Positions 1 to 64,000 of a DNA stretch of 64,000 bases are shown here, one piece after another. The number at the start of each line of letters is the position of its first letter. Positions within the stretch are counted from its first letter, which is position 1. A program made the translations under genes and the position numbers. The DNA comes from Podarcis liolepis (taxonomy: Eukaryota). The notes beneath the pieces were generated by a model. That model worked only from the letters and a program-made list of their open reading frames with translations. It searched no databases and was not told where the DNA came from. The DNA lies in the NCBI GenBank assembly GCA_965112155.1, contig OZ218101.1. One strand, 5' to 3'.

Positions 1-744
1 ACACATGAAGAGCTCACTGTTTTTAGAATCAGTTAATGTTTATTCTGGAATGGCAAAACAAGTCACAGCATTTGTACTGAACTGTGTGAAGGAGTATATC
101 AGTTTCACTGGACTTAGTCTGAATTTTAAAGATTCAATTTATTGCCCTCTTTTTGGAAATATTCTGCTGCTAAAGAAAGCAAAATGATCTTTTAGTTCTC
201 TATACCTTCCTTGGAGTATAAAAATAAAAGGCATTTGGGTATAGCAAAGACAGCAAAGATAACAAAAATCAATTCTAAATGTATTGATTTGTAGCTGAAA
301 TACAAGTACAGAAATGAATGAGGTTCTCAAGGATTTATGTTCTGAAGAGGGGGAGATCAAAGATGACCAGTATTCTTCATTGATCGTTTGGTGCTCACAA
401 TCACACCTAAAGGAATCTAAGGGGTCATACTGAACAAAAGCTGTCAATGTTTCCATAACTGTTTGGTGTACCATGATATACAATTTCACATAGCTGGATT
501 TCACCTTTATACATAGTGACACTTGTATGTCCAAGTGAGCTTTCAAAGTGAGATTTCAATAAGCCTGTCTTCTGAACACAAGGATAGAATGTGTGTATGG
601 AGCTCATATTCTATCACACTCAGAACTGAAGTTTTCTTCTTCTAATTTAGGCCAATGGTAGCAAACCTGTGCCAGGGTGGGGAACATCAGGCCCATGGAC
701 CAAGGGTGCTCCCCTGGCTTCTTAATCTGGCCCTCAGGACTGGG

Positions 745-896
745 TTGTCAGCACCCGGGGCAAGGCAAGTAATTTGCGCCCCCTAACTCGTGGATTTGCG
801 CCCCCTAACCCGTGGATTTGCGCCCCCTAACCCTAACCCCCAGATGTTACGCCAGGTGCGGCCGGCCCCCCCTGAACCCCCCATGCTACGCCACTG
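745..896. mobile_element. Partial hAT-like MITE with an internal 22-bp tandem repeat
   Basis: Ends in GCTACGCCACTG (reverse complement of a CAGTGGCGTAGC-type TIR). Three units of ATTTGCGCCCCCTAAC(T/C)CGTGG at 772-831, the third partial. Left TIR not found. Confidence 0.5.
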
Positions 897-898
897 GT

Positions 899-1301
899 GC
901 TGGACCATAAAGAAGGCTGATCGCTGAGAATTGATGCTTTTGAATTATGGCGCTGGAGGAGACTCTTGAGAGTTCCATGGACTGCAAGAAGATCAAACCT
1001 ATCCTTGAAGGAAATCAGCCCTGAGTACTCACGGGAAGAACAGATCCTGAAGCTGAGGCTCCAATACTTTGGCCACCTCATGAGAAGAGAAGACTCCCTG
1101 GAAAAGACCCTGATGTTGGGAAAGATAGAGGGCACAAGGAGAAGGGGACGACAGAGGACGAGATGGTTGGACAGTGTTCTCGAAGCGACCAGCATGAGTT
1201 TGACCAAACTGCGGGAGGCAGTGGAAGACAGGAGTGCCTGGCGTGCTCTGGTCCATGGGGTCATGAAGAGTCAGACACAACTAAATGACGAAACAACAAC
1301 A

Positions 1302-1302
<1 letters not shown>
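899..1302 (+). mobile_element. BovB (RTE) LINE, 5'-truncated 3' end
   Basis: ORF 966-1403 reads RVPWTARRSN...LRLQYFGHLMRREDSLEKTLMLGKIEG...RSAWRALVHGV, the BovB RT C-terminus, followed by a (CAA)n tail. Confidence 0.92.

Positions 1303-1376
<74 letters not shown>
1303..1376. repeat. Compound (TG)n(AG)n microsatellite
   Basis: Directly visible next to the BovB tail. Confidence 0.95.
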
Positions 1377-1378
<2 letters not shown>

Positions 1379-1761
1379 TGACTCTTGGTTTTTGCATGAC
1401 TGAATGTAGTTTGCTGTACAAAGCTTCTAGCGCCCACTCAAGAGGAAAATAAAGGGACTGTGGCTGGGAGTTTCCATTAAGCAGGATGGTGGAAGAGAAC
1501 CAAGCTAGGGTTGCCATACATCCTCTTTCCCCCGGACAGTTCCTCTATTTTTTTTAGGGGCGGGGGTGAAATTTCACTCCAGGCAGATTTTTTGAATTTG
1601 CAAAAAATGTCCAGATGTTTACAAATAGAACCAGGAAGTGTGCAAGTATCACTCTTTCCTATCTCTATGGAAAGACTTTGTCTGTAGAAAGACTTGCATT
1701 GCAAGCAGAGCCAGGAAGTGTGCATGTGAGAATCACTCTTAACCTTTTCCTGTCTCTATGG

Positions 1762-1897
1762 CAGGCTTCCTCAACCTCGGCCCTCCAAATGTTTTTGGCC
1801 TACAACTCCCATGATCCCTAGCTAGCAGGACCAGTGGTCAGGGATGATGGGAATTGTAGTCTCAAAACATCTGGAGGGCTGAGGTTGAAGAAGCCTG
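1762..1897. mobile_element. hAT-type MITE with 8-bp TSD
   Basis: TIRs CAGGCTTCCTCAACCTC...GAGGTTGAAGAAGCCTG. Perfect TSD CTCTATGG at 1754-1761 and 1898-1905. Confidence 0.9.
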
Positions 1898-2574
1898 CTC
1901 TATGGTGTACCCGCATGGTGGATAATGAGGTTGGGCAGATTGATGGGTACTACCTAGAACTCTCCAAGTGGTTGCCCATGCTGGTGCCCAGTAAGCTGCC
2001 CGTGAGCAGGCAGGAAAGACACCCTGAAAGGGTCTCAGCTGGCACCTCCCTTAGCGGGCCTCCCCCCCCCCCCCCCCCGCTTAAGGGTCTCCCATATACT
2101 CTGCGTGCCTCAATGCCAGGATTCCCACCGCACCCTAGTGCATTATCCATTGACTGCAATTAAGCTGACTCTACTTAGCAATATTGGAAAGATCTAAGAA
2201 AAGAAGAAGAGAGCTTGCTAGTAAAGAGGGTCTCCCCAAGCTCTCTCAGCCCTAATTAAAAGTTCTTTGTCGAAGGCCAGTGGGCATTTGGAGAGCTAGC
2301 ATGGAGATTAACCAAATCACCTTGGCTACCTCTAAACACAATTCTCGAATGTAAGTTAAAATACACAGCTCTTATGTAAGGTCAGGGAAAGCCCCCCTCC
2401 CCATTTTTTGTGTGGGGGTGTGTGTGTCCTGAAATCTGAAGCACCTAGCAAAGAAAGTGCTGGGGGTTGGGGGGGAAGAGTGGGGGAAATGACTGAAGCA
2501 CCTGACACCCCATTTCCTCCCTAAAAGCTTTGCCCTTTCCTTTGATCACCATACTGCTTGGATCTTCACATTGT

Positions 2575-2727
2575 ATCTCTTTTTGCCATTATGCCTTTAG
2601 AAGACATCTGAAAGCAGCCCTGGATAGGGAAGTTTTTAAAATGTTTAATGTTTTATTATGTTTTTATTTATGTCTTTAATTATGCTGGGGTAACCCAGTC
2701 AGATGGGCAGGGTACAAATAATAAAAT
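2575..2727 (+). mobile_element. L2-like LINE 3' end
   Basis: Encodes FRRHLKAALDREVF, a typical L2 ORF2 terminus, then the ...CCCAGTCAGATGGGCAGGGTACAAATAATAAA tail. Related tails at ~5292-5430 (-), ~27670-27790 (-) and ~42425-42515 (+). Confidence 0.6.
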
Positions 2728-3825
2728 GATTAGGATGACGATGATGGAATAGGATGTCTCTATTTCTATTGGAGAAATGTTGGAGGGTATGGTGTGTGTG
2801 GCCACAGTGCACTCATGCCATGGAAGGGAGGGGTCTCTGTGTCCTCTTTTTTGCTCTTCAAAATATGGCAACCCTACAAGACCATCCCTTGGTTCAGCAA
2901 CATTGTGCATAGTGTTGGTTTGTTTCCAAATCAGGACATTTTCTAAGTCTGCTGGGTTATCTTGTATTTGAGGAGTTAATATAACCAAGCACATTCTGAA
3001 ATGCATCTGTTTCTTGATAGGTTTGGCATCTTGGGATATTTAATACCAAAATAGATGAGAAGTTAATTTTCAGAAGTGCAGAGCTAGAAAAACAAGGTCT
3101 GTCCAAATTCTCTGTATTAATAATTAAACCAGGGATGTATATGTGAAGTGCTTTTTAAGTAATGAACATTAGTCATAAATATTTAACAGTTGTGCTTATG
3201 AAAAATGCCCTAAATTATAGTGAAATGTTAACAAGGATGCCTTGTACTTGACAGAACAATGCAGTCCATGAATATTTCAAAGGAGTCTGTCTGACAGGTG
3301 GAAGTGAATGAGACACATGCTACTCTCTTCCTCTCTATTAGGCTAACACCACAACCCTCGGCTCCAAACCTTTGTTCATTTACACCGAAAGGCAGGCAAG
3401 CCTTTTCAGGCATAATCTAAAAACAACATCTTCCCCATCACTAGCATTATAGTGAACAGATTGACTATGTAGAGAAATCGTTTGAAAGGATATTGGCTGA
3501 ACTCACGGTCAATAACATTATCAAAGTAGTAAATAACACAGGAGGAGAGGCTTAATTTGGAAAGATATTCATGAGTGTAGGATTGAAGAAGATGTCCAGA
3601 CTGTGCTGGCAATCAATAAGTCAAGCTTAGACAGTGAGCGACTTAGCGCTGTGCCAAAACCTGTCCTCCAAATCCCCAGAAGTTTTCTCTCTCTGAAAAA
3701 GGTGCTTCCACTTTTCTGCCTCATTCTCAAGGTATTTTAGAACTTTATAATTTTCATGGGTGTGGGGTGGAGAGAAGTTTTACCTTAAAAAACAAACCAT
3801 GCTAACTTTTTAAAAAATAAAATGA

Positions 3826-3840
3826 CTTTCTTTCTTTTTT

Positions 3841-3895
<55 letters not shown>
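3826..3895. repeat. (TTTC)n microsatellite
   Basis: Directly visible. Confidence 0.95.
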
Positions 3896-3896
<1 letters not shown>

Positions 3897-5150
3897 AAGA
3901 AACAGCAAGTGTCAGGTGTACAGTAGGTAACTTTCCAGCCTTCTCGTGCTTTGAGAAATGGCCAGCTGAAGATTTCACATGGTTTCCAGAAAGCATGTGC
4001 ACACCACAAAATTTGTAGACTAAAGGAAACTAACATTTTTAGCCACCTCAAAAGTAAGGGAACTGCTGCAGCAGCAGCAGCAGCAGCAACAACAAGAACA
4101 ACACCCCAGCCATTAAAATTTAATTGACATTTTTTCTCCGACTTTGGTAACTTTTGGAGGTAAGTTCTTTTCTCATTGTCTGAGAATGGTCAGAACAAGA
4201 GGGAACATTATAATGGACCAGCAACGCTAATCTAGCTTTATCAACTTCATGTTTCTCTTCACAGCATAAAGAGCTGTTGAGCAACTAAGAGCTCATGAGT
4301 TGTGTACTATTTAGAAGTCCTGGTATAAGTGGTAGACAGAAGTCATTCATGAGAAAGGAAGGAAAGGTGTGTGTGTTTCCGTACACCCCCTGTATGGAGG
4401 AGACTGCGACCCACATCCAGTGGAGCTGTGAGCTCGCGTTAGCAGAGTTCCACAAGCAGTGAGGTTGTGTAGGTATGTGGCATCATAATTTTTCTTTATT
4501 TACAGCAAATCAAAACAACAAACATGGCTAGTGCGAACAGGGTCTCAAACATGTGTCTTCTCTGAGAGCAGAGAACAAAGAGCAGAAAACAAAAGCACAA
4601 AGAACAGAAGTTCTGTATCTGTATTTCCATTCCCACACTTCCAGCAGTGTGGAATGTAAATAAGGATCCCATGATCCAAGCAATGGGAGAATGAAATCAT
4701 AACAGTGTGTGCATGTATCACAAGAGGCGCTCCTTACCCATAAATTTAAATAGACTGGAGCACTATGCAAGTATTAATGCTCTTGCATTAATCAACACAG
4801 GAGCAAAGAGGACATCACAGACCTCCTTCTAGGCTCCCTCCTGATGCTTGCATGCACACCACAAAGGTCTTTAGGGAGGGACCCTTCACAAATATACTTG
4901 CAAAGGGTTCCACAGGATTTGGAACAGGGTTCAAAAGCCTGTGAAAGGCTTCACACGGATAACTGTGTATACAAAGCTCGCCCCCCGGCAGACATTTGTG
5001 CTGTACACAAATGCAGAGGAGCAGCATTTGATGCTCAGGTAGGTCTACTCAGAATAAGCTGAGTCAATCCTTTGGCCTATTAATCTTTCTAGCTGGAAGA
5101 TGGCATACCCTCCAACATTTCTCCAATGAAAATAGGGACGTCTTATTCAA

Positions 5151-5213
<63 letters not shown>

Positions 5214-5222
5214 AATAAAAAG

Positions 5223-5291
5223 AGAGATGAGCACTGCAACCCCAGAGTCGGCCACGACTGGACCTAATGGTCAGGGGTCCCTTTACCTTTA
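5223..5291 (+). mobile_element. Sauria SINE 3' fragment
   Basis: GAGATGAGCACTGCAACCCCAGAGTCG...GGGGTCCCTTTACCTTTA, the same tail as the copy at 36928-37251. Preceded by (AAT)n. Confidence 0.75.
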
Positions 5292-5436
5292 TTTGTACCC
5301 CATCCATCTGACTGGGTTACTGGGTTATATGTTGGGTGGCTTCCAACATTTATAAAAATATAATAAAACATTAAACATTAAAAAAAACTTCCATATACAG
5401 GACTGTCTTCAGATGACTTGGGGAGTCAGATACCTC

Positions 5437-5574
5437 CATACCCTCCAACATTTCTCCGATAAATATAGGGAAGTCCTCAGGAAAAGCAGGACATTCCGGG
5501 ATCAAATCAGAAATCGGGATGGGTTCTTTAAATCCAGGACTGTCCCTGGAAAATAGGGACACTTGGAGGGTCTG
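5437..5574. mobile_element. MITE with CATACCCTCCAA...TTGGAGGGT(A/C)TG TIRs (probably hAT)
   Basis: Inverted termini visible. Related ends at ~2771-2791, ~5104-5145 and 52761-52956. Confidence 0.65.
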
Positions 5575-7114
5575 AGATGGTTCAACAATTCATTTGGATT
5601 ATGGATACTGGGGCCTGCACTGGATAAATAAGGTTGCCAGTAATGATTTTGTCCTTTATGTTTCAGAACCCTGGACTGAATTTTGTAAAGCAAAGTTGAT
5701 GGGTGACATTTTATAAGTCATTACCAACTTGTTCGAGATGGCCTAATATTGCAAGCTACTAGATGGACTTTTACCTGAAGATGGTAATTATTTATCTCCT
5801 TTTCTCATCAATCCTCTCTCCCCCACCCCTAATTATTCCTGGAAACATATCAGCTTTCTGCTGGTTGATAGCCATATTGAATCAGAACAGTTTTATTCCA
5901 AATTATGATGTATTCCATATATATGTAATCACAAATGTTATAACTTTATGTAGCTGTTAGCTCTCTGCAGCAGACTTTTGTTTTATATATTTAGTGTGTT
6001 GTCATTGAAAGCACATTGTGTATAGTTTAGTTTGCATTGCATGCATAATTAAAAAGCTAGATAATTCAGTGCCGCAAGCAAATTGGTGACTTGTGTAACA
6101 AAATAATCAGACAAAATGTACTACTAGTAGTAGTTTCTCCCAATTTCTGTTACATTTCTAGAATGCATTAAACAAGCCACATTAAACAATGCCTGGTGTG
6201 CAGCAGTTCCAGGAACAAAACAGTATTTCATGGTAACATAGAAGCAATCATGATTATGATTCTGGCTTCTGTTTCCTAAATCATTGCACTACCTCAGGCT
6301 TATTCTTCTAGAACTTGTCAATTCAATTTTTATTTCCTGATTAAACTCTTCTTTTTTTCTGGCAACTTCTTTTTGTTTGAGATGTTTTGCGGGTATCTTT
6401 TTACAGCAAAGAAAGCTCCCACCACCGCTAACTGTTTGTCAAGATCATGGCCTGGAAGGGAAGAGTTAAGCCTTTCCTCCATGTGTGCTGCAGACCCACT
6501 AGAAATCACCCCGCCCCCACCCACATTTGCAATTACAATTTTTAAAATTAAAAAATCTGTAGCAAGTTCTTCCTCCTGCGAAATTACTGCTGTTTTCACG
6601 AGGATTTAATACACAAAAAAGGCTTTGGACCTGAAGTGAAGCAGTTGTATTATTGATGGCTCTGACAAGGTGCCCGTGGGGCCTATTTTTAATGTGTGAA
6701 AATTGACAAAACCTTCACCCCCAACCTCTTTCCTATAAACTAGAACAAGCCCTACTCCATCCCCAAATTTCTCCCACCCAGCTCCAAAACAACAAATCCC
6801 CAAATTCCATGCTGTATTTGGATGTTGTTTAGTTTCTTTTTCTTCTTTTCCATTTTTTTTACATTCCTAAGGTTTTATAAGCTTCATTGCCCTTAAGCAA
6901 CTTGCATTTCTTTTTAAGGAAATGTATTACACTACCATAGGAATATTGAATAGTTAATATGTGATTCTGTGATTCTATGTATTCCATTATTTAATGCTAT
7001 TATTAATAAAAATTAATATGTTTATTATCGTTCAGAGACTGTAAGCAATAAAAACAAAACAAAAATTCTTTCTAGCATATGGTTACCAGATTTTTTCAAT
7101 GAATCCATGGACAC

Positions 7115-7159
<45 letters not shown>

Positions 7160-9439
7160 GCTGAGTAGCAACAGGGAGTCAGTAATGGGGATGGTGAAGC
7201 CGAAGCACACATGCATATTGTATAAAGGTGCAAAGCCCTTCTTTTGCTCCCTGTGAAACATAAACATGCAGAGTTTTAAAAAACTGGGCAACGGCCTCCC
7301 GAGCCTCCCCCGATCACTCAAAACAAAGGGGGGAGGGGGCAGGAGATCTGTACTGCCAGATGTCCCCGTTTCCCCTTTGGCAGTGGCAGTCAGCAGCCCG
7401 TAGCCAGCCTGGTAGCACATTTGGCTCTGGCTGGCTTCAGGAGCTGCTCACTGCCGTGGCACCTGCCTTTTTTCCACGCCAGAAGTCCCCATATGATGTG
7501 TCTTCTGTGCAACTGCACTAACAGTCTGGCTCCGGGTTGATGAGGCTGCTGCTGCCACATTTCCCGGGGACAGATTTGCAAATCTGGGGACATTCCGGGG
7601 ACAGAATTTGTCAGGGGACAGATTTGCAAATCCGGGGGCTGTCCCTGGGAACGTCTGGTAACCCTATTCTAGCATCCCTTGTAATCAGTCAGTCATTTCG
7701 TTCAATCACCTTCTATGTTATGGAGTCAAAACTGCACCACACACACACGAGAGAGAGAAGTATCAGGAAATTTGCAGTAACCTTGAACTTTGCAGAAGTG
7801 CAAAAAACATTTTTTTTAAAAAAATTCTTTTGCTGAAAAACTACCTTGTGCTATCTCTTATGCTGGATAGGTCATTTCCTGGTTTGCAAGAAAAGTTATT
7901 TTAAAAATGCACTTTATAGAGCTGTTTTCTGAAGTGCCTCTGCCCCTTTTATTAAAGTGCTCCGCAGCTGCATTGAGCAGAGGGGAGGCAGCACATCCTA
8001 TAATGGTTTGCCACTATATTATATAACGTATTGGGAAACTGCCTGAAGAGCTATGAGCATATGAAATATTAGTCATGGTCTTGGGGCAGCCTGCCTGATA
8101 ATAGAAAACAAAATGGTTCAAAAGTCCTTCTTTGCTGTGCTCTTCTCTGTAACAAACTTTTCCATTAGGTTTTGTGAGAAGTGATGCAATTTTTGGAAGC
8201 ATTAAGGCACCCCCCCTCACTGTTTTAAGTGCCCAGAGGCTGCAGCAGTGTGAATTTTAGTTCTTTAAAAGGAACTATGAAATGGAAACAAAGCTAGCCC
8301 TGTGATTAAAGAGAATACGTTACAAAGGCAGGTGAGAGACACCACTTGGAACAGTTGAGATAAAAGATGCATGTAGAGGTTTCTAATAGAAACATAGGAA
8401 AGCATAGGGGGGATCAGAAATGTCAGCATGGGTTACATTTTGGCATAGTAGGAGACATTGAACATGGATTTATATGATAGAAGTTAAAAGGGGGAGAACC
8501 GCCATGGACATATGAAAGTCTTTTCTCATATAGAGAGCAATGAATTATTTAAGTGGCCCTGTTTTGTGCAGAATGAAGCCTATGGTCAATTTGTTTTGTT
8601 AGAAAATCAAGTGCAATGTTTTCACAGGAACCCTTTTTTAAACAGAATTTATTGTACCAGGATGGCTGGTATTTAACTCAGTTGACCCATAAATCCTCAA
8701 TAACATATTGCTCACCTACAAGAAAGAGCACTGTTTCTGGATATTGTCAATCTCATTGTATTCCACTCAACTTCCCTGAGAAAAGTATCTCGTCTTCTGG
8801 AACCTATTGTGAATTCCATTGAAATTCCACATCCCACCTGAGGAGAAATACACAAATTTGATTTGAATTTCACTTTAGGTGAAATTGCTGTGGCACCTCT
8901 AATATTGGTGTGGAATTACCACTTAATTTAGCCAAAGGTAAAATCTCAATGTGAATTTTGAGGTGGCTGGAGTAAAATACCCAAGGAATTCAACAGGTTG
9001 CAGAAAGTATTTCAATACAACTTCTCAGAAATATACAAGGCAGGAATATTTTTTCTGCCTGTTTCAATAACAATTGTCTGATGTGTCCTGACATGAAGAA
9101 GCAGCTCACAAGCAAGGTCCATTGGGGCTATTCTGCCTCTGTTTCCACTGCCTTCCATTCTTATGTGCAAAAACCTAGTTTACAGTAGCCAGGGCATCAT
9201 GAATTGGGGTGCTGAATGACAGAATTACTGAATGACAGAAGAGACATAATAAAATATGCAAAGCATTAAAATTACAGATTGTAGAATTTGGCTTTGCTTT
9301 GGCACACTGTTAGGAAGTTTAACTTAAAATTACGGTAAGTGAAATATGCTTCCCTTCAACTTCCTCCCATTGGTTTTACTCTTGCCCTGTGGAGCAATGG
9401 AGAACATGTCTCATTCATCCCTATAGATGTTTACTGTGC

Positions 9440-9630
9440 TGTCTCCCCTTAACCTTCTCTTTTCCAGGCTAAATGTCTCCACCTCTTTCAACTTCTTCTG
9501 AAAGCAGTTTGTTTCTCAACACTTCACCATCCTGGTTGCTCTTCTCAGGACACCCTCCAGCTTGTCAATGTGCTTTGTCAATGTGGTGGCAATAACTGAA
9601 CCCAATATTCTGAATACAGCCTGACTAGCC
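9440..9630 (-). mobile_element. Degraded CR1 LINE fragment
   Basis: Same orientation and motifs as the CR1 copy at 40533-41036 (CTTCTCTTTTCCAGGCTAAA; CCCTCCAGCTTGTCAATG). Confidence 0.65.
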
Positions 9631-9659
9631 CAGACTAGACTGAAACTAACACTCTAGTG

Positions 9660-9846
9660 CAGAGGTTCCCAATGTGTAATCTGCAGACCCTAGAGGATCC
9701 GTGTAACCCACCCAGGGGGTCCATAGCACCAGTCACATAACAAAACCTACCATAAAGATATCAATTTCTTCAAAGGTAGGTAGGGGTTCCATGGCTTGGC
9801 TTTGAAGAAACAGGGTCCACAGTATTTAGTTAATTGAGAACCACTG
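9660..9846. mobile_element. Old hAT-like MITE
   Basis: CAGAGGTTCCCAA...TTGAGAACCACTG termini. Degenerate 8-bp TSD CTCTAGTG/CTCTCATG. Confidence 0.6.
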
Positions 9847-10207
9847 CTCTCATGTGAATGTGTGTGGACTTAAAGGGAGCGGGGGAAGCAGTGAGTGCAA
9901 ACCCTGTCTCCAGCGTCCCAGTGCGCAGGGTCTCCATGGCAGAAGAGAGTTTCTAAGCATGTTTGGGTGAGCATGCTTAGGAGCCTAGGAGCATACTTCT
10001 AAGCACATTGAATTAGAAGTGGATCTGCACACAGGCAAATTTCTAGGACGCAGCTTGAACGTGCACACCTGTTCCAGTTTAAACTCACACGTGTTCAATT
10101 TAATGCACAAATAGGGCTTATTATTTCATATGATCTGGACACTCTGCTTCTGCTTATAGATATATCTCAAATATGGGAAGGGTTGGTTGTGTGTGTGTCC
10201 TTCCTCT

Positions 10208-10590
10208 TGTGGGAAGTTGTCCGTGGATAGAAACTGACAAAGGACTTCAATATAAGGGTAACCCTTTTATTAGCGCGTTTGCAAAAGCGGACCCTCCGTA
10301 CCCGTGGATACGAAGAGCCCCGATCTGGTTTCAGCACCGTAGTTTTATCCCTTACTGCCGCCCCTCTTTTGGAGGCTTGGCTTACAATCTACCTATCAGA
10401 GTTTAACACATTTCTAATACATTGTTCAATCTACTCTATTCATATTTACTCCCTTCTCAGTGTGGGCACCACCCTTTGGCTCTCCCTTTCTGGCGTACGC
10501 GACTGTGTTATCTTGTATACATGTCTAGCTCTCAAGGCTGAGTTTGAGGCACGTCCTTTCTGTATGCTTTCATTGTTTCCCAATCTCACA
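10208..10590 (-). repeat. 3' LTR of the provirus
   Basis: Identical to 16119-16501 except T10278 versus C16189. On the minus strand: TATA-like GATAAAA at 10349-10343 and AATAAA at 10271-10266. Confidence 0.97.
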
Positions 10591-10606
10591 ATCCCCCCTC
10601 TCTTTT
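10591..10606 (-). promoter_or_regulatory. Polypurine tract
   Basis: Minus-strand AAAAGAGAGGGGGGAT immediately upstream of the 3' LTR. Confidence 0.92.
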
Positions 10607-10622
10607 GTACCTTGCCTCAAAC

Positions 10623-11597
10623 TCACATAATAACTCCCATATTCGTTCCTCCACATACAAAACAATTTTTCACAGTTAGCTCTTTGGCGATAGTCTCAGC
10701 TAGACTCAAAAACATGTTATGAGCTCTTGGGGGAAGAGGTAATTTATTTAATTGTTGTATTTCTTCTTCAAAGCTCTCAAATACTGAGATTGGCTGTTTG
10801 CTGACCTTAGTAGTATGTACTTTTATGATTAGGTGCCCATAAGGATCCTTCCCATTTCCATCTATCCCCAAACCAAGGTGAATATATTTAGGTCTAGTGG
10901 AAGGGAGTTCCTTAGCCCACAGACATACAGGATTGCATTGTCCTGACCCACAGGCCGTCGAAGCCGCTCCCCTGGTGATATTTATCCCCTTCGGACCCCT
11001 ATATAGGGGTATCTCTTCCACCCCATTTGTATACCAATGGTTCGTCACCCTTGTGGCCCCTATATTGGAACCGGCAGCCTGCTGGAACAGGTACTTATTC
11101 TCTTGGAGATAAGCTCTCTCCCAGCTTAATGACCCACAGGTGACTCCAGCTTGGTCGTTAGGCCCCTGTCCCTTGGTGATAGCAATGCACGCATCAAAAC
11201 AAACATGTATCTTCTCTGTGCCCCTGGTGGAGTTGTGAGCTATATATCCCCGCCTATTTTGTGCTAGGGAAAACATATGTGCCCTTTCACTTGCCTTATT
11301 TGCCGTTCCCCCTTTATTTCCATATACATATATGCTGGAGGTGATAGGTCCCACTGCTAGGGGCTCATAACATTCCGTCTTATTCTCTTTGGTCTTACAT
11401 CTAAGATATTGAGTCTGATTGTGGACACAGGGGTCTAATTCTACTGCACACTCGGGGGCAACATTATAATGCATTAAAGTTCGTGTAATTACTGTCCCAG
11501 TTTTAGTAACTCGGATACATTGGCTGCAGCTCTCATCTTGAATTTCGGTGGCCAGGATACTCCCTAGCATAATCAGGAGGCTGAACCCTGCTATCAT
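10623..11597 (-). CDS. env: Truncated envelope: signal peptide plus SU only (324 aa), ERV3/ENR1-like
   Basis: ATG at 11597 gives MIAGFSLLIMLGSILA (signal peptide). Segments CSQC..TRTLMHY..EC..CVHNQTQY and VFESF..LPPRAHNMFLSLAETIAKEL..CFVCGGTNMG closely parallel human ERV3-1 Env as I recall it. Stop follows the CXXC motif; no furin site, fusion peptide, ISD or TM. Confidence 0.9.
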   Translation of the reverse strand: MIAGFSLLIMLGSILATEIQDESCSQCIRVTKTGTVITRTLMHYNVAPECAVELDPCVHNQTQYLRCKTKENKTECYEPLAVGPITSSIYVYGNKGGTANKASERAHMFSLAQNRRGYIAHNSTRGTEKIHVCFDACIAITKGQGPNDQAGVTCGSLSWERAYLQENKYLFQQAAGSNIGATRVTNHWYTNGVEEIPLYRGPKGINITRGAASTACGSGQCNPVCLWAKELPSTRPKYIHLGLGIDGNGKDPYGHLIIKVHTTKVSKQPISVFESFEEEIQQLNKLPLPPRAHNMFLSLAETIAKELTVKNCFVCGGTNMGVIM

Positions 11598-11818
11598 TGC
11601 CTCCGTCTTAATTGGTTTACTGCTTGCACTACCGTGGGAGTCCAGCTCAGACTGCAATTGACCTCTCCCTCAAGGGTGATGGCACAATATTGTATAATTA
11701 TGTCTTCTATAAAAATTATGTCACACAACTCAGTGCAATGCACACATAACACACAACATTCGCAATGAGCGCAGCAACAGCATTCATAAAAACATTTGCA
11801 AGTACAGAATAGACACAT
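11594..11818 (-). CDS. Candidate Cys-rich retroviral accessory protein (74 aa) between pol and env
   Basis: ATG 5 nt after the pol stop; TGA overlaps the env ATG (ATGA). Fills the whole pol-env gap. 16 Cys, 14 of them in the first 32 aa. Confidence 0.6.
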   Translation of the reverse strand: MCLFCTCKCFYECCCCAHCECCVLCVHCTELCDIIFIEDIIIQYCAITLEGEVNCSLSWTPTVVQAVNQLRRRQ

Positions 11819-11823
11819 CGAGG

Positions 11824-14277
11824 TCAGCGTTTGGATTCTTTCTGGTTCCTGGTTTCCTGATTGGTAAGCGTCACCTTCAGCGGATTATCGGGGTCAACAG
11901 TTACCCTCCAGTCCTGCGGGGCTTTCTTGACCCTGTGATAGTGAGTCCACCCGTGCTCCCTGGTCCTTACTGCAGACTCGGTGGTCAGCAATACCTGGAA
12001 CGGACCTTCCCAAGCAGGGTGCAATTTCTCCGCTTTCCACGCTTTTATCAGGACCCGGTCACCGGGCTGGAATGTATGCTGATGTTCTAGGAGAGGAGGA
12101 TGCTGGACCAAAACACCACGTCTATGGAGAGATAACAAAGACTGGGAGAGTGACTGTAAATATTTTCTTAGGAACAGATCCCTAAATTCTACGAGAGGCT
12201 GTCCCAGCTGGGCCAGGTAGGGTCTCCCTGTCATCAATTCAAAAGGAGAAACTCCCAGGTCCTTTCTCGGCGCCACCCGCATTCTTAATAAAGCCAGTGG
12301 AAGGTTCTTTGTCCAGGGCAACCCATTCTCCAGATATAGTTTAGTCAAGTGCTTTTTAATCTCTGCGTTCGCCCTCTCTACCTTGCCACTACTTTCAGGG
12401 TGCCACGGTGTGTGCAGGTCCCACTTAATTCCCAAGGCTGCCATCACTTCCTGTAAAATCCTTTGAGTGAAGTGGGTGCCTCTATCCGAGTCGATGGCCT
12501 CAATTACACCGTACCGGGGGACTATATGTTCTAAGATGGCTTTAGTCACCACTTGTGCCGTTGCCTTCCTGCTAGGGAAGGCTTCCACCCACCCTGTAAG
12601 ATGATCTTTAAATACCAGCAAATATTTCTGCCCCCCTCTCTCTGGTAGTTCTGTGAAGTCCACCTGTATCCTCTGGAACGGCCAGACTGCGAGGGGTCTT
12701 CCCCCTTTTTCAGTTTTCTTTGCTCTCGTCTTATTTACTTTCTGACAAATTAAACATTTCCAAGCTATCGAATGAGCCATGGGCCACATGTCCTTGCTCC
12801 AATACAGGGGTTTTACCATATTAATCATCGCCTCCGTCCCGAAGTGCCCACTTTCATGTACCTTTTCTAGGATCCCCATCATCGTAGCTTTAGGTATTGC
12901 CATTTGCCCGGTTGGGGTCTCCCAATCACCATTCCTATGTTCCCATCCCTCCTTTCTCATGTAGTCTAATTCTTGAGAGGTAAAAACCAGGTCTCCTGTG
13001 TCTTCTTTAATCAGGACCGGTACCTTCAAACTATATTGCTGGGTTAGTGTGGCGCTAGGGGTATCCCTGGCGGCTTCTTTCGCCCTCAAATCAGCCCACC
13101 TATTTCCCACTTCCGCGGGGCTCATTCCCCTGGTGTGAGCCGGGACGTGGACTACTGCCACCTTTTCTGGTTCCGTGAGGGCGTCTAGTAATCTTTCTAG
13201 TAATGCCATGTGCTCGATTTGTTTTCCATCCGCCTTAATGTACCCTCTGTCTCTCCAAGTTCTACCAAAGGTATGTACCACCCCCCATGCGTAGCGAGAG
13301 TCTGTCCATATAGTCACCTCTAGGCCTCTAGCTAACTCAAGGGCTCGTGTCAGAGCCATGATTTCACATTTCTGAGCCGACCAAGTCGCCGGCAAAGCTC
13401 CACTCTCAAGCACCTCCCCGTCCTCCTTAACTACAGCGTATCCTGACTTTCTTTTCCCCTCTTCAACATAACTAGAACCATCAGTGTACCACCTTTTCCC
13501 CCCCACCAGGGGCATTTCTGACAGATCCTCCCGGACCTTGGACATTAATTGTATAGTACCCATACAGTCATGTTCATCTGGCTCCCACTCTTTTCTCTCT
13601 CCGATCAGAAACTCAGCTGGGTTTAAATTTCGGTCAGTCCCCAAGGTGATGTTGGGGCTTGTTCGTAATATGGTTTCATATTTCACCAAACGACCATCCG
13701 TCATCCATGTGGAGGCCGCCCCAGTCATTATGGTGGATATCTGGTGGGGGCTATGAACTATCAGCGCTCCTCCAAAAGTTAATTTTCTACTCTCAACCAC
13801 CAGTTCAGCTGCAGCTGCCACTGCCTGGATACAAGTGGGCCAGGCTCGTACCACCGGTTCCAAGGTTTTACTGAGGTAGGCAACCGGCTGATATCGCCCC
13901 CCTCTCTTTTGGGCTAAAACCCCCACAGCCGTCTGGGAACTGATCGTCACATATAAGTGGAACGGTTGCTGGAGATTGGGCAATGCCAAAACCGGGGCCC
14001 CGATCAGTGTTCTTTTTATCTCCTCCCATTTTAATTTGTCCTCCTGTTTCCACGTTACCTTTTCGTCCCCAACAAGTTTTTGATTCAAGAACTGAACCAA
14101 TTTTGCGCATTGATCTATCCACAGCCTACAATACCCCAGCAACCCTAACATCCTTCTTACGTCTGTTTTATTCTTAGGGGGTTGCAATTCCAAAATTCCC
14201 TTCACTCTCTTTGTGCCCCCCAATGCATAGCTGTATAAAAGAACTGTGCTTGCATGTGACAAATTGCCAAGCCACAT
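11824..14277 (-). CDS. pol: N-terminally truncated Pol (RT thumb/connection, RNase H, integrase), 817-aa open frame
   Basis: LGLLGYCRLWI (thumb); WYTDGSS/AQKCE/WTDSRYA/HVPAH/GNRWAD (RNase H); HESGH..CLIC (HHCC); QVDFT/DSDRG/KVERAN (DDE); WEGPF. No YxDD palm. The first ~20 aa are non-viral. Confidence 0.93.
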   Translation of the reverse strand: MWLGNLSHASTVLLYSYALGGTKRVKGILELQPPKNKTDVRRMLGLLGYCRLWIDQCAKLVQFLNQKLVGDEKVTWKQEDKLKWEEIKRTLIGAPVLALPNLQQPFHLYVTISSQTAVGVLAQKRGGRYQPVAYLSKTLEPVVRAWPTCIQAVAAAAELVVESRKLTFGGALIVHSPHQISTIMTGAASTWMTDGRLVKYETILRTSPNITLGTDRNLNPAEFLIGERKEWEPDEHDCMGTIQLMSKVREDLSEMPLVGGKRWYTDGSSYVEEGKRKSGYAVVKEDGEVLESGALPATWSAQKCEIMALTRALELARGLEVTIWTDSRYAWGVVHTFGRTWRDRGYIKADGKQIEHMALLERLLDALTEPEKVAVVHVPAHTRGMSPAEVGNRWADLRAKEAARDTPSATLTQQYSLKVPVLIKEDTGDLVFTSQELDYMRKEGWEHRNGDWETPTGQMAIPKATMMGILEKVHESGHFGTEAMINMVKPLYWSKDMWPMAHSIAWKCLICQKVNKTRAKKTEKGGRPLAVWPFQRIQVDFTELPERGGQKYLLVFKDHLTGWVEAFPSRKATAQVVTKAILEHIVPRYGVIEAIDSDRGTHFTQRILQEVMAALGIKWDLHTPWHPESSGKVERANAEIKKHLTKLYLENGLPWTKNLPLALLRMRVAPRKDLGVSPFELMTGRPYLAQLGQPLVEFRDLFLRKYLQSLSQSLLSLHRRGVLVQHPPLLEHQHTFQPGDRVLIKAWKAEKLHPAWEGPFQVLLTTESAVRTREHGWTHYHRVKKAPQDWRVTVDPDNPLKVTLTNQETRNQKESKR

Positions 14278-15390
14278 GAAAAATTAATTTCTCATGGATC
14301 TTTGGCTGCATCTGTTGACCTTTGGTGACTAATGTACCACTTTGGGATTTAGCGCAACATTCCAAGTCCCTGTGCAGTTTTAAAGCTCCAGTTCATATAA
14401 AGACAAAAGGTTTGAAGACTGCCTCCTCTTTCTTTTCTGGAAGTAAATATTCGACTCACATAATAAATATTTGTAGTAGATAAATCATCTGCCTTTTTAA
14501 TCAATAAATTGATTTGCGGATCACTAAACCCTCAATATTTGCACCTCTGAGGAAATAGTAATGAAGCAAGGGATAATTTATAATGTTAAAAACAAAAGCC
14601 TCCACTTTTCTAAAACAAAAATAACATATAGAATAATACAGAATCAATGTAGTGATTAAACAGACTGTGCTATGCAAACCTAGGTGGAAAGAAAGTGCAT
14701 CCTAACATATCCAAATTATTGGATCCTCCCTCAGTTATAGAACATATATTCTCTGTTGTCTGAGAATGAATAATATTAGAACTAACAAAAACAAATTCTA
14801 TGTTTCAGCATTCATAGTTGCTTTTATCACCAGGTGGTGATCTCAAACACTTCATTTTGCAAATGAAGTCTATTGAAATCAAATTTCTGTTTTCTTCAAC
14901 TATGCCTGTTCCAGGCTATGGCAGTATTTATATACAGTGGTACCTTGGGTTACATACGCTTCAGGTTAAGAACAGACCTCTGGAACGAATTAAGTTCCTA
15001 ACCCGAGGTGCCACTGTACTAGTTTTAGACAGCCAGCATGATGCAGTGACTCTAGAGGTGGCTATAGACTGCAACTGACCAGACTCAGGTTCAAATCTCA
15101 CTTGGTGACCTTGAGCAATCCATTCTCTCTTAGGCAGAAATCCTATGCAGAAGAACCCAGCATAAGTTAAGCCTGTGTTAAATAAACTGGCTCCAAATTC
15201 CATTCAGCAGTGGAGCTACCACGGGCTGAGCTGTTCTAAGCCAGGCAGAGGAAAAAAAGAGTATCTAAAATAGAGTTAGAATTACGTCATCCAGTTTGAG
15301 TTACACCACCTGTATTTCTGCCACCTTCATTTATGTCGAGTTTTGAGGTCATGTGACTGAGCTGATCAAGCTCAGGATCCAGCCTTAGTC
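14222..15390. other. Non-retroviral (host-derived) insert replacing most of gag, pro and the RT core
   Basis: AT-rich with no retroviral motifs. Contains a mariner/pogo-type MITE, a SINE-like remnant (~15080-15130) and a segment matching host sequence at 30506-30549. Junctions are approximate. Confidence 0.85.
14935..15016. mobile_element. Short Tc1/mariner-pogo-type MITE inside the proviral insert
   Basis: TA|CAGTGGTACC...GGTGCCACTG|TA. Same family as 58565-58791 and ~60780-60884. Confidence 0.85.
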
Positions 15391-15613
15391 TCCCCCTCAG
15401 GGTTCCAATTATACATTCCATCCGGCCCTATAGGGGGTATTTTGGCCAAACCACCCTACAGAAATTAATCATAGTCACTTTTGACAAGCCTATTGTATAT
15501 TGTCTCGGATAGTCCTCATCCCATTGCATCAGTATTTGTCCTAATGGACTATTAGGATCAATAGGACCCTTCCCATTTGAATCCTTCTGTCGTTTACTCT
15601 GACCCTTACCCAT
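15390..15613 (-). pseudogene. gag: gag 5' remnant (matrix N-terminus), frameshifted and truncated
   Basis: MGKGQSK (myristoylation) ..SPLGQILMQW..FCRVVWPKYP. After a frameshift in a C run it continues IGPDGMYNWNPEG, resembling the gamma-like matrix WPxEG motif, then host sequence. Confidence 0.85.
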
Positions 15614-15885
15614 GGTTTACAATGTCTCCAATTTCACTCACTCACACAATCACACGGAATCGCCTGGCCGCTTCCCTCGCGGGAGAGACGGAACCGCAAG
15701 CTAATCCTCCCGTCAGGGCCGAAACCCTGATCCACACTCACGCGTCCATATGGAGCCTCTCTTTCATCCAAGAGACGAGTCTCTCACCCCCGTCCCACAG
15801 CACAGTTTACAAAGTTCTCATGTCTACTCACCCAATACAGTCCAGCGTCGCTTCTCGCAACTAGTGAACAGGCGGGCGTCCCCGC

Positions 15886-15939
15886 TGGGTGCTCGCGGTC
15901 CCGGACCGCCAATGGGTGCTCGCGGTCCCGGACCGCCAA
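15886..15939 (-). repeat. Exact 27-bp tandem duplication in the proviral leader; each unit holds a GC hairpin
   Basis: TGGGTGCTCGCGGTCCCGGACCGCCAA x2, containing a GCGGTC/GACCGC inverted repeat. Confidence 0.9.
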
Positions 15940-16094
15940 AAATGAGACCTAGTTCTCTCTCTCTATCCCCCTATATCAAGTCCTGTCTTTTAGCCCTCGT
16001 GAACCGTCACGGGTGGACTCCGGCTCGGGTCACTCCGAAAAGACGGAGGGGCGCCTACCCGGATTCCGGGATCCCCCCGAGCAGCCCGTCGAGA

Positions 16095-16113
16095 GCCCCA
16101 CGTTGGGGCGCCA
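16095..16113 (-). promoter_or_regulatory. Primer-binding site, tRNA-Lys(CUU)/Lys1,2 type with one extra C
   Basis: Minus-strand TGGCGCCCCAACGTGGGGC, 5 nt after the 5' LTR. The canonical Lys1,2 PBS is TGGCGCCCAACGTGGGGC. Confidence 0.88.
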
Positions 16114-16118
16114 AAAGT

Positions 16119-16501
16119 TGTGGGAAGTTGTCCGTGGATAGAAACTGACAAAGGACTTCAATATAAGGGTAACCCTTTTATTAGCGCGCTTGCAAAAGCG
16201 GACCCTCCGTACCCGTGGATACGAAGAGCCCCGATCTGGTTTCAGCACCGTAGTTTTATCCCTTACTGCCGCCCCTCTTTTGGAGGCTTGGCTTACAATC
16301 TACCTATCAGAGTTTAACACATTTCTAATACATTGTTCAATCTACTCTATTCATATTTACTCCCTTCTCAGTGTGGGCACCACCCTTTGGCTCTCCCTTT
16401 CTGGCGTACGCGACTGTGTTATCTTGTATACATGTCTAGCTCTCAAGGCTGAGTTTGAGGCACGTCCTTTCTGTATGCTTTCATTGTTTCCCAATCTCAC
16501 A
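16119..16501 (-). repeat. 5' LTR of the provirus (promoter)
   Basis: 383 bp, TG...CA, one mismatch to the 3' LTR, followed by the PBS. TATA-like GATAAAA at 16260-16254. Confidence 0.97.
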
Positions 16502-19500
16502 CTCTTCACGTAACTGTATTTCGAAGTAGCAAATGTCAACACAAACACACACAAACCAATTCTCAGGCTTCCTGCTTGGGTTTCCATTGGGGCTTATATT
16601 TGCTTTAGTATAAATTGATGCTTCAGCTAATCTCTCTGTGTCTTAGGCTCCCCTTTCCCATCTCTGTATCTCAGAGACAGTTCAATACCTGCTGCTTTGC
16701 CAGTCAACAAGTGCTTCTTACTACCATGCACCATCGACTGCTATAGCCTTTGATACGGTTTCCTTCTACAGCAGAGCACATAATTGAAACCAGTTCCCTT
16801 GAAATCTGCTTAGATTTTCGGCAGGCCTGAGAAGAGAGCAGATTTGTAGCTGAATGCTTTCCAAGCAATCTGTTTAGTTCTGCATGTGCTTCAACTCAAT
16901 TTCATGGCAATTTCATAAGGAGGTTGTATTTTAATCCAGTCTGCTGCAGAGCTCGAAGCTGTTCCCCCTTTTCTTTGACTAATAGTTTGAGCATTTTTAT
17001 GCCACATTGGTTAGCAATATGAATTATTGTTCCAGCACATTTTCAATTTGTCTCTAGTTTAAATTATCCTCCAATAGCTCCCCAATTATTTTTTCCCATT
17101 CTAAGTATACAAGTCAGTTTTGTATATAGCTTTCTGCATTTCATTGATGTGTTTTGTTTTTCTATCTTGTCGGCTTTTATTGCCAAGAGCTAATATATCA
17201 AATGCATTCACTTAGTGAAATGAAAGATACTTAAACATACTAGTAGCAGAGCAATCTTTGGCTCTGAGCCACTCAGGTAAGGAAAATATTTCTTGATGAA
17301 AACCAAATGTTGCTAGATATAAGCAGGAGGCCTCAGAAGCACTAGGGCATTCTAATGCAGGCTGCAGCCCTACAAACGCTTATCTGGGAATAAGCTCTGT
17401 TCCAAGTAGGCAGGCATTGGATTACAATGACAGTATCTCTCTCTTAGATTTTTATTTGTGGCTGGCAATAAATAGACAGACACCAGATGGGCATCAGCCA
17501 TATAGTTGTTTTACAGGCAGGTTCTATATCAACAGGCCATGTGGAAAAGCAGGGGGAGATGTTCTTCCCTGAACTTGGCCATGCTGCTTTCTGCTCCCTG
17601 TATGATCTGCTCAAGCCTCAGCATTCGTTCCTGGTGAGAGTATATGACAGTCTGCTTTGGTGCAAGTAAGGTTTCCATTTTCAGCAGTTGCCCTAAAGCT
17701 GTTGTGAGGTCTTCCCAGTGTCCCAGGCATCCGATTACAGGCATAACTAGCGTCACCTCCTGTGTGCCTCTGTCTCCCCTGATTTGTATGCGCTTCTTCC
17801 AAAGTCATGATGGTATTGAATAACATATATGTATATACACCTACACTAGGTGCTTTCTCAAGGCAAAATAAAAAAATGTGCCTGTCTTTGGCCAATCTGG
17901 ACGGCATGTTCTGGCCCCCAACTGGTTAACAGGCAAATGTCTGGGGTAATTCTGAGGCCTGGGTTGACCAGGTGGGTCATCCAGCTCATCAGGCATGACT
18001 GAGCCTGAGCAAGGCCTTCTATAGGCCTCACCAAATCAACCTGCCTGAGTTTAGCGAGACTCCAAAATCCCAGATCTTGTGGGATTTTGCCCTTTTGATT
18101 CTTGCATTGACCAGAAGCTCTCAAACCATCAGAAGATGAACCTCACCCAAGCTGCAAGCCTGCTGGGTGCAGAATGCCACCACACAATGCAGCAATCAGC
18201 TGTGCCCCTTTCTTCTGCCCTACCAACCCATCCCCTCCCCACAGATTAGTTCACAATGTGTGAGAGAGCCCTCCAGTGACTCTTTATCAACTCTGTATCC
18301 TAAACAGCAAAAATTGTAATTAATCTATGATTGGGAACCAGACATTTATAACAATGGGGTTATTACCATAAGTACCCAAGAAAGAACAGAAAACATTGTC
18401 CCATTAGGGAGTTTTTGGAATGAAAATAGAATATTCTGCACAATCTCTATATGACAATTTTAAGACCCATTTATTTAAGTTGAAGAGTTAAGTGCATGCT
18501 TAGATATCTCCCACCAAAATTAAGAATTTGCAGCTGAACCAATGCATATTTACTCAGAAGAAAGTTCCACTTGAGTTCATTGGGCTTACACCTAAGTATG
18601 CATAGTCCTTGAAATGCTTAATTTTTGCAGGATAATGCTACGCTTTATTAGTAGTATCTATATATAATAATTTCATTTACTACCATTCAACAATATTTGG
18701 TCAGAGTTCCTTTTTAAAAAATAGACTAACCTAATAATCATTTAAAAACATTTTTAAAAGGGAAAAAAAGGAAGAGGGGTAAAAGATTAACTAAGAGAGC
18801 AATCCTAACTTGACAGGGTTTGGATTGCGTCTGAAGCCCTGCTGTTCACGCCAACCAGCACTAAAGGAGGGGAGGCAATATTGCCCCTTCCTTTTTTTGC
18901 AGGTCTAGCTCTAGGCTTATCAAAGCCTAGATTGGGTACATTGCTGGTAACTGGTTTGGCTTAGGATCCAGTGGATTCATGGCTGGCCCAGCTCCACCCC
19001 TTCCCTGCCCCTCTCCACCCCAGAAATATCCTGTTCAGAGGGTTTCTGCTGATTACTGCTGGTGAAAGTACCACTTACAGATACAGTGGAGCTTTCCCTC
19101 TCCATGGTGCAGCAAAGCAGAGTTGAGGGGCATTTCTGTCACATCCAAGCTCCTTCCAGCATGGCATCTCTGAGCTCCTTGGCAAAATGGTAGGTTGCAA
19201 GCGTGATAAAAATAGCAAGCACATACATTATTAGATAGGATGCTAAATAAATTACTGCATGTAAAACCTAGACAAGACAGAATATAATCTTGATTCAAGA
19301 AGATTTATTAAAGCTTTCTATAGACATGTTACCAGTATCCATGGGTGATCCTTAGGTTGCATTCTTATTCTAACCAGGGAGAAAGACACAGTGAACTTGG
19401 GCTCGAGGTGGTGAACCTTAGTTCTGAGTTGGCATGTATACAATTGTTCTGTGAAAACTGGTCTTAGTCTCATTTGTGAAATCACCCTCAGTTATAAATA

Positions 19501-19652
19501 GGTTCCAACCTGGCATCGTCTGTCTCAAGAGACAATAGAGTGTGCCTCCACTTGCAGCACTGAAGTGACCTCCCTGTCGCGCAAGTCTTGGCAGTATGTA
19601 TGAAGGTCCTGGGCTGCTCAGATGCCTCACTGATGAGAAGAGCAGGGCAACT

Positions 19653-20502
19653 CATTTGGCACCAGCTGGGCTGCAGGAGTTGCTGGAAGGAGGCATACAA
19701 AGTGCCATTACGGACTCCACTCACTAGCATCCTCTCTACACTGGGACTTCAATGGAAGTGTGAAAAGTATTCTTTAGGCAATCTATGAAACTTGTACATA
19801 TGTTATACAGTTCCTGTTGTTGGCAAGCCCAGACAAGACTCCCCCCCCCTTTGGCCTTGCTGATTTGGTCAAAAGGAAAGCAGAGCAATGTTTGGCACCA
19901 CCTTGGCTACAGGAGTTGCCAGAAGGAGGCATACAAGGCACCATCCCACTGTCTTAGGACTCCACTCTGGATTTGTGTAGTTTACTCCTTTGCCTTTTCC
20001 TCTCCCAAAGATATCCCACAAGGTACTGGAGGTTTAGGATGAGAGTTTTCCTTCTCCTAGATGGGCCACCTTCTCAGGCTGACAAGCCCCATCTGCCCCT
20101 CACTTCCCTCTACAGCATGTGCAGAAACCGCCTTCTTGACTCTTGGACCCACTTATTGGTCTCATCTGCTCAATCTGCTGGAGCCTGTATTTGCATGCAG
20201 GGAAATTCCATAACTCACCAAGGGTTTGAGACTCATTGGCTACCCTCACCTGGTTTAGCTGGCCAGTCATGCTGTTTCCCAGGGTGTGTCACATGCTGAG
20301 AGCTTCTAGGAGCCACAGGTGAGAGCCATGAGACTGCCAAGTTGGATTTGAAAGTGTGGAAGCAATGCCTTCTGTAATTTCAGGAGCTACAGCAATGACA
20401 GAATACAATTCCTGGGGACTGGCTTCATTTTGAATCATTTATTTAGGTCACAAAGCACAACTTTTATATAAAACCACCCTATTATCCTTTGAGAAAGGGT
20501 GG
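19653..20502 (+). repeat. Arm A of an inverted duplication (retroelement-derived pieces, possibly RTE-like 5' region, plus flank)
   Basis: Colinear with the reverse complement of 29118-30043. ORF 19973(+) and ORF 29310(-) translate nearly identically. Confidence 0.85.
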
Positions 20503-20503
20503 C

Positions 20504-20557
<54 letters not shown>
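20504..20557. repeat. (TAAA)n microsatellite
   Basis: Directly visible. Confidence 0.95.
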
Positions 20558-20558
<1 letters not shown>

Positions 20559-23500
20559 GAAAGAATATCTTTATGAAAGTGCCTTCTTGACTGTTGGACC
20601 AAATTATTGGTCTCAGCCACTCAGTCTGCTGCAGGTAGTCTTTGCATGCGGGAAAAGTCCCTAAATTGCCAAGTGTTTGAGACCCATTGGATACCCTCAC
20701 CTGCTTTAGCCAGCCAGTTGAAGCCATTCCAGGGGTATGGCCACTGTCACATGGTGGCCGCATCTAGGAGCCACAGGTGAGAGTGGGGACTAAAGGTGGG
20801 CATGATGTGTCCCCATCAGAGGTACTATCCATCACCTAATATACCCCAATTCTAACCTACTAATTATATATTCCTATACTCCATTATCCCCAACACCAAA
20901 GGTTATAAAAGCTGCAAAAAGAATTTTAAAGCAGAATTATAAGCCAAGTATATATGCAGATTGGTAAAAACTAAGTATTCAAACAGCAAACATGACCCCA
21001 TATTTAAAACTGATGACATCCATCATGTTTTGTCAATAGCACTGTGTTTTGTAGAGCCCATGGTATATTCCCCCTCCTTTATTTCTCCCCTTTTCTCCCT
21101 TCTATAAAGGGAATTGTTCTCCAGGGGCATCTACTGAAAGTATGTACAAAAGAAATGAGGTTAGTTTTATTAATTTACTTCCTTCACAACTGAGTAGCCA
21201 TAGATTTCGTCTCTCATTCCCCTTGGCACTACTTGCTTCTCTCTTTAATAATAGTAAATGTGGAAAAAAACCCAGGATCTTTTCTATTCAGCTTCATTTC
21301 ACTTGGAGTGCTGTAGGGAGATGAGATTTGAAATTGTTCACTATAATGTATAGGCTATCCAGCGGACTGGATTCACTTTACTGATGATGCAGTATCATTG
21401 CCGACGATTCACTTTGGGATGTATGGCTTTATTAGAGCATTAAGTTTTGAACTCCACAAGTCTTCTGAGTGGCACCCAACAATTCACTAAGAGGAATGGC
21501 TGAGATCAGTAGACGGTGCTTCTTCCTGAATATTCCATTTGGAGCCAATTGAGCCTGCTGGTGAATTCAAGTCCTGTCGTGAGGTGTGAAAGATAATGCT
21601 TCTTTCTCCACTGCCTCAAACCATTAATATTCATTTTAACCCTGGACTTAAAAAAAATACAAAATACTAACCCTGAGGATAACAGAAAAGGGAATTATAA
21701 TTGCATTTTTCACTTCTGGTGTACTGCACTTGCTTAACAAAGCAGTTTATAGTTGCGTAAGGTAAAAGGCCATGTAGTCCTACGGAGCCAAAGGGTAAAG
21801 CTCAGATCTTTATTTCAACGACATAAAATCTGGAATTGCTGTTTGCAAGTGCTTCGCTAACTCAGTGCCAGCCTACATGCTTCATTATGTGTGGCCTACT
21901 AGCCACAGAAGGAGTCAATGAATGAACACTGCTGAGATAAGAAAGCTCTTGTAACCCATTTTGAGCTCTGATTTCTTTAACCTGGCCATGGTAAATTGCT
22001 TTCAGGCATGCTAGGAAATCATGGGTTAATTCCCCTGACTGAGAGCAGGAAACAGTTTGCAGCAAGAAAATCAGCCTGGCCAAAAGAAGAACCCACTCCC
22101 AGAGAGATGTCCAACTCCTCCCAGCAGTCTGCACATCTCCAAGGGATCTGGTCCACTAGCCTTCTGACTGCCTGATCCAATGGCTGGATCACACTACTTG
22201 GTTGGAAGAACTCTTGTCCTGCATGAAATTATTTAATGACTCTGAATGTTTCTCATAATGTCTGGGTATAAAGAATGACTCTGGTAAATGTAAAGTCCTG
22301 GCTTAATCTCCAGGCTAAGCGGTGTTAGGGCTGGCCTGCACAAGAGACCTACTCAGCCAAACACTATCCACAACTTATGGAAGAGGCCACTGGGGACTTG
22401 ATACATATGCTAGTTCTGTTGCCTGTCTGAGATTGCAAAAACTGGGGGACTGTCAAGAGCCTAACAGGTCACAGTCTGCAGATAGTGGGCTCTATTCTAC
22501 TTAGTGGGTGATCAGTTGCACAGGCTACATTAGGATCTGTGGAACAGAGTGCGGTCTTGACAGTCATCTTCCCAGGAACTCCTCATAAGATGCAATTATC
22601 TTCTAATTTCTTAGTTAATGTTTACACTGCACAATTTAATAATGTGTACTAATTCATTTAATCACAAATCTTAATTTTAACAACTAGGTAAATGCCATGT
22701 AATTATCCAGAATGCCTTTAATTTCATAAATGCACAGACTGATAAGTGTGTTATGGCAGCAGTAATCTCATGCCTGATTTCATATAAAAGAACACAAAGA
22801 AACATCCTGCTTGGCTTTTTAAAAAAATGGCATTGCACTTGTCAGAGGAATGTGGCACACACTGCCATTTCTTAGTGTTCAGCTGATGTTCATGTATTCA
22901 TAAAACGCATCATCTACAATTCACATTAATATTATTCCATAAAGGGATTAGACTTGTTAATGTTGCTGTCATTGTTGGATTTGATTATTTTAGATTATTG
23001 TGTTTGTTTCATTACATGGTGTCATGAGCTGCCTTGGCTGCCCTGTGCCCCAAAGGTGGTATATATGTATAATTTTATATATGGTAGAGCAATGAGTGCA
23101 CCTAATGTAATATATGAGGGGAGCACTATAATTATTGATACAATAGTGGTTTACAATGGCAGATCACCAAAACCTCCATGTAAAGTGTCTTATTTTGAGA
23201 TACAAAGGAATTTAAAGATAACTTACAATTCAAAAAGGAGAAGGAAAAGCCACTTTTAATATTTTCTATTTAACTTCCTATCAAATAGAAGGAAGAAGAT
23301 GTGGGCCATTAATTTATAAGGTTATGTGATGTGATGAAGTGGAAGTGCTTGCACATATTCATAAACCATGCAAAATTGGTCTCCTGCTTATTAATCAACC
23401 AGAACTTTTCTGGACTGAGCCACTGGTCAAAAACCAGTTAGAAGCTGCCAGGTCTAATTCATATCCTTCATCATACTGGTTTTCCATGCAAACCTACACA

Positions 23501-25061
23501 ACTGCTACAACAACTGATTCCCCCCCCCCCCCTGCTTTCTCTAACTTTGACTTTCAGGAAAGTAGCTCCCTCAGGTTACAAGCACTGGAACATTTATTTT
23601 CAGGACTGAGAAGGGAAATTAAGTGCAGTTTACCTGTCAAGAGATTGAGTGCCTATTGCAGCATGTGTCCCTGATGTTCTGTCAGAATTGGAGCTTTACC
23701 AGTATGGGAATTGCTGTACAGTATTCAAAAACTGACTCTAAAAAAGTGGAAGCAAGTGTTTCTGCATCAGATTCTTGCAGCTATGGCCCAGTTCCCATGA
23801 TCAGCAGATGAGGCAGTGCCTGAGCTGGACCAATTTCACAGCTTTGCTCAGAAACCTATGTATCTGAATGTTCCCTTCGTTAAAAATAAACAAATCTACG
23901 TACATATAAAATGAGAAGTCAGAGTGAAGGGTACCTGTTGTGTTATGGAACGGTGGTTTTTGAATGATATACCAGCACGTCATGCTAAATTTCATTCACA
24001 CTAGTGGGCCTGGTGTGACACAACAACAAACTTCACTGGACAACCTGCCATTCCCCCACCTTCTCTACGCATACATGCTTTTGTTCCCTATTAATCCCCT
24101 ATGAAAAGGGGGGATGGGGTGGAATTGCATGCAGGTATACCTTTTCTTCTCTTTACTCCCACAATTTTCTACGTTAATAGAGTTGCAAATTGATTTTTTG
24201 TGGAACCTATTAATGCAGAATGAGTGCTAAACTTTCACTAATTTCCATATGAAAGTTCAAATATAATGCAAAACTTAACAGTTAGGGAAATCTGGGGGTA
24301 TGATAAACTCATAGAACTGTAGAGTTGCAAAGGAAACTAAGGGTCATCTAGTCCAACCCCCTGCAATTCAGGAATCTCAACTAAAGTGTGGAATAAACTG
24401 GTGTATGAATGCTGCCAACATCTGTTGCCACCATCAGAGGACCCTTGCTTCCACCAGTGTAAGTCCTCTTGTACAATTTTGTTGCTCACCTCAAAATCTC
24501 AAGAAAAAAAAATCATTTGAAAACTCAGCCGCCGGCTAAAGAATCTTGCAGTGGTTAACTCCCGAAAAATGTGGTCCTTGGGGTTTGGGGTTTACAAATA
24601 AACTTCCAGTTCTCATTCAAGGGAACCCCCAAAAGCTCAGAATGCTGATGCAGTGGACCTCTCCTCCAGATAATGGTGCGGTTCAGACTTCATGAAGACA
24701 AGCACATAAGCCCTTTTCAGGCATTCAAAACTCAGGTTAAAGAAGGGGCAGTGGGTTCAGATGTTCAGGGTCCATGTGTTTGTTACACAATCTGAAGATT
24801 TTCCACATGTACATACAGAAATTATCTTATGTCACAATATCTCATGCCAGATGAGTGGGGTATAAATAATAAATTATTATTTATAATAATTTAAATAAAT
24901 TATTATTATTATTATTTGAATGTCTGAAAAGTACTCTGGAGATCAGCTGCTGACAATAGCCCAATTCCGGTGTTATGTACACATGCAAGCTACCACATGA
25001 GAAGGGACAGAGAAAGGATGAGCATATCAGCTTTGGCCCCACTCCAAGCTTCCTTTTGTCA

Positions 25062-25684
25062 GTTCCTATGAGTTGGAAGGCCACTATCTCCAGCGGGAAG
25101 CCTCTTGCGTGGCAAGTCCCCTCCCCCATGTGAAATGAAGACACTGGACACGTTATTTAAGGTTAATGGGCATAAAAAGGCCACAACTTTATTGATTACA
25201 GAATTGGAAGGTATTGGCCTTAGGCATTGGCTCCTATCGACTACCTGGCATGGAGACCGGGAAGGGTTATCCACAAGCCGTGGGAGTCCTGTTGAAGTAC
25301 GCCAACTAGGATCCCACGGGTGTCACCGCTAGGGGGCGTGCAGGAGGCCCTTACCTCCCTAGGTTTCAGACAAGGCAACGCCCCCCGGAGTCCTCTACCG
25401 GACTACCCTTTTCCTTGGGGGAAGGTGATGGTGCTTCCTCCCCCCCATTCATTTGCATAACAATAACCCCTGCCAATGCCTAACCGCCAATACCGCGGAA
25501 GCTGTGACGTTTGCTACGAGGTAGGCGAAAAAACCAAAAGGCTAAAAGTGCGCCAAGTTGGAAAAATTCCTACCAGGCCCCATGCGGCGACCAACCGGAG
25601 TCCATAGCAAGGTCATAGCTAGCTAAGCCTAAGGGAGGGTTCCTATGAGTTGGAAGGCCACTGTCTCCAGCGGGAAGCCTCTTG
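25062..25684 (-). mobile_element. Terminal-repeat relic with 46-bp direct repeats, possibly DIRS/Ngaro-type
   Basis: 25062-25107 equals 25639-25684 with one mismatch. CpG-retaining interior with minus-strand AATAAAGTTGTGGCC. No ORF. Confidence 0.5.
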
Positions 25685-26836
25685 TACCCTAGAAGATCAG
25701 GGTTCCCAAATGTTTGGAGAGTCTGCATGGTTACAAGAGACTTCCCATAGCAGACCGTCCCAACTTGTAGAAAGTGGTGTGGATGGGCACTGGGATAGGG
25801 GAGACAACTAGCACATTCATCCCCACTGCCTCCCACCCACATGGCAGCGCACCCATGCACATAACACCTAACTAAGGCTACCGATATGTAGACGGATGAA
25901 GTTGAGACACCAGTTGCCCTTGAATGCAAACCGCAGGAAAACCCCAACTCACGTTGATTCTGCATGTGAGCTGCACTGAAGTGTCTCATCACATGAAAAC
26001 CCCAAGGTGCAAGTGACAGTTCCATACTAGAGCCTTAGCCTACACGCATTCCTTTTAAAAGCATCAGATTGAGTAAAAGCTTTTTTTCTGATGTGCAAGT
26101 AGAACCTGAAGATTCTTCACCCCATTTTACCATCTGGATCAGTCATAACTTGCCAAGTCACAATTCCTGTATTTGTACTTCAGCTGGTAAAGGTGAGCTA
26201 TATTTGCTCCTTGTGATAATTGCCTGGGAGATTTCTTCCCTTACTGGCAGTTGTGCTGCAAACAGCCTTGGAAAATGAAATCTTGCTTTTCATGTTGTTA
26301 TCTTTCTCCTCGCCTAACTGAAGGCTTAAACCTACAAACCATGATTAGAACTCTTCTATGGTCCCAAACAGTTTTTACAGCAATTTTTCTTTGGATTCCT
26401 TAAGTCTCTGGGGGCAGACCATATTAATTGACCCTGAATCTCTGCAGGGAAGCAATACCACAGTCATTCCCAATCTTCTGTGGAGACCAAAATCTTGTAT
26501 GATTTGACCAGCTGTAAGAAATGGATATTGCTTTTCGTGGCAAAGGAGCAGCCGCCTTTGGTTTATGAACTGCTTGATTGCACTATAACTCCTTTTCCTG
26601 TCTGCATTTCCATTTGTCAGTCATTGCAAAATTACACACAATACTTATAGTTTTATAGATACCCTACTTTCCAAATTCTCTTTAACCAAGTCCAATGAAG
26701 CTGCCTAATTTTCTGCAAAAATGTTGTAGGGCCATTCTCAGTGAGATTAGTTTATTAACAGGTATAGTCTAGCAACAGAGTGATGTGGGTTGTGTTCTAC
26801 TTTACAAGAAGCAAGGGGACTGTTGCTCCATATTTT

Positions 26837-27472
26837 ATAGAAGGCGAAGAAATGGAGGCAGTGAGAGATTTTACTTTCTTGGGCTCCATGATCACTGCAG
26901 ATGGTGACAGCAGCCACGAAATTAAAAGATTCCTGCTTCTTGGGAGAAAAGCAATGACAAACCTAGACAGCATCTTAAAAAGCAGACACATCACCTTGCC
27001 AACAAAGGTCCGTATAGTAAAAGCTATGGTTTTCCCAGTAGTGATGTATGGAAGTGAGAGCTGGACCATAAAGAAGGCTGATCGCTGAAGAATTGATGCT
27101 TTTGAATTATGGTGCTGGAGGAGACTCTTGAGAGTCCCATGGACTGCAAGAAGATCAAACCTATCCATTCTGAAGGAAATCAGCCCTGAGTGCTCACTGG
27201 AAGGACAGATCATGTAGCTGAGGCTCCAATACTTTGGTCACCTCATGAGAAGAGAAGACTCCCTGGAAAAGACCCTGATGTTGGGAAAGATTAAGGGCAC
27301 AAGGAGAAGGGGACGACAGAGGACGGGATGGTTGGATAGTGTTCTCGAAGCTACCAGCATGAGTTTGACCAAACTGTGGGAGGCAGTGGAAGACAGGAGT
27401 GCCTGGCGTGCTCTGGTCCATGGGGTCACGAAGAGTCGGACACGACTAAACGACTAAACAACAACAACAACA
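26837..27472 (+). mobile_element. BovB (RTE) LINE, 5'-truncated
   Basis: IEGEEMEAVRDFTFLGSMITADGDSSHEIKR...LPTKVRIVKAMVFPVVMYGSESWTIKKA, in-frame stops, (CAA)n tail. Confidence 0.93.
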
Positions 27473-27622
27473 CAATCTTTAACTATACGAGTTGGGGTCA
27501 AGGGAGTTCATCATGATCTGGAGGGCACCAGGTTGCCCATTCCTGGTCTATTTCAACTAAGTCCATGTCCATGTGTATTTCTCCATCATTGACAGTGGAA
27601 ACCAACCATGATGTACCATGGT

Positions 27623-27624
<2 letters not shown>

Positions 27625-27672
<48 letters not shown>

Positions 27673-27810
27673 TTATTTATACCCCGCCCATCTGGCTGGG
27701 TTTCCCCAGCCACTCTGGGCGGCTTCCAAAAGAATATTAAAATACTATGATACATCAAACATTAAAAGCTTCCCTAAACAGGGCTGCCTTCATTCATTGC
27801 AGTGTTGTCA

Positions 27811-27862
<52 letters not shown>

Positions 27863-27910
27863 TTATACCCTGCCCTCCCCAGCCAAGACCAGGCTCAGGG
27901 CGGCTAACAC
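27625..27910 (-). repeat. Two (AAT)n tracts, each the tail of a reverse-oriented L2-like/SINE 3' end
   Basis: (AAT)n followed by TTTATACCCCGCCCATCTGGCTGGG..., and again by TTTATACCCTGCCCTCCCCAGCC... A forward copy of the second type lies at ~63660-63800. Confidence 0.7.
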
Positions 27911-29117
27911 CAGGTATAAAAACAATTGATTAAAATACAACTTAAAAACAAGATTAAAATACAACATTAAAATGCAGCCTCATTTTAGTAGAAACTCAAA
28001 TCAAAAACTTTTTGAGGATGAAAACGTCAAATCTTCACCAAGGCCAACTATCCAGATTGGTCCCACGTGGGCCAGAAAAAAGCCAGGGAAGTCCCCAAAT
28101 AGGAGCTCCATCACAGAAGGAGAAAGGGAAGTTCAACTAGACATTACAGAGGGAGAAGGGAAACTTGAAAGAGAGCTGCCATTTCCAGCAGCCACCTGGC
28201 ATTTTTTTGCAATGTGGAATTTCAGCCTCATGGGAAGCTGGTTTTAGCAGGGAGAAGGAGAAGAGACTGCCCGGTTGATATTTCTTTAGGGGTACAGTCA
28301 CATTCTGATGTCAATAAATCCTATCCAAGTATAGGTAAGCAATACCAATGATTAGATACAATGATTAAAATAATAAATATTGCAACTGAGATTCTGATAA
28401 ACTCAGAGTTGAATGTGAACAGTCTTGTGGAGAATTATGGCTTGGCCTATAAATAAAAGCAGCTTCCTTGTCACAGTTGATTTGTTTTTGGAAACACTCC
28501 TTTAGCACCGTGGTGCACTATATAAATCTTGTATATGTTAGCATAACTGTCGCCTAGAAATTGAATTATTCTCTGAGGAAATGCTGGTCTGTCTAGGTCA
28601 TTGTAAAAGTGGATTAGCTGAACAGTTCTGGGAATTCCATATTTTCTTCAGACTCTGGGCGCTTATCTTTGGATTAGCAGCTGGTCCTAGCAGCATTAAT
28701 CCCTTGTTACTTAAATTACGAATTCTTTAGCAAACAATGTAAAAAAAGAAATATTCAGAGAATATAATAGTAAAAAATCCATTTTTGGAAAGAAGTAATT
28801 TAAAGTTTTACACTAAGGACTCATTACACTGCATATTTTTGGAGAGAAGACTCAAATGGGAGCAGTTTGGATTAACTCTTTGAGATAACTTTAAATTCAT
28901 AATCTGCCATTTATGACAACCATAATTTATACCTTCTTTTTCAGAATCAGGCCAATGCATTTGAGGTTCAAAAACTGGAACTTACAACAACGAGATAGAT
29001 TTCCTATAAAGAACTGGACACAAATGTGGACATGCTATTCTGTATTCTTTTTACTAAATAAAGATGGATGTATGCATGCATGCATGCATGTATGTATGTA
29101 TGTATGTATTTTTTATA

Positions 29118-30043
29118 CCACCCTTTATTCAAGCAAAGCGGGGTGGTTTTATATAAAAGCTGTTCTTTATGACCTAAATAAATGATTCAAAATGAAGCCA
29201 GATACTAGGAATTGTATTCTGTCGCTGCTGTAGCTCCTGAAATTACAGAAGACTTTGCTTCCACACTTTTAAACACAACTTGGCTCTCACGTGTGGCTCC
29301 TAGAAGCTCTCAGCATGTGACACACCCTGGGAAACAGCATGACTGGCCAGCTAAACCAGGTGAGGGTAGCCAGTGGGTCTCAAACCCTTGGTGAGTTATG
29401 GAATTTCCCTGCATGCAAATACAGGCTCCAGCAGATTGAGAGGCTGAGACCAATAAGTGGGTCCAAGAGTCAAGAAGGCAGTTTCTGCACATGCTGTAGA
29501 GGGAAGTGAGGGGCAGGTGGAGCTTGTCAGCCTGAGAAGGTGGCCCATCTAGGAGAAGGAAAGCGCTCATCCTAAACCTCCAGTACCTTGTGGGATATCT
29601 TTGGGAGAGGAAAAGGCAAAGGAGTAAACCCTACACAAATCCAGAGTGGAGTCCTAAGACAGTGGGGTGGTGCCTTGTATGCCTCCTTCTGGCAACTCCT
29701 GTAGCCAAGGTGGTGCCAAACATTGCTCTGCTTTCCTTTGAACCAAATCGGCAAGGCCAAGGGGGGGGGGTCTTGTCTGGGCTTGCACCCTGGGGAAGTC
29801 ACTCTGGTACTGCTAATGCAGCTGTTTGATTTCACCCCTGGAGGTGCATTCCATTGATGTAAACAAGCAACAAGAACTGTACAACATATATACAAGTTTC
29901 ATAGATTGCCTAAAGAATACTTTTCACACTTCCATTGAAGTCCCAGTGTAGAGAGGGTGCTAGTGAGTGGAGTCCGTAAGATGACTGAATGGCACCTTGC
30001 ATACCTCCTTCCTGCAAATCCTGCAGCCCAGCTGGTGCCAAAT
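29118..30043 (-). repeat. Arm B of the inverted duplication
   Basis: Reverse complement of 19653-20502, including the same internal junctions. Confidence 0.85.
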
Positions 30044-33000
30044 GTCTTTCTCTGCTTCCCTTTGGACCACATCAGTGAGGTCAAGAGGTGGATTTTGTCA
30101 TATGGGCAGCCCAGGACCATTGAAGTCCCAGTGTAGAAAGGATGCTAGTGAGAATATTTTCAAAATGTTTGGACTACTACCTTTAAAAAGTGCCAATGTG
30201 TTATGAAAGTCAATCATGGTGAAGGAATGTTGCCATGCCAATGGTGACATAAGCTTAGTTGAAAACCATCCTAACTCAGAATAGATCTATTGAAATTAAT
30301 GAACATGACAGTAGTAATGACTAAGGTGTCAATGCTATGGCAAGATCCACTGGGATGATAGGTAGATCACTGGCTCTGCCGGCTGTTTCTCAGCTCAGCC
30401 GGACCCCACTAGCCTTAAGTCCCCAATCCTGACTCAGCTAAAGATATGCCAGCAAAGCTTGTTCAGCATTCTGGTGGCTTAACTTGGGCAGGACCAGAGT
30501 GGGGAACTTAGTCTGGATCCTAAACCTGGTCAGCTCAGCCACATGACCTGGGTACCTGGCATAGAACACTATTTCAAAGGCTCCACCTTCTTGCCAGTCT
30601 TAGGCAGTTAAGCAGCCCCACTGCTGAATGTGTAACTTGATGTCGGCTTAATTTACACTGGCATGCTTTATGCTAGCTTCTTGTGCATAAGATGGGTGCC
30701 ATACTTAGGTCCATTAATGTCATAGGTCCACTCCAAGGACAATTTAATTGAATACCACCCATATGAATTGGGTCTTAGCCCCTTTGATTTTTGTAGTACT
30801 TTTTCTAGGTAAGTGTGCTATGCATCACAGCTAAAGTGACTTTCCACTGAATGGTCAGATATTCAACTTACTACCTCTAAAGATGCCTAAATAATTTTGC
30901 AAGTTTAGTTTTTCCAAGCTGAGACTGAGTTTCACAGTGAGCAGGTAGTCCCACCAGGCCTGGTCGGTTTTGTGACTGTTCCAGCAGACAGAGCATCTGT
31001 TCAGCTGCAGTGTGAGAACAACATTGCTTCCCTAGTCTCTGGCCAGTCGCAAGGCCAAAGAGATCAACAATATGAATACATTTTTTGTGGGACGAAATTG
31101 CAGTAAAAATTGTGAAAGCCTATCATAGTAGGATAAGAAACCCCAACGGGTATAAGTGAAAGGTATTTTGACACCAGCTGCTGAGATTTGGTCATATGAA
31201 AAGGTCAGCTATCCTGACTTCTATGAATACCTCACCACTTCTATCCAGAAGAAATCACCTGCTCAGATTTGCAGCTGCATTTCAGATGGCACAATTTTCT
31301 GGCAAAAGGAAGTATTGTCTGATATGTTTAATTGCTGTATATACTCATTCAAAACAATATGTTGTATTATGTCTTCTTCTTTTTGAAGTTGGATAGGAAG
31401 AAGAAGCTTCAAAGAAACATAATATATATAGTGAGACTGGAGAGACAATCCAATCAAACGATGTGTCTTCCCTGTAGATAATTTTCCCAGAGTGAACTGC
31501 TTTAGGACCAGCAAAACTGAACATTTCCCTCTGTCACCGCCTACATTTGCACCAAGCCAGGCAGAAACCACTTCTCCAGCATAGTGGCCCATGTGAATAC
31601 TACAACCACATAGACTGAGCCCGTGTCTTTCCCACATTATAACCCCAGAATACTCCATTCTACTACCTCACCAAGCTCAAGAGCGAAAGAAACCATTCCA
31701 ATTCTGAAGGAGTTTAAGACTCCTTTTAAAAAGCAGACGCCCTTCAATTACAGAGAAGAGCAATTTGAAGCACAAAAAGAGTTAGGTATTGCCTCCCCAA
31801 CTCCTCACTTTTTATTAATTCCCAATGTTAATCTATAATGACTAGTGATGAGGCAGAAAGTTGGTCTGTTAGGTGAACCTACCAAATTTGCATGACTGAA
31901 AACAATAAGCAGATTGAAACACAGTCAGTCTTAACAGACAACCTTAAGAATTCACTAAAATTTACATTTGTATGAGGATGGCATACAAAAATGCATTACA
32001 TTGGGGGAATTGATTTCAAACTTCATCTGTTTTCAACTTCATCTGTTCTAGGATGGAAGATCCTTGTTCCATTATTTCCACAGTTATATCTGAGCCCTTG
32101 TACAAGCACTAAATGATCAGGACACAACTCTTCAAAAACTAATGTTTTTTCACAATGCAGATCTGAGTCATAGCCACCCATTACATGTGTATTACTTGAT
32201 GCACTTGGCTTAAATGCACATTATGCTCTATGTTCAAGAGCACAGGCATTTCTCTAGGCTGTGCAGATCAGAATGCATGCATATTGTTATCTGCAGTTGG
32301 CTGAATTAGGCATCCTGTTACTGCTTTCTTTGCAGGGGTGGATAGCTTTGATGGAATATTATCAGAACTGGAGCCTCTTCCAGACATTTATCTGCAACAC
32401 TGACTGCAATTTTCAAACTGGTCAAACTTTCAAAAGGCGTGTATGACAATGACAAACAACACCTATTGAAATTCCCTCTTCTACACAAATAGATGCTGGA
32501 CTAAGGTCTGTCCAGGAAGGAACCCTATGTTCAGTGTTGATTTGGTGTATGACTCTCAAAAACTGATTACCAGTGGTAGCTGGAGAGCATTGGAACTGGT
32601 AGTGCGGAAGGCAGGGAGACCAATAGTAGGTGTTATAATCGACTAAATCTAGCCTTGTCTCTGTTCTATGATGCCAACACTTAGACTAAGGAGGAGGAAG
32701 CTGACAGACAGTGCTGCATCCTGGATACGTTGCAAGTAGGCAGGCAGGTGAAGGCAGACCTAGATTGGGGGGCAGTGCCCCATTCTTCCTAAAGACCACC
32801 CTCCACTGCTGCTTACAAAAGCGCCATTTTAAAGGCCTATTGGGTGAAGCACTATTCATATGTTATGGTGCAGATCTAGTGACATGTTTAAACTGTAAAA
32901 ACCCACACTTCATACAGCACGTATTAGAAATCCCCCCCCCCCATTCTCTTCCATTGCACAAATTATTGTGCATATCAAACACTTAATACAGACTGGAGTA

Positions 33001-36000
33001 TTAGTTGTTCAACATCTTCTGTTATTACTCAGAACAAAAGATAAAGCCATCATTAAAATGTACTGCTTTCCTTAAAAATGAGCACTGCTTTTTTATTTAT
33101 CTATTACCCTTTGGAAACAAAATAATCACTTGTTTGCTGTTTAAATAGATGTACTTCAAAAGCAGTACCATATGTTAATGTGGTTTTACATCTATTTTGC
33201 AAGGTACAAATGCTGTTTGTTTAGCTTCAGGTGGCTGTGTTGCATAAACAGTCTTTGAAATAAGACCTTTCAAGCTAAATTTAATCAAATACATTGTTTC
33301 GTTTTTAAAAAAGAACCTTATTAAGTGCTGCTTTCCGATTTATGATATAAATAACAATACTCAAGGACTGACGTCGGGCAAATATATGCATATGTCTTCC
33401 ATAGAGAAGATGCATCTGTTAAGCAAAGTTTCCAGGATACAGCAAATCATAAAAGGAGACAGAGACAGCAATTACCCGTGTCATCCTTAACAGATGGGTC
33501 CCCCATGCTTTTTGTTTTATTTTAAATGTAACAATTCTTAATCTAGTACAACTAGATTCTAGTAGAACTAGATTCAACCAGCTTCAGTTGTCCACCATTA
33601 TTATTCTGGTTTCTTGGGATGTCTTCCACCCCAACACTTCAAGGTCAATTACATATATTGAATTTGAATTACTTGGATTCTGTTGATTTACAGTGCAGTC
33701 TTATTCAGTCCTCCATGGAAAAAAGTTGTGGAAGCAAGTTCAGTGGGGCTTACTACTAGGGAAGTGGGTACAGGATTGCCATCCTTACCATAAGCAGCAG
33801 TGCAGGTCTCAGCATTGCAACTCCCCCTCCAGCCCCACCTCTCCTGCACACAAACTACTCACTATGTAGATATTTTCTTCTTCACATATGCAGTACAATC
33901 CTAAACCTGCCTACTTTAAAGTCTCACTGAATTTGAAGCAGCTTCCTCGAGAGAAGATGGGCTTGGGATTGCACTCATGGTCTCCCAACAGCACAAGCTT
34001 AACATATAAACCACATTCATTTTTTTCTGTCAATCTCAGATATATAGAAACATTGCTGGTTTCATCAAAACTCTCTTTTTCTTCTCATAAAACCCCACTG
34101 GTGTTTTGTGCAAGCAGACATCTCCAAAGTCACCCAAAAATTGTTTGTTTGTTGTTAATATACCACCCTATACCCTATGCCCTATACTTTATGGCAATTA
34201 GGGATAACTGGAGGAGTTTGAACTTTGCAAATCTCACCAGATCTACATCTCTTTGATGAATGTGCAGAATGGAACTTAGCTGTCTATCAGCTTCTCCCAA
34301 TATTGTGGCACCTTTCTTAGCTCAAAATACATATAGAAGTGAATATTTTGGAGAGAGAAATATGTTTATAAAGGAATATTATTTTGAGTACTTGGTGGAA
34401 GAATTGGACTTTGCCAGGACAACTAGAAATCGCTTGAACTCGGTTGAAAAGTTCAAGTGTAAACCTCTGAGTAGGTAAGGGAGGATGTGACAGGGAGGAG
34501 CCTTGCAGGAGCCTCAGCAAGTGAGACCAGCAGTGCAGGAGAGAGACAAGCCCAGGTGGCACCAGGTCACTGCCATTCTCCATGACTGCTGCCTGAGGCA
34601 ATTTTCTCAGCTTGTTTCATGGAAGTGCCAGTCCCAAACAGGAGACTTATGGGTGAATGCATGGAAAAGTTACACGGACCAGAAAGAGACTGATTCGTCC
34701 ATCTCAAATGGTGGCTTTGTTTGAATCTTTTGCTGGAAACATTTCAATTATTTCATTTGCCATACTCATTCAAAAAAGTTTTGCATTGCAGTTGTTGTTC
34801 TGTGCCTTTGCAATCTCTTGGATTTGGCAAACTGTCACGGCCACTGTCCTTTGTGCTTTGGCTTTCGTTCTCCTTCCTGAATGTCAGCACTCCAGGATCC
34901 TCCCCGTCTTTTTTGCTTTGTTTTGTCAAAACGAGTTAGGGCCGACACGCACTTGAGGGCATAACCTCAACATGGTCTCATTGCATGGGCTATTTGTTTC
35001 TAATTTACTTGTAACTGATCTGACTACTTTAGCTTGCCTTCCTAATTATATTTAATTGAGATGTACCTCTAATACTTCTCAATAGTCCTAGGCATTTAAT
35101 TAAATGTTGCCCTCTTGAAGCATTAATCGGCTTACATACTAATTGTATCCTTGCTTTTTTATGCATGTGTGTGAGGCAACACAGGGCTGTATGATAATAA
35201 AATGATTATAACTTTGTGACAATAAAATATCGCAGTGGAGGCCTATATTAATTTTCTGAGGTGGCTCTTTGTTTACTAGATTTGAAGCTGTGGCAATTGC
35301 AAAATTTCCTCCAGCTAAAATCATCTGAATCACATCCTATTAATATTCTTGTGTCTTCTATAGTTCCAGAAGAATGGAAAAAAGCATCTGTAGCAAAGCA
35401 TGAATATGTACTTTGACAATCAGTATGAAATCTGCATTGAGAATGAGGAATAGTACTTGAAACAAAGGGATTTGGCCTTCTCTCAAATCCAAGGTTGCAT
35501 TGTTGTGCTGTTTAGGTTTACATTCACAAAATACAGTAAACTCACAACAAACATGTGAGGTTACTTTTTGGGGATCGCACCTAAAGCCAAAACCATGTAC
35601 AGTAAAACCATATTAGGCGCAATGGTGGGTGGAAATGCCACAATCTTTTCCCCTGGATGCCTGTATCCTTTCCACCCTGCTCTTTCCCCCAAGTGTGTAA
35701 AGCTGATTGTGCACGAGATGTGGACTTACTGCACACATCAATTCTATCGTGTTTGCTTCAACATGACATATGCTCAGGCCATAAACTATTGCAGTTCTCT
35801 GTACATATTGAAGACCCATTGAAATCAGTAGGGCTAGCAGCCTCCTGGATTGTGGTCCCTGAGTATCTATAACTTACAAGCCTGACCAAGCAGGCTTTTC
35901 TTTGAGTTGAGAATCTACAGCTCGAATTTACTCCCTGCTTTATAATGTATTGGCAGGGAGTAAATTAAAATATATTCATTGCTGATAGACACCACCTAAA

Positions 36001-36407
36001 TCTCCACCTTGACCCTTGTTTGCACTTCACTCCTTTGGGGTCTGGTTCAGCTAATGATGAGATAAAAGAAGTAAAGGAATTTTGTGGTGCCTGTTATCAT
36101 TTTCTTAGTTCAAATTTAACAGGAACATCAAAGCGAAAAAGGATGACATGCTGAAGTGCACTGTGTCAAATTAAACAATATAAACACATTCAGCTCTTTT
36201 CTGTCTACATGCAGAAAAACGGGAAAATGGTAATGGGATCAGGTGGATCTGGATGGATGAGGCATGTAGAGTAAGCACTGTCCATATTATCCAATGAGAG
36301 CTCAGCAGTACTACCGTACTTATTCCTGCACTAACAAGAGAAACACGCAGTGTAGGCTCCTTGTGCATGATAAATGACCACCAGGGATTTGCTGGACTCC
36401 CCCCCCA

Positions 36408-36787
36408 TTTTTTTTATTGATTTTCCAAATTTATAACAAACATAAACCAACAAACACAAATCCTAACTGTAATAATTCCACTTTTGTTAACACTATTAAG
36501 TGACTTCCTCGAATCTCTCTGGCTGAGTTTCAATGTATATCATTGTAACAGTTTTCCAAAAGTAATTTCTCATAAAATTTACTTAGTCGAGTAACATCTT
36601 TCTTTCTTTTCATATTAACTTTAAACATATTATCCTATAACATTACATATTTAAATCCTAAACCAATCTGGTACTTGCAAGTATTTCTATTTAAGTTATC
36701 TTAGCATATTTAGCTAAATATTCTTTAAATTTCATCCATTCCTCTTGGTACTCCTCCTCCTTCTGGTTGTGGACTCTTCCGGTCAGG
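36408..36787 (-). mobile_element. L1-type LINE 3' end
   Basis: Minus frame LTGRVHNQKEEEYQEEWMKFKEYLAKYAKIT*, then a 3' UTR, AATAAA and poly(A). Homologous to the peptide at 51638-51807. Abuts (TG)n. Confidence 0.75.
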
Positions 36788-36841
<54 letters not shown>

Positions 36842-36927
36842 TGCTTTGCTTGAGCAACCAAAGCCACTTTCAAATACACATGTGTACTCACTAACAATAT
36901 TTAAATCACGCTAAGTGTGATAAACAT

Positions 36928-37251
36928 GGGACACGAGTCTAAACCACAGAGCCTAGGACTTGCCGATCAGAAGGTCGGCGGTTTGAATCCCCGCGACAGG
37001 GTGAGCTCCTGTTGCTTGGTCCCTGCTCCTGCTAACCTAGCAGTTTGAAAGCACGTCAAAGTGCAAGTAGATAAATAGGTACTGCTCCGGCGGGAAGGTA
37101 AACAGCATTTCCATGCGCTGCTCTGGTTCACCAGTAGCAGCTTAGTCATGCTGGCCACCAGCTCCCTCGGCCAGTAAAGCAAGATGAGCACCATGACCCC
37201 AGAGTCGTCCGTGACTGGACCTAATAGTCAGGGGTCCCTTTACCTTTACCT
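36928..37251 (+). mobile_element. Sauria SINE
   Basis: tRNA-like head with B-box GGTTTGAATCCCC, body GCACGTCAAAGTGCAAGTAGATAAATAGGTAC, (ACCTTT)n tail. Confidence 0.9.
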
Positions 37252-40200
37252 AAGGGTTACAACTACCCTAACCAGATACTCCTCTGTACCTGCTAACTTG
37301 CTTTCCAGCTCAGTTTAAAAGTGAGGTTTATATTGTTATCATCATCATCACCATCATTAATTTTTATTAAAAGATTTTCATGGCTAAGAAAAGCACCTTT
37401 TCTTGTCATTGTTATAAAGAAAGGTCATCTACCAATCTAAGTAGCTTCCAATAAATAAATAAATGTGCTCCCTTGACTCAGCACTTTTCAGAATAAATTT
37501 TCACACTACCGGTTAAAATTGGTCTCCTCCAATTAGTCAGCTAAGATATTGGTTGCCTAATCTAGTGATTAAAGCATGGAGCTCTGCTAATTCTTCAGAG
37601 TCAAGTTGGACAAGAGCTATTCTGTTAAGAATGCAAAAGGGTTAGCATGCAATATGCTTTGTTCCTATTCCTACCTCACCCCATTATTGTGTTATGAAAA
37701 TAGTCTCAGCTATTTCTTGATAGTCACAACGTCCCATAAGTTATGTGATGCTCATGGTGGAGCCACCTTTGCGCCTGTGCCGCCCCCCGCCTGCTCTCTC
37801 CCTCCCTTGCCCATACTTCCACTTGCTTTTAAATTCAGGACGTATCTCCTTTACCCTATGGCAATCTTCCCAACCCTCCATGGTGCAGCCCCCATTATTC
37901 TTTCCAGCTGTCTCCACACAGTTATCCTTGCACCATAATTGCTTTTAAGATCACAGTGCCAATAGCCCAAATTCAGCTGGTAAGCAGCGGAATAACGTGA
38001 CAGTCTCAGAGGCTACTTGCAAGGTCAATGACACTCCCTATAGAGGTTTCCAAGAAAAGTAGCTGAGCACACACAAACGCAGGCAGCTCATTATATCAGC
38101 CAACACAAAAACAGGCATGGCATTTTTAGAGTTCCCATTGTCAAACACTGAAAATCCACAATGGTGTCCTTACTTCTGACCAGGAAATTGAGTTATCTGC
38201 GCATGTGTTTTATATATAGCTGTATAAATATAACAATTTAAAGACAAACACACACACACCTCATTTTAAAGTTTTTTTTAATTGTATATGTGTATGCAGA
38301 ATATACCATTTTAGAATTGTATTCTAAAAGTGTAGAAATTTTAGGATTATGGTGTTGCTTGCCATTGTGAACAATATCAGAGAGTTAAGCATAGAAAGTT
38401 TGTCACGTTAGTGAAGAAAGTTTCATTTTTTCCAATATTCAACTTTTCTGAAGCTTGAGCGAACATGAGGTAGCATTACATCTGATGTTAAACCAGTTAA
38501 TGGCTAATGGAATATAGCCATTGCCCATTGGTTTGGATGGTCTCCTCCTGTGAGCAGAAGGAGAAATTAATAAGTGCTGTTTTGTTAACTATTCTCACCT
38601 CACATCTCACAGTGCAGGGGTTGTATTGCAAAACCCACCTAAGCTTCATTTCAGGATGGTGAGAGAATCATAGAATAACTGTAGAACTGGAAAGGGACTA
38701 ACCCACTGCAATGCAGGAATATGAAGCTGTCTTATATGGGAATGTTGAAGGAAGAGAAGGACTGGGGATAAAATGAGGTGGATACGAGTTATGGAAGGAC
38801 ATTCATGAAGCAGACCTCTGGCAAGAGTAATTTGTGCCTCCCCTTGCAGCAGCAAGGAGGGAGGGAGAGGGAGGGCAATGTTCTTCATCTAAGTTGGAAA
38901 CGGCCCTTTCATGAGGAAATAAGACTTTTCACGAGAGGAAGGGCACACTTTGGGAATTTAATCTATTGGTTTAAGGGGGAAGGGTGATAAAAGCATGCTT
39001 AAAACTCTCACCATTGAAATTTATGGAACGTATAAGTCCGTAATTCTGTCCATTATTTTGTATGCCATGGTATGATATGACATGATTAATGTAATTTATG
39101 TAATCTGCTACAGGATGACTGAAGAATGGAGTAAAAATTATACTGTGGATGCTGTGGATGTGTGTGTGTGTGAGAGAGAAACCCTATCAGAAGTCTAATT
39201 GTAGCCAGGTAATGGATACACTTTAATTTGCAGTTAGCTATGAGGCTGTGTATAATGCAAGGACATATCATTTTGTCCTTTGTTTGTGTCTCTTGCCCTA
39301 TATAGAAATGATGATGATGATGATGATAACAGGAAGGGTTTATTTTATAAACTCAAGAAAATGTATACTATCTTAACAATGCAGCCCTATGCATGTCTAT
39401 TCTCAGGTAAGTGGATGTAGGATTGCATCCTTAGATTTTTTTTTGTAAAGCATTGGGCATGATCTATCTTCCTGAAAGCAGGAGCTGTGAGATACATTTA
39501 AACATGATGTTATCTGGTGCCTTTGAAAATGTCAACTATTTGGGGTCATTGAACTACCAGCTGCTAATTGATTTTTTAAAATACTGTGCAGAATGTATAT
39601 CTGAATTTTAAAAAGTAGGCATTTAAGTTGAAATATTAAATAACACAAAGCTACTATAGTTTAGCTATTTTCACAGCAATGCAGCATGGAGAGAAATAAC
39701 CAGGTATTCTGCTTAGAAATATTTTCATGAAGACATTTCTGGCACTTGCTTGACAGTTACTCCTTGTTCTTCAAAAGGTCAACAGCCTTGCAGATTTGAT
39801 AGAAAGACAAAAGGCAATTAACTGCTAATCAATGAAAGGTCATTTCTTTCCTGATCTAGATTAGGTGCTTCATCAAAAAGTGTGGAAAAAATCAGAGGAT
39901 CATCACTGATGGTATTGACAGCAAGAATACACATTGCTTGCTTATATTTATTCTCAGTGGCCTCAAGTCAGGAAAAATTCTGACATCAGAAAATTAATTG
40001 TTCATTATATGTACACCTAAATCTTACAGCTGAAAATCAAAATATATTCAGTATATAATATATACTCTAGATTGCAGCCCATAACAAATGTGATAGCCTA
40101 ATTTCCCTAAGACCTCATGGGCATGATCCACTCTTTACTTCCTCTCAACATGTACCTTGTTGGAGTCTCTTAATACCAATCCTCCTCAGTCCCGACTTTT

Positions 40201-40379
40201 TTCAAGTTTAATTGTGATATTGTCAGGGCTAGCTCCTGTCAAGTTAAGGGAAGAGTGAGGCAAGGCACAGAGGCACAAATATAGAATAGGTAACAGCCGT
40301 ATATGTAAAAAGAGACCTAGGTTGGGTTTTTTAGTAAACCGTAAACTAAATAAGAATTATCAGTATAATCTGATGTCTA

Positions 40380-41200
40380 AAATGGCATCAGCAGAAGTCT
40401 AGTGTCCAGGAATTGTGCTACTTTATTCTGCTTTGGTGAGATCTCACTATGTCCAATTCCCATCATCAGTTTAAGAAGGATATTGACAAAGTGTGGCATG
40501 TCTGGAGGAGGGCAGCAAAGATTGTGTATGATCTAGAATCATAGAATCATAGAATCACAGAGTTGGAATAGACCACAAGGGCCATCGAGTCCAACCCCCT
40601 GCCAAGCAGGAAACACCATCAGAGCACTCCTGACATATGGTTGTCAAGCCTCTGCTTAAAGACCTCCAAAGAAGGAGACTCCACCACACTCCTTGGCAGC
40701 AAATTCCCCTGTTGAACAGCTCTTACTGTCAGGAAGTTCTTCCTAATGTTTAGGTGGAATCTTCTTTCTTGTAGTTTGGATCCATTGCTCCGTGTCCGCT
40801 TCTCTGGAGCAGCAGAAAACAACCTTTCTCCCTCCTCTATGTGACATCCTTTTATATATTTGAACATGGCTATCATATCACCCCTTTACCTCCTCTTCTC
40901 CAGGCTAAACATGCCCAGCTCCCTTAGCTGTTCCTCATAAGGCATCGTTTCCAGGCCTTTGACCATTTTGGTTGCCCTCCTCTGGACACGTTCCAGTTTG
41001 TCAGTGTCTTTCTTGAACTGTGGTGCCCAGTTCTGGGAGCCAAGTTCTATGAGGTAGGCTGGAGCTGGGTATGTTGAGCCTGGAGTGGAGAAGAGATGGC
41101 AGGAAATGGGTTTAAAATCCACTAAGGGATTTGGAGTAAACATCAGGGAGAACTTCCCAACAGTAAGAGCTGTCTGCCAGTGAAACACACGGCATTAATG
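40380..41200 (+). mobile_element. Old CR1 fragment interrupted by a younger, oppositely oriented CR1
   Basis: TTTAAGAAGGATATTGACAAA...GGAGGGCAGCAAAG before 40533 continues with CCAAGTTCTATGAGG...GAACTTCCCAACAGTAAGAGCTG after 41036. Confidence 0.65.
40533..41036 (-). mobile_element. CR1 LINE 3' end
   Basis: [27 protein letters not shown] and FKYIKGCH...RFHLNIRKNFLTVRAV...LEVFKQRLD, with the (ATTCTATG)n tail. Confidence 0.93.
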
Positions 41201-41510
41201 GTGAAGGAATGGGTTTCCCAAACCCAAAACTGACTGTGCAGTCAGTCTGAAACGGGCCCCCAAAATCCATATTTTTTTCCTCCTCCAAGGGAGCATTTCT
41301 AAAATGCATAAGCTTGAGCTTTTGAGTTAATGTATAAACAGAAAGCCAGCTGTATAAACAAGTGCTCAAAGCTCCCTCCCTTATCAGTCCGTGATGCAAG
41401 GGATGGCCTTTGCAGTTCCAGAGTGCAGCAGGGATGAGATGTCTGGGTCTTATCTTACGTCCTGACTACAATGATGCACAGACCTTGTCCAGGAACAGCG
41501 CCAGGAGCGC

Positions 41511-41843
41511 TGTTAGAGTTGGTAACCTCTTGCTCCAAGATAAGAGTATGGTCAAAGAGTGCAGGAACAGGAACACCCTTTTATGGTTAAGAGTACCGGC
41601 AGGAACATCTGTGATGTCAACTTACGTGTATAAGCTGATGGGGCTGGATTCCTGGGGAAGGAGGGAGAGGGTGCCTGGAGGATATATATACTGCATGAAA
41701 TTTCTCATTTCTTTGGACTTGCTGTGAACTGACCACGCAAGTGCCTTCTGCTATCCGGAGAGCAGAATAAACTCTTTCTCTGAATCAACCTCGGTGTCAG
41801 TTGACTTCCTTTCTCCCTCCCGGGAGCAACACAGACCCCACCA
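41511..41843 (+). mobile_element. Probable solo LTR
   Basis: Starts TGTTAG; TATA box (GGATATATATA, ~41680); AATAAA (~41766); CA-ending candidates at 41831-41843. No clear TSD. Confidence 0.5.
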
Positions 41844-44596
41844 GTCGGTATAGTCTAATAAGGCTACAATAGGTTGTGGACTTCTCTTCACCTGTACTTG
41901 ATGTGCTGCAAGAAAACGTCAGTAAAGCAGAATCTCTATGTGAATTTGGATGCTCCTGCTGAGGCATCTCTTTGGAAGAAGTAGACCAAGTCACCTCAGG
42001 CCAGTTCATCACTGAGCTGTTCTTAACAGGGCACATTTGCAAGATTTCAAAAGACTGGCACAATTTGGATCGCAATATCAGGAAGTGAAAGAGAAACTCA
42101 ATTTCTCTTACAAACATGAACTAACCATCCAAAGTAGGTTTGAACGTGACTGATGCATTTGAGAACTTAACCACCTCTGCATAACCACGATTGTATAAGT
42201 AAGACATTCAGAGAGGCCCTAAGTTTCCTGGAACAAAAATAATAATCACTGACTCAGTTGTGTCACCTTCTGGACTGCATGTATACACTGCTAATAGTTC
42301 TGCCTTATAGGCTGGGAATTTTCCCTGTTTCAGCGATGTAAATGTTCAGCAAAATATATTTCACTTCTCTAGCTTCAAAGCAATAACTCCTGGAAGCAAA
42401 CCTCATTGATTTCAATGCAATTTCTTGCATGTATTTTAATATTTTGTTGGAAGCTGCCCAGAGTGGCTGGGGAAACCCAGCCAGATGGGCAGGGTATAAA
42501 TAATAAATTATTGTTATGATGATACTGATGATGCTGATGTAAGCATTGTTAGGACTATAAAATGCTTCTTAATTTCCCTCCACCTCCAGAAATCATTTTA
42601 ACAAAGAGGAGAACCAGATTGTGTTACTACTGCAATGAGGACAACAGCTAGTATGTTTCCAACAACTATCACTCCAATCTGGAAGTAGTCTTATGTTTGA
42701 ATCCCTGGCTGGGTGAAGAACATGTGCATGAATCAATGTTACAAATGGCCAGTGCTTTTCTTCTAGAAAAAAAGGTGCCAGTGCTGCAGACTCTTGAGTA
42801 CCCCCAGAAAAAAAACACTGCTCATGGAATACCTCTTCCTGATTTCAGTTGTTTTGGCTGGGCTTGAGGAACCCTTTAAGAAGCTGGAATCCTGAGATAG
42901 GAATGGAGAGGAGCAGAAGCAGCCCATGGAGTGGAGAGTGGCGTCACTATGGCTTTCTGCGATGGGGCACAGGGGAAAGGCAGGACAGGGTGCAAGCATG
43001 TTTGAGACTGTGTGAGTGTACCAGTGGGGCCAATGCAGTGCTCCCACTGATGTGTTCTCCCTTGCTGCTACTCTGCCCCACCCAATCTAGGTAAGTGGCA
43101 GTGACATCCTTGCGGGGATGGAGGCACTGCAGCAGTGTTCCTCTTCACCAGCCACTTCTGGAAAGGAGTTGTGCTGGGTTCAATATTCATTTGCTCTTCC
43201 CCACCAAACAGCTGCTCAAATTTCAGCTTTTCTAAATAGCCAGCACATGTTCAGTCCTGATTGTTCTGCACAAGCAGAACCCATATGCTGGATAGCTGAT
43301 GGCCGCAGATCATCATAGCAATGGTAAGATTTACACCAGGCATCCCATGTGTTGCAAGTGTTTCACGTGTTATCTCAGTTGGCAGTCCTTTGAACAATCC
43401 TGTAAAGAAGCTGAATATTGCCACCACCATATTTCACAGAGTAGCTGGATTAGCAATACTCAGTAAGTCCCAAACTGAGTCAAGATTTGAACTGTGGGTT
43501 TCTCATCCTTAGCTGCTGATGCATACCATCTCTCCATAGCCATGTCAATGCTGAACATGTTGTGACTTATCAAATTATCAATGCCATCAAGTTTGCCAAT
43601 CTCCCTGCAGGTTGCAATACATTGATAGGTCATAAGTGGTGTAAACGCTTCAGTTTTCCTCCTTCGAATTCATAAGATTAAGATTGTCGGCATAAGAAGT
43701 TTAGCTAGTCTCTGAAAGAGATAATGCAATAAAGCCCAAGGAAATCATAGAATTGTAGATTTGGAATATTTAAACTCTATACATATACACTACAAGGGCA
43801 AACAGGGATTCAAAACTTTTCTAATACGCAATGTTGTGGAAGTATACCTTTAATTTCACTTCAATAAAAACTTATTAGGGATAGTAAAATATCGATCTAA
43901 CTGCTCAGATCCAATACATTTGAGACATAAATCAAGTTACCATATCATTATCTAAAAATTAAGTAGGTCATAAATGCATCACTTCTTTCCCAGAAATCTA
44001 AAAGGATGTTTTAAGTACTTCTAATTAGCAACTAGCTAGATAATTCCCGCTATAATAAAATAAATGCCTATTAACATGCTAATTTGGGGGCCATTAACTG
44101 ACATACAAATCAACCTGCTACAGTTATTTTGCTAAGCTCAAGTTAAGCCCCCAAACTCTTTGCAAGTTTAATGTATTTGTTAGGGTGTAGTAGCACATTT
44201 ATCGCATGTCATATTGGATTATGCACACACACTGAAATAACCCTCATATTACTTAACTGCATCAAGACACTATATTTTGGTGTACAATAATGTTTTAATT
44301 TAAATTAAATGACTGAATTAATTAACTGTTAAAGATTAATGCAGCCATGGAGTGTTACAGCGTTTATAGGCAAAATACATTCATAATCCCTCTTCTTGTA
44401 AATTCAGCCCCAGTTCTGCTCATATACTTACAATACTGTCATGTATATTTTAAATGTAGGACCAAGCTAGATTTTAATCTTAACAAATGTGTGGTCCCAT
44501 TTGCTGAGATAACAGGAAATGGAATGTGCACACTTGGGCTCATTGTTAAGGGAGGAGCATCATCAGGCAGGAGAGCAGGAGAGTGCTTAATGTCTA

Positions 44597-44641
<45 letters not shown>

Positions 44642-44869
44642 ATGTCTCTCCTGCAAATGGTTTCTTGCAACTGTCGACCCTGCTAATGTGCCATCTAGTC
44701 TCACTTCTGCCGGGAGGACCGTTGCAGCAGGAACTGACAGGTGGGGGTGGATTAAGGGCAAGTGCTGCTTCCCAGCTTAAGAAACTGTGCTACAAACCAG
44801 TTGTGGTTGGGAATACTGCCTAGGTACACTTTAAATCTCCCAGGTATAGCAGAGAGTTAGGATAAAGTA

Positions 44870-45172
44870 ATAGAATCATAGAATTGTTGGAAGGCACCCC
44901 AAGGATTATCTAGTCCAATCCTCTGTAATGCAGGAATCTCAGCTAAAGCAGCCAGGAAAGATAGCCATCCAACCTCTGCTTAAAAACCACCAAGGAATGA
45001 GAGCCTACCACCTTCTGAGGTCTTCCACTCCACTGTCAAACAGCTCTTATTGTCAGAAAGTTCTTCCCGATGTTTAGTTGGAATCTCCTTTCTTGTAACT
45101 TGAATCCATTGGTTCTGGTCCTTCCCTCTGGAGCAGGAGAAAACAAGCTTGCTCCATCTTCCATGGGACAGC
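44870..45172 (-). mobile_element. CR1 LINE 3' end
   Basis: ATAGAATCATAGAAT tail; sequence parallel to 40533-40850. Confidence 0.85.
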
Positions 45173-46209
45173 ATAACTTGGTAGAACTGTATTCTGGGGT
45201 GTCCTTTCATTACCCACGCCCAGCTTTTGGGATGGATGAACTTTAATCTGGACAAATCCATCAACGGTGCAGCCCTAAAATCACTTACTCTTGAACACAA
45301 AGCTACTCACTCTAGCAGATTTCCTCTGGGAACCATGTCCCACTAGACACCACAGTTAAACCTGATCCTGCTGAGGCTTTGATGGAACTGTACCCAAACA
45401 TTGCAATCTTATGCACAGCTGCTTGAAAGCATCTCCGCTGCTTTCAGTGGGATTCAGTTTTGAGTTTCTGAAAGTGGCTGTACTGGAGGCTTTCTATTTC
45501 ATACTGACCTTGTCCATCTGTCACCAGTACAAACATTTTCTCTCCACACCTTGTCAGTTTAGAAACCTGACTAATCTAACTGCTCGTGTTGAAAAAATGG
45601 ATGAGCTGAATGATATCTACGTCAAAGTAGGCAACCTCTTTGACTGAACGTTTTCTTCTCACAGCTGCAATTGCCAGTTCCAACAAAACTTGAGTAAGAG
45701 CAAATATCTTTTGGAGAGTAAATATGTGGTGCTTTCTGTATAAAATAGTATAAAATACTATTTTATGGTAGGTATGTGTCTTCAAACAGCCCCTTTTGGG
45801 GGGGGATCAGGTGCTGATCTACCTATCCTGAAGGAGATGTGAGGAAATGGGGGTTGAAGAAGCACTGAGGGGTTAGGGTGGGGTGAGGTATGGAGTGGGG
45901 GGTAGGCAAGTGGGTGGGGGTAAGCAGGCTGGTGAGAAAATGCAAGCAGTGGCAGTAGCCCTTAGTTGCACATACAAATAACTTATTTTATATGTATTCA
46001 CATTTACCTCAGAACGTGCATCTTATTAAAAGCAACGAAGCAGAAAGATTAGACAAGTCTACATTCAGAAGTGCATTTGTATGTACTTTCCATTCTAAGC
46101 AGTAATAATCAGCATACACATTTGGAGCTGCATTCCAACGCGCTCTTGAAAATGCTCATAATTTGCAAGCCACATGACTTGAACGTGCACATAATTTACA
46201 ACAAATGAA

Positions 46210-46720
46210 CTGGTTGCTTCTGGGCCCAATTCAAGATGCTTGCATTAGTATTTAAAGCTCTAAATGACTTAGGTCTCACTATCTGAAAGATAAAAAAGGT
46301 CCTTCCAGTAGCACCTTAAAGACCAACTAAGTTAGTTCTTGGTATGAGCTTTCGTGTGCATGCACACTTCTTCAGATACCAAAGTGTGCATGCACACGAA
46401 AGCTCATACCAAGAACTAACTTAGTTGGTCTTTAAGGTGCTAATGGAAGGAACTTTTTTATTTTGACTATGGCAGACCAACACGGCTACCTATCTGTAAC
46501 TGTATCTGAAAGATAGCATCCTTTCCTACAAACCCACTTGGGTGTTATGATCGGGGGGCGGGGGACTCTTGGTCATTCTGCTGCCCTTGGAAGTTGGTAG
46601 GGATAGCATCTGGGGATGGGCTCCCACAACTATGGGCTCCCACAAAGGTGCAGCTGCCATCTTTGTTATATGGTTTTTCTAAGATGCTGAAGAAGTACCT
46701 TTTTATCCAGGCCTTTGGCC
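46210..46720 (+). mobile_element. Degraded L2 LINE fragment (host of the Penelope insertion)
   Basis: FWAQFKMLALVFKALNDLG-like peptide; parallels the L2 at 52350-53340. Confidence 0.6.
46293..46502. mobile_element. Penelope-like element: inverted terminal-repeat relic with 13-bp TSD
   Basis: ~77-bp inverted arms (46293-46369 and 46382-46459); GAAAGCTCATACC and AGACCAACACGGCTACC motifs; TSD TATCTGAAAGATA at 46280-46292 and 46503-46515. Confidence 0.85.
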
Positions 46721-47457
46721 CCTCAGGTATATTTACAAGACCTACCCTAAAGCTGTGATTTGTTTTAACAGATTATAATATTGTATTTTTGAATTATTGT
46801 GAACGTGCCCCAGCTCCTCATGGTGAAGAAACCTAAATTATAATAATATGAACCATACTTTATAAAATTAAGCATGTGAAAAAATACTCACCAGCATTTT
46901 GACTTATAATCAAGTCCACTGTTAATATAAATTATCAATATCTAGAGGGCACACTTTGTCAAGCCCTGGTCTATATAACTGGAAAAATTCATACAATTAC
47001 TGGTGAATGTGTGGACTTTTCTAGCACAGTGTGTCCTCTCTGCACCACTTCCAATCCCCCCCTGTGCCACTTCTTCAAGTGGGAATGCAATTCAGATTTT
47101 TGTATTTACACAGGGAAATCTCTTGTCAGATATGACCTAATGGGCATGGTGTGCAGATGTTCTCCTCTGCAAAGTAAATCCACTGGCAGGATAAAGTGGT
47201 CAACCAGTCATGCAGAGATCTGCAGACTAAACCTCCATGGTTCACACAAAGACTTATTTTGCGCAAGATGGAGAGATGGAAGCACAGGAAACATGAGGTT
47301 CTTGCACTTCTAATTATCTTTAGAACAGCCAAAGCTGATTTAAGTGAAATATTTGTTTGGGGATTGCAATATATCTTCATCTTCACTGTGATAGATCACT
47401 TTCCATTAAGGATGGAGTATAAATTCAATTCAGCATGTAGTTAAAGTTTAATCTATC

Positions 47458-49638
47458 CGGACTTCTGGGTTGGCGCCTCTGGCAATGGCGGATTTCCTCC
47501 GATCGGGAGGAACCCGCTCCGTGGAAAACAGGGTCTGAACCGCCACGCCGAGGCGGAGATCCATCAAAAACCACAGGCAGGAGAAGCCTGTGGACGTGGG
47601 ATTCGGCTGGCACCTTTGCGCCCCCTCCACTCGCGGGGAAACCCTGTTTTGGGGATCCGGAGTGACGTGGGGTGAGTGGCGCGGTGCTTTGAATCGACTG
47701 CTTCTTTCACGGAGTGAAGCCGCATTGCTGTTGCCGGAGAGCGCTGACTTTTTCCTGTGGACAATTGGATTTCAAACAACTGCCTGTGAGTAGAACGGAA
47801 AATTGGACTGTGAAAATTTTTTAATTAGAAACCGAAAGCGGGAAGGTCTAAACAGGAAGTCCGCCTTCCGCTTTTTGTAGATAGATTGAAGCAAAGACAC
47901 GGCAAGCTAGAGTTCAGAAAGTCGTTTGTAAAGGACTAAATTTTCATCATTTAAAATTACTGAACCCCCCTTGGAAGCAGGAGAAGAGGGGGGAACCTTT
48001 TTTAGACTGTTTAAACCTGCAGAAGAGAGAGTAAAGAAAGGTAATTTTCCACCGTCTTGAACCTGGGAGCGGGGTGTCAAGACAGACGTTTTGGAGAAGT
48101 TCATTGACTATGGACAAATGTTTTTGACAGATAGTTAAAAGAATAGAAACATATTGATTCCATTGTTCCTTTTCGCTTTTAAAAGGAACAAAATATTGAC
48201 AAAATATCTGAAAAAGGAAAACTTTGTTGCTAAATCTGCCTTTAAAAAAAAAAAGAGGAGAAAAAAGATGGATACAAATAGAAATTGCTTCCCCTAGAGG
48301 GAGCTTGTGAAACTGTTTTTAAAGTTGAACTGGGGAGTTTTGCAGCTGTAAAAGATTAAAGATCGTGGGACCAGACTTCGACCTTGTACAAGAATGTGCT
48401 CAGAGGCTTTGGTGCTTGCCTTTTGCAAGACAAGTGCTTTATTGGAACAGTTACATGAGAAGATGGATTTGATGACAGCTGCAATAGGAAATTTTGGACA
48501 GGCAGTGGGTACTTATATAGAACCCACTCAGGAATTAATCCAGGAATGTGCTTTGACAGATGAGATGAGGGAGGAGGCTGTTGCTGGACCTCAGGTGGCA
48601 GAGATGGAGGGAGCTGTGGCCCAGCAGGAACATGAGTCGTTGGACTTGATGAATGACCTTGGAAAGAGTCAGACTTGGAGAGATGGAGTTCTGCTTGGCT
48701 TGGAGATGGGGGGCTGGATGGACCCCCCCTATGCAGAGATGTTTTGACTTTTCAAGTCTGGCTTTAGGCCGGGGGGAGCTTGGAGCTGTGGGGGCCCCTA
48801 ATTTTGGAGGGGCCTTGAAACATGCCTTTAAATATCACATGGATTTCAGTGTTGACTATGGAAAAGGGGCTGACTTGTCGAGAAGGGACAAAAATATTGT
48901 CAAGTTGGAGTCTCCCAGAGTGAAAGGAGCAGAAGACAAAGTAAAGTACAGGTATAAACATGAAGACCTACAGAAGGGACATGGAAAAGACCTAAGAGCC
49001 TCGGATATAAGGTCACCAGGTTGATGGACTAGATGGATGGGACAGAAAGGACTGACAAAACCCGAGACCAGGAGAAGAGACGATGGATGAAGATTGGAAG
49101 AAAGTTTTAAAAATTTATTTAGAAAAGTATCGTAAAATTAATGAGTATTAGAAAAATGTTGGAATGAAATTATGTGGCTTTAGCAGAAATGTTAAAAAGA
49201 ATTATGTAAGAATATGTTATGGTTAAAAGAATTCAGTATAAGTAAGATTTAAGTTTTAAGTTTTAAGGTTTTTTATGGTAAGATAAGGTTAAAATAGATT
49301 AAGGTAATTTAATGACAGAATATTGCGAAAGATGGAAAGGATTTGCTGAGATAATTAACAACTGGAATACAAAAAAGGGAGGTGTGAGGAGGTCAATGAA
49401 ATAAGTTAATGAAAGTTAAGGATGAATATTGGATTTGTTTTTAAATTTGTTGTATATTTTTGTTTTTTGATTGTGTTGTATTGTGTGTTTTGTTTTTTCT
49501 TTTTGATTTTGGTTTCTATTGATTTGTTTTGTTTAATTGTTACTTTTATCTACTGTTGTCTTTCTTTTTCTCTTTTTCTTGTTTTTTCCTTCTTTTTTTC
49601 TTTGTAATTTTAAAATTTTCAATAAATATCATTTTAAA
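47458..49638 (+). mobile_element. Full-length non-autonomous L1-derived element (~2.2 kb)
   Basis: TSD AAAGTTTA(A/C)TCTATC at 47443-47457 and 49639-49653. CpG-rich 5' end starting GGACTTCTGGGTTGGCGCC..ATGGCGG. Frameshifted ORF2 C-terminal remnant at ~49060-49150, then AATAAA and an A tail. No EN or RT. Confidence 0.8.
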
Positions 49639-49893
49639 AAAGTTTACTCTATCTGAAATTTCACTGGAAATTAAATTTGCAGTGAAATTGTTGATTCACC
49701 CTAAAACAAAACATCTCACAGTCAATTTTGCTATGAGTCTTTATCCTGCACTGTACCAGTCTCTGAATGTACTTGGGCATCTCTGAGACCTCTCTTTCCT
49801 TGTCTATGTACTACAGGAACCAGCACTATGTTGGTATAGCCACAAGATAAGTGGGTTTCTGGTGCAGAGGAATATTTGAATGCTTGGTATATA

Positions 49894-50245
49894 AAGGTAA
49901 AGGTACCCCTGCCCATACGGGCCAGTCGTGTCCGACTCTAGGGTTGTGCGCCCATCTCACTTAAGAGGCTGGGGGCCAGCGCTGTCCGTAGACACTTCCA
50001 GGTCACGTGGCCAGCGTGACGAAGCTGCTCTGGCGAGCCTGTACCAGCGCAGCACACGGAAACACCATTTACCTTCGCGCTATAAAGCGGTACCTATTTA
50101 TCTACTTGCACTTAAGAGTGCTTTCGAACTGCTAGATGGGCAGGAGCTGGGACCGAACGACGGGAGCTCACCCCGCCACAGGGATTCGAACCGCTGACCA
50201 TGCGATCGGCAAGCCCTAGGCGCTGAGGTTTTACCCACAGCACCA
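49894..50245 (-). mobile_element. Sauria SINE
   Basis: AAAGGTAAAGGT (reverse tail), GTACCTATTTATCTACTTGCAC body, GGGATTCGAACC (reverse B-box). Confidence 0.9.
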
Positions 50246-51637
50246 ATAACTACAAGGTAAGTGGGTTTCTGGTGCAGAGGAATATTTGAATGCTTGGTAT
50301 ATATACTGCTATAAATAATAAAGATTCTCTACCTGTCCATTGGCAAGCACCTATCATTAAGATACAGATGGATGCCAAATTAGTCTTACAATGCATGCAG
50401 AACAATTTGACATGGATTGCTATTTTATTCCATTTTGAAAAATGCCTTGCTATTTCCTATGAACATATATGATGGGTTTAAGATTCTCAAGCCAGTATTT
50501 ATAGCCTAAATAATGGTGTGCTGTCAGAGTAACTCATGTAATGCATGGTCTTCAGATGGCATTATCGTGTGACAATCGGGCTAATAAATAATGTGTCACT
50601 CTAAATCAAAATTGGTGTGTTTCAGCGCAGACCACTATAAAACATTTTGTTCCCTCTCCCCTCAGTTGCAGGATGCAAACAATATAGGTTTTGTAAGATC
50701 AAAAATCCAGCAATAGGTTACAACATTTCAGAGTTGTGTCACATTTCTCTTTGTATCCTTGAGAAGTTTCATCTGTATCTCTAAGCTATCTTGACATTTC
50801 CTGATACCAACTGATGATGGATGTGGAGTGTCTTTGGAAGGGGAAAAAGTTAAACTGCTGAAGTAATATGCACTCTATTGTTGATATTTGTCTTCTCAAT
50901 GGCATTATGGAAGAGTGTTGACTACAGCATTATCAGATTCTTTTCCAAGCAGCTGTGTATATCCTAGGAAGCTCTTATGATTCTGTGTCTAGAGCAAATT
51001 AAGATGATCAAACCAAGTAGTATAGCAACTCTTAGATATTTGCCTTGCTGAACTTGGCTCCAAAAGGACACCATATATTGGATTTGTTGATAAAAGGGCA
51101 AATAAAATGGGAAGAGGCTCAACTGACAGGTATTGATGTCATACTAAGGATTTGTCCAATTACCACTTTAAGAATTGGGGAAGAGGAACTTGCCAAGGTC
51201 AAGAGGGAAGGACACAAATAGGAAATCTGCTTGCTTTTTTCAGTTATCTAAAGCCAAAGCTAGCAAAACATGAAGCTGCACTGTAGATACCAACTCCAGA
51301 TATCCTCCTTCTCAATGCCAGATTACCAAATAGGCAGAGCAGGCACCAGCCTATGGGCCCTATGCCTTTTAGGGGCCCCATGACAACAGATCAAAATAAG
51401 ATTGATTTGATCTTGAAAGAAAAATACAATCAAGCTTTCTTAGTTTGATGTGATCCCACTAGAGTGTGCATGCCCCCCCCCCCGAGATTTCAACTGCCTA
51501 GGGACCTCCACAAGGTTTAAGCCAGCACTGCTTCTTCTTCTGGCGCATAACATTTCCAGATATAACAGTGTTTTGCCCCTGCTCTCTGAATTTCCTCATG
51601 CACGCACCACTTCCCTGGTTATCAGTTGCACAGGCAG

Positions 51638-52227
51638 AGACCCAAGATTTGCCCACCGTGGAAGAATGGCAGACGCAACTGATAGACTATATGGAATTGG
51701 CAGAAATGACTGGCAGAATCCGAGACCTGGGAGAAGAGGCAGTGGAAGAGGACTGGAAAAAGTTCAAGGACTATTTACAAAAACATTGTAAATTGTATGA
51801 GTGTTAAGAAAGATGCAGGACTGAAAACAACATGGCACCAGCAACTTAGTTGAAAGAAATATGAGAATAAGTAAGATCTGAGAAATAAGATAAATTTTGG
51901 AATAACATTATGTCTAAATTAAGTATTTAACTATTTGATAACATTGCTTAAAGTCGGGGACATAATATTTGAAAATTACAAAATAAGTGTTGAAATAAGG
52001 TGATAAATTGCTGTTTATAATTCTATAACTGGGAACGCAGAAATGGGAGATGTGAGGAAGTCCAAAAGCTTAAGAAAAGATGGATGTTGGACATTTGATT
52101 TTGTGGTGTGCTTGTTATTATGTTACCTTTGTTGTTTTTTTCTGTTGTTTTTTGTGTGTTGTATTTGGGTGAGGGTGTTATATGTGAATTTAATGTTTAA
52201 AATCTTTAATAAATATTTTTTAAAAAA
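51638..52227 (+). mobile_element. 5'-truncated L1-type LINE with 17-bp TSD
   Basis: QDLPTVEEWQTQLIDYMELAEMTGRIRD...WKKFKDYL, AATAAA plus A tail, TSD ATCAGTTGCACAGGCAG at 51621-51637 and 52228-52244. Confidence 0.85.
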
Positions 52228-52760
52228 ATCAGTTGCACAGGCAGGCAAAGCCAGTGCAATCTCAGGTCCCATTTATTAGGTTGGAGTGGTGGGTTAGGTG
52301 GGGAGGAGATACACACAGGACTACTGTTCTTGATGGCAGCCTCACATGTGGCTTAGCTTCTGTGGTCTATGCTCTGGTAACCTCTAGGTTAGATCACGGC
52401 AACATTTTATATGTAGAACTGCCTCTGAAGAGGGACCAGAAACTTCAGCTTGTGCAGAATTGGGTGGCCAGGTTGCCCAGTGGGGCAGGAAGGCTTCATT
52501 ATATTACACCAATCATTGCCCAACTGCACTACCTTCCTATTAGTTTTGGGGCTGAATTCAATGTGCTGGTTTTGACCTATAAAGTCTTAAATGGCCCAGG
52601 ACCACAAAACCCAAAGGACTGCCTCTCTGCATATGAACCGATACAGAGCCTGTAATCTTTACCTGAGGTCCTTCTTCATGTGCCTCCTTCACAAAAGGTC
52701 CTGAGGGTGGCAACACAAGAATGGGCCTTTTCTGCAGTGGCTCCCTCTTTGTGGAATGCG

Positions 52761-52956
52761 TATCACTCAACTGTGCTGATTAAATTGGGACATCCCATTT
52801 GGGGGGGGGGCATGAGAACACAGCACTCGAAAACATATGAGAGAGACATTGCTAAAAAACATACTTTGGGGGGCACGCAGGTCACATGATTTTGCAGGAG
52901 CACAGCCCTGAAATATGGGTGTCCTGGTTTTCTGCTGCAACAAGTTGGAGGGTATG
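52761..52956. mobile_element. hAT-like MITE nested in L2
   Basis: Ends TTGGAGGGTATG. Flanks GGAATGCG (52753-52760) and GGAATGCT (52957-52964). Confidence 0.7.
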
Positions 52957-52974
52957 GGAATGCTCTCCCCTGGC

Positions 52975-53124
52975 CAGTGTTTTTTTTCCTGGGGGGACAG
53001 AGGGGTACGCATACCCCTAAACATTTTGTGAATCTAAGTTTGGCCTCACTGAGGGGCAGCATTTCAATAATCCTAGGAAAATGAGAGTACTCCTAAACAT
53101 TTCTTTGGGGGGGGGGGAGCACTG
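52975..53124. mobile_element. hAT-type MITE nested in L2
   Basis: CAGTG...CACTG termini. Perfect TSD CCCCTGGC at 52967-52974 and 53125-53132. Confidence 0.85.
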
Positions 53125-53882
53125 CCCCTGGCTCATTCACTACATACCTTTAGGCACCAGGTGAAAACACTTCTCTGTAACCAGGCCTTTGGCTGATTGA
53201 ACATTTGATGGACTTTTAAATGTGTGGGAAGGGGGTTATTGGCTTGTTTGTTTTTTGTTTGTTTTTTATGTATTCTGTGAGCTTTATTTGTATTTTTATA
53301 TTGTGAACCGCCCTGTGAACTTCAGATGAAGGTGGTATACCACCACCACCACCACCACCACCACTACTACTACTAATAATAATAATAATAATGTGCCCCA
53401 ATGTCTAGTTCTAGCCTTATGTACCTTGGTAAATCAATCATGCACCCTAAGAAGCTTTAGGTACTCTAGGCATAATATAATTGTCCTGGCAGGGACAGTT
53501 TGGGGCTCTGTGACAACAGTGAAATAACTAGGTAGGACACAGAGCTGGGGGGAAATTGGGTCAAGTTTTTATTCAATAACAGTAGAAAGCAGGGTTGGCA
53601 TGGCAGTAGGGCAAGGATCCTGCTACACATTCAAACAATCCTTGCTGATAGAATGGTCCTCCGTCAGTATTAGGAAACATCCCAACCTTCTCCATGAGGA
53701 TTACCCAACGTTGAGCCCTGGTGTGGAGCAAGCCCAGTCTCCAGGGTCTCACTGGGTGTCTGGGGTCAGAGATTCCAGCCATGGAGGTGCCACAACCTGA
53801 GCTTAGGGCATGCCAGGGCCCCTCTTCTCCACCCCAGGCCCCTCCTGGAAGGCCTCTGCATTATGACGATCCTGTGCAATGG

Positions 53883-54194
53883 TCCAGGTAGTGTGACCAC
53901 TGTTCCTGTAACTTTGAATTTGCGAACTCTGCTTCCAACGGTGTCCCTAGGAACTTTCAGTGCCTTCACTATCTTTTTGTATCCGGCTCCTTGTTTGTGA
54001 AGGGTGATAAGACTGGAGAAGCCAGCATAGGTTGCAATTTCAGCTGAATTTAGGGAAACCACTTGAAGCATCCATTGTGTTGAGCTATTTCAATTGCTTT
54101 TGTTTCATTTGCCCATTGCAAACAGCTGAAAGTCTGTAAATTTTGATAATAAACCTGATTTGCAATGGGTGTTGAATAATTTCTAGTGCAACTG
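53883..54194 (-). mobile_element. Tc1-like transposon fragment (TIR plus transposase HTH remnant)
   Basis: LITLHKQGAGYKKIVKALKVPRDTVGSRVRKFKVTGTVVTLPG is a Tc1 paired-like N-terminus. Minus strand begins TA|CAGTTGCACTAGAAATTATTCAACACCC. Confidence 0.85.
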
Positions 54195-54202
54195 TATACC
54201 TT

Positions 54203-54322
54203 CAGGGGTTTTTTCAGCCGGAACTCACTGGAACTCAGTTTCAGCACCTCTCAGGTGGGTGCCCTTGCCATTATAAGAGAACAAGGGAGGCGTTACCTAT
54301 TTTTTCTAGAAAAATAGCAGTG
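54203..54322. mobile_element. hAT-type MITE with 8-bp TSD
   Basis: TSD TATACCTT at 54195-54202 and 54323-54330; imperfect CAGGG.TTTTTT/AAAATAGCAGTG termini. Confidence 0.8.
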
Positions 54323-56332
54323 TATACCTTTATACAGATATGGAATGTAAGTAATAAATGTTGTTTATATTTAGCCCAAGGGCTCTGTAGTTGCTTTTTA
54401 TAAATAGAAAGAGAAATATTTCTAAAGCTATCTTTTTCACAGTTACAGATAACTGTCCAACTAACAAGACTTCCTGCAGCTATTAATTTTCCTTTCTTTG
54501 TACAGAATTTCCTAGGACTGATGATGAATAGAAATAGCTGAGAAAAAGTTTCCTTAATGAAACTGCACAACAACTTTTTTTGACAGCTCCAATCATTTAT
54601 ACCCCACAAACGAGTAAAAAGAGTCCTGAGCAGAAATAACTGGGATAAAGCATATTTTCCTGGGCATCATTAGAATTCTGGCTCATGGAGACAATGTACC
54701 TTAATGCAAAGGTTACCTTTTCATCTCCAATAGTATGTCACTTTAAAAACAACAGAGACTAGAAAAGCAATACAAGGCACCGCGATAGTACCCCATTCAC
54801 CCCGTGAGTAAGCTCACCCATGTGACTGAGTCAGGAAGAAGAAGAACCAACAGCTAGGACTTGGGATGCCACAATTGTGCTGCACGCAGAATCAGGACAA
54901 AGTTAATTTGTACAATCTGTCTTTTGATGTGACAATTCTTTATCATCCAAATTGCAAGCTTCTGTAATTTAGTCCTAAGGATAGTCCAACTGACAGAGAG
55001 ATAGATATATGGATACAAGCAGTAGTGAGAAAGGTAGAGATATAGAAGGTTTTATTCTGTGGCATCTTTCATTCTTCCTTTTTTTAATGAGATCACAGCC
55101 TCAATCATAATTTGGCACCTTGTCTCTTTCAAGGGATTTTTTTACTTAAAATATTTTTTTTACAAAAATATTATAATTTTACTGCTCAATGAACCTTGCA
55201 ATAACAACATTTTAGCATCTATGCACCGTGGCAGATGGCAAGCTAATGAGGCCTGTTGGAGTTGCATACTGAAATATTCCACACAAAACACCTCTGTGCT
55301 CCAAAGGGAGGCCAAAGAGTAAATTTTATTTATCTTCTTCCTTGTATTTGATACTTGCAAATCACAAGACAGATTATTAGAGAAGACATTTTTACAGCTT
55401 TTAATTAGACTTACTAATGTTTACTGTGTATGTTAGACCTACAAAACTGAAAGGACACAAATTTCCCATGTCTTTTATCTTGAAGTATTTCATATTTGTT
55501 AACTGCCAAGAGTTTGGTCTCCACATACTTGGCTCAAGTATTTCTGGAAAACTTATAAACAATGTCATTTTGCAGAGATTGTAAAACTGGATCCATGCAC
55601 CCATTTTAAAATATATTTGTCCTATAAATCTCTTTAGTTTTAGGCAAACACGTTCAAATTAGGTTGCTGCAATTTAGAGATGTGGGTTGTCAATCTGGCC
55701 AACAGGCTTTAACTTGCTAATACTCTGAAGTGTGGGGTGTGAAGGGCAGAATCGCAATGCCACTGCTGTTTCCACCAGCTGCTGAAATGTAGATGTCATG
55801 GACTTTCCTGTGTGTGGACAAACTCAAGTTCTAGACCAAATTTAGACTAGCTAGTACATGTTCTCCAGCATAGGTCTCTGAGGTCACTGGCTAGCACTGA
55901 ACACTTCAGCTGGAGTTTGGAGAAGATGGAATGGAACAGGCAGAAAACACTGCTTTGTGGACTAACAGTGTTGTTTCTCAGCTAGGGCAACCAGGGCAAA
56001 GCCTTGGGAGGATTCTGTGTTCCCTCACCTGTCCTCGACCCAGATCATATCATTTTGCTTCACTCACACAGAGTTAGACACTTCTCATACCCTCCCGCTA
56101 TGTGTACAAAGAATCAAAACTCCAAGTTGTTTCTGTAAGTTGCCTATGAGCAGCCAATCAACTCTTTCTAGTGGTGACTGGCAGCCCTTGGACTTGCTGG
56201 GGTGGCCTGTGGGCAAGGAGATCATGTAGGTGGGGCCAATAAGGTCACAGAGGTGGAACCAGGGGGGGGGGTTGTCACTTGGACCAGGCCAGGTTTTTCT
56301 GGTTTTCTTGCCATCCTCCACCTCAAGGAAAG

Positions 56333-56625
56333 TAACAGTACAGCTCTATTCTGCCTTGGTCAGACCACACCTGAAATACTGTGTTCAGTTCTGGGTGCCA
56401 CTATTTAAGAAGGATATTGACAAGCTGGAAGGTATGCAGAGGAGGGCAACCAAAATAACAAAGGGTCTGGAAACCAAGTCTTACAAGGAACAGTTGAGGG
56501 AGTTGGGTATGTTCAGCCTGGAAGAGAGGAGACTGACAGGAGATGATAGCCATCTTCAAATATCTAAAGGGCTGTCACATGTCAGATCGAACAACCTTGT
56601 TTTCTCCTGCTGCAGATGGTAGGAT
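56333..56625 (+). mobile_element. CR1 LINE RT C-terminal fragment
   Basis: LYSALVRPHLKYCVQFWVPLFKKDIDKLEGMQRRATK...[14 protein letters not shown]. Confidence 0.9.
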
Positions 56626-57091
56626 CAGTCTTGTAAGTGTGACTGTGTTAGATCCATGCATGGATCTAAGAACTTTATTTAAATGAAACGAAATCAGGCT
56701 CACCTGTTTAAATTAAATTTAACAGAGAACAGCTGGTCATGGGAACTGAGCAAGCCAATTATATTGGGCTTGGCCACAACCTTAGGCCTCAATCCTAACA
56801 ATGCCTGAAATAAGTCCTATTGAATTTAATGGAGCTTACTCCCATGTAAGTGGGGTTAATTTAACTGCATTTATATCATCTCCAAAAACAAGAGTTCTCT
56901 GTGTGTCTCCCAAAACAAAGCAAAGCAGTCAAAACTGTAAATTAAAATCAAAACACAATATACAGTTTAAAACATCATTAAGATTATACTTCAGGCTAAT
57001 TCTTTTCCAGGAATACATATTTTAGCAGACAGACACTGTGTGTATAATATGCAGGTACCAGGCACAGGACCCTCATACACACTTCACATCC

Positions 57092-57147
57092 AAAGAAAGA
57101 AAGGAAGGAAGGAAGGAAGGAAGGAAGGAAGGAAGGAAGGAAGGAAG
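57092..57147. repeat. (GGAA)n microsatellite
   Basis: Directly visible. Confidence 0.95.
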
Positions 57148-58564
57148 GGGGAACAGGGCCTTGAGGGAGGGGAAAGGTAGGAAGAGAGAGATCAATGATT
57201 TCAGCAAGCAAAAGCATAGAAACGCCCCACCAACACAAATACTGGGCTATGGCTCTGGAGGCCTATGCCCCACTTTGCCCAAAGGAGCATCCTCCACCAG
57301 CTCTTTCATCAGTATCACAACCCGTTATTACCCACTTCCTGCCTTCAGGGCAAAAATGCCCAGGCAAGTGGACCCTATGAACTGGATCCAAGTCTTGCCT
57401 CCTCCCTTTATTTCAGAGTAATGAATCAGGATACAGGAAGTAACACATTAGAGAATCCATTAGGTTAACAAAGGGGATAGGGCAGGCCTATGGTTCCCAC
57501 AGCAAGCGGAAATGCAATCTGCTGCCGCTGCATTTGTGCTGCGTCGTTCCGTCTGCAGTGGTGCATTCTTATATCAATTCTGGAGCTCCCCAAAGCTGGA
57601 GCTTTAACTATCCAGAGGTGGTTGAATGCCATGAATGACAGATAAACTGTCATCACAGTGTTTAAATATTTGGACATTTCTGGTTTGTAGAGGAGCAGAC
57701 ACTCAACTCAGTGTTGTATTTGATCAAACACTGTGAAAGGCAGCTTTCGTTCAAGTGCAAATTCTTTGTTTCACTGATCCACAATGGTAGCCTGTCAATA
57801 TTATCCTCTTACCAAACATGTCATGTTTGCTTTGAACTGAGTAATTCAAAAAAAGTCAATATCTGAATCTGAACTTCTATTATACTTTAGCTCTCATTTT
57901 TTTTCAACACTTTTGACAGATTTTCTCTTTGTCTCTGTCTTTCAAGACATATGCCAGCGTATCAAATAAGAACAGTTGTTAGCCAAATTTCTCTAGAGAC
58001 ACAATGAAGAATTATTTTAGTACTTTAGAGTGTCTTACATTTTTAATAATCATAAGAAGAAATATTCAAATTATCCTTTTATTTCCAGATCCTAACATCT
58101 GACATTCATTTCACAGCACTAAAACTAGTAGTCATATTTCCATAGACAGGAACACAAAAGGGAGACTGTACGTGTGTGGAGGGGCGAAATATTGGGATTT
58201 GCTGAAGTTGTTACAAGTGACTGAGCTGACCATAGGTTCTAATATAAAACATTCAGTCTGTCTACCTGCACCAAATTCTGCCCCTAAGGTAGAGAATTCT
58301 GGGTAAAAATTCAAGTCACTAATTGTATTTAGCTGTGGATCAAACTGATCCTGCCTAGTGGAAGAAAAGTTGATTAAATACGATACAATACATCATTAGA
58401 CCAGAAATCACATATACAGTTAAGAACCACCTCATTTAAAACATTCACCCAAATGTTATTTGTGGTCACCTCAAAAAGGAACGCTCTATATGTAGTAAAC
58501 AAAGCTTTTCTCTCAAAGGCTTTCCCCCGTAATATTGGGGTGGAAGAGTCCATGTATGCAGGTA

Positions 58565-58791
58565 CAGTGGTACCTCGGGGTTAAGAACTTAATTCGTTCT
58601 GGAGGTCTGTTCTTAACCTGAAACTGTTCTTCACCTGAAGCACCACTTTAGCTAATGGGGCCTCCTGCTGCTGCTGTGCTGCTGCTGCATGATTTCTGTT
58701 CTCATCCTGAAGCAAAGTTCTTAACCTGAGGTACTATTTCTGGGTTAGCAGAGTCTGTAACCTGAAGCGTCTGTAACCCGAGGTACCACTG
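58565..58791. mobile_element. Tc1/mariner-pogo-type MITE with TA TSD
   Basis: TA|CAGTGGTACCTCGGG...CCCGAGGTACCACTG|TA. Confidence 0.9.
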
Positions 58792-59380
58792 TATCCCTCA
58801 ACATATTCATGAACAAATCTCACATGACTGCGTATATGTGCAGTTCCAGGAATTAATTAAATAATTTGATTCAAACCTGGAAATGGCAGGAGAGAGCTGG
58901 AGAGTCTTTGTGGCTCGTGAGGCCAAAGAGGACATCAGTGCGGGCAGAGGAAGCCCTGAAGAAATTGGCGGCACAGCGGGGCTTTGTTTAGGCTGCTCAT
59001 CCTCCCTGCCTAACAGCTGATACACACTGTAGCACCGCTGCCACCACTTTTCTGCACATCCTCCAGCCAACCCCGGAACTTTAATCCTAGTTGTGGATTT
59101 TTTGTCTGGATTGGAGAAAGACCGGCAGAGAGGGTGTTTAGGGGGTGCTCCCCACTTAACACAATTTTTGCTTATGTGCATGGACGCCTGGAATGCAATC
59201 TTCCTGTAAATGAGGGAATGGCTGTACTCTCTTCTGGCCTATTATAAGAGTGACACTGCAACACATAGTACACAGCATCTTCTGCTTGGCTTTTGCCACA
59301 AATCCAGAAATGATAGGCCATGGGAGTCATAGGCTGAAACCTAAGCTTCATAAAAGCTCTCCTAAAAGGAGAAGAATGTA

Positions 59381-59774
59381 CTGTACTTTTCCATGTATAA
59401 ATTTTTTTTACCTTAAACAACACTTAAAAATTGGCATAGTCTTATACATGGGTAGTTCAGAGGGGGAACGGTGGAAATGATTTCTGTCTTGAGTAGTAGA
59501 ATGTCACTGGCGTTATTACGGGTGATAGGCTGCTGTGACAATATCCGCTTGCGATTAAGCATTGCTGCGACAATGTCCGCTTGCAATTGGGCGTTGCTGC
59601 AAGAATGTCCACTGGCGATTGGTCGCTTCTGTGTTGCGTTCGATCTCAAGTGTTTGGAATTTGTGTGAGCTTTTTTTACGGCATTCCTCCCATTCTGTAC
59701 TATCTCCCCCCATTTTCTTAATATTGAGTCCCCAAAATTATCCATGGGAGTGTCTTATAGACGGAAAAGTACGG
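59381..59774. mobile_element. Mariner/pogo-type non-autonomous element
   Basis: TA|CTGTACTTTTCC...GGAAAAGTACGG|TA, with degenerate internal ~31-bp repeats (TGTCCGCTTGCGATTGG-like). Confidence 0.7.
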
Positions 59775-61735
59775 TATGTCTCTATAAATGTTGGGTTATT
59801 AAAATCAATCTCATCTAGAAAATCATGTTTAATCAAATCCATGAGAACATAGGAATCTGCCTCATACCAAGTGAGACCCCTGGTCCACGTAGCTCAGTAT
59901 TGTGCACATTTGATGGCCAGCAGCTCTATCGGGTTTCAGGCAGAGACTCTCTCAACGCTATCTGGAGACGCCTGGGAATAAATCTGGGACATTCTTCATG
60001 GAAAGCAGATGCTCTGTGGCTGAGCTATGGCCCTCCCCTTTCGTTTGCATTAGTATCCTGTCTTTATAGCAGATCATGAAAGGAGTGTGTCACACCAGCA
60101 AAACAGCCTCTTGCATAGGAATAGGCCAGAGCAGGTCAAGCAGTAAGGCCACCCTAAGCCATTTAAGATTGGCAGCAACAGCAGCAGATATGTTCTATGC
60201 TTTTCACAATATTTTATTCTCTTGCTAATAATGTTCTTTTAAATGTGCATTTTATGTTTGACTTCCACTACTAACATTTTCTTTTGAAATGTTATGATTC
60301 TTTCGTTAGCTGTGTTAAATGTGCATTCTGTGGTTGACCTACTTTATAATGTTTTATTTTGACACGTTTAAGATAATTTTTTAGTTTCCTGTTAATTATG
60401 TTGCTTTGAATGCACACTTTATATTTGCCTTTCTTCTGTAATGCTTTTATTCTGGATTGTTTTGATGTTTTAATGTAGATTGTGAACTGCTTTGAGATTT
60501 TTTAAAATATATATATATATATATATATATAAAGTGGTATAGAAATGAAATGAAGATGATGATGAAGAAGAAGGCTGCTCCGAAAGCTTCAGAGTGGCCT
60601 CTGAGCTACAAAAATCCCAGAGAACTCAAGCGGATTGTTGTGTTTTGCTCAAGCTCTCCACCGAAGGGCAGGGGTGAAGTGGGGGGGTGAGGTGGTTTAC
60701 TGACTAACAGCTCTAGCTTCCAAGCAGGCAATATCTTTTTCAGGGCTTTCCATTCTATTTCCTATCACAGTGCTTTTTGGATACCTCAGGTTACAAACGC
60801 TTCAGAAATCGTGCTCTGGCAGTGCGGTGGCAGCGGGAGGCCCTATTCCAGAACGAATTAAGTTCTTAACCCGAGGTACCACTGGATAGAGAGCAGAAAG
60901 CTCTTCCTCCAGAACTCCCTACAAACTGTTTTTAACATATAAGCCCCTACACCAATCTTTTTGAAAGTTTGTAGGTGAACAATTTTGCCTACAGTCTCTC
61001 CTCAAAATCACTGGAAGGTAAGCAAATATATTGTTAGTTCTACCTCCAGGTCAGCTTTAAAGGCCCCCATCATTAAGAGCAGAGCAAATCAACAACAAAA
61101 CACCCTGCATCTATTGTTCTGAAATTTGGCAGGTATCTTGCATAAGGAAACTTCTATGTAAGCATCTTTCTATACAAATTTCCAAACAAAACAATATCCA
61201 TTTTTAAATCACTCAAAACTATAAAGATTGCCCTTGCAGGAAAACACCTGCTGCTATCCTGAATGTAGTGGTATAGATCTCCTCGAAGGGGCTATCATGT
61301 CTGAAATTTTCTTCCAATTCTGCGAAGACAAACTTGTAGCCTTTTTTAAACGTCCCTACATTTCTGAACAGGACCAAAGGCAAAATGGGTGAGCTCTGAT
61401 GCAGCCTGGATCAAATCAGATCACTTTTAAAACCACCTAATTCAGGTCTGAACAAAATGTTATGTGCTGCACATCCTTGTCAAAACCTCAAAATGTTAGA
61501 ATCAAAATATGAAAAAACAACAACCAATAGTTTCTTTTTGATAAACCTGGCCAGGAGCTTCCAGGAAGCCCAGCCTCCCAACAGCTCAATTGATGCAGCT
61601 TCCTGGGAAGGCGATGGGTGAGGTTGCAGGAACTTAATTCAGGACATTGCACACTCAACAGAATGAGTGCTTGATCGCCTCTGCTGGTTTGTTCATGCTG
61701 AGCCAGTACCCCTGCTGTCTCCTCTTCTCTCTCTC

Positions 61736-62065
61736 TGTTATGTACTGAGTTGAATAGGATCCAAACTGCAACATTCTGATTGATCCTAGAACAATAGGAT
61801 CCAAAATGCAGCAGTCTGATTGTTTCTAGAACAATGCAGCAGTATGATTGGTCGGCAGGAACCATCCAATCATGCTCCAGATAGAAGTGGATCCACAACC
61901 TGATTGGCCTACAGGAGAATTCCGGAATTAGCCAATCACGTGCAGCCCATTGTGAAAATAATGTATATAAAGCAGATACTTTGAGGGGACTTTCATTCTT
62001 CCTCCTCACAAACTATGAGCTGAATAAAGAGCATGAAATCCACTCTTGACTCTGAGTATATTTCA
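61736..62065 (+). mobile_element. Solo LTR (Gypsy/Ty3-like) with 5-bp TSD
   Basis: TGTTAT...ATTTCA; TSD CTCTC at 61731-61735 and 62066-62070; internal tandem repeats with CCAAT boxes, TATATAAA (~61964) and AATAAA (~62023). Confidence 0.8.
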
Positions 62066-63659
62066 CTCTCCTTCCTGGTAAGCAGCAGCAACTCAGCTGT
62101 CAGGAAGTCAGGTGAGCATCACTGCCCTGCAAGGCCACCTGCTACTGTCTGCTCACTTGTTTTACACAGAGAGACCCCCTAGTCTTAAAGACACACATTG
62201 ACTATCTGACCAGTTATAACTATGAGTGGTTTAGAACTTTAATTTACATTCCTATATTTCTCCTTCTGAGAATGTTCATTAAAACACTCCTGTTGCGAAC
62301 AATATACCTCATTCTGTGCCTGAATCATCTTGATCAATTATTTCCATGAAGGCTAAGCATGAAGAGGCAGGGTTGGGAGGCTCTATGTCTAAAGAAAGTT
62401 GGTTTCCTCCTAATCTACCCTCCAGATTTCTAACAGGATTGAATTACATTTTATCTCCTGAAGAATATTGAAGGTCTTAATTTCTTAATTAAGACTCGCA
62501 GCTTCTGAAATTAGTGTTTTCTTAAGGGTCATATCCTTAATTTCCATGTTTGTCTGCATATTATTTGAAGTCTACTTAATGAAACACTTTTAATGATATA
62601 ATTTAATACTTCATAAAATAGCTATCATTCTAATAATGTGTCAGTGTCAGCAATACAAATAATAGTCAGAAATTGTTCAATCAAAATATATTTGGAAAAG
62701 CTCTTCAAGTAATCAATATTAAACAACTATTTGCTTTCAATTAGGAATATGTGATTTTCTAATATCCCATTATTGAAAACATAATTTACAAATGATAACT
62801 CTAAACTGTGAAGTCATGTTGGTTGGATGTTTTACTGTTCTTGCTTTTTAAAAATATATAAATTTAACTTATGTAACTGTAGATGGTGCTATCTGTACAA
62901 CTGAAAGCATGAAAAAGAAAATACTTTAAAATCTTGGGGTGGGGGAATCGCTTGAATAAGAAAAGACTAAGAAAACCAAATAAACTATCTCAGGAAAGGC
63001 CACACAAGTTGTGCTCGAAAAATTAAAATGCCACTCATCTTATTACCTGCTAGGTGGTTCAAAATCTCATTGTGTGTTTTGTTTATATTCTGGTTTGTTT
63101 AATTTATCAAGCACCACAAACCTGGTATGTGAACAGATTTTCCATACTGAGCTCATTTATTATTATTTGGACTCAACTATTGCATTCTGCTCTTCCCAAA
63201 TTCTAGTTTCAGTTGGACAATCTCCAAAGTTAATTCCACAACTGGATGAAGGGCAATTTGCTGCAATATTCAGTTTCCTCAACTCACTTGCATTGTTCTC
63301 TACGGGTTGTATCCAATGAAACCATCCTGTATGAGCAAGGAGCCTCTCCTCTTCCTGAGGCACATCACCAGTGCCTCCCCCAGATCTGCTCCAGAGAGTT
63401 GGAGGAACCCTTAAAACAGGTTTGAAAGGTGAGAGGGAGAGGAAGTTCTGGTGCACAAGCGGAAGTCCTTGAACAAAAAGGGTGTCTTTGCTGGATACAG
63501 TGCAATGTTACCAGGGTGCACACGCTCATTGAGACGGAATGAAAGAAACAAGCACAGTATTGATTAGATTGTATGTATCAAAGATTTTAGGGTGTGTGTG
63601 ATTTACTGTCACTCAATCTCCCTTCTACCCCTTGCTTAATTAATTAATTAATTAATTTT

Positions 63660-63800
63660 TATAATGAATGATTTTAGAATGTTGTTTATGTTGTACTTTT
63701 GTACTGTTTTAGTGTTGTTAGCCGCCCGGAGCCCGGCTTCGGCTGGGGAGGGCGGGATATAAATAAAATTTATTATTATTATTATTATTGTTATTATTGC
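63660..63800 (+). mobile_element. L2-like/SINE 3' tail with (TTA)n
   Basis: GTTAGCCGCCCGGAGCCCGGCTTCGGCTGGGGAGGGCGGGATATAAATAAA followed by (TTA)n. Confidence 0.6.
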
Positions 63801-64000
63801 TTCCAGACTCCTGGAACTCCACATAATCCCACTGACTTGACTTTGCTTCTTGCTTCCTCAGAGTTTTCTCGTGATCCCCTGAAAGCTGACTTCTGTCCTT
63901 TGCCCTCCACAGAAACTGCCCTCACAAGAAATCACAAATGTTCGAATTTTTGCTGGATATGGATTCCCAGATGATCATGAAATATTATTGCTTAACGAGG

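Follow-up and report, generated by a model that had tools for sequence, protein, structure and literature searches.

The python endogenous retrovirus (PyERV) has, in the interval from pol to env, genes whose function is not known, FIV OrfA is a Cys-containing accessory protein of about 77 amino acid residues, HIV-1 Vpu has an N-terminal transmembrane helix, and ORF3 of hepatitis E virus carries a palmitoylated N-terminal Cys string. Tat is described, in the accessible part of PMC2739156, as a small basic protein that binds TAR, and the vpu/env bicistronic RNAs of HIV-1 are a precedent for a small protein made from the env mRNA (PMC3185809, accessible part). AUGA overlaps are typical of termination-reinitiation, for which a UGGGA motif 40–90 nt before the stop has been described (PMC3542737, accessible part), and the accessible text of bioRxiv 2021.11.23.469661 treats gamma-related viruses of class I as simple ones built of gag, pol and env.

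In the openly accessible literature searched, we found no description of a pol-env ORF such as the one presented here. This holds for the accessible parts of PMC4299795, PMC5388530, PMC12690878, PMC8922424, PMC9723728, PMC8672886, bioRxiv 2021.11.23.469661 and bioRxiv 2024.03.17.585361, the last of which defines the EnvR supergroup and, in the same accessible text, describes no ORF upstream of env. The ORF was identified in a 64,000-nt stretch of Podarcis liolepis DNA (contig OZ218101.1, assembly GCA_965112155.1), referred to as the window.

Position and composition of the accessory ORF

The accessory ORF is read from 11818 to 11594 on the minus strand, the plus-strand reading containing three stops. 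The pol frame ends at 11824 and the ORF ATG follows after 5 nt, while env starts at 11597, with the ORF stop and the env ATG overlapping as ATGA. The original prediction had described a 74-codon ORF in exactly this arrangement, with 14 Cys in its first 32 residues and the motifs CxxCxC, CCxHCxxC and CxHC; all of this was recovered on the minus-strand translation. A chance origin is unlikely in view of the shuffle controls, in which the interval was kept open over 73 codons in 84 of 5000 dinucleotide shuffles (counting any of the three frames) and 14 Cys in a stop-free frame were never reached when the first 96 nt were shuffled 5000 times (maximum 13). Across the six frames of the whole 64 kb window, the only stop-free 32-codon stretch with at least 12 Cys is that of the ORF.

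Table 1. Features of the window provirus and of the accessory ORF (positions in the window)
Feature	Position	Strand	Remarks
Cys/His-rich accessory ORF (P0001), 74 aa	11594..11818	minus	Cys-string module 1–32; predicted helix-hairpin-helix module 37–73
5' LTR, 383 nt	16119..16501	minus	R-region hairpin ~16200–16232; 4-bp target-site duplication AGAG
3' LTR	10208..10590	minus	1 mismatch vs 5' LTR
Primer-binding site	16095..16113	minus	putative tRNA-Lys1,2 type
gag 5'-end remnant	15388..15613	minus	followed by non-viral insert
Non-viral insert, replacing the greater part of gag, pro and RT-N	~14209–15387
pol 3' part (RT C-terminus, RNase H, integrase), class I/gamma-like	11824..14208	minus	open frame from 14283
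env, EnvR/ERV3-type, 324 aa, ending after the SU CXXC motif, no TM	10623..11597	minus	ATG overlaps ORF stop
Splice acceptor (pyrimidine tract + AG) in integrase	12122..12141	minus	303 nt upstream of ORF ATG; AG at 12123–12122
GT..AG stretch, 471 nt, exactly missing from 9/9 sister (A2) copies	12122..12592	minus	fossil splice ending at the acceptor

Host provirus and virus class

The provirus spans 16501 to 10208. It is bounded by LTRs of 383 nt and flanked by the target-site duplication AGAG, and the insertion is young, since its LTRs differ at a single site. Its primer-binding site (16095–16113) is one that we take to be of the tRNA-Lys1,2 type, which is unusual for a gamma-like virus. This copy is defective, a point absent from the original prediction, as gag, pro and the N-terminal part of RT are mostly replaced and env lacks TM; the complete gag-pol-ORF-env layout was observed in sister copies. 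Within the insert, a short repeat (~14930–15018) is covered by RNA reads that match in part and stem from elsewhere in the genome, in their thousands.

The window provirus is also a mosaic (11000–12200 compared with L055, L058 and L060): its pol is nearly identical to that of lineage B, its ORF and signal peptide are identical to those of A2, and its later SU is nearly identical to that of lineage C (lineages are defined below). The truncation of env after the SU CXXC motif (10623–10660 in the window; also L058 and L060), joined to the 3' end, is common to the window, A2 and C. The window and C retain a signal peptide and an open SU of 324–331 residues, which could be a secreted receptor-binding protein.

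The best PDB matches of pol are RTs of the MLV/XMRV-type p80 (E 1e-150), HIV-1 RT being matched at 1e-24, and we detected MLVIN_C, Gag_p30 and a single zf-CCHC domain, with gag and pol in one frame across a TAG. By these domain matches, the host virus is classed as a class I (gamma-like) ERV. Envelopes of the EnvR supergroup are defined by a CX7-9CC motif in TM, and those of its group 4 by their CXXC spacing (bioRxiv 2024.03.17.585361, accessible part). In lineage B, the env TM has C-x7-CC at residue 584, and CXXC is found at residue 315 with the cleavage site around 170 residues further on; on these motifs, the envelope is assigned to the EnvR supergroup, as ERV3-type (CX7CC) with a group 4 layout. 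Among named envelopes, the nearest is from Zootoca vivipara ('ERV3 member 1 Env'), at 71% identity. The predicted placement in a gamma-like lizard ERV is thus upheld by a class I pol and by the lacertid origin of the closest named env.

Copies, lineages and homologues

We were able to identify at least 16 proviral loci of the family in the same genome (17 matches, one locus being split). The ORF is present in 15 of these loci and open in all 15, which belong to lineages A (10 copies, including the window), B (four) and C (one); identity to the window protein is 64% for B and 62% for C. In the remaining relative, copy D, env directly follows pol. Trees built for gain versus loss of the ORF in D gave an env tree with none of four inner branches supported and an integrase tree in which the branching of C, D and the window plus B was not separated. 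Along the provirus, sliding identity indicates that the divergence of the ORF follows that of the env 5' end and not that of pol. Related proviruses had been proposed as a test of the prediction, and in them the ORF is open in 15/15 carriers with its Cys conserved, one related copy having no ORF. Host-gene capture was considered and rejected, as the sole non-ERV match in the genome is weak (L054, E 0.025, three stops).

Outside this genome, HMMER retrieved exactly one match among 1.84 billion representatives (P0010, 55 aa, E 7.7e-13), which stems from a Logan contig of 1968 nt. Since the Podarcis genome matches P0010 at only 55–58%, this sequence comes from another genome. P0010 aligns to residues 23–71 and keeps C25, H27, C28, C32, C45, C55 and TPTV.QA, and these same positions are among the 21 columns invariant over four sequences. 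The greater part of the lineage-B ORF is also present, ungapped and with 18 differences, in a contig from a DNA run labelled as another organism. P0001–P0003 are absent among 15 billion called proteins, and a word-index protein search with a three-sequence alignment gave three candidates, none of which scored; the same held for the 869 candidates of a word-index search for longer or fused forms. No homologues were found in viral contigs and metagenome contigs, and in the ESM Atlas P0001 had no usable match, the best for P0010 being 0.81, below lead level.

Coding constraint

Pairwise NG86 comparisons gave pS 0.83 and pN 0.21 for A vs B, pS 0.83 and pN 0.24 for A vs C, and pS 0.27 and pN 0.08 for B vs C, where the first 33 codons hold five synonymous and no non-synonymous differences. 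With an ML codon model (7 of the 15 copies, 73 codons), omega was 0.21 for the whole ORF, 0.054 for the first 32 codons and 0.35 for the rest, the value for env SU being 0.185; omega = 1 was rejected by likelihood-ratio test in each case (p = 2e-8 for the whole ORF, 5e-6 for the first 32 codons and 0.002 for the rest). Purifying selection thus acts on the ORF with about the same strength as on env. Between lineages A and B, TGT and TGC are exchanged at six of the 15 conserved Cys codons, so it is the Cys themselves that are conserved and not the TG-rich DNA; the remaining five frames contain stops in at least one member of each compared pair. The caveat attached to the original prediction, that TG-rich DNA yields Cys codons by chance, is refuted by this pattern, and the proposed dN/dS check agrees with its central claim that a gamma-like ERV of a lizard holds an accessory ORF coding for protein. 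We are highly confident that the ORF is a real gene.

Predicted protein

The proteins of the three lineages have a pI of 4.4–4.8, 3–4 Lys plus Arg, 16–17 Cys and 2 His, with 17 Cys/His ligand positions conserved in A, B and C. No clear transmembrane segment, and in particular no Vpu-like N-terminal helix, was found, the maximal KD19 of 1.3–1.7 lying in Cys-rich parts and being driven by Cys, and none appears in the AlphaFold2 model, which is of low confidence in that region. In this model, computed on four sequences (mean pLDDT 56.8), residues 1–35 are not resolved (pLDDT < 50), and residues 37–73 are predicted as helix, hairpin and helix (pLDDT 70–80), the hairpin strands 45–47 and 53–55 bearing C45 and C55.

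Searches of Pfam gave no family for P0001 (E ≤ 1) or for P0002 and P0003 (E ≤ 10), with RING, LIM and metallothionein likewise without a match, and the terminal CxxC pair of RING/LIM was not seen by eye. Among PDB sequences (E ≤ 10), P0001 had no match and the profile had a single unrelated one (pectate lyase, E 0.17), and of the 454 matches that Foldseek gave against viral structures none was at E ≤ 0.001 (best E 0.92). On chemical grounds that are well established, CxHC/HCxxC pairs in a cytoplasmic protein most likely bind zinc, and an N-terminal MC plus CCCC string amid hydrophobic residues is a common site of S-acylation. From its motifs, the ORF product is thus likely to bind zinc and is perhaps palmitoylated. 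The best reading is that of a new protein family, a Cys/His-rich accessory protein, that is, a known kind of gene in an unexpected group of viruses.

Splice acceptor, start codons and expression

Equivalents of the integrase acceptor (Table 1) were identified in all four lineages (A as represented by the window, B, C and the ORF-less D), where they rank first, or joint first, on a crude score. In D, the first AUG after this site is that of env, which argues for the integrase acceptor being the env acceptor; in lineage A, the first AUG is that of the ORF. The A2 copies descend from a spliced RNA, since they have lost exactly a GT..AG stretch and their junction keeps one G more than a microhomology deletion would. 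In these copies, from which the acceptor has gone by splicing, a new acceptor-like site is located upstream (L060, ~6615–6645), and it includes a nearly identical version of that pyrimidine tract.

In the three lineages, the ORF AUG is in a weak context, with a pyrimidine at -3 and U at +4, and the env AUG has a purine at -3. The ORF stop and the env start are at most 4 nt apart in the same lineages (ATGA; TAA-t-ATG), with unlike frame offsets. Frameshift fusion of the ORF to Env was ruled out, as the ORF-env offset in A differs from that in B/C. Between the ORF start and env there are 1–5 internal AUGs, and upstream of the ORF there is one AUG in lineage B and three in lineage C (one in strong context), which together put a strain on pure leaky scanning. 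A further candidate acceptor lies within the ORF (+190 in B), and env might be spliced to it on its own.

The RNA data comprised 6–13% of each of four raw runs, labelled as related or the same species and of unknown tissue; mean depth over the ORF was 0–0.47, and no leader-to-acceptor splice joint was seen in these reads. Two contig sets that can only be presumed to be RNA extend into or across the ORF with no splice joint and are not counted as expression. The arrangement of acceptor and start codons suggests that the ORF is probably made from the env-acceptor mRNA.

Proposed mechanism and alternative explanations

We propose that the ORF is a coding accessory gene of an EnvR-type class I lizard retrovirus, expressed from a singly spliced env mRNA, and that its product is a zinc-binding, possibly palmitoylated adaptor acting with Env, a proposal for and against which we see about equal grounds. 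Splicing to the integrase acceptor would produce a bicistronic RNA, whose first AUG, in weak context, would give the accessory protein, and env would be reached by leaky scanning or stop-start reinitiation. Zinc would be held by H18/C19/C22, C25/H27/C28, C32, C45 and C55, and the N-terminal MC..CCCC string would be S-acylated. Acylation may then tether the conserved C-terminal helix (TPTVxQA..L) at membranes, where it could bind a viral or host partner in Env trafficking, release or counter-defence, the adaptor acting together with Env late in infection. Since one related copy has no ORF, the gene is possibly dispensable.

For the class of function, our tentative choice, held slightly less firmly than the proposal as a whole, is a cytoplasmic, zinc-binding and probably membrane-tethered adaptor made with Env, which we rank ahead of a soluble adaptor, a Tat-like protein and a regulatory upstream ORF (uORF). 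The soluble adaptor, for which we see some but limited likelihood, would be a zinc-finger protein directed against a host restriction factor, resembling Vif, Vpx or paramyxovirus V in its mode of action but not by descent, and having no special tie to Env or membranes. It is in keeping with the 17 conserved Cys/His ligands, the prediction of a small acidic cytoplasmic protein, the modelled amphipathic C-terminal helix that is conserved, and the faster divergence of the C-terminal half (omega 0.35 vs 0.054); nevertheless, no BC-box or known ligase-recruiting motif was recognised by eye, four sequences gave no detectable positive selection, and there is no fold match among viral structures.

The original prediction had raised the possibility of a transactivator, and a Tat-like or other nuclear LTR transactivator, with the Cys-rich core recruiting a host elongation or transcription factor, would agree with the slot between pol and env and with the retention of CxxCxC and CCxHCxxC in all three lineages, as well as with the LTR R-region hairpin (14 bp, between a TATA-like box and the poly(A) signal, z -2.5), and an acidic, activation-only protein is conceivable. 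However, the Tat core CxxCxCxxCCxHCxxC is not contiguous, its two halves being 7 residues apart with three further Cys between them, and the RRR tail is replaced by KELEET and KELENV in the B and C lineages and by RWR in 3/10 lineage-A copies; both points had been anticipated as caveats, the loss of RRR in B and C adding to the second. There is no conserved basic region, and the pI of 4.4–4.8 departs from the basic Tat (PMC2739156, accessible part), neither Pfam nor PDB gives a Tat match, the hairpin is unbulged and has an equivalent in the ORF-less copy, and the presumed co-expression with Env suggests a late product. The transactivator reading is not supported: by its sequence the product is not a member of the Tat family, and a transactivator of any such kind seems improbable.

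We give a similarly low rank to a uORF tuning Env translation by reinitiation or stalling, whose peptide would matter little or only in the ribosome. Such a role fits the ORF AUG being first after the acceptor, the stop-start coupling with env kept in three lineages and an AUGA overlap of the type known from termination-reinitiation (PMC3542737, accessible part), but not the amino acid constraint over all 73 codons at near-saturated synonymous sites or the predicted folded C-terminal module (pLDDT 70–80), and the calicivirus-type UGGGA motif is absent, by eye, from the last 90 nt in lineages A, B and C. An even simpler explanation, by which the ORF arose by chance in a TG-rich spacer or as a side effect of constraint on the RNA, could appeal to the base composition, to the one related copy with no ORF and to the near lack of RNA reads; we consider it highly improbable, as it is contradicted by the omega of 0.21 (p = 2e-8), by a codon-level pattern that already refutes it, by the shuffle controls and by the independent homologue P0010.

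Other families and implications

In the same genome, a second class I ERV family has an unrelated ORF of around 117 codons from its ATG between pol and env (L069:1963–2349; ~1959–2339 in L070–L073, proviral sense), with a shared YSCGCM motif. It is open in 4/4 L070-type copies, and over 94 aligned codons pS is 0.70 vs a pN of 0.41; in L069, the start is not in frame, and the ORF stop and the env ATG overlap as ATGA. The env leader of L069/L070 (EEPWxxWxWW..C.ALII.M..YFCWHE) is common to the Zootoca ERV3-type Env (P0005, residues 1–65), the env bodies being different, which suggests that pre-env/leader cassettes may have been swapped between families. A large young gamma-like family (L075–L091, on many contigs; more than 100 listed copies) has, in most copies, an open pol of 1198 codons and an env frame of 484 codons, with a short pol-env gap and no clear ORF in it.

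Should a second class I family of this genome also hold an ORF there, unrelated to the first, the arrangement would be a recurring rule. We also considered a broader and more speculative reading, which we hold to be possible but rather doubtful: EnvR-type lizard class I viruses would be cryptically complex, with exchangeable pol-env cassettes fed by the env acceptor and coupled by stop-start, and the cassette studied here would encode a new zinc-protein family with an independent Tat-like Cys core recruiting a host factor (transcriptional or antiviral). That a reptile lineage active until recently carries a selected accessory gene belonging to no known family shows that the split between simple and complex retroviruses does not run along class, and the data point to an independently evolving vpu-env-like expression strategy. 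The protein also offers a new small protein for tests of host-virus conflict in reptiles, and, because standard ERV annotation misses this ORF, a re-scan of other class I ERVs for ORFs in the short interval from pol to env is warranted.

Comparison with known systems

With EnvR supergroup ERVs (relatives of ERV3-1/HERV-R), the lizard virus has in common CX7CC, CXXC and the cleavage-site spacing; the env of Zootoca vivipara differs from that of the present family in its leader, which is longer and different. Lentiviral Tat is also small, Cys-rich, located in the pol-env slot and endowed with two conserved Cys half-motifs, whereas the lizard ORF is acidic, belongs to a class I virus, has no conserved Arg-rich domain and twice the Cys, has no Pfam/PDB match, and is a single exon whose stop is kept in all copies. 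HIV-1 Vpu is a lentiviral membrane protein, unlike the Cys/His-rich lizard product, which has no clear transmembrane segment and no sequence match to it; nevertheless, the two have in common a small ORF directly upstream of env and, presumably in the lizard virus, the sharing of the env mRNA (PMC3185809, accessible part).

Follow-up and report, generated by a model that had tools for sequence, protein, structure and literature searches.

A gamma-like endogenous retrovirus of Podarcis liolepis carries a piece of a PCDH9 intron in place of gag, protease and reverse transcriptase sequence

The window, a stretch of 64,000 nt from Podarcis liolepis (contig OZ218101.1, assembly GCA_965112155.1), contains a young, gamma-like provirus of 6,294 bp on its minus strand (10208–16501), flanked by a 4-bp target duplication and retaining a polypurine tract (PPT) and two LTRs that are, as the original prediction had noted, nearly identical (Table 1). 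Pfam matches to Gag p30, the retroviral protease, the MLV-type integrase C-terminus and the TLV_coat envelope were obtained from the window together with a long sister copy, and the RNase H and integrase region of the provirus matched RNase_H, rve, Integrase_H2C2 and MLVIN_C. The reverse transcriptase (RT) of the family was closest to that of MLV, with p80 RT/RNase H chains as the best solved relatives (E 1e-149), and gag and pol share one frame with a single stop between them (adjacent frames 6741–8540 and 3219–6740 in L038). Judged by its domains and gag-pol frame layout, the family has the features of a class I (gamma-like) endogenous retrovirus (ERV). The primer-binding site (PBS) pattern of the sister copies lay inside a tRNA-Lys(ctt) gene called by ARAGORN at one of the six loci scanned. 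The env part shares a 1.1-kb deletion with short sister copies (junction near 10634–10639), and the proviral backbone holds three internal sense AATAAA motifs.

Table 1. Features of the provirus and of the host sequence within it (window coordinates).
Feature	Position	Strand	Remarks
Target-site duplication, upstream copy	16502..16505		identical 4 bp at 10204–10207
5' LTR, 383 bp, TG...CA	16119..16501	-	382/383 to 3' LTR; 381/383 to LTRs of two long copies
Primer-binding site, tRNA-Lys(CTT) type	16095..16113	-	1 base longer than in most sister copies
Leader and gag start (ATG 15613)	15576..16094	-	2 mismatches, gaps apart, to the C18 long copy
Gag stub, divergent viral lineage, frameshifted	15396..15575	-	78/93 and 61/76 identity to long copies
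5' junction, 8-nt microhomology common to donor intron and viral gag	15388..15395	-	
Captured host DNA, piece of the long PCDH9 intron, sense	14205..15395	-	sole full-length genome match; exons on either side
MITE, TA-flanked, imperfect (mismatched) TIRs, 86 nt	14933..15018		very high copy number
4-nt deletion site, donor's only sense AATAAA lost	14641..14643	-	donor-insert alignment
3' junction, 4-nt microhomology common to donor intron and viral RT	14205..14208	-	measured against long copies, not the true parent
RT connection stub, divergent viral lineage	13795..14204	-	best of 14 other assembly matches 85%
RNase H and integrase region	11987..13794	-	5 mismatches in 1,808 nt to the C18 long copy
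Pol end and truncated env	10623..11986	-	nearly identical to short sister copies
Polypurine tract	10591..10606	-	from sequence
3' LTR, 383 bp	10208..10590	-	pair of 5' LTR
Target-site duplication, downstream copy	10204..10207		identical 4 bp at 16502–16505

In the interior of the provirus, 1,179 nt plus the shared junction bases stand in for 2,710 nt of gag-pro-RT (nt 1085–3794 of a long sister copy), at the cost of the protease, the entire RVT_1 domain and the greater part of gag. The original prediction of host DNA in this place was borne out, and a genome search of the kind it had proposed yielded a single non-viral source locus, C4:6687075-6688435, which is the only full-length match of the insert in the genome. 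The insert is indeed AT-rich (GC 0.38 vs 0.50 in pol and 0.54 in gag and leader) and contains the anticipated MITE with mismatched terminal inverted repeats (TIRs). Its predicted ends, 14222 and 15396, had to be moved to 14205–14208 and 15388–15395: pol does not resume at KRVKGILEL (~14212), the K of which is host-derived, but at 14208. The peptide WNPEG, at which gag homology had been said to stop, is out of frame with the gag ATG, from which the first stop follows after 61 codons.

The donor lies 1.34 Mb from the provirus, which occupies C4:5342208-5348501, on the same chromosome and strand, inside a 505-kb intron of PCDH9 between the exons at C4:6776731-6779775 and C4:6271393-6271596. PCDH9 is on the same strand as the virus, and the captured piece is in sense orientation to the gene. 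The insert is collinear intron sequence without any exon, differing from the donor by 15 substitutions, three small indels and one 160-nt deletion (~98.7% identity), and is single-copy intron apart from the MITE and short remnants of old repeats (15140–15217 and 15346–15395). The MITE is 160 nt longer in the donor, and a 6-nt repeat flanks the deletion on both sides. No open reading frame (ORF) of more than 86 aa lies wholly inside the insert. Of the 378 ORF segments found in the 50 kb around the donor, the longest 140 yielded no credible Pfam match, while a wider, exon-scored set (150 of 249) identified the protocadherin. The assembly holds no match to the retrovirus family within 250 kb around the donor.

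A host copy at 30506–30549 had earlier been taken as the source. The reported match of 37/44 is exact, but the locus is only a paralogous old repeat (84% over 50 nt, whereas the locus at C4:6.687 Mb matches the full insert at 98%), and the GGGGA microhomology claimed there thus belongs to the wrong locus. At the true donor the junctions show microhomologies of 8 and 4 nt, with a joint chance of ~1e-5 in 200,000 random switch pairs (0.0002 for at least 8 nt at the 5' junction), as measured against long copies, which are non-parental. The AATAAA count given previously was correct, with three on the plus strand (14462, 14503 and 15181) and none in the viral sense, but this asymmetry does not exceed chance and was rejected as a sign of selection, since the motif is likewise missing from 83 of 175 sense windows of equal size taken around the donor.

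The same slot is occupied by a second host sequence in all ten short sister copies, namely a sense piece of the last intron of TMCO1, which is circularly permuted and whose entry and exit lie at one 15-nt tract. The ten copies have different target duplications and share 10 differences from the donor, a direct sign of further rounds of copying. None of the ten cargo copies shares a chromosome with the TMCO1 donor, which is on C6, and the assembly has no family provirus within 50 kb of this donor. The TMCO1 capture is independent of the PCDH9 capture, and both cargos are 98–99% identical to their named donors. A single round of the RNA by RT, with RNase H active, would give rise to such a permutation; a back-splice or lariat origin was rejected, as the junction has no AG/GT pair or 5' GT. 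A G-rich stretch that looked alike close to the 3' end of each cargo was likewise discarded, as 763 of 1000 resampled sequences, and 87 of 107 windows of host DNA, attained its best local score.

The backbone of the provirus in the window is a mosaic, in which the stubs beside the cargo are 80–85% like all copies in the assembly, while the sequence outside the stubs is 99–100% so. With divergent stubs on either side of the cargo and a mosaic backbone around them, capture likely preceded this integration. The decayed repeats that had been offered as proof of this order are silent on timing, because the same repeats are present in the donor. Nor can the 1.3% distance between cargo and donor serve as a clock for the capture, because the donor flanks themselves differ by ~1–3% between animals.

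Counting ERV copies with the same junctions, as had been suggested, returned only the window copy, so that the PCDH9 cargo is present in one of 15 two-LTR family members of the assembly. Sequencing runs from other animals gave a different picture. Among the 32 pieces listed, contigs of runs X1 and X11 bridge the gag junction and a contig of X1 bridges the RT junction, with 1 substitution each over the two junctions; over 13888–14248, covering RT stub and junction, the X1 contig has 1 difference in 361 nt. Contigs of runs X7 and X8 end exactly at 14205 and 15395. At the donor, contigs in the cargo interval had depths of 56 and 48 in X1, against 10.8–13.6 in four flank contigs, and of 487 and 477 in X11, against 84–102 in five flank contigs, i.e. 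4–5 times the flank depth in both DNA runs examined there. At 11 listed sites in X1 and 10 in X11, these high-depth contigs have the same letter as the window, and the 4-nt deletion that removes AATAAA is present in the X11 contig and absent from the X1 one. One of the runs with junction contigs or the depth step bears a different organism label. Contigs of other runs break at the MITE, and the flanks of the proviral insertion site have patchy cover in them. For the junction stretch no RNA run was listed, a blank that carries no evidential weight. Because contigs bridge the junctions and the cargo is 4–5 times deeper than its flanks, the cargo is likely multicopy in other animals, bearing in mind that contig depth is not copy count and could be raised by unintegrated or somatic viral DNA. 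The idea that the ERV spreads its cargo thus finds no backing in the copies of the assembly but is suggested by contig depth elsewhere.

We consider the most probable explanation, at roughly 70%, to be a double template switch onto intron RNA followed by helper-driven spread. PCDH9 intron RNA, whether nascent, excised or from LTR read-through, would have entered a particle of a divergent lineage; during minus-strand synthesis RT would have left pol at the 4-nt homology, copied ~1.2–1.36 kb of intron and rejoined gag at the 8-nt homology. The product retains LTRs, PBS, leader and PPT and could therefore have been packaged in trans; a helper virus then likely propagated the defective genome, with at least three further recombinations (long-copy leader, long-copy pol and short-copy env) before integration here. 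The original claim of capture by short-homology template switching before integration gains support from the mosaic stubs, the junctions and depth in other runs and the sense-intron donor. The cargo itself is likely neutral filler without a coding role.

Several observations weigh against the RNA route. The donor is near, which keeps a DNA-repair origin in contention, nearby donors being what DNA-repair copying would give; no intron has been spliced out, so that a direct hallmark of RNA is lacking; sense orientation in two of two cases has a chance of 0.25; the microhomologies fit DNA repair as well; and only one copy with this cargo is in the assembly. In the DNA-level scenario, a break or stalled fork in an integrated provirus would have been repaired by copying the PCDH9 intron at microhomologies, with helper spread afterwards; the provirus described here could itself be the founder, later overwritten in places by cDNA of related viruses. 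The chance of one random copy lying as near to the donor is ~0.2% (a post hoc figure), and RNA depth averaged at most 0.15 over donor and cargo bins free of repeats in two partly read runs (12% and 6% of reads); the permuted TMCO1 piece would also fit the integration of a small circle of DNA cut open at a single site. However, a founder at this very locus would require long-copy sequence to have supplanted both LTRs, the leader and 1.8 kb of pol in place, and short-copy sequence to have supplanted env; the LTRs differ from each other at only 1 of 383 positions and match long-copy LTRs at 381. The TMCO1 donor, moreover, has no cargo copy on its own chromosome, and both donors are sense introns. 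Altogether we regard a DNA-level founder as the main rival, though an improbable one.

A one-off repair after integration at this site, with a cargo that never moved, would fit the single copy in the assembly and the nearby donor, but is hard to reconcile with what other runs show, namely junction-bridging contigs and a 4–5-fold change of depth at either end of the cargo. X1 has both junctions despite little or no cover over most of 12288–13764, which is long-copy pol here, although such a hole alone proves nothing; we hold this explanation to be very improbable. Misassembly or a chimeric contig, for which nothing was found beyond the repeat-rich setting, can practically be dismissed, as independent contigs cross both junctions and the insert differs from the donor by substitutions and indels (15 and four), many of them common to other runs.

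Extending the template-switch reading, the family may repeatedly take up intron RNA rather than mRNA in its gag-pro-RT slot (that of PCDH9, and exactly one turn of a TMCO1 intron fragment, ended when RNase H destroyed the entry point). Helper virus would still be carrying the cargo genomes through several related host taxa, and the poly(A) hexamer of the cargo would be undergoing loss under selection, three times independently; this proposal can only be put forward tentatively.

To our knowledge, most of what is known about how host RNA enters retroviral genomes comes from oncogene capture and from exon-junction screens, and the latter are blind to an intron cargo. Like oncogene-type transduction, the present case has host sequence replacing viral genes, short junction homologies and a need for a helper; by contrast, neither a coding cargo nor a gag fusion protein is present. 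As to the read-through model of retroviral transduction, reportedly that of Swain and Coffin (1992), neither donor has a family provirus nearby in this assembly, but an unfixed or somatic insertion is possible. Mouse ETn/MusD and VL30 are non-autonomous LTR elements with non-coding interiors that are mobilised in trans and whose filler is of unclear origin, whereas the filler here can be traced to one named intron.

The closest parallel is LTR-mediated retroposition, where Drosophila cases were found via exon-exon junctions, the model uses mRNA, and switch points are short similarities with a median of 6 bp (Tan et al. 2016, PMC5131818). As in that model, host sequence replaces part of the internal ORF with both LTRs kept, both switch points have short similarity, and dispersed copies with common differences from the parent point to non-autonomous further rounds, which for the PCDH9 cargo are read from the mosaic backbone and depth only. 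The Drosophila cases described there differ in that both cargos here are purely intronic and non-coding, one of them circularly permuted, and that the carrier is an env-bearing gamma-like retrovirus. No introns were lost here, as they would be from spliced mRNA, and what would be new is the non-coding intron as cargo. A search of the open literature turned up no description of a squamate ERV that had captured an intron, nor of a permuted capture, though cases listed in the supplementary tables of PMC5131818 might be relevant here.

With named donors, exact junctions and near-identical proviruses, the two captures allow RNA against DNA origin, and read-through against co-packaging, to be tested on population data. 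The permuted cargo, one turn in length, may be a relic of an event in which reverse transcriptase copied a circular or end-joined intron RNA, and the captures show how non-coding intron DNA can be carried in copies to about ten new loci.

A further likeness is to recKoRV, the KoRV-PhER recombinants, which are likewise a very young gamma-type ERV, disabled through a replaced middle and with microhomologies at some breakpoints, reintegrate with target duplications and vary between populations (PMC6112702). The recKoRV insert is another retroelement, whereas the gag-RT slot here holds single-copy host intron. Nine of the short sister copies carry another insert, derived from a different multicopy LTR element, and this second insert is a true recKoRV-like case.

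The window contains a 6,294-bp minus-strand provirus, flanked by a 4-bp target duplication, whose two 383-bp LTRs differ from each other at 1 site; it also has a polypurine tract and a tRNA-Lys(CTT)-type primer site. Its leftover pol frame encodes RNase H and integrase, the latter with an MLV-type C-terminus; Gag p30, protease, RVT_1 and TLV_coat were found in one long sister copy, in which gag and pol share one frame and whose RT has MLV-type RT chains as its closest solved relatives. Together, these features make it a class I, gamma-like ERV. Compared with a long copy, the window element has lost nt 1085-3794 (most of gag, protease, the catalytic domain of RT). Its gag stub is frameshifted, with a stop after 61 codons, and its 1.1-kb env deletion is common to the ten short copies. 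The leader contains a 27-nt tandem duplication, one copy of which is absent from a contig of X11, a sequencing run of another animal.

Across the assembly, 37 LTR matches were found, corresponding to 15 two-LTR elements (window element included) and a distant one of the same build, plus four solo LTRs and a single partial match. All 15 two-LTR elements have 4-bp duplications, and the LTR pair differs at 0 or 1 site in 14 of them; the size classes are four long copies (8,948-9,950 bp) and ten short copies (5,694-5,987 bp). Counting copies that share the insert, as the original prediction of a spreading cargo had proposed, returned only one of the 15. A distant family member whose two 414-bp LTRs are identical shows a plain, cargo-free deletion from late gag into RT, so the gag-RT slot is simply dispensable. 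In the C14 copy, env is interrupted by ~1 kb of sequence that is foreign to the family, has inverted ends and resembles a DNA transposon inserted in a very young provirus.

Coordinates of the proviral, cargo and donor features and of neighbouring elements (G000, the assembly; C, its chromosomes or contigs; L, stretches extracted from it)
Feature	Location	Strand	Remark
Provirus	window 10208-16501	-	
Leader duplication	window 15886-15940		
gag stub	window 15575-15402		
PCDH9 cargo	window 14205-15395		extent of host sequence
RT stub	window 14203-13795		
PCDH9 donor	G000:C4:6687075-6688435	same as insert	
Following PCDH9 exons	C4:6271393-6271596; C4:6022825-6023220		
TMCO1 cargo	L039:4551-5521	-	plus nine other short copies, 10/10
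TMCO1 donor	C6:99115563-99116530 (L058:4563-5530)	sense to TMCO1	sole non-viral donor
Distant family member	L051:460-6740		
Integrase insert	L042:2396-3191	-	nine short copies
env insertion	C14:26.30 Mb copy (L036), element nt ~6813-7821		
LTR retrotransposon in PCDH9 intron	L070:6397-8849	-	
Clustered-protocadherin array	G000:C8:84.7-85.45 Mb (L045)		
Hairpin	window 46287-46464		
Inverted repeat arms	window 19641-20552; 29068-30056		

A genome search with the insert, suggested earlier as a way to a non-ERV source locus, did return one: a single other full-length match, non-viral and 1.34 Mb off the window, the remaining matches listed being confined to the MITE. Fifteen substitutions separate the insert from this donor, besides three small indels and one 160-nt deletion, which falls within the MITE between two 6-nt repeats. 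The 37/44 match to host sequence at 30506-30549 is exact as first described, but that locus is an old paralogous repeat and not the source. No family sequence was found in the 250 kb surrounding the donor. A minus-strand protocadherin exon 88 kb from the donor belongs to PCDH9 (98% identical to a named protein), and PCDH9 exons on the minus strand to either side place the donor within a 505-kb intron of that gene; its orientation is sense, as is that of the virus. The window provirus is ~675 kb past the last PCDH9 coding exon. In the same intron, ~55 kb downstream of the donor, a different LTR retrotransposon (matches to zinc knuckle, RT and integrase) is likewise sense to the gene. A near-perfect hairpin of 83 bp (96%, 12-nt loop) in the window has a counterpart near the donor and is likely a MITE. 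The window also has two long inverted repeat arms, 81-97% complementary and ~9-10 kb apart, which may be the two ends of one large DNA transposon or else inverted copies of a repeat.

Along its length, the window provirus is a mosaic. The LTR, leader and first gag codons show 2 mismatches to the long copies, not counting gaps. Similarity to those copies is about 80% in the gag stub and 85% in the RT stub, for which no closer sequence occurs among 14 other assembly matches; beyond it follow 1,808 nt with 5 mismatches to one long copy and then short-copy-like sequence. On the simplest reading, a divergent lineage would have acquired the cargo first, and recombination would then have moved the cassette into other backbones; this would imply that reverse transcription took place at least once more ahead of integration in the window. 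Decayed repeats in the insert had been taken as evidence on timing; this argument fails because the donor carries the same repeats.

All ten short copies hold a different non-viral segment of 770-970 nt between the gag start and RT, derived, in the sense direction, from the final TMCO1 intron; the exons flanking the donor match residues 108-158 and 157-188 of PDB 6w6l chain 6. Ten differences from the donor are common to all copies, so they go back to one capture event, independent of the PCDH9 cargo. The segment is circularly permuted by exactly one turn, starting at ~99115769-81, running to 99116530, jumping to 99115563 and ending at ~99115783, with entry and exit in one purine tract. Such a pattern would arise if reverse transcriptase got onto an intron fragment, passed from the fragment's 5' end to the 3' end, or travelled round a circle, and stopped for lack of template at the RNase H cut. 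A tandem allele, or a DNA circle that had been cut open at a single site, would be compatible as well; no back-splice signature was found at this cargo.

At the PCDH9 junctions, donor and virus share 8 nt on the gag side and 4 on the RT side, lengths that are approximate because they were measured against long copies, which are not the true parent. Eight or more shared nt occurred in 0.0002 of random switch-point draws, and a two-junction sum of at least 12 nt in about 1e-5. Such microhomology fits reverse-transcriptase switching and DNA repair equally. Capture of the intron as RNA followed by later spread is the favoured explanation (probability roughly 0.7); against it, no spliced junction or RNA evidence was found. 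A founding DNA repair event, in which nearby PCDH9 intron DNA was copied into the provirus, is unlikely but the main rival. A donor only 1.34 Mb away speaks for such repair; for one random copy, the chance of such proximity is about 0.2%. However, it would require in-place replacement of both LTRs, leader, pol and env, and C6, which carries the TMCO1 donor, holds none of its ten carrier copies.

In a word search of sequencing runs of other animals, half or more of the words were found in 15 of the 24 runs listed, and four runs (X1, X7, X8 and X11; four organism labels, four study codes) were compared with the provirus. The 32 pieces listed include one X1 contig that spans the RT junction (13888-14248, 1 difference) and, at the gag junction, spanning contigs from both X1 and X11; X7 and X8 contigs break off precisely at 14205 and 15395, the outcome expected of a donor/provirus branch. 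One X7 contig, reaching only 30 letters into the cargo, was left out of the count. Beside these contigs, a one-off repair seems very improbable and misassembly hardly conceivable; the captured host DNA is real. At the donor, unique flank contigs of X1 had depths of 10.8-13.6 and cargo-interval contigs 56 and 48 (ratios 3.8-4.4), the corresponding X11 values being 84-102 against 487 and 477 (5.1-5.2). The cargo-interval contigs bear the window's letter at at least 11 (X1) and at least 10 (X11) of the sites listed. As contig depth is not a copy count, these ratios suggest several extra cargo copies per genome, to which unintegrated or somatic DNA could contribute. No donor or cargo transcription was seen in two RNA runs (12% and 6% of reads), mean depth being at most 0.15 on non-repeat bins.

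The strand asymmetry of AATAAA in the insert, singled out in the original prediction, proved ordinary: 83 of 175 sense windows lack the hexamer, and several occur in viral backbones. A single sense AATAAA occurs in each donor. That of PCDH9 was lost by a 4-nt deletion in the window copy and X11 and kept in X1, and that of TMCO1 was lost by two different deletions (3/10 and 6/10 copies) in a slippage-prone purine stretch. These losses are suggestive, though noted post hoc.

In architecture the element matches LTR-mediated retroposition (PMC5131818), although the mRNA feature described there is absent, the cargo being intron only; the population picture resembles that of recKoRV (PMC6112702). 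The literature covered, mostly open access, contained no report of a squamate ERV capturing an intron or of permuted capture. In nine short copies, integrase is interrupted by a further insert of ~800 nt, derived by recKoRV-like recombination from a different, multicopy LTR element (at least 31 other loci, 83-92% matches; 520-bp LTRs, seen in L061); the insert's start resembles a capsid fragment and its end is a pyrimidine tract plus AG. The short provirus at C8:85.2 Mb, which has an RT patch of long-copy type and additional deletions, sits inside the clustered-protocadherin array.

Follow-up and report, generated by a model that had tools for sequence, protein, structure and literature searches.

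Effects of stem-loops located within the LTR's R region have been reported in many retroviruses (PMC3651342). Mammalian gammaretroviruses conserve a 28-nt stem-loop at the start of R; maximal LTR activity depends on this element, which acts through the rate of initiation (PMC1769482). A conserved hairpin early in R, in which G's pair to C/T, is also described for gamma-like LTRs in PMC2664473, where the MLV hairpin is called important for RNA processing. The MLV R-region stem-loop (RSL) is credited to Cupelli 1998 and Trubetskoy 1999 (as cited in PMC2664473, PMC1769482 and PMC3651342).

Other R-region hairpins are known as targets of viral proteins. In HIV, the bulge of TAR is the Tat site (PMC11885821), and the Tat proteins of HIV and EIAV are described as binding TAR through an arginine-rich motif (PMC3120229, PMC5072841, PMC11885821). 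FIV OrfA, a small accessory protein, is described in PMC3230847 as acting without TAR. Additional ORFs between pol and env have been found in crocodilian ERVs, where they are captured host genes (PMC4299795).

Here, a 32-nt hairpin in an endogenous retrovirus of Podarcis liolepis is compared with these systems. It lies in a stretch of 64,000 nt of contig OZ218101.1 (hereafter the window) and was originally predicted to be a TAR-like element, possibly the RNA partner of a Cys-rich ORF in the same provirus. By analogy, the hairpin is probably the form that the gammaretroviral R-region stem-loop, exemplified by the MLV RSL, takes in this retrovirus, and the ORF is most readily understood as an accessory gene in its own right.

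The provirus and its family

The hairpin belongs to a young provirus on the minus strand of the window. Its features are as follows.

16502..16505, minus strand: target-site duplication AGAG, 4 bp (other copy 10204-10207)
16119..16501, minus strand: 5' LTR, 383 nt, TG...CA
16254..16260, minus strand: TATA-like GATAAAA (3' LTR copy 10343-10349), the same in 30/30 LTRs compared
16200..16231, minus strand: R-start stem-loop of the 5' LTR, 32 nt, C(CACG)G, predicted by folding
16177..16182, minus strand: AATAAA poly(A) signal (3' LTR copy 10266-10271), 17 nt past the stem
16160..16182, minus strand: second, weak hairpin predicted by folding, -5.8 kcal/mol, pairing part of AATAAA
16095..16113, minus strand: primer-binding site by sequence, presumably tRNA-Lys-like
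14208..15387, strand not given: non-viral stretch of about 1.18 kb replacing most of gag and the 5' part of pol
11824..14207, minus strand: 3' part of pol, with RNase H and an integrase with MLVIN_C
11594..11818, minus strand: Cys-rich accessory ORF, 74 aa, between pol and env, with its ATG 5 nt after the pol stop
10623..11597, minus strand: env with an internal deletion, 5' SU part only
10592..10606, minus strand: polypurine tract
10208..10590, minus strand: 3' LTR, 383 nt, with 1 difference from the 5' LTR
10289..10320, minus strand: identical copy of the stem-loop in the 3' LTR, by sequence and folding

The copy is defective through the gag/pol replacement and the env deletion. A family copy carries the Pfam domains Gag_p30, MLVIN_C and TLV_coat, and in the PDB, Pol is matched best by the MLV-type RT p80 (E 1e-149, with HIV-1 RT at about 1e-24), which together mark the element as class I and gamma-like. 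A 4-bp target-site duplication is typical of this class (PMC4299795). A genome search returned 37 LTR matches, comprising 35 from the window family (15 pairs and 5 singles by position) and 2 from a sister provirus, L031. Several young class I families coexist in this genome, with LTR pairs that are identical or near-identical and some LTRs of 1.0-1.3 kb.

The 671 nt of the non-viral stretch that were searched match G000:C4:6687105-6687780 at 98%, a site 1.3 Mb away on the same contig. Templated insertion and host-sequence capture are candidate readings of this stretch. A short high-copy repeat inside it (14932-15018) drew nearly all RNA reads.

A stable predicted hairpin at the likely start of R

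On the minus strand, positions 16231-16200 are predicted to fold into an unbroken 14-bp stem of 10 Watson-Crick and 4 G·U pairs (the latter at stem positions 3, 5, 8 and 13), with a CACG loop closed by C-G. Folding thus reproduced the stem, loop and absence of a bulge that had been described from the letters, and the sequence confirmed the identical copy at 10289-10320. The predicted fold has an energy of -20.9 kcal/mol, makes up 95% of the ensemble and has a z of -5.29, with 0/200 shuffles equalling it; the plus strand of the same region reaches only -6.5 kcal/mol (z -0.5). Across the 6.3-kb element, no other 32-mer on the minus strand has a lower energy, and its pair probabilities are at least 0.94 inside both a 151-nt and a 436-nt context. 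A search of Rfam gave only two matches (E 1.4 and 5); neither lies in an LTR, and each falls far short of the gathering score.

YNMG tetraloops consist of a Y-N-M-G loop on a C-G closing pair. The loop here is of this type by sequence, as the original prediction held, and C(CACG)G is found in 30/30 LTRs of the ORF-bearing family. All four G·U pairs are compatible with the RNA sense, also as claimed; as a sign of RNA-level selection, this is weak taken alone, with a probability of 1 in 16 by chance if transitions are assumed to fall on either strand at random.

The hairpin is framed by two promoter and processing signals. GATAAAA begins 29 nt upstream of it, at 16260, as had been estimated, and from this TATA-like spacing we infer a cap site at the hairpin start. 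The poly(A) signal is located at 16182-16177 as previously given, but the description of the hairpin as ending just before it was loose, the stem end and AATAAA being 17 nt apart. Because of this gap, a role of the R-start stem in masking the poly(A) signal is unlikely. The second predicted hairpin (16160..16182) would be a better candidate for poly(A) control. Four raw RNA runs mapped to 10600-16560 gave a mean depth of less than 7 on the LTR, with reads too few to show a start, and at this low depth neither a pile of read starts or ends nor a splice joint was seen in that interval.

A perfect palindrome of 8-12 nt follows the R hairpin in 7/9 LTRs examined, including the window copy at 10278-10285. 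A DNA factor site and an RNA dimer contact are candidate readings. In the lineage of locus F54, the palindrome resembles what we take to be a C/EBP site.

Predicted hairpins in a sister provirus and in distant families

The closest sister provirus, L031, forms a clade with the window family (100/100) and has an integrase 82% identical to it. Its predicted hairpin (-18.2 kcal/mol, at TATA+28) has a 5' arm in common with the window hairpin and retains the lower stem apart from three one-sided changes, while the upper stem and loop differ from the window family. No remnant of the Cys-rich ORF was found in L031 by tblastn, and its env ATG lies 12 nt after the pol stop; this comparison rests on a single deleted copy with a different loop, which a helper may have moved. 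A 2-nt bulge that was first predicted in the L031 hairpin was rejected as not robust, several folds lying within 1.5 kcal/mol.

The pol stop of L031 runs into GTAAG, which we take to resemble the splice-donor consensus, and the first ATG in the env frame is directly followed by four arginines. In the 5' part of env, identity is 81% between the window and L031 and 75% between the window and copies of its own family with the other env type. These identities may be a sign of recombination.

Beyond this sister, ten distant class I loci were fetched, of which eight were scored, since the R region of F50 was not captured and L064/L065 is a near-duplicate of F54. Three of the eight (F54, F56 and F68) represent one lineage. 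In 9/9 distant loci examined, pol and env have no Cys-rich ATG ORF between them. With 144 of 7959 candidates scored in the integrase search, closer ORF-less relatives may be missed.

Across the window, L031 and the eight distant loci, a G-run opening the predicted hairpin begins 25-29 nt past a TATA-like motif in 10/10 LTRs scored. This figure has some circularity, as those motifs were picked with the hairpin already visible, either visually or with a loose pattern. It agrees with the original reading, which put an RNA-sense hairpin where R probably begins. Across nine LTRs examined, 7 to 37 nt separate the hairpin from AATAAA, and the tighter spacing to the TATA-like box suggests that the hairpin is tied to the 5' end.

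Among 45-nt windows of the LTR, the R-start hairpin ranks first in the provirus analysed here, L031, F52, F58 and F60, and falls within the best 2-13% in F54, F56, F68, F62 and F66; among the distant loci alone, it ranks best in 3/8 and within the best 13% in 8/8. A shuffle test of the segment from TATA+26 to AATAAA was strong in only four of ten cases (window, L033, F58 and F60), and the L031 segment had a z of -1.1. The sense strand folds better than the antisense in 8/10 segments, with F62 and F66 folding better in antisense.

Variation within the stem

Variation in the hairpin was compared among 30 of the 35 family LTRs. Only two stem positions vary, both keeping pairing; the two hairpin types (16 and 14 copies) interchange a U-A and a U·G pair. 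Variable columns number 2/32 in the hairpin and 43/351 in the rest of the LTR, so that the hairpin is not significantly more conserved (p 0.40). Contigs from four further runs carry this U-A/U·G swap and one additional pair-keeping change. In contigs from other organisms, two pair-breaking changes were found, each in one contig and one of them at a CpG. The sole loop change seen, CACG to CAAG in contigs of two other organisms, fits the YNMG definition.

Taken together, 5/7 distinct stem changes keep pairing, against 18/28 expected for transitions. No two-sided compensatory change was found in the homologous stem among the family LTRs, L031 and the contigs of other runs. Differing sequences that are predicted to form a stem at the same place across families are the better evidence of a selected structure.

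The Cys-rich ORF between pol and env

The stop codon of the Cys-rich ORF lies at or next to the env ATG, which it overlaps in the window. The frame is open in 15/15 two-LTR copies (the window and 14 further copies) and occurs as three variants of 73-74 aa, with 62-64% identity to the window type and a weak start context in all three. Between the window and L033, pS is 0.83 and pN 0.22, with synonymous sites saturated; for the two closer variants, L033 and L035, omega is 0.22. The other two forward frames over the ORF contain 7 stops each. This pattern indicates that the ORF is a real accessory gene under purifying selection.

Relatives of the encoded protein are scarce. Its sole database relative among 1.84 billion is an unnamed 55-aa partial protein (E 1e-12). 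A word search gave no homologues, nor did the Atlas. Pfam gave no match at E up to 1, and the PDB matches at E up to 10 include no Tat chain. Structure prediction gave a mean pLDDT of 56, with the Cys region below 50. A literature search, which covered few subscription journals, found no published description of the virus or the ORF. An ORF match on contig C8 (E 0.025, 3 stops) was rejected as not proviral.

Being small, Cys/His-rich and placed between pol and env, the gene bears some likeness to HIV-1 Tat, including one Tat-like zinc-site spacing. The motif C-x10-H-C-x2-C, found in 3/3 variants, has the spacing of the Cys22/His33/Cys34/Cys37 zinc site of Tat; however, shuffling the first 33 residues yields this spacing in 8% of cases, and the second zinc site of Tat (Cys25, 27 and 30) is represented by Cys at only one position. 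Unlike Tat, the protein is net acidic (K+R 3-4 versus D+E 8-10) and lacks an arginine-rich motif. Basic residues reach at most 1 per 9 in two of the three variants and 3 in the window type, which alone has an RRRQ tail. The suggestion that the hairpin is the RNA partner of this protein is not supported, as the protein has no conserved basic RNA-binding motif.

FIV OrfA and the visna/CAEV 'Tat' proteins are likewise small accessory proteins with a Cys cluster, a likeness that extends to the ORF only. They are lentiviral and carry the cluster C-terminally, whereas it is N-terminal here, and no sequence match to them was found. As an analogy for the Cys-rich ORF, FIV OrfA and visna Tat lie closer than HIV Tat.

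Possible functions of the hairpin

The hairpin resembles the MLV RSL in several respects. Both belong to class I viruses and form a hairpin of about 30 nt at the 5' end of R, between the TATA box and AATAAA, with a G-rich 5' base pairing to C/U; both occur in viruses without a Tat-like gene. The two differ in that the 28-nt MLV motif, as given in PMC1769482, has another sequence, and the stem here is an unbroken 14 bp that includes 4 G·U pairs and is capped by a YNMG-type tetraloop. The virus described here also carries an accessory ORF, and a role for its hairpin is assigned by analogy. In the original prediction, the MLV stem-loop was mentioned as occurring without any Tat, and this is the right comparison.

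If the hairpin acts as the MLV element does, it would fold on nascent RNA, at the capped 5' end that all viral transcripts share, and host factors would act through it in cis to increase RNA output from the LTR, without a viral protein. Here the function is carried over from MLV, and the cap site and folding in cells are likewise inferred. A gammaretroviral R-region stem-loop is favoured over an HIV-style Tat/TAR pair because a hairpin is predicted at this position in relatives without the Cys-rich gene as well. With such hairpins in L031 and eight distant loci lacking the ORF, the two do not travel together.

This speaks against the Tat/TAR-like module that was first proposed. In such a module, the 74-aa protein would bind zinc, recruit host P-TEFb to the hairpin and trans-activate the LTR. 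The likeness to HIV-1 TAR lies in a hairpin at the likely +1 and a downstream hairpin over the poly(A) signal; the differences are that the hairpin here has no bulge, no Rfam match and a loop not common to the sister, and that it is also present without the ORF. EIAV TAR has no bulge and contains G·U pairs. It is also a short hairpin, and EIAV Tat is described as contacting its major groove and loop, so a bulge may be dispensable, but EIAV Tat uses an arginine-rich helix to bind RNA, which the Cys-rich ORF does not have. Such a module also gains from the evidence that the ORF is a real gene, from the Tat-like zinc spacing in all variants and from the CACG loop in every ORF-bearing family LTR compared, where the ORF-less sister has another loop. 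Set against these are the acidic protein with its variant-specific RRRQ tail, the frequency of the zinc spacing among shuffles and the incomplete second site, the failure of both Pfam and PDB to return Tat, and the precedent of small FIV Cys-cluster proteins that are described as acting without any TAR (PMC3230847). On balance, a Tat/TAR-like module in this class I virus is very unlikely. A variant, in which the lineage refashioned a generic R stem-loop into a YNMG-capped hairpin to which the selected 74-aa zinc protein brings P-TEFb, is quite improbable as well; a host partner would have to supply the RNA contact there, because the viral protein is without a basic arm.

The hairpin could instead serve RNA architecture rather than expression, through minus-strand transfer during reverse transcription, stacking with the downstream poly(A) hairpin or processing of the 3' end. 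Both RNA ends carry it, and the TAR and poly(A) hairpins of HIV are described as taking part in strand transfer (PMC11885821). The second predicted hairpin over part of AATAAA and the palindrome that commonly follows the stem point the same way. However, the stem itself does not pair with AATAAA, and its spacing is far tighter to the TATA-like box than to that signal, which makes an architectural role unlikely. Least probable among the readings considered is that the stem has no RNA function and came about as a side effect of a G-rich initiator with DNA-level promoter motifs close by. The invariance of the 5' arm in the family LTRs and in the lower stem of the sister would fit a DNA motif too, and pair-keeping changes do not exceed the expectation for transitions. 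Yet the folding z of -5.3, the sense bias of 14 kcal/mol, the better sense folds in most segments and the stems formed at the same place by the differing sequences of distant families all count against this reading.

Significance and related observations

As a gammaretroviral R-region stem-loop, the hairpin would extend a known cis-element to several reptile class I families in which its place is kept and its sequence is not, a result of modest interest. Class I retroviruses usually lack accessory genes. A class I virus with a selected Cys-rich gene of 73-74 aa that has one database relative matters more than the hairpin. If it were true that the Cys-rich protein acts through the hairpin, this would be RNA-targeted trans-activation outside lentiviruses and a real surprise.

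Another class I family in the same genome, represented by L062 and L063 (G000:C7, near 59.52 Mb), has a pol-env gap of 1.4 kb with four ATG ORFs of 126, 138, 130 and 73 aa, which may be further accessory genes.
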